A DNA stretch of 50,764 nucleotides, the filler included, from Jimgerdemannia flammicorona (Eukaryota), in the NCBI GenBank assembly GCA_003990765.1. It is 2 parts of 2 records of this genome, joined end to end, with 100 filler letters (N's around TTAATTAATTAA, not from the genome) between each part and the next. Parts side by side here need not be neighbours in the genome. Positions count along the whole stretch, not along the records: positions 25,438 to 50,764 come from RBNJ01000849.1; 1 more part is not named here. The stretch is one strand, 5' to 3'. Within the stretch, counting starts at the first letter, position 1; each line of letters starts with the position of its first letter. Made by a program: the position numbers and the translations under genes. Positions 1 through 50,764 of the stretch are shown here, piece after piece. Under the pieces are notes generated by a model, which searched no databases, was not told the DNA's origin, and saw only the letters and a program-made list of their open reading frames with translations.

Positions 1-1212
1 AAAAAAAAAAAAAAAAAAAGGATAGATTAGAAATACTGCGAGGTCAAAGACGTATTTCACTTTTTTATCTGGCGAAAATACTAATAATAATAATAATAAT
101 AAGCGTACGAGTATATATGAACACACTGATACATCTCGAAATATTCTTTCAACACCTTGCGCAATCCTGAATTCGTTCGCGGATAATACCCGTCATTCGA
201 AATTAAACGACTACAATTTAATTTGGCATTGGTTGCGCTCTTTCAACGTACGCTTGCGCTTTGGATCCATATCCTTCTTGCGACAAATTCTTCTTGTTCA
301 GGCGCCTGGACCTTCAACGAGCCTTGCGATTTCTCAACCGTCGTTCCAAGCTAAACTTTAGATGCATCCAGCTAGCTCCTCGGCAGCCCCTCTCCGCGGC
401 GTCAAGTTTTTCTTGCAAACATTAGCCAGTCTGCGAATTTCGTTTCTTCAACCCCCGATCATCTTGGCAGCGATGGCCTCCAACAACTTCCGTATTTTTA
501 TTCTCGTGCTGCTGAAAAAATTTCTCATGCCGAACCACTTCGTTCGCCTCGCCGCATCCGCATCCGCTTCCGCATCCGCCACCCACGCCCACACTCGACA
601 CTCCCTGCTCTCGTACACGGCAGGCGCTGATGTAACCGCTCCACTTCGTCCCAAAGACCCTGCACCGTCTGATCGTGTTCAGTCATTCGGCAATCGTGAC
701 AACACTTGTGGTTCCCCAGGACGTATATACATCCCGGCAGCAAAACTCCTTCAGCAAATTTTGACATCGGCAAAGTCGGCAAAACGATGTATATAATTAA
801 AGAGAATTAATCATTGATTTCGAATTGTGTCCGCAACTAAAATCTCATAGGACGGAATAAAATTCATTTGACTCGGCCTCTGTGCCCAGATGAGCATTTC
901 TCGACTTTCCTGCTAACGTGAGCACATGTATACTTTGTATTGTTTCGCCCATTAAAATTGGTGCTATCATTCCCAATATTAACATGAACAAATCTAATAA
1001 AATTTTTTGTGGGAACACTCAGGTCACAACAACTGGGAGTAGAATACACAACACAACTTAATAAGTATCAGTTCTTTAAAAGTTTGATTTAGTTATTTAT
1101 TCAAATTTGATATGAATAATATTATGAATATTCAAATTTATAAATCTATATAAAAATGCTATGTCATCAATATGATGATCTGCCAAAGTGTATTACCAAG
1201 ATGTGTCCAACT

Positions 1213-3855
1213 TCATTCCCTCTTAATGAACATCAAAGGTCCCTCGGGATGTTCTTTAATCGACCGTGACGCCGACGGAGTAGGCCTTACAATCCGGGAC
1301 TTGCGCATGATGATAGACACGATTGTCTTAATCTCTTGAATGGCAAAGAAGCGGCCGGGGCAGGCATGTCTTGATGAATGACATCGAGCGGGATGATTGG
1401 TTAGAACAGAGACATTGATAAATGTTAAGACTCGCGTGGAGCTGGCGAAATAATATATATATATACAATACTGAGCATTATGAGAACTCACTTTCCCATC
1501 CCGAATCGGAGAAAGTCTACGCCGACTTTCGTTGCCTGTTTGTTCTTGTTGACGAAGCGCCAGGGGTTGAAGTTTTCTGGGTCAGGACCTTGGAGTTCTT
1601 CGTCCAACATAAGCGACTGCGTATTCAGCATGACATGCCCTCCTAAATTTAGTTGGTTGGGTGAAGAGAAAAGTATTACTTATGTTCGGACAGGATACGT
1701 ATCCAAGGCATCCTCCTTAGCATTTCACAACCGTACACGTACAAATCAAACAATACCTTCAGGAATAATTGTGCCATCCTGCAATGTGTATTCGCCCTTC
1801 GATATATTTTTATGGGGCAGTGCCGCGGGCGCTTCAGCGAGCCTGAAAACCTCTCGCAAGAAGCTATCAAGCTTGACCATCTTCTTGACGGCATTTGATG
1901 AGAACCCAAACTCAACCCCTGGTTCCTCGGCCTCTTCCTCAGCCAAGACGGCCACTTGTTCATCCAGCAACTCCTGGACATACTCCTCGTAGTCCGCGAG
2001 TGCATAGAGCACCAAAGCAGAGTGCATCGTCGTAGTGTGGATTGAGGCAAAGATAAGTGTCATCATATTGTTAGCAATGGCTTCAGTCACGAGGGGAGCC
2101 GGTGCATCAGATGGAAGTTGGTCGATCATGACTTGGAGAATATCTTGCTGTTTTATGTGGATATACAGATGGAAGATAGAGGTTGGCCTGGGAATGGATT
2201 GATGGTGGGAACTGGAAGAGCGTCGGGAACTTACGGGTCGGTTCCAAGAGTCACCCTGCTCGCGGGCCTCTTTCATGCGGCGCTCGATTTCAGGGCCGGT
2301 GACCCTGCAGACGACATCGACGTGCTTGGAGGCCGGATTCATGAACGTAAACAAGAACCTTTAGGGAATAAAGTTTTGACAATCACATCAGCATAGGGTC
2401 TTCACTTGTGTCATCAATATTGGCATTAAGTGACGCTCACCTCTGGTACAGGAGCGAGAGACTGGGTATCAGCCCCACCAACCCTATTTTCGAAATGGTA
2501 TTGCCAACGTCCGAAGTGACGACTTTAGATGTGTGGACAAACTCCATATTGTTGCACAGTTCCTATTAGTTGAGTTTGAGATAAGTGGTTCAATATTACG
2601 AATTTCTTTGTGAGAGTTATTTTTTTATTTTATTTTATTTTATTTTTTTGTGGGGGGGGGGGGGGTAGGATGTATTCAAAGTGTAGCTTAAAATAATAAT
2701 ACATACCTCTCCGACAAACACACTAGCACCTATAGCAGAACAAAATTTGATTGTTCGACGTTTAGTGGAAATATCAAGTCTAAGTAACGCTTCGAGAAAG
2801 TCAAATGATAAAGACGAGGCAATCCTGTTTCAGTTACGTACTTGCAATTGCAACCATGTCTTGGATCATAACGACAGGCTTTTCAATTGTTATACAATCT
2901 ATTAATATGGAGAACAATGGTGAGTATATATCAATAGATGAGCTGATACAATAAACGAAACCAAATACAAAATGAACAGACCTTGCACACCACCCAACCA
3001 ATTATCCATTGATTCGCGCAGCTGTTTACACAAAATGGGTTGTTAGGTTTGTAATAATTTTGGGGATGGGCTTTTAGCGATGGTAAAATAGCATTGAAAC
3101 TTTACCTTGCGTACGACACGCGGCGTGTAGGCTTTGAGATTTGGGGTGATGTGCTTGGCGATTAATTCATGGAGGTCAATGTCTGATTTTTTACCAACTC
3201 GGAGCATGTAATCGAGATCAAATGACTGGGATTTGAATGGATTATTTCAGTTCGTGGGAATCGGTAGAAGGGCATCGAAAGAAACGAAATCGGAGGCGTG
3301 CCGAATTCCAAATGACTTACATCATGGAAGGCCGCAGTGAAATTGAAATCGTCGTTGGTGAGGATATTTCGCACCAAGTCTTTGCCCACGACAGTCTTTA
3401 AGGGAGAGTGCATAAAGTTGGTTTCTTCAGCGACATTAATATTTACATCAAAAGGTAGAGATATTACAACGTCAACAGCAACGCTCACCTGCACTCGCCC
3501 TAGGATGTATATGCGGAACACAGACCCATACTTTTCAGTGGCGTCCTTAATAAACTTGGCCGGATTCGCGTTCCACTCGAATGTGCTCCCAATAATAGGA
3601 AACTTGTACGGCACCAGGGGAATGGATTGCTTTGGGAGTTGAAAGCGCGGTACATTGATGTGATTAACTAGCCTGATAACACCAACCTGAAATTTGAATC
3701 CATTAATGTAGCTAGCAATCCCCCACCTTATTTCCGGCCACCCATCGCTGTGCGAGGTAGAGAGCAACAGCAAGCGAGATTCCGTACCCGAGAATCTGCG
3801 TGCTCGTTACGTCGGGGTGGGAACCGAAGATAATATTGGGAATGAGGTTTGGCAT
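1213..3855 (-). CDS. Cytochrome P450 monooxygenase, about 12 exons, apparently intact
   Basis: ATG at 3855 gives MPNLIPNIIFGSHPDVTSTQILGYGISLAVALYLAQRW (membrane anchor), then the Pro-rich hinge IPLVPYKFPIIG, I-helix IFASIHTTT, ExxR (LREVFR), PWRF and the heme motif FGMGK/HACPGRFFA split by the last intron. TGA is at 1213-1215. The exons splice in frame by eye using GT..AG introns. Confidence 0.93.
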
Positions 3856-3979
3856 TTCGGTTGCTAAGGTCTGATATTCTGCAAAAGTGAATGTATTAAG
3901 TGTAGGTTTGTAGGATCCTGAACGCGACGGTTGTAGGAAGGGGGGCTTGAGTTTGGGTTAAGGTATGCGTCGCGCCCCT

Positions 3980-4125
3980 CTTTATACTGAATTAATTCGA
4001 GTCTCTCGGCATATCGGGAAACGCGAACAGTCACACTAGTCCCTTTAGCATATCGGGACACGCGAACAGTCACACTAGTCCCTTTAGCATATCGGGACAC
4101 GCGAACAGTCCCTTCAGCATATCGG
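3980..4125 (-). promoter_or_regulatory. Putative P450 promoter: TATA box plus an upstream 39-bp tandem repeat
   Basis: GTATAAAG on the minus strand at 3980-3987, about 130 bp upstream of the ATG. About 3 units of GCATATCGGGACACGCGAACAGTCACACTAGTCCCTTTA at 4009-4125. Confidence 0.55.
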
Positions 4126-4458
4126 CACATCCCTCGGCCCATCGGCAAGACAAATAACCGTAATATTTTGAGATATGAAAACTCAGTGGGCTTCTGGCCA
4201 GTTAGAAATATGCTAAAATCGGTAAAGGGCGCAGAACACTGATACACGAAACTCTCTTTGACAGCCACATAGGATGATCCACGTGTCGAACAGATGCAGT
4301 GCGCAATATTTTGTGAGAGTCATAATTACATATATACATCAACAGATGCATCCCTCAATGGTATTAGTGCATGGGACAGCAAAAACAAAAATAAAAAAAT
4401 ATGGCGGCACTTTGGACACGGGCTGTGGATGGTGCTGCTCGGTAAAAAATAAGCCTGG

Positions 4459-5069
4459 TGGAAGAATGCTCAGTCGACAACATTGCCAACCAGTCACTCT
4501 ATGCTTAATATTTCAAAGATTAAAAATAAATAAGCACTCTTTATTATAGGGTGATAGTATAATAAAATAAAAGTAAAAGTTATTATCTTTATAAATTATT
4601 ATTAAAATTAATTTTAGTAATTAATTATTATATTTTTTTACAATTTTATAATCTGATTTTATTAGATTTAATAATAATAATAAATAGTTATTAAAATAAT
4701 AAAATAAAATATAATAAATCAAATCAAATTATAATTTATATTTAAGTATTTACTAACATTATTATTAATATTTATCTAAGTTAGATAATTTAGAAAAATA
4801 TTTTAAAAGAAGTCTTATTTTATAATATATACTTGTCTTTTTTATAAAATTATATCTACTAATTATCATTTTTCTTATAATATCAACTTTATTACTAAAT
4901 ATTTAATTATTTATATTATATTTATATTTTATTAATATTGGTAATTACTATTAGCTACTAGTTCAGTTAATAATAAACTATTACTCTATTATTATATTAA
5001 AGATAATAATTATCTCTTTATACTTTAAGCATAGTGACTGGTTTATAATGTTGACCAAGTATTCTTCCA
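4459..5069. mobile_element. Degenerate non-autonomous TIR element (MITE-like) with a very AT-rich core
   Basis: Left end TGGAAGAATgctcaGTCgacAACATTgccAACCAGTCACTctATGCTTAA matches the reverse complement of the right end, TGGAAGAATacttgGTCAACATTataAACCAGTCACTATGCTTAA (about 50-bp imperfect TIR). No clear TSD. Confidence 0.65.
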
Positions 5070-5517
5070 AGAGACCGGTTCGGACCGTTCCACTTCGGTC
5101 CTTGAGTGCAATATCCTTGAGCGCCATATCTTACGAGTAATCTTCGTCACAATATTTTCTGCCGCAGATCCGCGCCCCTGGCGCACTCCAACCGTGTCAT
5201 GTTGTTTTCGGACACCGCCGTCAGTGAAGGCGCGGATATACGGGACTCTCTCTTAGGCAGTCACGTACGATGATTCACGTGTCATACAGATCCAGGGCGC
5301 GGAACTACGGATATTCTGCGAGTGTTGGCAACAATCATACTGTTCATAATTGAATATATCAACCGACACCTCTGACATAGGATGACAACAAAAAAAAAAA
5401 AAAGGCGAAAAGGCGGCACGGAACGTATCTTAACCCAACCTTTCTGCAACCTTCGCGTTCTGGATCCTGCAAACCTTTACGCTTAATACATCTGTTTTGC
5501 AGATATTAGAAACCGAA

Positions 5518-6490
5518 CTGGAAAGCGTTATTCCCAACATTTTCTTCGGTTCGCACCTTGACTCGACGAGCGCCAAGATGGTATGCTCTATACTCGCGCA
5601 GCGATGGAAGGATGGAAATAAGGTGGGGAATTGCTAGCTGAATTAATGGATTCAATTTCTAGGTTGGTTTTGGCAAAGCTAATTAATCACATCAATGTAC
5701 CGCGCTTTCAATTCCCATAGCAATCCATTCCCCTCGTGCCATAAAGGATTGCCATCATCGGGAGCACATGGAAGAGGGATGTGAATCCGACCAAGTTTAT
5801 TAGCGATGCTACCAAAAAATATGGATCTGTGTCCCGCATATACATCATTGGACATGTGCAGGTGAGCGTTACTGTCGACGTGGCAATACCCCCACCGTTG
5901 ATGATTAAACATTAATGTCGCTGATGAAACCAAATTTATGCGCTCTCACTTACGTTTTTTTAAGACGTAAGTCACTCGGAAGTCGGCACGCCACGATTTC
6001 TCTCCTTCGATGCCTTTCTACCCGATTCCCACGAACTGACACAATCCATTCAAACTCCAGACATTTATGTCGATTACATGACCCGAAATAGCAAACCGGA
6101 AAACATGGACATGCACGCCATAATCGTCAAGCACACACCCCCCGTGTCGTGCGCAAGGTAAAGTGTTTCTGTTATGTTACAATTGCTAGAAGCTCGTTTT
6201 AATTTTTTGGTTTCGTTTAGTGTATCGTGTATCGGCTGAGCCATTAAACAAAAGGCATTTCGCTCACCATTGATCTCCATATTGATAGATAGAATAAAAA
6301 ATTGAAATTCCTTACATTATTATCCAAGACATGGTTGCAAATACAAGTATATATGTAACTGAAAAAGGACTGCCTCCTCTTTTTCATTTGACTTTCTCCG
6401 AAAATCACATTTTGTACTGTCATAAGAGCCAGTGTGTTTTTTGGGAGAGGTGTTATTTATTTTAAGCTACACTTTGAATATATTCTACGC

Positions 6491-6524
<34 letters not shown>

Positions 6525-8720
6525 TCGCACGCACAAAGAAATTCGTAGCATTGAGGCACTTATCCCAAACTCAATAAAGAGTTTCTCATGATATCAAAAA
6601 TATTCACTTCGGACGGCGGCACTGCAATTTCGAAAATAACGTGGTCAGGGCTGAAATTCGGCCTCTTGATCCTGTACCAGAGGTGAGCGTCACTTTGGGC
6701 CAATAATATTGATGACACAAATGAAGAATCTATGCTAATGTGATTACAAAAACCCTATGCCTTGGACGTACATGTTTAGGTTTTAAGAATCCTACCACTC
6801 GCTATATCGCTGTCGTCTGCAGGGTCACCGGCCCTGAGATCGAGCGCCGCACGCAAGAGGCCCGCGAGCATGGAACCCACCCGTAAGTTCCCGACGCTCT
6901 CCCAATTCCCACCACCGATCCAATTCCAGGCTAACCTCTAGCTCCCATCTGCACACCCTCACCAACAACAAGATATTCTCCAAATCATGATTGAGCATTT
7001 TCAATCCGATACGCCGGTCCTCGTCATGACTCAAGACATTTCTTACAATTTGCTATCACTTGTCTTTCCTCTCTGTTTTGGTGCTCTATGCACTCGCGGA
7101 CTACGAGGAGCAGGGGTTACTGGATGCCGTCATGGCGGAGGAAGAGGCCGAAGAAGAGTCCGGGGGACTACGGGATGATTTTGGTTTCTCACCGAAGGCC
7201 ATCAAGAAGATGGCCAAGCTTGATAGCCTCTTGCGAGAGGGCATCATGCTCACTGAGGTGCCCGCGACGCTGGCCCATAGAAATATAATGAAGGGCGAAT
7301 ACACATTGAACGATTGCACAATATTTCCTAAAGGTATTGTTTGATTTGTACGTGTGCGGTTGTGAAATACTAAGGGTGATGGCTTGAATACCTATTCTGT
7401 CCGGACATAAGTAATATTTTCTCCTCACCTAACCAACTAAATTCAGGAGAGTATGTCTCAATCCGTACGCTTCGTAAACAAGAACAAATAGGCAACAAAA
7501 GTCGGCGGAGACTATCTCTGATTCGGGATGGGAAATGTAACCCTCTTCTTCCGTTTTCAGAATGGTAGGTGTTACTAGGGACTTGACACATGTAGTTCAA
7601 GAGGCCTTTCACTTGGTTTACTTTTGCAAGATGAGGAAGTGCTAATTTTTGTAGTGGGATAATCAATTTGCCTTAGCTTCTATTTTACAGCCTAAGGTCT
7701 TTCTGTGTATAGACTGAATCTCAGTTTCAAGGTATTTGTCTTTAGATTTATATACTGGTTCTCAATGAAATAGAAGTTAGCTAGACTTCTGGAGTTTAGT
7801 CAGAAATTATAGTAACTTAGGTATCATTACTAAGAACTCAGGGGAAAGTATATATATGTAGGAGACTTGTTGTATTTGTACTAAACTGAACTAAAACTGA
7901 TTTATTTTGGATTTATTGCTGGGGGTATTTATACATTTGGCTAGCTAATGGTTTGTGAATTTTGGCTAAGTAATATATATAGATTTCTGATTGGGTATGT
8001 GACTTTAAGGGCCAATTAGATTTGATTTGATTTCAAACCTAATTTTTCAAAATTCAATTTTAGCTTGTTAGATGCACCTTATTATGGTGAATATAGCACA
8101 ACAAAGAATATTAAATTTGGATGCATTTTCATCAAGTTATTACATTTTGAAGTTGGGAATTTGATTTGAACACAATTCGAATTGAAAAATCCCGATTCAA
8201 ATGACCTCCAATTCGATTCAATTTGTTTCGTTTGGAAGCACTAAGCTTTGGGACAAATATTCAGAACTCAGGACAAAAACGTTAGTCACTTGTGTTAAGT
8301 AATGTTGGTCAAGTAATTCTTTACTGTGTTCCGCGTGCTGCGGCTCAATGTTCAGGGTATCGATATGCATTTTACTAGTCTTGTTCGTTCGTGATGTCAC
8401 CGCTGGTGTCACGTGATCGTCATTCGTTCGATATGTTGTCAAAACTCGTTCGCAATGTAATTCTTATTACAGGAAAGCGAGTTCTCATAATGCTCAGTAT
8501 TTTTTATACGTTTTATTTTGTCAGCTCTACGCAAGTCTCCATACTTATTAATTTTTCTGTTCCAACCAATCATCCCCACGCCTGACCCAGCCAATTCTAT
8601 GTTATTAAGAGATTAAGACAATCTTGTCTGCAAGTACCGGATTGTGAGGCCTACTACGGCGGTGTCACGGTCCATTAAGGCTAAGCCCAGGGATCTTTAA
8701 TGTTCATTAAGAGGGAATGA
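5518..8720 (+). pseudogene. Cytochrome P450 pseudogene, inverted paralogue of the gene at 1213-3855
   Basis: Collinear exon and intron similarity, e.g. VLYALADYEEQGLLD...KKMAKLDSLLRE and the shared end ATGTTCATTAAGAGGGAATGA. ATG is changed to CTG at 5518, several exons carry deletions, the heme Cys codon is TGA (8583-8585), and a solo LTR is inserted. Confidence 0.92.
7536..8471. mobile_element. Solo LTR (936 bp) inserted in the P450 pseudogene
   Basis: Termini TGTAA...TTACA, flanked by a perfect GGAAA duplication (7531-7535 and 8472-8476). P450 homology resumes immediately after it. Confidence 0.88.
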
Positions 8721-8812
8721 AGTTGTATATTGCTAGTGTAGCAATTTTATACAGATTCACAAGTACCAATATTAAGAATATCATATAATATAAAATTTGA
8801 ATATTTAACTAC

Positions 8813-10979
8813 TGTAATGTGCTAGCTCAATAGAGGCAAATTACAAGGTTGGGGCTGCTATGTAGATTGGCTTGAGCCCCCAGTTACTTTGTTAAAAGTA
8901 ACAAAATGTTCAGTGGTTTCTAGCATTCTTGTTAGTGTTTAGTAATATAAAGATAATACTAGATTCTTGAGTGAGTTCTCTTATTTGTATAATGGACAAT
9001 TTTGGCAATTTCTTAATTTGGCAGTAATCTGGAATAATACAGAAAATTCAGTGGATTTCTCAGATAGTGCAGATTCTGTATAGTAAGATAGATTTGCCAG
9101 ATTTTTTGAATAAAGTAGATAACTTAGATGGTACAGATTTTTTCTAAATTAACAGACTTCTTAAAAATAACTCAGATTGCATAAATTCTTTCCAAATTAG
9201 AAGACTACTTGAAAATGGCAGACTTCTCAGAGTTATATTAAAGATTACTTTGTTTATATAAATAGGTTCACTATAAAGATATATCTTATACTAGACTTAC
9301 TTTGAGTAGTAGACTTCTTCTTGAAAATAATGATGAAGTTCTTTACTTAAACTTGATAAAAAATTAGACTTTTTATCAGAAAGTGGACTAGAGTGAAAAA
9401 AAGAAGCTCTTCTGTTTTTTTTTTTTAATTTTTAGACTAAGATTTATTTACTTGAATCTCTGGAATATTTTATATAGTTGTGGTCACTATCTGGTTACTA
9501 TGTAGCTAACTATAGATTGCTATTTTAGCTATTTTTATTGAGAATATGAGTCTCAAATTCTAGTATAATATACTAGCTAGAAATACTAATATCAAATTCT
9601 GATACAATATCTGCTAGAAATACTTTATATGTACTCTTATTTAGCTATCTGGATTATTTATATAAATTGATACAGTAGGGCAGTCTTAGTTACATATCTA
9701 GTATATTTGATATGATATATAGCTAAATTATAGTGACTAATTTGAATAGTAACTTGGTATATTTCTCTGCTAACTTATTATATCAGCCTCTACTAAAGAG
9801 TAGTCTATCTCAGGCTATTCTTTAGTTATCATTTCAATATGAGTAGGCATCTTCTGCATCAGCTTTTATTCTATCATCTTCTTGATTTCACAGCTACTTT
9901 ATTCTAAGATCTTTTTTTTTTTTTTTTTTTGAGAAATAGTATAGATGATACTTAGGTAGATGGTAGAGAATATTCTTTAGATATCTCTAAGGTAAAATTG
10001 GGCCTAGATTAATGCTTCTGAATTTTACTTATAGATGTATAGAATCTGTTTACTATAATAGTATTCCTTTGAGTGAGATTTATGAGATGTCTGATATAGA
10101 TATACATACTCAGAGGTTGAGAGATCTTATAGTTATTCTTCAATAGTATAGTATATCTGTAGCTGGTAGATTTCTAAAAGTTACTGGGCTATAGTGAGGT
10201 TCTCTTGATGAATTTAGATCAATTGAGAGTAGTTGCTGATAGTTTCTATAAACTATGATAGAGAAATAGGCAGAGCTTAGAGAGAACTGAGAACAAGGGT
10301 CTGGAGGTAATGAACAATCCTCTGGATCATTATATAAGAGATAGATATATCTTTAGATAATTGATATATACTAGAGTTCTCAGGATGTATCTATTTATAC
10401 TTCTTATATAGATGTTTATTTCTTCAATATTATATAAAATAAGATCTCTTCTATTTAGACCCCAGTTTGATAGCAAAGTTTATTTTAATCATACTTCTCC
10501 AAACTAGTACTTGATCTATAATGGTTCTAGTTTCTTTAAGAGGAAGCAGCTAAATCTGGAAGTTCTAGTTAGCCTAAAGTAGCTTGAAAAGATACTTAAA
10601 GATTCAAGTATTCTTGAAGAATTTCTGAGAGAAAATATTCTGAGCTTTATTTAGACAGAGAATAAGGATATTTATATATAATGTGAAAGAAAGATCCAGA
10701 AGGATCTTGGAAAGAAAGAGAAATGCCAAGAAATAGATTTTTAGCAAGCTGACTAATACTGTTCTACAATGTTCTGAAAAGTTCTATGACTAGCTAAGAC
10801 AAGATACTTAGTATCAAGGAAAGATAAGAATGTTCTAGTAGTGTCTGAGCACTAAGAGAAAGTTTCTAAATAAGTAGAAGGTGGCAGAACATAGTAGAAT
10901 GTTCAAGAAATAACAAGAAAAGACTAATTAAAAGATGCAAAAATATACTAAGACTAAATATAACTATGAAATTGTTATA
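8813..10979 (-). repeat. 3' LTR of B1
   Basis: Starts after the PPT and ends in CA where P450 3'-flank homology stops. Length is similar to the B2 LTR. Confidence 0.6.
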
Positions 10980-13417
10980 TTTCTTCCTCTTTAAGAACCA
11001 ATGTCCTTATTGGGTTCTTAGGTAATACAAGACTAGATATAGTTAATCAAAATTTCTCAAACTTATATTGATATATTGGTAGAGATTAGCTATCCTTATA
11101 TAGAGCAAAGGGCTTATTACTAGACTAATCAACTAGGAGAGGTTCAAACCCAGCTAGTAGCTTCATTTCAGTAGACATCTTGTTTATTAAATATTCTACT
11201 AGTTCTGAGGTCCCAAAGTAAACTTCTAATAAATAAGACACTGATTATTGTTATAAGTCATTGATAATTTAAGGAAGTCACTATAGAGATTGGGTAATAT
11301 ATTTTGCCTTGAAGTCTTGAACTAGATCTTGAGAGTTCTTGAGGTTGACCAGCAGTTCCCAGGTAGTATTATATTTAGGATAGCCTATCTACTTAACTAG
11401 GTATTCAGGATAGTAGTAGTGGATTCATTTGTCAAGGATTTTCTCAGCTTTATACTCAATATGGTCTTCAATAATTACAGGAATAGATAGCTTAGAATTT
11501 CAACTGGGGTAGAGCAGTGCCTGGTTCCAGGTCTTGAGGTGTGACACATGAAAGACTGGGTATACTCTTATGATTTTAGATAGCTTGAGGTAGTAGGAGG
11601 ATGCAGAGACTTGTTCAGTAATTTCAAAAGGTCCAATATACTTAGATTGGAACTTATTTGAAGAGTAGTTGACTTGAGATTATATCTTGAGATTCTTGGT
11701 AGACAGTAGGACTTGATCTCTAACAATATAAGTGATATCACAGTATTTCTTGTCAGCATACTTGGCTTGATGCTATTTAGCCTTCTAAAGATTCACAGTG
11801 ACAATCTTAAGTAGTTTATCCATTTTGTCTGTAAGGTTCTTGATAGTAGAGACTTGTATTTGACTACTTTTCTTGAAAGAGAATAGACTTACAGAGGTCT
11901 TGGGATATTGACTATAGAGTAGTCAGAAAGGAGAAAGACCAGTAGATTATTGGACAATATTGTTATATGCAAACTCTGCATAAGTCAGATAGTGGTTCTA
12001 ATTATCTTGCTCATAAGTAACATAGTTTCTAAGCATCTGTTCTAGAGTTCTGTTTATGCACTTAGTTTGTCTATTTATTTGTAGGTGAAAGACAGTAGAC
12101 ATAGCTAGTTAGGTTTCCAGAGTCTTGAAGAGGGTTTGCTAGAAGTAACTAGTGAACTTGGGGTTACAATCACTGATAATTACTCATAGTAGGCCATAGT
12201 GATGGAAGATGGACTTGAAGAAGATTCTTACAATCTTAGATATAGTAGCATTGATAGTGATTAGTTCAGTAACTATAGTCTTGATAAGACAGTTAATAAA
12301 TATAATGATAGCATCAACACCAGATTGAGTTTATAGTAGTTGAGTTATAAAGTCTATGGTAACTTATTTGAACTTCTTGGTAAGAATTGATAATGGTTAT
12401 AGCAAACCAGCTGGTACTTAGTCGGTAGACTTATTGCACTGATATAGATTATAGCTAACAATATAGTTCTTGATTTCCTTGATCATGCTTGGTCAATAGT
12501 AGTGGTATTAGATATTTTTGACAGTCTTCTCAATTCTCAGGTGACCAGCAAGAGGGGAGTCATGGTGTTCTTACAAAACCTTATAGCATAGGTTTATGTT
12601 TTCAGATAGATAGACTTAGTCTTGATGATAGATCAGGTTGTTCTTGATAGTATATGTATCCTTGAGCTCATTTGAGAAAACTCTAGTAGTGACTGTATCT
12701 TCTTTATAAGCTTGTCTGATTAGGTCTAGGAATTCTGATGCTAAGGTAACTTGTATGATTGTGGTAAGGTCAGGGCATCTTAATAGGGTATCTGATACTA
12801 TAAGTATCTTGCCAGGCTTGTAGATGATCATCAGATTGAAGGTTTGAAGTTTGAGGCTCTACTTAGCTTATAGATATAACAGAGTAGGTTAGGTGTTGAT
12901 ATACTTGAGAGATTGATGATTAGTGATAACATCAAACTCAATACCTTCTAGATAGTATCACTAGTAGTTTAGTATATACATATATTATTACCAGTAGTTC
13001 CTTCTCATGAGTGACTTACTTTTGTTTGGCTGAGACTAACTTATGGGACTTGAAAGTAATAGGGCAATATTCTTTGCCATTATCTTATAACAGAATTGCT
13101 TTAATGACAAAATTTGACACATTAGTAGTAATTATGAATTTTAGGTCTTGATCTATATTATACAGAACTGGAGTATAGATCAGGTAGTTCTTGAGTTCTT
13201 GAAAAGCTTATTGATAGAAGAGGTCCCAGGTATAGGATATATAGTGGTCTGAGTGTAGGGTCATCCTCATAAGGTTAGTCATTAGCTTGGTAATGTTAGA
13301 GAAGTTTCTGACAAAGTAATGGTAGTAGTTAGCTAGACTAAGAAAGAATCAGAGTTCTATGAGATTTGATAGAATGGATTATTCTTCCATTGCTTTTATC
13401 TTGTATAGGTCTATCTC
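8813..13417 (-). mobile_element. Ty3/Gypsy chromovirus-like copy B1 (decayed, 5'-truncated): RT end, RNase H, integrase, chromodomain, PPT and a ~2.2-kb 3' LTR
   Basis: Minus-strand remnants include IIYKPGKILIVSDTLLR (RH end), integrase residues and EYLVK*IGYPKYNTTWE (chromodomain, ~11350-11460). A purine tract AAAGAGGAAGAAA precedes the LTR start TATAAC (10979), and the LTR ends ATTACA at 8813. Confidence 0.8.
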
Positions 13418-16400
13418 TGGCTATGAGTTTAGTAGTTATCTAAACTTGAAGTATTCTTGAAACTCAGTCTGATTCTGGTAGGCCTTGAAGTTTGAGATTT
13501 ATGATAAGTATATCTAGACTATACTCTGAATACTATTAAAGAATTCTTCTATAGTCAGTGGCTTAATAGTGTACCATTGTCTTTCTATGGCTCATTGTAC
13601 AGTACTGATGGTCTTGAGGGCTGTAGCAGTACTCTATAGATTAGCTATGATATTTCTTGAATTGATTTCAGTGAATGGCAGTAGAGATAATTGTGCCTGA
13701 GAGTTTTTGTTGCCAAAAGATAGTTTCTTTTATATCTTGTAAAAGGTAAGGTTCTTCCTACTTAGGTTTCAGCTTTTATAACTATGAAGCTTTTACTATA
13801 TTTCAATATACCAGAACCTTATCACCTATCTTGATAATCTCTAGAGACTTGTGAATCTTTTCTGCATTATTCTGCTATAGTATCTGTATGTTGATTATAT
13901 AATTCTCAGCCTTCTTTCTGATTTAGTATAATCTCTATATTTTTGTATCTATGTATTTCCATATAGCATCTCTATTAGATAATAAGATTTCTTGAGAACT
14001 TTCTTCTCTGAACAGTATCTCTTGAGGGGTGAAATGCATACTTTGTGATCAAATATCCCAAAGAACAGATAATGCTATTAGCAGATAGTGATTCTAGTTT
14101 TCATAGTTATTATAGATCTTAGTAATGATGTTTTTGAGAGTCTTATTAGTTCTTTCTATTTGTCTATTTTCCTGAGAGTAATAGGCTGTAGTCTGAATAT
14201 GCTATATCTTATACTTCATGTAGAGAATCTTAAAGAACTAGTTCATGAATTCTATTTCTCTATCTATAGTTACTTATGCTAGAGTCTTGAATTGGCAGAT
14301 AATTTCTTTATAAAGAAAATCAGTAATTGACTATATATTGGCTATAATGGTAATAATGTATTAGTTATCAGTTAAAGTCAAGAGTAGAGGACTAATTACA
14401 TCTATTATAATATATATAAAAGGTACTAGTTTTATGTGTACTGATCCTGAAATCTGATTTAGTTAGTCTTATTTCTGTTTTGGTATTTGTCATAAGTCTT
14501 AACAAGTCATCTGATATTTTTCTCTATTCCTGGCCACTATATTGTTCTTCTTACTTTATCATAGGTATTTGTTCCTTCTAGTTGGCTGAGTTTATATACT
14601 GATTTCATTACTTGCTCTTTCTTGTATTTGGGTATGATTAGTAGCTTTCCTTTCTTTAGTATTTCTTCATCAGTCTCAAATTGTTTCTATATTCTATTGA
14701 TAATCATTTATATCCATTCTTCCAGATGTTGGGGCATCTTTTACTGTTCCAGATAGGTGATAATTCCATAGTAGAGTTTCTTATTCATGGTCAATTTACT
14801 GGTTGAGAGTCCTTTGGGATATCTGTGAGAGGATATCTGCATTGGCATTGGTTCTTTTAGAGTAGTACATAATGGTTACATTATAGGCTTATATCTTTAT
14901 AATCTATCTAGTATAGATTTCTTTGAGTTATCTGATAGTTAGCAACTAAGTAAGAGTGGAGTGGTCTTTCTAGATAGTGAAGTGTCTTTCTGCAAGATAG
15001 TAGTGAAACTTCTCTATGACTCAGATGACTGTAAGATATTCTAACTTATAGAATTTATACTCCTTTTCAGCTTCTTGGATTTTTTGACTGAGATATATGA
15101 TGATATATTCTACTTTATCTTTTATTTGGGCCAGGATGGCTTCTAGTCCTTGGATACTTATATCTGTCTGTAAGATGAATTCTTGAGTCCAATTGGGTCT
15201 TCTAAGGTTAGATACTTGAGTGAGTCTGATCTTGATGCTAGTCTATTAGAACTTGACATCATTTTTATTGAGTTCATAAATGGGGTCTAAAATATTAAAG
15301 AATCCTCTAATAAATCTATGGTATTATGAGGTAAGTCCTATAAAGACTTGAGCTTCAGTGATAGTAGTGGGTCTTAGATATACTGCTACTTCTTGAATCT
15401 TAAAGAAGTCTGTATATATTCTATCTCAGTTGATGATATAACTAAGAAAAAAGATCTCAATTTTCACAAACTTATACTTCATGGACTTCATATAAAGACT
15501 ATACTATCTTAGCTTCTCTATTATCTACTAAATATACTGTAGATATTCTTTAGCTATCTTGCTATAGATAATAACAAATATTATTCATATAAACTATTAT
15601 TTATCTTCTCATATCATAGTTGAATATTTTGTTTATCATTCACTGAAAGCTTACTGGTATATTACATATTTCAAATAATATTCACAGATAGATATAGGTT
15701 TTGTCTGAGATAAGAAAGGCTGATTTTTCACTTACTGCTTTAGTGAGATCAATTTGGTAGAATCCTGAGTATAAATCCAAGGTACTGCAGTTCTGTACTT
15801 TATCTCCCAGAGTTATAAGAATATCACTAATAAGAGGCAGTAGTTGGTAATCCTTCTTTATAGCCAGGTTGAGCTTCCTGTAATCAGTGCAGAGTCTTGA
15901 GGCAAATTCTCCTAGTTTGCTTTCTTTTTTTAGAATCAATATAACTGGTGAAGCCCAATGACTGCTGGTTTCTTTAATGGTACCAGCTTCTTCCATCTGC
16001 TTGATTTCTTCTCTGAGCCATTTATAATAGGCTAATAGAATTGATTTTGCTTTTTGATAGATTGGTTTGGTGTCTTCTATATCTATATCATAATAATAGT
16101 ATAGAGTCTTTCTCTTAATATCCTTGAAGTCTATAGCTAGGATATCTTCAAATTTATAGAGAATCTTCCTGAGTTCCTTCTTGAGTAGAAATTTATTTCT
16201 AATAATATAGCTATACTTGTTTGTAGTTTCCTCCTTCTTGTAATCTAGTTCAGTAATCTTAATACTAGTAAATACTTCTCTTTCAGTAGATCTAAATTTC
16301 TTGCTTTCTCTTTCTGTTTTCTCCAACTTCTTGACTTCTATGATCTTTGGCTAAAGAACTGAGAAGATCAACATCTATACTAATCAGTCTTTATTTTTTA

Positions 16401-19370
16401 TTAGAAATATAATCATAGGGTAATAGTTCCTAGTAATAAGTAGTATTTCTCCAATATAGTCTGAATTGATAACTCCTCCTTCAATAGTAATCTCACTCTT
16501 GACTAGGCTGCTTCTTGTCTTGAAGATCTCGATATGATTCTTTGGAATAGTCATTTCCAGACCAGTTGCAAGTAGGGTAGTTATCTGGGACTTTAGTACA
16601 GTTTCTTCTACTATAGAGATATATATTCCAGCTATATTCTCTGACTTATATTCTGGTAGAACTGCATCAGGGTGGATTTTCTGAATCTTGACTCTAATTT
16701 CTTCATTGTTACTATCCTTTAGGAGGGCTGGTGATTTATCATCCTCTTCCTTCTCCTTTTCTTATCTTGCCTGTTTCTCATAAGCTTTTTTTCTTCTTTC
16801 ATAGTAGATTTTCTTGATTCCACTGATACACTAATAGTAATTATCAATATGTTTCATATAGTACATCTTGATTCTGTGAGAGCAGCTCCTTATGGTATAT
16901 ATTCTTTAATGATTCTTTTATATCATTTACCATCACTAATCTATCTAACTTTCTTCTTCTTTTTCTGAATAGTCACTATATAGGCTTCTTTCTTGCTTTC
17001 TTTTTTCTCTATCTCAGACAGCACTCTTTTGTTAATATTGATGGAAATTTGCATCTTTTGATCTTAGTAAATAATCTGTATCTTCTGGGTATTGAGGTTA
17101 ATTATTACTCTGGCTTTATGAAGTCACTGATTACTAATGAGAATTTCATAGTTAGTAGTATTAGTTATGATCATATCTACTAGAATGGTTGCTCTTTCAA
17201 ACTTAATGAGAATATCTCAGATCTTTCTCAGAGGTATGGCTCTTGTACTATCTGCTATAATGAAAACTAATTTGATTACTTCTTCAATCTTCTAACTTGA
17301 GTGGTCTGCTGCTTTCTTACTTAGGAGACATTCTTCCACTTCTGTATCAATGATGGTCTCAAAGATTCTGTCTTCAATTTGATAGATTGTATAGGTAGAT
17401 ATCTTGCAATTATCTTCACTCTCTTCTTCAGAGTCTTTTTGAATATTATTGGTCTCAGTTATCTTCCATTCTTACTTCTTAGTTATATCAGTAAGTCTAT
17501 ATCTCATTTGCTGTCTGAATGTGGGTATTTCTGCTAGCTGGTCAAAGGTTGTATTGACCTTTTGTAGACTGAGATCCTTGAAGATATTATACTTAAATTT
17601 CTTAGTCTTGCAAAGCTTCTTCTCCTTTTCTCCTTCACTGACTAGAGTAGTTTCTCAAATGATATCTTAAACAGCCTGTTTCAGCTCTATATCTTGATTT
17701 ATTTCTTTATCTTGGCTTTCTATAGAAGTTTTCAACTATTTTTTCACAGAGTTCTTCTTGGGTCTTTCTGGTGGTCTCTTATAGAGTTGCTTATAAACAT
17801 TCTTCTTAACAGTCTCAGTAGAGTAGGCTTTCTATTCTTCTTCATCTAATTCTCCAATCTCCTCAAAGATGATAGTATTGGCCTATTTCTTATTTTGAGT
17901 AGCATTGCTTGGCTGGGCCTTGTATTTGGTTTTGCTCATATATTTATATAAGTAGTAGTCTTCTTCTCTACAGATGTAGCAGATATCTCTCTTTTTGTCT
18001 GAAGTGATAGCAAACTTCTGAACTGGGCAGTGGTCTCTTCCTCTAATTTCCTTTACTATATCTCTGAGATAAGTAGTCATTTTGGCAAACTTCTTAACAA
18101 GTTCCTCTATAGAGTCACTATTTCTCTATTGATCTATAGCTCTTGGCTGAGATATGTTTCAATTGATCAATATAGTAAGAATTATACTAGTTTCCTTGAG
18201 TATTTCAATTTTAAATCCAGTAACTCTTTCTACTATATAATCTTGTAGTTATCTGGCTATCCAATATTGTTGGATATAGATAACCTTTTATACTAGATTC
18301 TGGACTACTGATGATGAGCAGATGACCAGAGCTATCTCTGAATGAACTCCTTTCATAAAGGTTGTCTTGGCTACTTAATCTTGGATAGCAGTAATATAAT
18401 CTGTAAAGATTATCTAAATTAGATTCTAATATAGAATGTGTTTAGATCTTCACTCATTTCTTAGTAAGTTATATTGAGCTGATCCTTCAGAGCTTACTTA
18501 ATCTCATCTTGTAGTAGGTAGTTTGGAGCTAGACCTTCTATGCTATCAGTATAGTATCAGTATTATTTTCTATATAGATTATAGCTATGAATGCTACTCT
18601 TGCTAGTTCTCATAGACTGAAGAGCATGAGGGCTACTTACTGTACTACTATTAGTGTTTTTATGGCAGTATACTGTTTAAAATCATCAATGAAGATAATG
18701 ATCAATTTATCTAAAGTATATCCATAGAATACTAGTGGTCTTGATTTATGTAGTTGTTTAGATAGTAGCAGTTATTCATTATTCAGCTTGAAAGTGAGAA
18801 ATTCATCTTAAATCTCCAGCCAATAGATATCAAGTTATAATATAGTAGATATATAACTATATAAGTAACTAAAATATATATATATATAACTGTATAAGTA
18901 TATCAGATTTCTATATCTTAAAAACTTAATCTTCTTTGACTCTATAGAGTCCTTGGAATATAAAGTTAATAAGTTTGAAGTATATCTGTCTGCAGGCTTA
19001 CTAGTTTCTTTACTTTCTCTTACTTTGAACTATTTCAATCTTAGGTTTATTTACTCTAGATATTGGAGATATTTATACAAGTTTGCTAGCCATAAGATGG
19101 CTAAGTTATAGCTAAGTTTTCTGCAAGTTATTTTTTATATATATTAAATCTTTTAACATTTGTTAAATCTTTGATGATTGTCAAAATTTTAATATCTGCA
19201 GAATCTTTAATATCTGCAAAGTGTTTAATATTTGTAAAAACTTTAACATTTGCAAAATGACTATGACTGCTATTTGTAAGGCTATACTATATTTGAGAAT
19301 TAGATTTAGATACTATAATCAAGTGTCTAATTTCCCTGATTCCTATTCCTAATTCAGATCAACTGTTACA
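13418..19370 (-). mobile_element. Ty3/Gypsy family A copy A1 (gag-PR-dUTPase-RT-RH-IN), heavily mutated, 3' end missing
   Basis: ORF 15682-16326 spans the dUTPase tail and RT start (SHWASPVILILKK...RLCTDYRKLN...LDLYSGFYQI). Knuckle remnant CYICREEDYYLYKY. The ~480-bp 5' LTR starts TGTAAC at 19370 and matches 21376-21849. Confidence 0.88.
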
Positions 19371-19720
19371 ATAGCTAAATTATAGTAATAAATTTAAATA
19401 GTAACTTGGTATATTTCTCTGATACTTATTATATTATATCAAAAATTAGAAGAAATAATACCTCCTATTAAGTTGTATTTCAATAAATAAGCTAAGTAAT
19501 ATAGTAGAGTATAAAACAATATAAGAAGATGATTAAGTAAAGATTAATATAATGATAATATCTGAATATTAAATAATTTGAAAATAACTACTAAGTATAA
19601 AACAATATAATAATAATAGCTAAGTGTAAGATGATATTTATATATAAATAAATAAGTATAAATAATATAATTATTAAGTATAGAATAATATAATGAATAA
19701 TTTTAGAATAATATAATAAA

Positions 19721-19825
19721 TAAGTATAAAACTATATACAGAATAATGATAATAACTAAGTATAAAACTATATATAGAATAATGATAATAACTAAGTATA
19801 AAACTATATATAGAATAATGATAAT
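19721..19825. repeat. AT-rich 36-bp tandem repeat (about 3 copies, with degenerate units back to ~19490)
   Basis: TAAGTATAAAACTATATAYAGAATAATGATAATAAC repeated. Confidence 0.8.
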
Positions 19826-19879
19826 GATTAAATGCAGAATGTACTTATAACTTCTTACTATTTTTATCTTTTTTAAATA

Positions 19880-21375
19880 TTCTACATCTTTTTTATTACT
19901 CTTCTCAGCTATTTTATAATAAATTTCCCTAATCTTAATAGTATACTGATAGTAATTATTAATATATTCTATACAAATATTTGATTTCTATAAAGGTAGA
20001 TTTCTTGAGAGATATATCTATTAATAATCTTCTTATACTATTCTTCTTTATTAATCTATTTGATATTTTTCTTCTTTTATATAGTTACTATATATATTTC
20101 TTCTTTTTCATTATTGGGGTTTTTCTCTATCTTAGAAAATACTCCTTTGTTGATATTGATTAGAATTTATATCTTTTATCCTTAGTAAACAATTATATTT
20201 TCTGATAATTTATATCAATAATTACTCTATACTGATTTTTGATAAGAATATTATAGTTAGTTATATTGATAATAATTATATCTACTGAGATTATTACTTC
20301 TTCAAACTTGATCAGATCTTTTTCAAAGAAATAACTCTAATATATATATACATACTATCTACTATAATAAATACTCAGTTTTGTAGATTTTTCAATTTTC
20401 CAATCTAGACAGTCTACTGCTTTTTTACTAAGAAAATATTCTTCTACTTTAGTATTGATAATAATCTTAAAGATTCTATCTTCTATTTATATATAAGTAA
20501 GAGATCTTATAATTATCTTAACTCTCTTTATTAAGTCATTTTAAGTATTATTAATCTCTACTATCTTTCAATCTTAGTTCTTGATAGTTTCATATAGTTC
20601 AAGTTTTATTTATTGTCTAAAGATAGAGTTTTTTACTAATTGTCCCAAGATATTATTAATCTTTATTAACTGAGATTCTTGAAGATATTACACTTCAAAA
20701 TTTAATACTTATATAGCTTTTTCTCTTTTACTCCTTTACTGACAGAGATCATATTTCAAATAATATCTTTAATTACTTATTTAAGCTCTCTATCTTAGAC
20801 AATTCTCTCTAATCTGATTTTACTTTTAATAATTACTTCTGATTATTTTTCTTCAGATTTCTTAGTTAAGCTATTTTTAGATCTTCTAAAAAGTCACTTA
20901 TATAACTTCTCATAAATATTCATTTTGTATAATATATTTTTTATTCTTACTTTTATCTATTTCTCTAATTTTCTTAAAGATAATAATATTGACCCATTTG
21001 TAATTTCTAATAGTATTGCTTAACTGAGATTTTTGTTTAATTTTATTAGAAGTAATAATATTCTTTTCTATAGATATAGTAGATTTTTTTCTTATTAGTT
21101 ATTATAGTAAACTTCTAGACTAAGTAATTATTTTCCCCTCAGATTTTTTTTATTTTATCTTTTAAGTATATAGTTATTTTAACAAACTTCTTAGTAAGTT
21201 CTTTCATAAGATTACTGTTTTCGTACTATTCTGTAATCTTTGACTATAGTATATTTTAATTGATAAGAGTTGAGAGAATTATATTAGTAATTTTAAATAT
21301 CTCAATTCTGACTTCTATAATTCTTTCTATATATAATTATAAGAGTATATAACTATTAAGTATTACTAAGTATAC
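19880..21375 (-). mobile_element. Extremely decayed family A fragment A0 (gag-protease region)
   Basis: Collinear with A1 at ~16850-18250 but with further C>T/G>A changes. Abuts the A2 LTR. Confidence 0.7.
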
Positions 21376-24300
21376 TGTGATGGTTAATCTGAATTAGCAA
21401 TATGAATCAGGGGAAAAGACACTTGATTATGATATTTGAATATAATTATCAAATATAGTATAGTCTTACAAATAGCAGTCATGTTTTCACAAATGTAGAA
21501 ACTTTATAAATATAGAAATTCTACAGATATATAATCTTCACAATTATAGAGATTTTACAGATATAGAGGATCTACATTTATAAAAAATAACTCACAGGAA
21601 ACATAGTCATAACTTAGCCACCTTATAGCTAGCAAACTTATATAAATATTCCAGTATCTAGAGTGAATAAACCTCAGATTGAAATAGTTCAAAGTAAAGA
21701 GAAAGCAAGGGAACTAGTAAGCCTATGGGCAGATATACTTCAAACTTACCCATCCTTGTATCTGAGGACTCTATAGAGTCAAAGAAGATTAAGTTTTCAA
21801 GATACAGAAATCCAACATACTTTCAAGATTAAGCATCTACTACATTACACCTTGGTGTCTTTCAGCTGGTGATTCAAGATGAATCCCTCACTTTCAAGCT
21901 AAATAATGAATAACCACCACCACCTAAATGACCATACAAATTGAATCAAGATATCCAGACAAGATAGATATAAGATGACCAATATTCTATAGTTATACTT
22001 CCGATATATCAATCATTACTTTCATTGATGATTTCAAGTAATATACTACTGTAAGAGGTCTGACAGAAAGGCAGCAAGTAACCCTCATGTTCTTCAGTCT
22101 CTGAGAACTAGCAATAGTAGTATTCACAGCTATAACCTATATAGGAAATGATGATGATACTATGCTAGCAGCATAGAAGATCTGGCTTCAAGCCACATAC
22201 TATATAGATAAGATCAAGTAGATACTAAAGAATCAGTTCAATATAATGCCAAAGAATAAGTGAGGATTCAAATATATTTTATACCAGAATCTGATATCAG
22301 ATAATCCTTATAGATTATACTACCACTATTAGAAATTAAGTAGCCAAAGTAACCTTTATGAAAAGAATCCACCCAGAGATAGTCTGGCCATCTACTCATT
22401 ACCAATAGTCCTGGATCTGACACAGAAGGTCACCTATACTCAGCAATACTAGATAGTCAGACACCTATAAGACTATATAATAGAGAGAGTCACTAGAGTC
22501 AAAATTGAAACACCTAAGGCAATTAGTATGATTCCTACTATAGTGATAAATCAAAACACATCTCAACTAAGAGCTATTGAACAATAGAGAAATAGTGACC
22601 CTATGGAGGAACTTGCTAAGAAGTTTACTGAAATGACAGTCTACCTAGAAGATGTGGTAAAGGAAATTAAAGGAAGAGACTACCACCTAGTTCTGAAATT
22701 TGTTACCATCTCAGACAAGAAGTGAGATATGTACCTGCTATACTTGTAGAGAAGAGGGCTACTACTTATATAAATGTATGAGTGAAATCAAGTACAAGGC
22801 ACAACTAAGCAATGCTATATAAAATAAGGAGTAGACCAATACAATTACCTTCAAAGAGATTGAAGAATCAGATAAAGAGGAATGGAAAGCCTACCCTGCT
22901 GAGACTATCAGAAAAGATGTTCATAAATAACTCTATAAGAGTCCACCAGAGAGACCTAAGAAGAACTTTATAGAAAAGTAGATAGAGACTACTACAGAAA
23001 GTCAAGGTGAAGAAACATATCAAGATATAGAGCTAGAATAGGCTGTTCAAGATATTATCTAAGGAACCACTCCAGCAAGTAAAAGAGAAAAGGAGAAGAA
23101 GCTTGCAAAACTAAGACCTTCAAGTATGATATCTTTAAAGATCTCAGTCAATAAAAAGTCAATATAACCTTCAGCCAGCTGGTAGAAATACCTATATTTA
23201 GACAGCAAATGAGATATGGACTTGCTGAAACAACTAAGAAGTAAGGATGGAAGATAACTGAGATGAATAATGTTCAAGAAGACTCAGGAGAAGAAAGCAA
23301 AAACAACTATAAGATCTCTGTCCATACAACCTATCAAATTGAGGACAGAGTCTTTGAGGCTATCATTGATATAGGAGCAGAAGAATACTGCCTCAGTAAG
23401 AAAACAGCAGACCACCTAGGTAGGGAAGTTGAAAAAGCAATCAAATTGATGTTTGTTATAGCAGATAGTACAAGAGCTATATCTCTGGGAAAGATCTGAG
23501 ATATTCACATCAAGTTTGGAGAAGTAATTATTCCAGTAGATGTAATTATGACTAATGTAATTAACTATGATATCCTTATTGGCAATAAATAGTTTTATAA
23601 GGCCAAGACTATAATTAATCTGAATGCTTAGAAGTACAAATTATCTACTATAGACAGAAGATACAAATTCTCATCAATGTCAACAAAGGAGTCCTGTCTG
23701 AGATAGAGAAAGAGAAAAGTGAACAAGAGGAAGCCTACATGGTGATAACTCAGAAAAAGAAGAAGAAAATTGGATAGATGAGTGAAGAAGACTGATACAA
23801 GAAAATTATAAAAAAATGTTCACTACAAGGAGTCTGTCCCTATGAGATCTGAATGTACTATATAGAGCATATCAATAAGTATTACATACCAGTACACTGG
23901 CAAAATCAAGGATATCTATCACCAAAGAAGAGAGAAGACTCTTGAGAAACAGGCAAAAGAAGAAAAGAAAATGAAAGAAGAAGAGGATGATGAACCATCA
24001 GCTCTCTTTGAAGACAGTAATGATGAAGATAAAATCAAGATCAAGATTCAGAAGATTCATTCTGATGCAGTCTTACCAGAATATAAGTCAGAAAATGCAG
24101 CTGAAATAGATATTACCACAGTAAAGGAAACTGTACTTGAACCTCAGACAACCACCCTACTTACAACTGGTCTGGAAATGATCATTCCAAAGGACCATAT
24201 TGGAATCCTCAGGACAAGAAGCAGCCTAGCTAGGAGTAAAATCACAATTGAAGAAGAAGTCATTAATTCAGATTACATTGGAGAGAACTACTCATTGCTA

Positions 24301-25207
24301 GGAACTACAATCCTATAATTCCATTTCCAATCAAGAAGAATGACTAACTAGTATAGATATTGATCTTCCCAGTTCTTCAGCTAAGAATCATAGAAGTCAA
24401 AAAGTTAGAGGAAACAGAAAGAGAAAGGAAAGAATTCAGATCCACAGGAAGAGGAGTATTTACCAGTACCAAGATCACCAAGCTAGAGCATAAGAAGGAG
24501 GAAACTATAAATAAGCACAGCTATACTATTGAAAATAAATTCCCACTCTAAATGAAGCTCAAGAAAATACTCCATAAATTCAAGGATATTCTCACCATGG
24601 ACTTCAAAAATATTAAAAGAAAGACTTCACACTACTATGTATCATAATATAGATACTGGAGATACTGAACTAATTTACCAGAAGGCAAGATCTGTCCCAC
24701 CAGCCTACCAAGAATAGCTCAGAGAAGAAATCAAGCAGATAGAAGAAGCTGGTATCATCAAGGAAGCCAGTAGCCCCTAATCTTCACCAGTTGTACTAGT
24801 CTCAAAGAAAGGAAGCAAGTCTAGAGAATTTACCCCAAGACTCTATATTGATTATAGAAAACTTAATATAGTTACCAAGAAGGATTGCCAACCACTACCC
24901 CTCATTAGTGATATTCTTATAACTCTGAGAGATAAAGTACAATACTATATATAGCACCTTGGATCTATACTCAGAATTCCACCAAATCAGACTCACAGAA
25001 ACAGCAAGTGAGAAATCAGCCTTCATCACCTCAGATAGAACCTATGTCTACCTGCAAATACTATTTGGAATATATAATATACTAGCAAGTTTCCAGCAAA
25101 TGATGAATAAAATCTTCCACTATAATATGGGAAGATAGATGATGATTTATATAGATAATGTGATTATCTATAGCCAGATACCAGAGGAACATCTGCAGTA
25201 CATCTAG
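21376..25207 (+). mobile_element. Ty3/Gypsy family A copy A2: 5' LTR 21376-21849, PBS, gag, PR, dUTPase and RT start; cut by repeat X and the gap
   Basis: TGTGA...TTACA LTR followed by ccTTGGTGTC. PR motif AIIDIGA (23263-23499), dUTPase RTRSSLA...VINSDYIGE (23971-24318), RT remnant YIDN. Confidence 0.88.
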
Positions 25208-25337
25208 CCGGCTCCTTTCTCCGCTACCTTACCGGTCACAAGGTTTGGTAGGCAACCTTCCGAGTCCCCTTTCCCCTATTATTACCCCCTCTACCTCGGG
25301 TTGGTTTGCTGTGCCTGCATGGGCATGGTGGGAGGAG
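25208..25337 (-). repeat. Unclassified repeat X, copy 1 (runs into the gap)
   Basis: Reverse complement of 34699-34825. Confidence 0.85.
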
Positions 25338-25437
25338 NNNNNNNNNNNNNNNNNNNNNNNNNNNNNNNNNNNNNNNNNNNNTTAATTAATTAANNNNNNN
25401 NNNNNNNNNNNNNNNNNNNNNNNNNNNNNNNNNNNNN
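25338..25437. other. Assembly gap containing an artificial TTAATTAATTAA linker
   Basis: N run with a linker at 25382-25393 that has stops in all six frames. Confidence 0.95.
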
Positions 25438-28400
25438 AGCATGTGTTGATGATAAAGAAGCTCAAGCACTCCGAGAAATCCTGAACAATGATGATGCTGA
25501 CAAGCATACCCGGTACAATCAATACCAACTCAAGGACAATGCTATCTACTACAAGGATAGACTGTATGTTCCAAACAACCGAGACCTCAGGAGGACTATC
25601 CTATTCGAATGTCATGATGCCCCTACAGCTGGACATTTAGGATTCGATAAATGTTACGAAGTTATCTCCTGAAACTTCTATTGGCCCCACATGGCAGATC
25701 AACTCAAAACCTATATTACTTCCTGTAATGCCTGCCAACGAAACAAGTCCTCAACACTAGCAAAACCCGGCTTACTTCACCCTATCCCAGTACCATCTGC
25801 AAATTGGGAACAAATCTCTATGGACTTCATTGTACAACTACCCCGAACCAAGAACGGGAAGGATGCAATTGTTGTCTTTGTGGACTATCTCAGCAAACAA
25901 GCCCACTTTGTGCCTACTACCACTACTGCAACAGCACCAGAAATAGCCACACTCTTGTTTGACAACATCTTCTGCTATCATGGTCTTCCCAAGATCATTG
26001 TTAGTGACCGAGATCCGAAATTTACCAGCCACTTTTGGAAAGCCCTCCATGCGCACCTTGGAATAAAACTTGCACTATCCACGGCCTTTCACCCAGAAAC
26101 TGATGGCCAAACTGAAAGAATGAACCGAACTCTGGAATAGATGCTAAGGAACTATGTCTCCTACAGACAAGATGATTGGCATGAACATCTCACCACAGTC
26201 AAGTTTGCCTTTAACAACAGCAAGCAAGCCTCTCTTGGAATGACCCCATTCTTCGCCAACACTGGACAAAATCCAAACACCCCATTGACACTTATCCGAA
26301 CCACTGAAGAACTCTCCACAGTCGAAGCTGTTGAAGAATTCCTACTCTGAATGCGCAATATAAGCCAGATCGCAATTGAGAATTTATCATGAGCTCAAGA
26401 ACAACAGTCACAATATGTTAACCAACACTGCCGAGAAGAAACCTTTGATATTGGAGAAAAAGTTCTACTGGACATCAGAGGATACCGAGTTGACAACCTC
26501 AAGCACAGACCATCTACAAAGCTGAACAGCAAGTTCATTGGACCATTCGAAGTCATTGCACAAGTCTCTCCAACCTCCTACAGACTGGCGCTACCGGACA
26601 CCATTAAGATTCACCCAGTCTTTAATGTTCAACGTCTCAAGTGATACAACGACAATGATGACGAACTATTTCCAAATCGAACCACCAAACCACCTGCACC
26701 TGTCATCATTAATGACCAAGAAGAATACGAAGTTGAACAAATCCTCAACAAACATGGAAACAAGAACCATCCTGAGTACCTTGTCAAATGGAAAGGTTAC
26801 CCGATCCATGATGCAACCTGGGAACCCAAGACCAATCTCCAGAATGCTACTGACCTAGTTCAGGAATATGATTCCTTGAACAACTAGAACCAAAAACTCT
26901 GCACCCATCTATACATACTATATATTACCCTCCTGAACATTATAACTATCACGAACCAAGTTGAGAACTCAGCAAAACAAGACAAGACTACTGAATCCCT
27001 GGAAAAAATAGCAAAACTGAAAGCAAGCCTATTCTCCCTGTACCACTGGTGGAAAACAAGGCGTAGACATTAAGAAGATTCCTTAGAGGAAATTCTCCAG
27101 CAGTGAACAACATCAGAATCACTTCCGGTGCATGGCATTGAACATATGACCCTTTAACATGTGAATCCAACGCGTTAGGCAACTGTACTATGAGCATGCC
27201 ACTTTCTGAGAAAATGAACCTTACCAGACTTTTGACCTCCCAAACGGTGTAACAACACTAGAACAAATTAGAAGGCCCCGACGAGGACGTCGAAAGCTAA
27301 GAAGGGGAGAGTTGTAAGCACACAACCTCTAAGCCACCGAAATTATACGTCACCCTCTGAACAAACCACTGAAATCACACGTGACCTCCGAACAAATCTG
27401 GAAATCACCTGCTTGATCATGAAGCTGAGTCAAACCAAAGTCACAGCGCACAAAGCTGAGTCAATACGAAGTCATGGAATACAAGATCTATACAAACGGA
27501 ACCTTACCAATCAGGACCAAATGCATATATACTGAGCACCGAGACGCGTCAAGTCAGAGAACCAAAACAAACAACAACCACAACTTCCAAACACACAAAC
27601 ATGACCACTGAGATCTACAACCACATCCGCGCTGACATTTGGAATGCCATTGTCAACCGAGCCACACCCCCTCTGCCCCTCATGAATATCCATAGCCTGG
27701 CACCCCTCTACTTTGTGGAAGCCCGATGGAATGCCCTGAACATGCTTAGCGAGGCCCACCAAATCGGATAAATCTCAAGCTACTATCAGATTGGCCGCCT
27801 CCTGGAAGACATGGTCGAACACCACCATGATACAGACATTACCCAGATGTCTCAACACCAGAAGCTCATTGCCCGCAAACATCGAGAACTCTTCTATGAG
27901 TACAATACCTTTATTCCCCGCCTCCGAGTTACTACCAGCGAAATGGTTGCTACCCTGTCCTACAGCCAAATCAATGACATGATACAAGAAATCAACCACA
28001 AGTACCTCGAATATGTCCAGACCACAGACAGAACCTTCTCGCACCCTGATGACCACATCCTGCAAATGCCTCAAGTCGGATATGCCATAAAGGACATCTA
28101 TAATATAATCCACTTCGACGAAGATAAAGCAGAAGACAATGATCCCTCTGACGCCGACATGACCCCTAGCCAAGGATCTCTGCCAACCCTGATCACTCCG
28201 CCAACCTTGCCGATGAACTTACAACAGTTCATAACTGTATACGAGACTTATTGGGACAATGACCACTGGCACAAATACCAACCCGCGTTCACCCCCGACT
28301 ACTTCAACTACAATGAAGAGACTGGAGAACACAACCTGTACCTCCAGACAACCCTCGAGATTGAACCAACAATGCCACTACCTGAGTACAAGCGACTTGG

Positions 28401-29386
28401 ACCACAGCTGCCAGCTTACTACAACCCCGCGACTCATAGTGCTGTAACCTATAGAAGGTACACAGATAGCGAATCTGATGAAAGCGAAGACAGTACACCC
28501 ATCCTTTGCCCACCAACACCTTATCCAGCATACGAAACAGATGATGCTATCCTGTGGGATGGAGATGAAGTCCCAATGTATTACTACCTCAGCCAACAAG
28601 GAGAAGTAATCCGCGAACCACTCTTCCTAGATGACTACTTCATCAGAGATGATGCAATCGATGGTGATGTCATCGAAGACTACCCAGATAGTGCCTAAAC
28701 CTATAAATAGTCTAGCAGTCATAGTATAGATAGATTAGCCTTGTACAACGTGACTGTGAACTGACTCAGCAGTCAGACGATCTCTTGATATGTCAGATCA
28801 CACTTATACTACGTAACTGCATTCCGACTCAGCAAGGCACTTAGTGCTACATCCATATTCAGCATAGTCCAGATAGCCCCTCACTAGTATAAATACCCCC
28901 TCCCCCAGACCTCAGAATCTCAGACTCGAATAGACTTGAACAATCCGAACACAACTCCTGAGCACTTCCCCACAATACCCCTTCACACAACTACTCCTAG
29001 TATAGCAATATCATGAATAGCAAATAAACCTATTCCATAACCCACAAACCACTCTTAAGTAAATCCACTCTCTGTTAGGTCCTACTCCTAACCCCATCAT
29101 GAAATTTCCTAATTGGGTATTGTCTGCAGCGATACGCCGATTCAACTAAGCTGGTCTTAGTTTCTTGAACTTCCTGAAATACGGAAAATCCTGAACATCC
29201 AGAACTAGTCCGAAAAAGAACTTTGGTTGAGACGTCAACCCGATCTCGAAATCAATAAGTGTAGAGGACGTACTCCATATGAAATTGATCTTGACCATAA
29301 GAAAACGGTCTTCCAGAATATCTAGAACCTCCAGAAAACCCTTCTAGAACTATGTAACGGTCACCCTAAAAAGTAACCCTCTTACA
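25438..29386 (+). mobile_element. Ty3/Gypsy chromovirus-like copy B2: integrase, chromodomain, PPT and 3' LTR (27313-29386)
   Basis: CHDAPTAGHLG...CNACQ (HHCC), ISMDFI...VSDRD...GQTERMNR (DDE), GPF, and EYEVEQIL...EYLVKWKGYPIHDATWEP (chromodomain). PPT AAGAAGGGGAGAG. LTR termini TGTAAG...CTTACA. Only a few stops. Confidence 0.92.
27601..28698 (+). CDS. Accessory ORF of unknown function inside the B2 LTR (365 codons, one in-frame TAA at 27769; 295 aa open from 27811)
   Basis: Long reading frame lying wholly between the LTR start and the LTR TATA-like TATAAATA (~28888). Shares motifs with the family A LTR ORF. Confidence 0.75.
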
Positions 29387-29708
29387 TGATACCTAAGGTC
29401 AGCCGACTCCCTATATAGTCCGAGACACACCAAGACAACACCTTATTGGCAACGGCAAAAGGAAGAAGGCACCACACCAAAACGAGTACACTCTAGATGC
29501 AGCTGAAGGCACCAGAATCCGCGAAAAAGTGGAGGAAGCACCGATCCAATACCAATAAAGGGGCAACTCATCACCATTGCCCTCCTCCCACCATGTCCCT
29601 GCAGGCACAGCAAACCAACCTGAGGTAGAGGGGGTAATAATAGGGGAAAGAGGACTCGGAAGGTCGCCTACCAAACCGTGTAACTGGTAAGGTAGCGGAG
29701 AAAGGAGT
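29387..29708 (+). repeat. Unclassified repeat X, copy 2 (interrupted on the left by B2)
   Basis: Near-identical to 34505-34825. Confidence 0.85.
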
Positions 29709-30309
29709 GAACATGATGACATCATTGATGATGTCATTCCATGCGACATATCTGAATCACGCAAAGTATGTGAAATATGCGACCTATATGACAAATTCAC
29801 GGATCTCATCTCCTTCAGTGATGATGATGATGAAGCCCCCATGATCCTGAACTTTCTGCTCTAAGTTCTTTATTATATTAGATAATGCCAGCACTGGTAT
29901 TCTTATATAACACTAAATAATGCTAGCACTGATATTCTGAGGTGATGCAAAATTGTTCCAGCACCGGTATTTTGATGTGATACTAAATAATGCCAGCTCT
30001 AGAACTTAGTAGTTTTAGTTATTGGAATTTATATTTAGCTTTATATCTTAGCAACCATTGAATTGTATTTTGTATAAATACCCCTCTTATTTCCTCTAAA
30101 ATAAAGTCAGTTCTGGTTTCACTTATACATACTTCCTTGCAAGCAATCTAAGAGATAACAAGATAGTTAAAGATAAGAAGTTTGAGGACTATAAGACCTT
30201 GGGAAGGCACTCTAATAAGAACTTGCTTATAACAACTTGAGTTAGTCTAAGAGATACACCTTGAAGAGAATCTGGTGTATTTGAAGGACTCAGTGACAAC
30301 TACGTGACA
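29709..30309 (+). repeat. Partial family A LTR (3' part)
   Basis: Matches ~41427-42075 and ends GTGACA. Confidence 0.85.
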
Positions 30310-31812
30310 ACATATAGATAAAACATCTGAGAGAGGAGGGGCCCTGAGTATAGTTTCCAAGTTGTCCAAACTGATTGTATTGGTCTGATCATCTCTACAA
30401 TAACAAGACAAATTTGCTACATAGTGTAGAGTAATCAGTTTAGCTCTAAAAGAGCTTATATTAGACATCTGTATGTATTGAAACCCAATATTTACAATGA
30501 TCCAGCACATGCTGGAGTTTGCTGTGGTATATATTCTTTTCTTCAGTCAGCTGAAGCAACTTGTTTTGGATGATTGAAGTTTTTTTTTTTTTTAAAAAAA
30601 AAAAAAAAACAAAACAAAAAAAGCCAATAAATTTAATGGTTGCTGCTGATAAGGAAATGTGGGGTAAGACTCTAGGTGAAAGTGAGTGAGATGTACTTAG
30701 GAATGTTGTTAGAGTTTTAGAAGCAAGTAGTGATTGCTCTGACCCTATACTCATTTTGTCTACCTCTATACAATATAATATCTCACTATATATAGCTACC
30801 AGTATTTCAACAATTATATGAAAAATATAGTCAAACAAATGATCTCAATAATAAGCTCTGCAATATCAGTATATATATAATCTTCTGATTGACTAGCTAG
30901 AGGACAAGCTTGAGGACAGGCTGGAGAGTTGTAGTGATTTATGGTTAAGCCCAGATCAGAGAGATATTATAGAGGTTGCTCTAAGCAAGCTCAGAAAATA
31001 CTACTCTAAAATAGATACTGGTATGTCAGCATATGGCCATTGCCTATTCCAAAACAGAGAAATCTATGCAAAAACTCACTCTCTTCCTCTAAACAGTGCT
31101 GGACCTATACTTAAAGCTATAATATCATAAATATCAGAGCTGGGAGCAGTACTTCATTGAGGGAACCAAGTAGGCTATAATTGAAACATACATATCAGAA
31201 AAACTATGTGCTGTTGCAAGGTTCTGGCCAAAGTCCAGATAAATATACCAAAGGGTCCCTCTTGTCCCACATTTACTTCAGCAGAAAGAGGAAGAGAGAG
31301 CCATCAGTGGAAGAGCTACTGTCAATAGATGAATCACCATTTATCTTACCAGCAACTATGTGATCCTACTGGAGAGTACAGAGATACTCAACTGGTAGAA
31401 GGTGAGTTGTCAGACAGACAGTTGGTTACATTAGACCAATTTAATCTACTAACCTAACTACTATTCTAACCACTGCTCTATCCACTAGAGTATGTAGCTG
31501 CAGCTATATCAAATGGACTTCCTCAGTCTATGTGGTATGGCTTGAGACTATTGGGCAATTTCTGCTACCAGTGCTTCTATTAAGTAGATATTCTCAGATA
31601 GGGTGGATCTCATTGCTCTTAAGAGATGTATACTGAATGTTGAGACAATCCAGGTATATATATATCTGAAATCTTGGTAGAACTTGAGTCACTAAAATTT
31701 GGTGAGTTTTGGAGTTCATAAATAAGTTAATTGACCTTGTGGATTATTTAATACTTTTTCAAAAATAAAAAGGAAAAAAAAACTTAAGACTCAGCTCAGA
31801 GTTTATAGCCTA
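30310..31812 (+). mobile_element. Decayed hAT-superfamily DNA transposon (intron-containing transposase remnant, C-terminal part)
   Basis: Remnants ALSKLRKYYSK and VLDLYLKL, plus dimerisation-domain-like AISATSASIK*IFSDRVDLIALKRCILNVETIQVYIYLKSW (~31555-31680). Possible TIR end ...ATAGCCTA. Confidence 0.75.
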
Positions 31813-31842
31813 AGTAGAGCAGTAATCAGTGGAGTTAGTAGT

Positions 31843-32325
31843 GGCAGAGGGAGCATGCAAAATTTGCAGTCCTCTACCAGCAGTAAGAGGCAGCCCTAAG
31901 CTATTAATACCTGGATTGGTAAGCAGGGTCAGTGGGCATGGGGTCAGCAGAGAGAGTATACAAAATTTGCCACTCTCTACTAGTAGCAAGGGACAGCTCC
32001 AAGCTGTAAGTATCTGGGAAAAAGGGGTTGACAGAGGGGCCAGGGTAGGCAGAGGGAGTATGCAAAATTTGTAGCCCTCTATCATTAGCATGGGGCACCC
32101 TCAAGCAGTCTGTGTTCAGACTAGAAGTCAGTGGGGTTGGTAGAGGGAGCATGCAAAATTTACAGCCCTCTGCCAGCAGCAAAGAGGCAACCCCAAGCTA
32201 CCAAGAAGTCTAAGTCTGTGTCAGAGAGTGCTTCTGGTGATTGGAGGGTACTTCTGGCAGTTGGAGGGTGCTTCTGACAGTCAGAGGGCATTTCTGACAA
32301 TCAGAGGATACTTCTGACAGTTGAA
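31843..32325. repeat. Four spaced ~36-bp palindromic units followed by about 5 copies of a 20-bp tandem repeat
   Basis: GGCAGAGGGAGCATGCAAAATTTGCAGCCCTCTGCC-like units at ~31843, 31946, 32048 and 32139. GAGGGTRCTTCTGRCAGTYR units at 32223-32323. Confidence 0.8.
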
Positions 32326-33361
32326 GTCCACCACAGATTTAGGCCCTATTGCTAGTTCAGGTTCCATGGACACCCTGGTCCTATACCACAGTGTCACACC
32401 AGCAGTACTACAGAGCAGGACCAAGGGGCCAGTAGGGTCTAGCATAATGACTAAACTAGTGCTACAGAAGAGGTACCCAGCTACCAGCCCAACCTCTTAC
32501 AAAAGACTACTCAGCCCCCTACAAAAGACTGCCCAACCCATACAAAATGACTACTAAACCCTTATGAAATATTGCCTAACCCTTACAAAAACTACTCCAC
32601 CTGCTGGTCTCAGGCCTTAATGAGTCTATTATCTATTGTGAGTATAATGACTATTGTATCCAAGCTCTCCTCAAAGGCAATAGTGCTATAGTAGGTAATT
32701 GGAATAGGATAGCCATGTTGGCCACAAATGGGACCCTGAAACCATAGGTGAGGTCATACCAGACTCTACTACTATTCTCTCAGGTTGGGCTCTTCTTTTT
32801 CAGAATGTAAAATATTACTGAGATGATGTTGTTATCTGTGTGTGTGGATAGAGAAATATCGTACTCAATGTATTCTGATGTGATATGAGTATATGGTTAA
32901 GTGAACCCTTAGCTCAGGACCTCATACTACTAGGCTGTGTTGGTGGATGCCTGCTCTTAATCCAGCTCTGGGAGCTCTGGCTTGAAAATCTATCAAAACA
33001 GATGATATCTAGTCAGTTCTTTTTGTGTATAAGAGAGCAGAAACCCCCCAGGCTGTAGCACTAAAAAAGTAGAGCTTCTCACCTTATATAGTATGCTAAA
33101 TTGTACCAAGAATATATATTGTAACAGTGACCCCAGAATGATGACATCAGCACCGGAGACAGCCTTTCCTTGCAAGCCACCAGATCGGAGCACAAGAAGA
33201 TCATACAGCATACAAGATAAGCAATGATGACCAACTGTGAGTCATTGTGACCACAGCACAAGCATCCTGAAGAATATAAAAGAAGGATCAAAGAACCGCA
33301 GTAGCAGCAACCAACAAGAACTACCAATCTCAAAATAGCTCAAAGACTTACCACAAATGAA

Positions 33362-34194
33362 ATGCCTGCTGCCCACCAAACCTCAAGGTCAAGGAATTAC
33401 CAAGGTATCTCAGTCAAGGAAAGAATGTTCCAAGACATCAGAAGAGCCATGAGGACCTGCTCAAGAAGAACTCCTAGTGTCAACCTGGGTACTGCAGACT
33501 CTTATCACTTCATTCTCTACTGCTGTAAAATGGAAACAAGGATCACTATTGCTACTGAATGCCTCCAAATATGGCAGGAGTACGAAATAGGAAACCTCCT
33601 CTGCTGGGAGTTCCTACAAGCCAGCACCCAAGAGCTACAAGATGCCACTCCCATGAATATACACGAAACAAGGACAGCTAAGAAGATCCATCAGATCTTC
33701 AGGCATGCACTATGGTCAATCCCCAACTTGGAGTATGTTAGAGTCTCAGACTTCAGAGACCTATCATCCCACTGTATCAATGCACTAGAAGCCAGGGTGG
33801 CTACAGAAGCCCAGTCCACTATCACACTCAACAGTGAAGAAGTAGAAGACTTCTGGCACCCTATCCTTCAGGACAATCCAGACCAATTCCTGTAAGGATT
33901 GATCTCAGTATTCCAAGGCCCAAGCATCCAGGTTAGACCTCCCCAAGATCCTACATTTGTTCTCTATTTTGTGAAAGAGAACCTCATAGACTAGAGAGCT
34001 CCAGATCTTGTTCCTGATTTTCCCACCACAGCTGAATGTGATGATATCATTGGTGATGATATCATTCCACGTGATATCGACATATGCGAGATATATAACA
34101 AAGTATGCGAAAATGACAAATTCATGGATCTCATCTCCTTCAGTGATAATGATGACAAGGATGAAGCTCCCATGGTCCTGAACTTTCTACTCTA
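33362..34194 (+). pseudogene. LTR accessory ORF, 5'-LTR copy of A3 (CAA>TAA at 33893)
   Basis: Near-identical to ORF 40754-41587. Confidence 0.8.
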
Positions 34195-34478
34195 AGTTCT
34201 GTGTTACACTGAATAATGCCAGCACCGGTATTCTCATGTAACACTGGATAATGCCAGTACCAGTATTCTGAGGTGATGTGAAATTGTTCCAGCACCGGCA
34301 TTTTGATGTGACACTAAATAATGCTAGTATCCTGAACCTGTACAACCATCAGTACCAACTCTGGAACTTAGTAGTTTTAGTTATTGGAATTTTATATTTA
34401 GCTTTATATTTTAGCAATTATTGAATTATATTTTGTATAAATACTCCTCTTATTTCCTCTGAAATAAAGTCAGTCAAG

Positions 34479-34825
34479 CTGCAGGTAACCTACACTGAGC
34501 ACTTGACGCCCAAGGTCGGCCGACTCCCTACGTAGCCTGAGACACACTGAGACGACACCTTGTTGGCGACAGCAAAAGGAAGAAGGCGCCGCACCAAAAC
34601 AGGTACACCCCAGACGCAGCTGAAGGCACCAGAATCCGCGAAAAAGTGGAGGAAGCACCGATCTGACACCAATAAAGGGGCAACTCATCACCATTGCCCT
34701 CCTCCCACCATGCCCCTGCAGGCACAGCAAACCAACCCGAGGTAGAGGGGGTAATAATAGGGGAAAGGGGACTCGGAAGGTCGCCTACCAAACCTTGTGA
34801 CCGGTAAGGTAGCGGAGAAAGGAGC
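34479..34825 (+). repeat. Unclassified repeat X, copy 3, replacing ~200 bp at the 3' end of the A3 5' LTR
   Basis: Absent from the 3' LTR. LTR sequence equivalent to 41871-42069 is missing here. Confidence 0.85.
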
Positions 34826-34953
34826 TGATGACAACTTGGTGCCTATTGACTGGTGATTCAAGATGAATCCCTCACTTTCAAGCTGAAAAATGAACAACCC
34901 CCACAACAACTACCCTGACTATAAGAGTCATCCCTGCAAGAATTCAAGATAAG

Positions 34954-37900
34954 ATGGAAATGTGTCCCTCCACATTCTATAGATATACTACTGAAGAGTC
35001 AATCCTGACCTTCATTGAAGACTTTGAACAATTCACCACTGTACGAGCCCTTGGTGTAGATGCTCAATTGGCTCTTCTATCAGTCAGTCTCAGAGGACTT
35101 GCCAGAGATAAGTTTAATGCAGCCACCATTGCTGGTGCTAATGCAGTCAAACTTACCAATATGAAGACCTTCCTCAGAACAACATATTATATTGGAGAGA
35201 TCAAGCAAGCTCTCAAGGATCAACTCAATACTATCTGCCAGGGACTCAGTGAAGATCCCAACTCATTCTATACCCGAATATGCCACCAGATTGTCTTGGC
35301 TGGCTATGATGATGCCCTCAAGGAACAAATAGCGAATTCAACCTTCCTCAAAGGAGTTCACCCTGAAATTGCCCTAGCAATCTGGTCTACCCCAGCTATA
35401 CTGACCCTTGATCAGAAAGTGGTCTTTGTACAGAGATATTGGACTGCCAGACACCCTGCCAAATTCTCAAAGGAGAAAATAACTGGCATCAAGATGGAGT
35501 CATCAAAGCCAACTAGTATCTTATCTGCCACAGTTGTAAACAGACAACCAACCCCGCCTACCCCCAAGATAGCCAAAGCTGATCCAGTGGAAGAACTTGC
35601 TAAGCAGTTCACCGAGATGACTACACACCTCGGTGATATTGTTAGAGAAGTCTGAAGTGCCAACAGGAGACCAGTGCAGAGATTTGCAGCTGCTACAGAA
35701 GAACACAATATCACATGCTTCAGATGTGGAGAAGAAGGCCACTATGCAAAGAGTTGCATGACCGAAATGAGACACAAAGCTCAACCAAGCAATGCTAGCA
35801 GAACTAGAGAACAAACTAATGCAGTAGTCATCGAGGAGATCAGTGACACTGATGACAAAGAATACAATGAAGAGCTCAAATTCTACTCTGCTACTGAAGG
35901 TACCAGAACCTGGTCCAAGCCCTATGACAAGAAGAGCAACAGCAAGCCAGTTGGAAGACCAAAGAAGACTCCAGCTATCACTATTCAAAGTAAGACCCAA
36001 CCTGAGGAGATTGATCAAGACATAGAGTTAGATGAAGCTGCCCACCAAATTATCAAAGGCACTACTCCATCTCAGGAGAAAGCGAGAGCAAGAAGGAATA
36101 GAAGCTGTGCAAGACCAAGATCCACCAGTATGACATCTACAAGGACCTTAAGGAACAGAAGGTCAATGCCACTTTTGGGTAGCTAGCTGAAGTCCCTGCC
36201 TTCAGACAGTAGTTGAGAGTAGGACTTGCAACTACCATCAAGAATCAAGAGTACAAGATCATAGAAGCTCACAATGTACAAGAAGAATCTGAGAACTCAG
36301 GTGAAAAATCTGAAGACCAGTGCAAGACATCAGCCTATACCCCCCTGCCAGATCGAAGACTGTATCTTTGATGCCATCATTGATACTAGTGCTGGAGGAT
36401 ACCTCATGAGCAAGAAGGCAATTGAGCGCCTAGGTTAGGATATTGAAGAGTCCACCAAGATGGTCTATGTCACAGCAGACAGTACATGAGCTACCCCTCT
36501 TGGCAAAATCCAAGAAGTCCTCATTAAGATAGGAGGAGCTACCATCCCAGTAGACGTGATTGTTATAAGCACCACCAACTATGACATTCTCATTGGCAAT
36601 CAATGGCTTCACAAGGCTAAGGCCATCATTGACCTCAATGCTCAGAAGATGCAGATCAACTACAGAGGAAGAAAGGTACAAGTTTCTATTAATGTCCATA
36701 AAGAAGTCCTATCAGATATGGAGGAAGGAGATGAAGAAGACACAGAGGTCTTCATGCACTCAGTGAACAAGAACAAGAACAAGAACAAGACACCCAAGCT
36801 CACAGATGAGCAGTGGTATAACAAGATCATCAATGGGTATGCCCCTCAAGGAAGATGCCCCCTACTAGAATGTACTGCTCCGAACACCTGAATGACTACT
36901 GGTCCTGTATCAGTGAAGTCAGGAAAATCTGCCAACAGAAATATAAGCAAGAAGCTGCTGAAGCAAAAAGGAAAGCTGAAGAAGATGACCAGCCCCCAGA
37001 GCTTCAAGCTGACAGTGATGATGAGGAGGAATAAGAATCAGACATCACCCTCAAGGTCAAGAAGTTTCACCTTGAAGCCAAGATCCCAGAATACAAGACT
37101 GAAGGAGCCATAGGAATGGACCTTACCAGCATCCAAGATGCTACCCTCGAACCACAGACCACCACCCTACTTGGCACTGGAATTGAAGTCAAGTTGCCAG
37201 AAAACTATACTGGAATTATCAAGACCAGAAGCAGTCTGGCCAAAAGCGAAATCTCAGTTGAAGGAGGAGTAATTGACTCTGATTACACTGGCGAGATTTT
37301 TCTCATAGTCAGAAATCACAACCACACCACCCCCTTCAAAGTCAAGAAGCATGACAGGATTGGCCAGATGCTGATCCATGAAATCAAGAAGCCCAAGATC
37401 ATAGAAGCCACTGAACTTATCAAAACCAAGAGAGGAGAACAAGGCTTTAGATCTACTGGAAGAGGAGCCTATGCCACCACCAAGATTACTGAACTTGAGC
37501 ACAGGAAAGACAAGGACCAGAACAAGCACACATATACCATTGGAGAAAACCTTCCCCTAGAGGAACAACTTCTCAAGATCCTGTATCAGAACAAAGGAGT
37601 ACTTGCTACAGACTTTAGGGATATCTACAATCAAGAACCCAAGTACTATCACAAAGTTGACACTGGTGATACCAAGCTTATCTATCAGAAAGCCAGACCC
37701 ATACCACCTGCCTACAGAGAGTGGCTGTGAGCTGAACTCAAGGAAATAGAAGAAGCCAGAATCATCAAGCAAGCTATCAGCCCCTGGGCCTCACCCATTG
37801 TCCTTACTCCAAAGAAAGGAAGCAAGCCTGGAGAGTTTGTACCAAGACTCTACATTGACTACAGGAAACTCAATGCCATCACCAAGAAGGATAGGCAGCC

Positions 37901-40156
37901 CTTGCCAAATATTCAAGAAATCCTTACTATCCTTGGAAGCAAAGCCAAATACTACACCACCTTGGATCTGTTCTCAGGCTTTCATCAGATCAGTCTCACT
38001 CAAGATGCTAGTGAGAAATCAGCCTTCATCACACCTGATGCCATCTATATCTATCTGTGAATGCCATTTGGAATGTGCAATGCCCCAGCAAGTTTCCAGC
38101 AAAAAATGAATAGAGTCTTCAGCAATGAGATTGAAAAATGGCTCTTTGTCTATGTTGATGATGTGATCATCTTCAGTAACACTGCATGGGAACATATCAA
38201 TCACATACAGCTAGCCCTCAAGAGGCTCAAGGAGTATGGCCTCTACATCATGCCCAAGAAATGCAAGTTTGTAGCTCAAGAAATCGCCTACCTAGGACAC
38301 TTCATCAACCAGACTGGAATCCATACAGACCCCATGAAGATCAAGGCTGTTGCAGCCTACCCAAGACCCAGAATAACTACAGAAGTCCATGCCTTCCTTA
38401 GACTGTCCAGCTACTATAGAAGATTCATCAAAGGATACTTCAACATTGCAGCACCTATCTACGAGCTACTGAAGAAGGAGACCAAATTCGAATAGACCAA
38501 GGAGCACCAAGAAACCTTCAATGAACTCAAGACCAGGTTGACCCAAGCACCCATCCTCAGAAGACCAGACTGGAACCTAGAATTCATCCTGCAGACAGAT
38601 GCGAGTGCTATAGAACTTGGAGCAGTCCTAGCTCAGAAGAAAGATGGACATGAATATGTCATCTCCTATGCAAGCTGAGATACCTGTAGAGTGGAACAGA
38701 ACTATGAGTCATGTAAGCTTGAATGCTTAGTGGTAGTTTGGGCAGTAGACAAGTTCCACTACTACCTAGCTGAAAAACACTTCACCATTCAAACAGACCA
38801 TTCTGCTCTTGCCTGGCTATTTCACACTCTGAACTCTAAAGGAATATATGCCAGATGGATCTATAGGCTGCAAGAGTATGACTATACTGTCAAGCACCAC
38901 TCAGGAAAGACCAACACTAATGCTGATGCACTCTCAAGGATACCCCGAAACACCCCCATCAAGACTACTCAATATGAATAAGGAGCTATACTATGGATTA
39001 ATCAGCTACCTTAGGCAGCAGAAGATGCCCAACCACCTCAAACCCTGGACAATCACCATCATCAACTGGACTTGAAAACAGTTTGAATTAGACAACACTA
39101 CACTCAGAAAAGGAAGAAAGCTAGTAATACCTGAATACAAGAAGTATCAAGTAATGAAGGAAGTATATGAGCAAGGATACTTAGGAGGAACCAACACATA
39201 TGACAAGGCAAGAAGAACCATGTGGTGGAAGAAGACCTGTACCAATTTGTCAAAGGGTGTGACAAGTGCCAAAAACAGAAATAAGATCAGCAAGACCAGA
39301 CACTCGGATCATTTAGAATTGAGCCTATCTCCTTCCACCACATCGCAATGGATATCATTGGACTACTACCAGTAACACTATCAGGAAACCACTATATTAT
39401 AGTTATTGTAGACCTCTTCACCAAATGGATAGAGGCAGGAGCATTACAAGAAGCCAATGCCCTCTCTATAGCTGACTTCCTATACCGAGAAATCATCTGC
39501 CGCTACAAGACACCAAAGCAAATCACAACAGACCATGGTACAGAATTTGTCAATGGATTCCACGAGATAATGTATCAGAAATACAAGATCCAGCACATCA
39601 AGATCACCACATACCACCCTCAAGGAAATGGACAGACAGAGAGAACCAACAAGACTCTCAAGAACATCCTAGCAAAGATCTCAGAGACATATGAGAATTG
39701 GGATAACTATCTCCCAACTGTCTCTGTTCTACAAGATATACCACACATTTTACCCCAAGAGAGCTGCTCTTCAGAGAAGAAGATTCTGATAGAACCTCAG
39801 CCACAAATCTAGACCTAACTTGGAGATGGATTGATGCAGAAATCCAGAGACTATACCAAATCAGGAAGAAGGCTGAAGATTATATCACTAAGTCACAAGT
39901 ACTGACAAGGAAGAATGCAGAAAAGAATCACAAGGCCCTAGAACCCATCCAAATCGGAGAAAAGGTTCTACTGTATCGAAATATAGTAGAAGCCTCATGG
40001 TTGTGAAAACTGGAGCCCAAATGGGAAGAACCCTTCTATGTGCAAGATATCAAGAGAACTACCTTCTGGCTTAGAAAAATCTCAGGGACCATACTGTCTA
40101 CTACAGTACATAGAAACAGACTTAAGAAGTACTATGAACCTATACAAGAGAAGTAA
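34954..40156 (+). pseudogene. gag-pol polyprotein of A3 (disrupted)
   Basis: ORF pieces at 34954, 35674, 36556, 37116, 38061, 38691 and 39348 carry gag, knuckle, PR, dUTPase, RT, RH and IN motifs in order. Confidence 0.9.
37050..37465 (+). CDS. dut: Trimeric dUTPase domain within pol
   Basis: All five motifs present: GAIGMDL, RSSLA, GVIDSDYTGEI, DRIGQM and RGEQGF(R/G)STG (A4 has FGSTG). Confidence 0.93.
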
Positions 40157-40753
40157 AATGTGATAACTGCCCATGAGGTTCTAGTCCGCGAATCATAACA
40201 GCATGTTCCATGACCAGCAGGCTATCTGTCTGGACCATTCTCTAAGGGATATGGCACTGGCAACTACTCATCCATGAGACTTTCGAAGTCAGAGGAGTTC
40301 GAACCGTCAACTGATTGGTCAAGATCAGAATCAGGCCCTTGCTCTATATGAAGGGAGCAACCCTTCACCATCATGCCAAAATACAAAGGAAAGATACCAG
40401 CCCATAAACACCAGTTTTCAACCCCTTGCCAGAGGTTATGGGATCAGCAAATTTTTCAAAACTGGACCAATAAATAAGGATGCTCAGGAAGATCCTTATT
40501 CAGGAGGAAGATGTAACAGTGACCCCAGAATGATAACATCAGCACCAGAGATAGCCTTTCCTTGTAAGTCACCAGATCAGAGCACAAGAAGATCATACAG
40601 CATATAAGATAAGTAATAATGACCAACTGTGAGTCATTGTGACCACAGTACAAGCATCCTGAAGAATATAAAAGAAGGATCAAGGAACCACAGTAGCAGC
40701 AACCAACAAGAACCACCAATTCCAAAATTGCTCAAAGACTTACCACAAACAAA

Positions 40754-41587
40754 ATGCCTGCTGCCTGCCAAACCTCAAGGTCAAGGAATCACCAAGGTAT
40801 CTCGGTTAAGAAAAGGATGTTCCAAGACATCAGAAGAGCCATGAGGACCTGCTCAAGAAGAACTCCTAGTATCAACCTGGGTACTACAGACCCTTATCAC
40901 TTCATTTTCTATTGCTGTAAAATAGAAACAAGTATCACTATTGCTACCAAATGCCTCCAAATGTGGCAGGAGTATGAAATAGGAAACCTCCTCTACTGGG
41001 AGTTCTCACAAGCCAGCACCCAAGAGCTACAAGATGTCATTCCCATGAATATACGTGAAACAAGGACAGCTAAGAAGATTCATCAGATCTTCAGGCATGT
41101 ACCATGGTTGATCTTCAACTTGGAGTATGTTAGAGTCTCAGACTTCAGAGATCTATCATCCCGCCATATAAATGCACTAGAAGCCAGAGTGGCTACAGAA
41201 GCCCAGTCTACTATCACACTCAACAGTGAAGAAGTAGAAGACTTCTGGCACCCTATCCTTCAGGACAACTCAGACCAATTCCTGCAAGGATTGATCTCAG
41301 TATTCCAAGGCCCAAGCATCCAGGTTAGACCTCCCCAAGACCCCACATTTGTTCTCTATTTTGTGAAAAAGAACCTCATAGACTGGAGAGCTCCAGATCT
41401 TGTTCCCGATTTTCCTACCACAGTCGAATGTGATGACATCATTGGTGATGACATCATCCTGCATGACATCGACATATGCGAGACATATAACGAAGTATGC
41501 AAAAATGATGAATTCATGGATCTCATCTCCTTCAGTGATGATGATGATAAGGATGAAGCTCTCATGGTTCTGAACTTTCTGCTCTAA
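40754..41587 (+). CDS. 277-aa accessory ORF of unknown function inside the A3 3' LTR
   Basis: Fully open, and lies between the LTR start (40512) and the TATAAATA/AATAAA signals (~41827-41860). Acidic C-terminus. Confidence 0.8.
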   Translation: MPAACQTSRSRNHQGISVKKRMFQDIRRAMRTCSRRTPSINLGTTDPYHFIFYCCKIETSITIATKCLQMWQEYEIGNLLYWEFSQASTQELQDVIPMNIRETRTAKKIHQIFRHVPWLIFNLEYVRVSDFRDLSSRHINALEARVATEAQSTITLNSEEVEDFWHPILQDNSDQFLQGLISVFQGPSIQVRPPQDPTFVLYFVKKNLIDWRAPDLVPDFPTTVECDDIIGDDIILHDIDICETYNEVCKNDEFMDLISFSDDDDKDEALMVLNFLL

Positions 41588-42851
41588 GTTCTGTGTTACA
41601 CTGGATAATACCAGCACCAGTATTCTCATATAACACTGGATAATGCCAGCACCGGTATTCTGAGGTGATGCGAAATTGTTCCAGCACTGGCATTTTGATA
41701 TGACACTAAATAATGCCAGCATCCTGAACCTATACAACCATCAGTACCAACTCTGGAACTTAGTAGTTTTAGTTATTGGAATTTTATATTTAGCTTTATA
41801 TTTTAGCAACTATTGAATTATATTTTATATAAATACCCCTCTTATTTCCTCTGAAATAAAGTCAGTCAAGTTCCTCTCAGTGCAATACACACACTTCCTT
41901 GCAAGCAATCTAAGAGATAACAAGACAGTTAAAGATAAGAAGTTTGAGGACTATAAGACCTTGGGAAGGCAATCTAATAAGAACTTACTTACATATAACA
42001 ACTTGAGTTAGTCTAAGAGATACACCTTGAAGAGAATCTGGTATATTTGAAGAACTCAGCAACCACTACATGACAATATATAGCTATACCAAGATCACTA
42101 CCAAGCTGGTCTGCTATATGCTCTACCAATCTGCTCAAAGAACTCCAGATCATAGCTACTATTACTACATAGACCATATTATGCTTGTGTGCAGTTTGCT
42201 CTTCAACAGCACTTCTAAAGTTCTAGTAGGAGTATAGAATCTTATGCATTTCTGGAATTGTATCAAAAAGAGTATGTCAGCAAAGAGAGTGATTATCTGA
42301 AGAGGAGAAAAAAAAAAAAGAGAGATGAGTGTAGGAGATTTCAGAACTCTGGAACCCACCCTTCACTAGTGTTGCAGTATATCCAATTCCTATCCAAACC
42401 CCCCCTCCTTGCTTTTTTTACCCCCTCTTTCCTATTACCTAGTATTTGATATAATTCTTATAAACCTTGTTGATATAGTGATAAAGCTTATTGCTATAGA
42501 GATTCCTTACTACCATCACAACTACCTCTCTATAATCATTAATAATAATATAGTTCTCTTCATCATTAATTACTTCTGCTGGCCAATGGACCCCTTGATC
42601 AAGAATGATTGGCTCTGATTCAAATATAAACCCCCAAGCCTTAATAATGATGCTGGTACTACTCATACTGAATATCTTACCCTTGAATTTCTCTATTTGA
42701 TCAAATGCTGGACATAGTTGAACTCAGATAACTTTGAACTCTCCTTTTCAATAAAACTGAGCCCTGATCTGAGAGGCTGAGATAAGTATATAGACAAGTT
42801 ATATATGGGTGGATTGCATGCGGACAGATTTTGTATGGATGAATTATATAT

Positions 42852-45800
42852 TATCATGTAGTAGTTGCTGAGTCCTTCAAATATACCAGATTCTCTTCAA
42901 GGTGTATCTCTTAGACTAACTCAAGTTTGTTATAAGCAAGTTCTTATTGGAGTGCCTTTCCAAGATCTTATAGTCCTCAAACTTCTTATCTTTAACTGTC
43001 TTGTTATCTCTTAGATGGCTTGCAAGGAAGTGTATATAAGTGAACTTGACTGACTTTATTTCAGAGAAAATAAGAGGGGTATTTATACAAAATATAATTC
43101 AATAGTTACTAAGATATAAAGCTAAATATAAATTCCAATAACTAAAACTACTAAGTTTTAGAGTCAGCACTGATGGTTGTATAGATTCAGGATGCTAGTA
43201 TAATTCAGTATCATATCAGAATACCGGTGCTAAAAGAATTTTGTGTCACCTCAGAATGCCAGTGCTGACATTATTCAGTGTAACAAAGAACTTAGAGCAG
43301 AAAGTTCAGGATCATGGGGGCTTCATCATCATCATCATCATTATTGAAGGAGATGAGATCCACAAATTCGTCATTTTTATATACTTCGATGTTGTGCAGG
43401 ATGACATCATCACCGATGATGTCATCATATTTGGCAGCAGAGAAATCAGGAACAAGATCTGGAGCTCTCCAGTCTATGAGGTTCTCTTCCACAAAATAGG
43501 GGATAAATGTGGGGTCTTGGAGAGATCTAACTCAGGTGCTTAGGCCTTGGAATACTGAGATCAATCCTTGTAGGAATTGGTCTGAGTTGTTCTGAAGGAT
43601 GGGGTACCAGAAGTCTTCTACTTCATCACTATTGAGGGTGATAGTGGACTGGGCTTCTGTAGCCACTCTGGCTTCTAGTGCATTGATATGGTGAGATAAC
43701 AGATCTCTGAAATCTGAGACTCTAACATACTCCAAGTTGGGGATCAATCATAGTACATATCTGAAGATCTGATGGATCTTCTTAGCTGTTCTTGTTTTGT
43801 GTACATCCATGAGAGTGGTATCTTGTAGCTCTTGAGTGCTGGCCTGTGGGAACTCCCAGCAGAGGAGGTTTCCTATTTCATACTCCTACTACATTTAGAG
43901 GCATTTGGTAGCAATGGTGATCCTTATTTCTATTTCACAGCAGTAGAGGATATAATGATAGGGATCTGCAGTACCTAGGTCAACACTAGGAGTCCTTCTT
44001 GAGTGGGTCCTCATAGCTCTTCTGATGTCTTAGAACATTCTTTCTTCGACTGAGATACCTTAGTGATTCCTTGACCTTGAGATTTGGCAGGCAGTAGACA
44101 TTTCATTTGTAGTAAGTCTTTGAGCTATTTTGGGATTGATGGGTCTTGTTGGTTACTGCTACTGTAGTTTCTTGATCCTTCTTTTATATTCTTCAGGATG
44201 CTTGTACTGTGGTCACAATGACTCACAGTTGGTCATCATTGCTCATCTCATATGCTATATGATCTTCTTGTGCTCCAATCTGGTGGCTTGTAAGGAAAGG
44301 CTGTCTCCTGTGCTGATGTCATCATTCTGGGGTCACCATTACATCTTCCTCCTAAATAAGAATCTTCCTGAGCATCCTTATTCATTGGTCCAGTCCTGAA
44401 AAATTTGCTGATCTCATAACCTCTGGCAAGGGGTCAAAAAGTGGTATTTATGGGCTGGCATCTTCCCTTTGTATTTTGGCATGATGGTGAAGAGTCACTC
44501 CCTTCATATAGAGCAAGGGCCTGATTCTGATCTTGACCAATCAGTTGATGGTTCAAACTTCTCTGACTTCAAAAGTCTCACAGATGAGTAGTTGCCAGTG
44601 CTATATTTCTTAGAGAATGGTCCAGACAGATAGTCTGCTAGTCATAAGACATGCTGTTACAATTCGTGGACTAGAACCTCATGAGCAGTCATCACATTTT
44701 GCTTCTCTTATATAGGTTTGTGGTACTTCTTGAGTCTGTTCCTATGTACCATGGTAGGCAGTATGATCCCTGAGAATTTTCTAAGCCAGAAGGTAGTTTC
44801 CTTGATATCTTACACATAGAAGGGTCCTTCCCATTTGGGCTCCAGTTTTCGTGACCATGAGGCTTTTACCATATTTTGATATAGTAGAACCTTTTCTCTG
44901 ATTCAGATGGGTTCTAGGGTCTTGTGATTCTTTTCCACATTCTTCCTTATCAGTACTTGTGACTTGGTGATATAATCTTTAGCCTTCTTCCTGATTTGGT
45001 ATAGTCTCCAGATTTCTGCATCAACCCTTCTCCAAGTTAGGTCTAGATTTGTGGCTGAGATTCCATTAGAATCTTCTTCTCTGAAGAGCAGCTCTCTTGG
45101 GATAAAGTGTGTACTCTGTGACCATATGTCTTATAGGACAGAGAGGATAGTTGGGAGATAGTTATCCCAATTCTCATATGTCTCTGAGATCTTTGTTAGG
45201 ATGTTCTTGAGGGTCTTGTTGGTTCTCTCTGTCTGTCCATTTCCTTGAGGGTGGTACACAGTGGTCTTGATATACTGGATCTTGTATTTCTGATATATTA
45301 TCTCATGGAATCCATTGACAAATTCCATGCTGTGGTCTGTTGTGATTTGCTTTGGTGTCTTGTAGCAGCAGATGATTTCTCAGTACAGGAAGTCAGCTAT
45401 AGAGAGGACATTGGCTTCTTGTAATACTCCTACCTCTATCCATTTGGTGAAGAGGTCTACAATAACTATAATATAGTAGTTTCCTGATAGTGTTACTGGT
45501 AGTGGTCTAATGATATCTATTACAATATGATGGAAGGAGATAGGCTCAATTCTTGATGACCCAGGTACCTAGTCTTGCTGATCTTATTTCTGTTTTTGGC
45601 ACTTGTCACACTCTTTGACAAATTGGTACAGGTCTTCTTCTATCTTGGGCCACTATATGGTTCTTCTTACCTTATCATATGTATTGATTCCTTCTAAGTA
45701 TCCTTGCTCATATACTTTCTTCATTACTTGATACTTCTTGTATTTGGGTATTACTAGCTTTCCTCCTTTTCTGAGTGTAGTGTTGTCTAGTTCAAACTGT

Positions 45801-48800
45801 TTCTAAGTCTGATTGATAATGGTGATTGTCCAGGGTTCGAGGTGGTTGGGCATCTTCCACTGTCCAAAGTAGCTGATTAATCCATAGTATAGCTCCTTAT
45901 TCATGTTGAATAGTCTTGATGGGAGTGTTTTGGAGTGTTCTTGAGAGTGCATCAGCATTGGTATTAGTCTTTCCTGAGCAGTGCTTGACAGGATAGTCAT
46001 ACTCTTGTAGCCTATAGATCCATCTGGCATATATTTCTTTGGAGTTCAGAGTGTGGAATAGCCAGGCAAGAGCAGAGTGGTCTGTTTGAATGGTGAAGTA
46101 TTTCCCAGCTAGGTAGTAGTGGAACTTGTCTACTGCCCAAACTACTGCTAAGCATTTGAGCTTGCATGACTCATAGTTCTGTTCTGCTCCATGGGTACCT
46201 CAGCTTACATAGGAGATGACATATTCATGTCTATCTTTCTTTTGAGCTAGGACTGCTCTAAGTCCTATAGCACTTGTATCTGTCTGCAGGATGAATTCTA
46301 GGTTCCAGTCTGATCTTCTGAGGATAGGTGCTTGGGTCAACCTGATCTTGAGTTCATTGAAGGTTTCTTGGCACTCTTTGGTCCATTTAAATTTGGTTTC
46401 CTTCTTCAGTAGCTTGTAGATAGGTGCTGCAATGTTAGAGTATCCTTTGATGAATCTTCTGTAGTAACTGGCCAGTCCAAAGGAAGGCGTGGACTTCTGT
46501 AGTTGTTCTGGGTCTTGGGTAGGCTACAACAGCCTTGATCTTTATGGGGTCTGTGTAAATTCCAGTCTGGTTGATGAGGTGTCCTAGGTAGGCAATTTCC
46601 TGAGCTGCAAACTTGCATTTCTTGGGCTTGATGTAGAGACCATGCTCCTTGAGCTTCTTGAGGGCTAGTTGTATATAATTGACATGTTCCCATGCAGTAT
46701 TGCTGAAGATGATCACATCATCAATATAGACAAAGAGCCATTTTCCAATCTTGTTGCTGAAGACTCTGTTCATTATTTGCTGAAAACTTGCTGGGGCATT
46801 GCACATTCCAAATGGTATTCGTAGGTAGATATGTATGGCATCAGATATGATGAAGGCTGATTTCTCACTGGCATCTTGAGTGAGACTGATCTGATAGAAG
46901 TCTGAGAACAGATCCAAGGTAGTGTAGTATTTGGCTTCACTTCCAAGAGTGGTGAGGATCTCTTGAATATTTGGTAAGGGCAATATATCCTTCTTGGTAA
47001 TAGTATTGAGCTTCCTGTAGTCAATGCAGAGTCTTGGCATAAACTCTCCAGATTTGCTTCCTTTCTTCAGGGCAAGGACAATGGGTGAGGCCTAGGGGCT
47101 GATAGCTTGCTTGATGATTCTAGCTTCTTTTATTTCCTTGAGTTCTGCTTGCAGCCACTCTCTGTAGGCAGGTGGTATAGATCTGGCTTTCTGGTAGATG
47201 GGCTTGATATCACCAGTGTCAACTTTGTGGTAGTACTTAGGTTCTTGATTGTGGATATCCCTAAAGTCTGTAGTAAGTACTCCTTCATTCTGGTGCAGGA
47301 TTTTGAGAAGTTATTCCTCCAGGGGAAAGTTTTCTCCAATGGTATATGTGTGCTTATTCTGGTCCTTGTCTTTCTTATACTCGAGTTTGGTAATCTTGGT
47401 AGCAGTATAGGCTCCTCTTCCAGTAGATCCAAAGTCTTGTTCTCCTCTCTTGGTCTTGATGAGTTTGATGGCTTCAATTATCTTGGGCTTCTTGACTTTG
47501 TAGATCAGTATCTGGCCAATTCTGTTATGCTTCTTGACTTCGAAGAGGGTGGTGGGGTTGTGATTTCTGACTATGAGGAAGATCTTACCAGTGTAATCAG
47601 GGTCAATTACTCCTCCTTTAACTGAGATTTCACTTTTGGCCAGACTGCTCCTAGTCTTGATAATTCCAGCATGGTTCTCTAGCAGCTTGACTCCAATTCC
47701 AGTGCCAAGTAGGGTGGTGGTCTGTGGTTTGAGAGTAGTATCTTGAATGCTGACAAGGTCCATTCCTATGGCTCCTTCAGTCTTATATTCTGGGATCTTG
47801 GCTTTAGGGTGAAACTTCTTGACTTTGAGGGTGATGTCTGATTCTTGTTTCTCCTCATCATCACTGTCAGCTTGGAGCTCTGGGGGCTGGTCATCTTCTT
47901 TGGCTTTCCTTTTTGCTTCGGTGGCTTCTTGCTTGTGTTTCTGTTAGCAGATTTTCCTGACTTCACTGATATAGGACCAGCAGTCATTCAGGTGTTCAGA
48001 GCAGTACATCCTAGTATTATGGGGGCATCTTCCTTGATGGGCATAGCCATTGATGATCTTGTTGTACCACTGCTCATCTGTGAGCTTGGGTGTCTTGTTC
48101 TTATTCTTGTTCACCAAGTGCATAAAGACCTCTGTGTCTTTTTTATCTCCTTCCTCCATGTCTGGTAGAACTCCTTTGTGGACATTGATAGAGACTCATA
48201 CCTTTCTTCCTCTATAGTTGATCTGCATCTTCTGGGCATTGAGGTCAATGATGGCCTTGGCCTTGTGAAGCCATTGGTTGCTAATGAGGATGTCATAGTT
48301 AGTAGTACTTGTAACAATCACATCTACTGAGATGGTAGCTCCTCCTATCTTGATGGAGACTTCTTGGATTTTGCCAAGGGGGGTAGCTCATGTACCATCT
48401 GCTGTAACATAGACCATCTTGGTGGACTCTTCAATGTCCCAGCCTAGGTGGTCAATTGCCTTCTTGCTCATGAGGCATCCTCCAGCACTGGTATCATTGA
48501 TGGCATCAAAGATACAGTCTTCAATCTAACATGGGGTATAGGCTGATGTCTTGTGCTAGTCTTTAGATTCTTCACCTGAGTTCTCAGATTCTTTCTGTAT
48601 ATTGTGAGCTTCTACAATCTTGTACTCTTGATTCTTGGCAGTAGTTGTAAGTCCTACTCTCAACTGCTGTCTGAAGGCAGGGACTTTGGCTAGTTGTCCA
48701 AAAGTAGTATTGACCTTCTGTTCCTTGAGGTCCTTGTAGATATCATACTGGTAGATCTTAGTCTTGCATAGCTTCTGTTTCTTCTTGCTTTCACTTTCTC

Positions 48801-50764
48801 CTGAGACTGAAGTAGTGCCTTCTATGATTTGGTGGGCAGCTTTATCTAACTCCATGTCTTGATCAATCTCCTTGGATTGGGTCTTGCTTTGAATAGTAAC
48901 AGCTGGGGTCTTCTTTAGTCTTCCAACTGGCTTGCTGTTGCTCTTCTTGTCATAGGGCTTGGACCAGGTTCTGGTACCTTCAGTAGCAGGGTAGAATTCA
49001 AGCTCCTTATAGTATTCTTCATCATCAGTGTCACCAATCTCCTCAATGACTACTGTATTGGTTTGTTCTCTAGTTCTGCTAGCATTGCTTGGTTGGGCTT
49101 TGTGTCTTATTTCAGTCATGCAACTCTTTGCATAGTGGCCTTCTTCTCCACATCTGAAGTATGTGATATTGTGTTCTTCTGTAGCAGCTACAAATCTCTA
49201 CACTGGTCTCCTGTTGGTACTTTGGACTTCTCTAACAACATCACCAAGGTGTACAGTCATCTTGGTGAACTACTTGGCAAGTTCTTCCACTGGGTCAGCT
49301 TTGGCTGTCTTGGGGGTAGGTGGGGTTGGTTGTCTGTTTACAACTGTGGTGGATATGATACTAGTTGGCTTTGATGACTCCATCTTGATGCCAGTTATTT
49401 TCTCCATTAAGTGTTTGGCAGGGTGTCTGGCAGTCCAATATCTCTGTGCAAAGATCACTTTCTGATCAAGGGTTAGTGCAGCTGGGGTAGACCAGATTGC
49501 TAGGACAATTTCAGGGTGAACTCCTTTGAGGAAGGTTAAATCTACTATTTGTTCCTTGAGGCAGTCATCATAGTCAGCCAAGACAATCTGGTGGCAGATT
49601 CAGGTATAGAATGAGTTGGGATCTTCACTAAGTCCCTGGCAGATAGTATTGAGTTGATCTTTGAGAGCTTGCTTGATCTCTTCAGTATAATATGTTGTTC
49701 TGAGAAAGACCTTCATGTTGGCAAGTTTGGCTACACCAGTATTAGCAATGGTGGTTGTATTGAACTTACCTCTGATAGGTCCTCTGAGGCTGACTGGTAG
49801 GAGGGCCAATTGAGCATCCACACTAAGGACTCATATAGCGGCAAATTGTTCAAAGTCTTCAATGAAGGTCAGGATTGACTCTTCAGTAGTATATCTATAG
49901 AATGTGGGGGGATGCATTTCCATCTTGTCTTGATTTCTTACAGGGGTGACTCTTGTAGTCAGAGTAGTTGTTGTGGGGGTTGTTCGTTTTTCAGCTTAAA
50001 AGTGAGGGATTTGTCTTGAATCACCAGCCAATGGGCACCAAGTTGTCACATAGTGGTCACTGAGTCCTTCAAATATGCCAGATTCTCTTCAAGATATATC
50101 TCTTAGACTAACTCAAGTTTGTTATAAGCAAGTTCTTATTAGAGTGCCTTCCCAAGGTCTTATGTCCTCAAACTTCTTATATTTAACTGTCTTGTTATCT
50201 CTTAGATGGCTTGCAAGAAAATGTGTGTAAGTGAACTTGACTGACTTTATTTTAGAGGAAATAAGAGGGGTATTTATACAAAATATAATTCAATGGTTGC
50301 TAAGATATAAAACTAAATATAAATTCTAATAACTAAAACTACTAAGTTCCAGGGTTAGCACTGATGGTTGTACAGGTTCAGGATACTGGTATATTTCAGT
50401 ATCATATCAGAATACTGGTACTGGAACAATTTTACATCACCTCAGAATGCCAGTGCTGACATTATCCAGTGTTACATCAAAATACTGGTGCTGGTATTAT
50501 TCAGTATAACAAAGAACTTAGAGCAGAAAGTTCAGGATCATGGGGGCTTCATCATCATCATCATCATCACTGAAGGAGATGAGATCCACAAATTCATCAT
50601 TTTTGCATACTTCAATGTTGCACAGGATGATATCATCATTGATGACATCATCATGTTTGGTGGCAGGGAAATCAGGAACAAGATCTGGAGCTCTCTAGTC
50701 TATGAGGTTCTCTTCTACAAAATAGGAGACAAATGTGGGGTCTTGGAGACATCTAACCTGAGTG
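42852..50764 (-). mobile_element. Ty3/Gypsy family A copy A4, near full length (3' LTR 42852-44343; 5' LTR from 50044 to beyond the window)
   Basis: Reverse-complement match to A3 throughout: RT 46435-47040 (YIDD), dUTPase 47311-47763, disrupted LTR ORF ~43292-44106, PBS-like TGGTGCCCATTGGCTGG. Confidence 0.95.

Follow-up and report, generated by a model that had tools for sequence, protein, structure and literature searches.

Two distant Ty3/Gypsy retrotransposons of Jimgerdemannia flammicorona each contain, within the long terminal repeat (LTR), a long sense open reading frame (ORF). We consider it reasonably likely, as the best overall explanation, that these frames represent an accessory gene lodged in U3, that the two versions are homologous, and that they were inherited vertically. 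LTR genes with related N-terminal domains in two lineages would point to an undescribed accessory protein of mobile elements. The window referred to below is the whole stretch of DNA analysed, 50,764 nucleotides long.

Two distant elements in one window

Their coding regions are the following.

25338..25437, no strand: artificial scaffold linker (44 N, TTAATTAATTAA, 44 N) dividing two contigs
25438..26886, + strand: 3' end of pol of the chromodomain (C-type) element, with integrase zinc finger, rve core, SH3 and chromodomain (Pfam, translation)
34834..40511, + strand: internal region of the dUTPase (A-type) element A3, with gag (CCHC), protease, dUTPase, RT, RNase H and integrase, and without chromodomain

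The earlier note had read an element "B2" as a single unit. Because the artificial linker separates its two contigs, which are unrelated, "B2" has to be regarded as a composite, and Pfam indeed resolves it into a dUTPase element on the left contig and a 5'-truncated chromodomain element on the right one. The C-type pol carries 5 in-frame stops, and its domains are recognised by Pfam (rve, E 1.1e-9; SH3_Tf2-1, E 5e-18; Chromo, E 8.3e-18). The difference in pol architecture that had been described between the two elements is retained for the chromodomain, which Pfam detects in the C-type element and not in the A-type, but not for the dUTPase: the C-type element starts in mid-integrase at 25438, where the contig starts, so that its dUTPase region, if any, lies outside the sequence, while the dUTPase once credited to "B2" is that of the left-contig element. 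The integrases of the two types are 25-33% identical, and the comparison of their sequences supports placing them in distant Ty3/Gypsy lineages.

The LTRs and the frames they contain

The LTR copies, frames and signals are listed here by position.

27300..27312, + strand: polypurine tract AAGAAGGGGAGAG, immediately 5' of the C-type LTR start (sequence reading)
27314..29386, + strand: C-type 3' LTR, 2073 bp, with TGTAAG...CTTACA 6-bp inverted termini (boundaries inferred; sole copy in the window)
27601..28698, + strand: C-type LTR ORF, 365 codons, beginning at LTR nt 288, with one premature TAA at 27769-27771
28887..28899, + strand: TATA motif GTATAAATACCCC, 189 nt 3' of the C-type ORF stop, with AATAAA at 29023
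29387..29707, + strand: repeat X, adjoining the C-type LTR, with further copies at 34479-34825 and, reverse-complemented, at 25211-25337
29708..30320, + strand: A-type LTR fragment, from LTR nt ~920 to the end, holding the last ~51 ORF codons in frame to the shared stop
33120..34833, + strand: A3 5' LTR, A-type over 33120-34478, then repeat X, then the last 8 LTR nt
33362..34195, + strand: A-type LTR ORF, 5'-LTR copy, with 2 in-frame stops and 87% amino acid identity to the 3'-LTR copy
40512..42076, + strand: A3 3' LTR, 1565 bp, with TGTAAC...ATGACA ends (LTR pair, TG..CA ends)
40754..41587, + strand: A-type LTR ORF, intact, 277 aa, at LTR nt 243-1076 of 1565 and wholly within the LTR
42845..44343, - strand: A4 3' LTR, with an ORF copy at 44101-43292 that keeps the frame with 7 stops
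50043..50764, - strand: A4 5' LTR, cut at the window end, with the C-terminal part of the ORF at 50760-50518

The A3 LTR is defined by its two copies (92.6% identical between 33120-34478 and 40512-41870), by TG..CA ends, by an ATATAT target-site duplication and by a primer binding site, TGGTGCC, that begins at 34837; its length is 1565 bp where 1564 had been given. The pol of this element ends near 40180 and its polypurine tract AGGAGGAAGA at 40511. In the 5' LTR, ~198 bp of R/U5 are replaced by repeat X, which is 347 bp long there and unrelated. The ORF occurs in 5 A-type LTR copies or fragments of the window, and downstream of it the A3 3' LTR has a TATA motif at 41827 and AATAAA at 41855.

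The C-type LTR is single-copy in the window, blastn finding no second copy of 27000-29383, and its limits are therefore inferred: without a repeat pair to prove them, they were set by the polypurine tract, the TGTAAG/CTTACA termini and an empty-site comparison, which give 2073 bp and come within one base pair of the earlier figure of 2074. This leaves room for another reading, in which the 3' LTR of the C-type element is much shorter and its frame is just a further ORF that follows pol and precedes this LTR, and in which an LTR-embedded gene would truly be present in one lineage only. Besides the single copy, a TGTAAC-like string at 29353 resembling the A-type LTR start could be taken in its favour, as could the unreliability of depth profiles as LTR markers, since they show no step even at the undoubted A3 3' LTR. 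Against it, the polypurine tract directly adjoins the TG start at 27314, the perfect 6-bp inverted termini delimit exactly 2073 bp, repeat X resumes after 29386 at the very point expected from the uninterrupted X copy at 34501, and one contig of the run X3 departs from the window sequence at 29386. Moreover, the TATA motif shared with the A-type and the AATAAA stand downstream of the frame, as in a U3-R layout, and on this ground the C-type ORF is assigned to U3. We thus regard an extra ORF outside the LTR as quite improbable.

Each LTR accordingly holds the long sense ORF that had been reported, the C-type as a full frame with one TAA and the A-type intact in the A3 3' copy. The full C-type frame opens with an ATG at 27601, the longest C-type ORF starting with ATG is 27811-28698 (295 aa), and the public protein P0007 has Q at the position of the TAA at 27769. 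TATA-like sites lie 75-87 nt 5' of each ATG and are followed by a CA-rich leader. By blastn the two LTRs share no nucleotide similarity, in agreement with the earlier reading, the exception being the common 13-nt TATA motif. The proteins also have the Pro/Asp/Glu-rich tails described for them, with 31-34% of these residues in both tails vs 14% in both N-terminal parts, and a maximum Kyte-Doolittle 19-mer of <=1.12 confirms that neither has a TM-like segment. Searches of Pfam and PDB gave no match for the LTR ORF proteins. Their C-terminal part is variable and indel-prone, and is probably disordered.

Reality of the genes

A and C abound in the sense strand while T and G are scarce, which lowers the frequency of stop codons, and one could accordingly see in these ORFs non-functional sequences, either chance frames or relics of captured host fragments. 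However, in 2000 dinucleotide shuffles of each LTR, which preserve composition, the observed lengths of 295 (C-type) and 277 codons (A-type) were never reached, the maxima being 197 and 159. The A ORF is open in public metagenome proteins at 59-79% identity, and in P0010 at 31%, although database proteins are ORFs by construction and the sample is biased to intact copies. The metagenome A-family proteins have their start and ...NFLL stop in common with the A ORF of the window. Likewise, P0001 is 64-65% identical to the C-terminal 247 aa of the C-type ORF, with two in-frame indels and an identical stop. Frames, starts and stops are retained across 31-79% identity. Indels are multiples of 3 in 7/7 cases inside the A ORF vs 2/8 distinct indels in the remaining LTR.

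Unlike its intact metagenome relatives, the A4 copy of the window has decayed: at 75% identity it contains 7 stops. Since decayed copies gain stops this quickly, the intact divergent ones imply constraint. The use of dN/dS, which the earlier note had proposed, gave no sign of selection: the values between elements (0.29-0.32) match that of a within-element LTR-pair control expected to be neutral (0.31). This agreement, like the lack of a family match and of a confident fold, is what a non-functional frame would give, but in view of the evidence above we hold that explanation to be very improbable, and U3 very probably contains a real conserved gene.

Homology of the N-terminal domains

The earlier note had aligned the two proteins over an ungapped 45-residue block, and its count of 12/45 identities is exact, as are the YQIGRLL and YEIGNLL motifs found in the respective proteins. 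The homology that it drew from them does not emerge from direct pairwise comparison, which is weak or at chance level (BLASTP E 0.21-0.25; the Smith-Waterman score of the window-copy pair was reached by 607/2000 permutations, and those of other pairs by 1 to 86/2000), but it does emerge from profiles. We compared the A family, including its distant member P0010, with the B family, to which the C-type LTR ORF, P0001 and P0007 belong. Hhalign then gave P 4.2e-4 over ~123-124 columns (A 24-149 vs B 4-131), a region that corresponds in the window to the following feature.

27610..27993, + strand: N-terminal domain of the C-type ORF, residues 4-131, aligned by hhalign and hmmsearch to the A-family N-terminal domain

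The alignment is limited to this domain, in which the families are 18-20% identical (a second hhalign segment had P 0.22).

It may be argued that both accessory genes are real yet unrelated, that they were acquired independently and came to occupy the same U3 niche, and that they align because they are alike in composition and in their tendency to form helices. Among retroviruses, sag and nef are examples of accessory genes that share a position without being related. Apart from the BLASTP values, such a reading is favoured by the HH-suite probability, only 1.3% before P0010 was included (P 0.038) and 34% with it, where 90-95% is the usual level, these profiles being very shallow (Neff 1.3-1.7). 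With P0010 left out, neither family's HMM lifts the other family above noise (E 1.5 and 2.8), the score of the reciprocal B-family HMM was reached by 13/5000 decoys for P0010, 76/5000 for P0002 and 2646/5000 for P0003, on which it thus fails, and the AlphaFold2 models (mean pLDDT 33.5 and 32.0) provide no usable fold to compare.

However, controls that keep composition fall short of the real scores. None of 225 column-shuffled hhalign controls reached the real score of 35.2 (mean 14.9, maximum 24.9), and the reversed control gave 15.6. The A-family HMM scored P0007 at 17.2 bits, a value attained by 0/5000 shuffled decoys (top 9.9) and far from that of the reversed sequence (-0.2). P0010, which was found independently, raised the significance ~100-fold and lengthened the alignment in an identical register, and by BLASTP it matches P0007 with E 0.001 across the 45-residue block. 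Finally, in a six-frame scan of the 50.8 kb window with the A-family HMM, the ORF of "B2" (E 3.4e-4) was the sole match below E 2 outside the A-type copies. From these comparisons of sequence we judge independent acquisition to be rather improbable, and it is quite likely that the ~125-aa N-terminal domains of the two LTR-borne proteins are homologous.

Descent or exchange

Granting homology, we lean towards vertical descent rather than exchange: the common ancestor of both Ty3/Gypsy lineages would already have carried the U3 gene, which would then have diverged faster than pol. The earlier note had instead seen an exchangeable module, which could have moved through recombination between co-packaged RNAs or through LTR swapping. 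LTR-level recombination does occur at this locus, as the R/U5 of the A3 5' LTR testifies, and ORF3 types common to unrelated retroelement lineages are described in bdelloid rotifers in an excerpt of PMC5408684. In addition, the A-like B-type elements of the left contig have no ORF copy recognisable by HMM, their LTRs being truncated or heavily decayed. Transfer is nonetheless not indicated by our data. Divergence is greater in the ORF domain (18-20% identity) than in the integrase (25-33%), and no recent transfer is visible. The gene has the same place and orientation in both LTRs, upstream of an identical 13-nt TATA motif, an arrangement expected if the LTRs descend as a whole from one ancestor. 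Old vertical descent fits the shared U3 position and the greater divergence at least as well, and we consider exchange unlikely.

Expression and possible role

We propose that both elements possess a genuine accessory gene, "ORF3", entirely inside U3, which would start at LTR nt 243 (A-type) or 288 (C-type) and end 190-240 nt upstream of the LTR TATA box. Its product would be a soluble protein of 270-365 aa with a conserved ~125-aa N-terminal domain, predicted at low confidence to be helical. Since the main LTR promoter is downstream of the ORF, the latter would be missing from the 5' end of the genomic RNA and present only in the 3' U3, and its translation would therefore need a subgenomic route. 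A weak promoter inside U3 is the route that we would favour, with a transcript that would end at the poly(A) signal of the same LTR, although it is doubtful in absolute terms that such an LTR-internal promoter drives the ORF. If it did, any LTR, even a solo one, would form a gene complete in itself.

The protein may most plausibly be a trans-acting regulatory or adaptor factor, involved in transcription, RNA handling or silencing escape, and any specific biochemical role that one might name, the transactivator and VANC-like roles of the earlier note included, is improbable. As for the helical DNA-binding domain suggested earlier, helices are predicted (pLDDT ~32-33), but no DNA-binding family is matched.

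Comparison with known systems

The closest parallel in position is sag of MMTV, a coding gene within U3 that is duplicated in both LTRs and stands at the 3' end of the genomic RNA. Sag belongs to a vertebrate retrovirus and is a membrane glycoprotein of type II, whereas the proteins described here have neither a hydrophobic segment nor a Pfam match and belong to Ty3/Gypsy retrotransposons. Lentiviral nef, bel/tas and the snakehead retrovirus 3'ORF are 3'-terminal genes of complex retroviruses that adjoin U3 or extend into it. Their products act in trans and are translated from subgenomic mRNAs. They resemble the present ORFs as accessory genes at the 3' terminus, but they overlap the edge of the LTR where ours are wholly within it, and there is no sequence similarity. 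The likeness to VANC, the fast-evolving, family-specific and trans-acting anti-silencing proteins of VANDAL DNA transposons, is one of concept only, VANDAL being a different class of transposon from these Ty3/Gypsy elements.

The snakehead 3'ORF is the subject of PMC12193657. In fungal Gypsy elements, both dUTPase-bearing and chromodomain architectures are described in a portion of PMC2864245, where a figure legend mentions an 'additional ORF with unknown function'; our elements conform to them, with a dUTPase between protease and RT in the A-type and a C-terminal chromodomain in the C-type, and differ in their LTR-embedded gene, which is not among the features described in that portion. Plant aORFs, the rice Retrosat2 ORF0 and the bdelloid ORF3s are likewise extra genes beside gag-pol that evolve faster than pol (ORF0 with similarity as low as ~10% between homologous elements, in an excerpt of PMC3485330). 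The plant review PMC7264820 has 0 occurrences of 'within the LTR', 'in the LTR' or 'inside the LTR'. The aORF, ORF0 and ORF3 genes belong to the internal region, where they either precede gag or follow pol ahead of the 3' LTR, whereas those described here lie inside the LTR itself.

Ty3/Gypsy accessory genes within the LTR

We find that two distant Ty3/Gypsy lineages carry an accessory gene in the U3 region of their long terminal repeats (LTRs), and that this gene is real, undescribed and probably homologous between the two. It is represented by the A ORF in a dUTPase family that we call A-type (copies A3 and A4, right contig) and by the B ORF in a chromodomain element that we call C-type.

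The elements of the window

Self-comparison and a Pfam scan of all 118 stop-to-stop frames of at least 75 aa show that the window is a nest of dead Ty3/Gypsy copies from a eukaryotic genome. These copies contain many transition-type changes (for instance R to C, or Q and W to stop), and the sequencing runs that contain parts of the sequence include soil and root metagenomes. The two contigs are joined by an assembly linker, and features drawn across it are assembly artefacts. This is the case of the single chromodomain element of the earlier note (its B2), which joins a dUTPase element of the left contig to the chromodomain element of the right one.

Elements on either side of the linker
13680-19363, minus strand: dUTPase-bearing element, left contig (self-comparison, Pfam)
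21383-25207, plus strand: dUTPase-bearing element, left contig (self-comparison, Pfam)
25338-25437: assembly linker (44 N, TTAATTAATTAA, 44 N) joining the two contigs
25438-26886: C-type integrase end and chromodomain; the right contig opens mid-integrase

The dUTPase domains of the left-contig elements are found at 16387-16761 (minus) and 23866-24315 (plus), so that this domain is not specific to the A-type, to which the pol of these elements is 64-76% identical in nucleotides. The opposition that had been drawn between a chromodomain and a dUTPase architecture can be judged only in part: the C-type has a chromodomain and the A-type none, but the merged left-contig element has a dUTPase and the C-type protease-RT region is missing.

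The left contig has several further features. A second integrase and chromodomain fragment (11305-12705, minus), 38% identical in amino acids to that of the C-type, sits in an AT-rich (GC 27-34%) and heavily decayed stretch, with no recognisable LTR ORF downstream of it, and six-frame HMM scans found no decayed copies of the A or B ORF on this contig. The region 19000-21500 is very AT-rich (GC about 20%) and is made of strongly decayed dUTPase-element pieces in both orientations, 66-67% identical to 16827-18241 and 23022-23938. Segments 1208-3941 and 5439-8725 are inverted duplicates with 72-77% identity, in which a fragment of a cytochrome P450 is found (PF00067, 1749-2360, minus); about 1 kb at 7458-8471 is unmatched, holds an LTR-type TATA motif (7922-7934, minus), and could represent either a solo LTR or a host promoter.

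The A-type element and its LTR ORF

A3 is a complete insertion of a Ty3/Gypsy (Metaviridae) LTR retrotransposon, with the Pfam order gag(CCHC)-PR-RT-RNase H-IN, the integrase following RT/RNase H. Its LTRs are 92.6% identical over 33120-34478 and 40512-41870, and the 3' one reaches 42076 (1565 bp), with ends of the TG..CA type (TGTAAC...ATGACA). The element is flanked on both sides by an ATATAT target-site duplication, carries the PPT AGGAGGAAGA and the PBS TGGTGCC, and its pol ends near 40180 without a chromodomain. Its frames are broken by stops, so that it is a dead copy. The A ORF lies intact in the 3' LTR, and since a TATA motif (41827) and an AATAAA (41855) are both downstream of it, it belongs to U3. 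Four further sites in the window carry it.

Copies of the A ORF
40754-41587: intact A ORF, 277 aa, LTR nucleotides 243-1076 of 1565
A3 5' LTR: copy with 87% amino acid identity and 2 stops
A4 3' LTR (minus-strand element): copy with 75% identity and 7 stops, frame kept
A4 5' LTR: copy cut by the window end
29708-30320: copy in an LTR fragment

A repeat of about 347 bp, termed X, occurs at 34479-34825, 29387-29707 and 25211-25337 (reverse), with a sharp 3' end and three different neighbours. In the A3 5' LTR, X stands in place of about 198 bp of R/U5, of which the last 8 LTR nucleotides remain, and it begins close to the predicted poly(A) site, about 16 nt past the AATAAA. When the window was scanned with Rfam and for tRNAs, no match explained this repeat.

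The C-type element and its LTR

The C-type chromodomain (PF00385, E 8.3e-18) directly follows the rve and SH3 domains, and the element is a Ty3/Gypsy element of the chromovirus branch. The pol stop at 26886 is followed by a 427-nt spacer, a purine run (27300-27312) and a TGTAAG at 27314, which forms perfect 6-bp inverted-repeat termini with the CTTACA that ends at 29386. Judging from these sequence marks, 27314-29386 is very probably the C-type LTR, with a length of 2073 bp, one less than the 2074 previously proposed. The window contains neither a 5' LTR nor a second LTR copy of this element, and even sensitive blastn found no second copy of 27000-29383 there, so its 5' limit is set by the PPT and the termini only. 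At the 3' junction, the repeat X resumes past 29386 where the uninterrupted A3 copy runs on (29384-29707 against 34501-34824, 90%), a comparison that works like an empty-site test, and one metagenome contig diverges exactly at 29386. Contigs from four runs, which are short pieces (one listed record apart, none exceeds 474 nt), showed no canonical splice ends at any joint. Read depth was discarded as an LTR marker: three runs show an increase across 27115-29350, but none is seen at the A3 3' LTR, whose identity is not in doubt.

The B ORF frame runs from the ATG at 27601 to the stop at 28698 (365 codons) and is interrupted by one TAA at 27769, a position at which the related metagenome protein P0007, which starts at the same Met, has a Q. 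A TATA motif (28887) and an AATAAA (29023) are found downstream, an arrangement that matches the A-type LTR. The U3 placement is observed for the A ORF, and the C-type ORF shares its layout within inferred LTR limits.

The LTR ORFs as genes

The length of the two ORFs is not that of chance frames: none of 2000 dinucleotide-preserving LTR shuffles reached either of them, the shuffle maxima being 197 and 159 codons. Both also have relatives among public metagenome proteins. Word-index searches found five A-type relatives with 59-79% identity, and a profile search added P0009 and P0010 to the A family, the latter with 342 aa, 31% identity and 99% query coverage (E 6.7e-43). One relative, P0003, covers the whole A ORF, with start Met and stop both conserved, and four more relatives end at this stop. 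In the B family we found P0007 and P0001; the match of P0001 to the B ORF (64-65% identity) spans the last 247 aa, contains two gaps that keep the frame, and ends at the same stop. An exhaustive phmmer search of 1.84 billion representatives gave no further credible member.

The pattern of indels also points to coding sequence. In the A ORF, all seven indels between the LTR copies of the window are multiples of 3 (3, 21, 3, 3, 12, 12 and 6), against two of the eight distinct ones elsewhere in the A-type LTR (35, 1, 9, 3, 1, 31, 2 and 1). Because decayed copies gain stops fast (7 in A4), the divergent copies that remain intact argue for constraint, in a sample biased by the fact that database proteins are open frames by construction. 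We dropped dN/dS (Nei-Gojobori) as evidence of selection: it is 0.29-0.32 between elements and 0.31 for the LTR pair of a single element, a supposedly neutral control that makes it uninformative here, where transition bias dominates.

Two other candidates were rejected. P0008, a match of the exhaustive search (E 7.6e-10, in 6 stretches), is a tandem-repeat protein whose repeats inflate many unrelated Pfam scores. When metagenomes were scanned for DNA of the B family, the sole locus, L001, was a UvrD-like helicase of bacterial type, a spurious match through a single word of 8 residues. Scans of viral contigs gave no match to either family.

Relationship between the two proteins

The homology between the A and B proteins had first been proposed from a short motif and an ungapped block of 45 residues; in the block we recover the 12 identities that were counted. 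This block alone is not significant (BLASTP E 0.21-0.25), and in Smith-Waterman permutations the real score is matched or exceeded by 1 to 607 of 2000 shuffles, according to the pair and range chosen. With close A-family members only, hhalign gives P 0.038 (probability 1.3%), and the two shallow HMMs built without P0010 each give the other family scores no better than noise.

P0010, which was recovered independently of the B family, strengthens the case. Once it is added, hhalign aligns 123 columns (A 24-149 with B 4-131) at P 4.2e-4, in an unchanged and longer register, and its score of 35.2 exceeds those of all 225 column-shuffled B alignments (mean 14.9, SD 2.3, maximum 24.9; reversed 15.6). 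With the A-family HMM, P0007 reaches 17.2 bits, more than any of 5000 shuffled decoys (top 9.9; reversed -0.2), and the window B copy reaches 12.6 bits. In a six-frame scan of the window with this HMM, the B ORF (E 3.4e-4) is the only match below E 2 outside the A-type copies, and BLASTP between P0010 and P0007 gives E 0.001 over the same 45-residue block. The HMM-HMM comparison called for by the earlier note is thus significant with P0010, while its HH probability stays at 34% and the reciprocal test is mixed, as 13, 76 and 2646 of 5000 decoys reach the real score when the B HMM is run against A members. The alignment is limited to the N-terminal domain, a second colinear segment near the C-termini having P 0.22. 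On balance, homology of this domain of about 125 aa is probable on sequence grounds.

The integrases of the two element types are 25-33% identical and their ORF domains 18-20%. The ORFs have the same position and orientation in both LTRs, upstream of an identical 13-nt TATA motif. This motif occurs 7 times in the window, where chance would give 0.03, and, as one occurrence is outside any recognised LTR, it may be a host promoter consensus. These features fit an old common descent of the LTR ORF followed by fast divergence, a history also reported for the plant Retrosat2 ORF0 (PMC3485330). The ORF may instead have been exchanged between lineages, as is reported for bdelloid ORF3s (PMC5408684), but no observation in the window points to such an exchange, and common descent is somewhat the more likely history.

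Features of the proteins

Pfam, which includes models for the Sag and Nef families, gave no match at E <=1 for seven proteins (three window ORFs, P0010, P0003, P0001 and P0007), so none of them falls in the Sag or Nef family at this threshold. A PDB sequence search with the A profile gave 0 matches; that with the B profile gave two at E 0.055, over 27 residues of a kinetochore protein, which we judged to be noise. The ESM Atlas returned unnamed clusters only (0.82-0.91), with recognition values below the reliable range. In line with the earlier note, the proteins do not look like env by hydropathy: the maximal Kyte-Doolittle mean over 19 residues is 0.57-1.12 in six proteins, their N-termini are hydrophilic, and by this measure they have no signal peptide or transmembrane segment of the kind expected from an env-like ORF3 (errantivirus/Athila-type).

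AlphaFold2 models of the two proteins (mean pLDDT 33.5 and 32.0) weakly suggest mostly helical N-terminal halves and little structured tails. Asp, Glu and Pro make up 31-34% of the tails and 14% of the N-terminal parts, and the tails vary by in-frame indels. P0010 lacks the Arg-rich N-terminus that the close A-family members have; this protein, encoded on a 4848-nt public metagenome contig, extends 43 residues beyond the usual ...LNF(LL) end, with a longer acidic tail.

Possible expression and role

Both ORFs are upstream of the LTR TATA motif, so that the main transcript should start after the ORF of the 5' LTR and hold it only in the 3' U3. Translation would therefore need a message made by splicing or by internal initiation, or else a promoter within U3. 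A TATA-like hexamer precedes the B ATG by 75 nt (27526) and the A ATG by 87 nt (40667, with its counterpart at 33275 in the other LTR), and CA-rich leaders precede both ATGs. A promoter at this U3 site would produce an ORF transcript, which would end at the AATAAA of the same LTR, and each LTR would then be a self-contained gene. None of the sequencing runs listed as containing the sequence is an RNA run, and a bacterial-type promoter scan was set aside as inapplicable to a eukaryotic element.

We can speculate further that, in one Ty3/Gypsy clade, the LTR is a complete gene, with a U3 promoter, a 270-365-aa ORF and its own poly(A), whose fast-evolving product would act in trans for its family as an LTR-specific activator or an antagonist of host silencing. 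This full scheme is unlikely as it stands. If it were true, every full-length copy would bring two doses of the gene and each solo LTR would be an expressed copy, so that solo LTRs, instead of being dead remnants, would form a stock from which the accessory protein is expressed. For a transactivator or VANC-like role, at most a candidate one, the relevant features observed are the acidic tail and helices predicted at low confidence.

The LTR ORFs among known accessory genes

Retrotransposon LTRs are regarded as control regions without coding function, and genes in U3 are known as textbook exceptions from a few retroviruses of vertebrates. A conserved gene wholly inside the LTR, common to two Ty3/Gypsy lineages with integrases as distant as these, would add a new accessory-protein family to retrotransposons and give a concrete candidate for how these elements handle host transcription or silencing. 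It would change how solo LTRs are read, because they would retain the whole gene, and annotation pipelines that mask LTRs would overlook it.

Fungal Gypsy elements are known to have dUTPase and chromodomain architectures (PMC2864245), and the extra ORFs known from elements of plants and rotifers are located in the internal region. The phrases "within the LTR", "in the LTR" and "inside the LTR" are absent from the plant review PMC7264820, and full-text searches of open-access papers and preprints yielded no LTR retrotransposon described as having a gene embedded in its LTR. Retroviral genes offer a parallel in position: like MMTV Sag and lentiviral Nef, the A ORF is a coding sequence located in U3, and the C-type ORF has the same layout.
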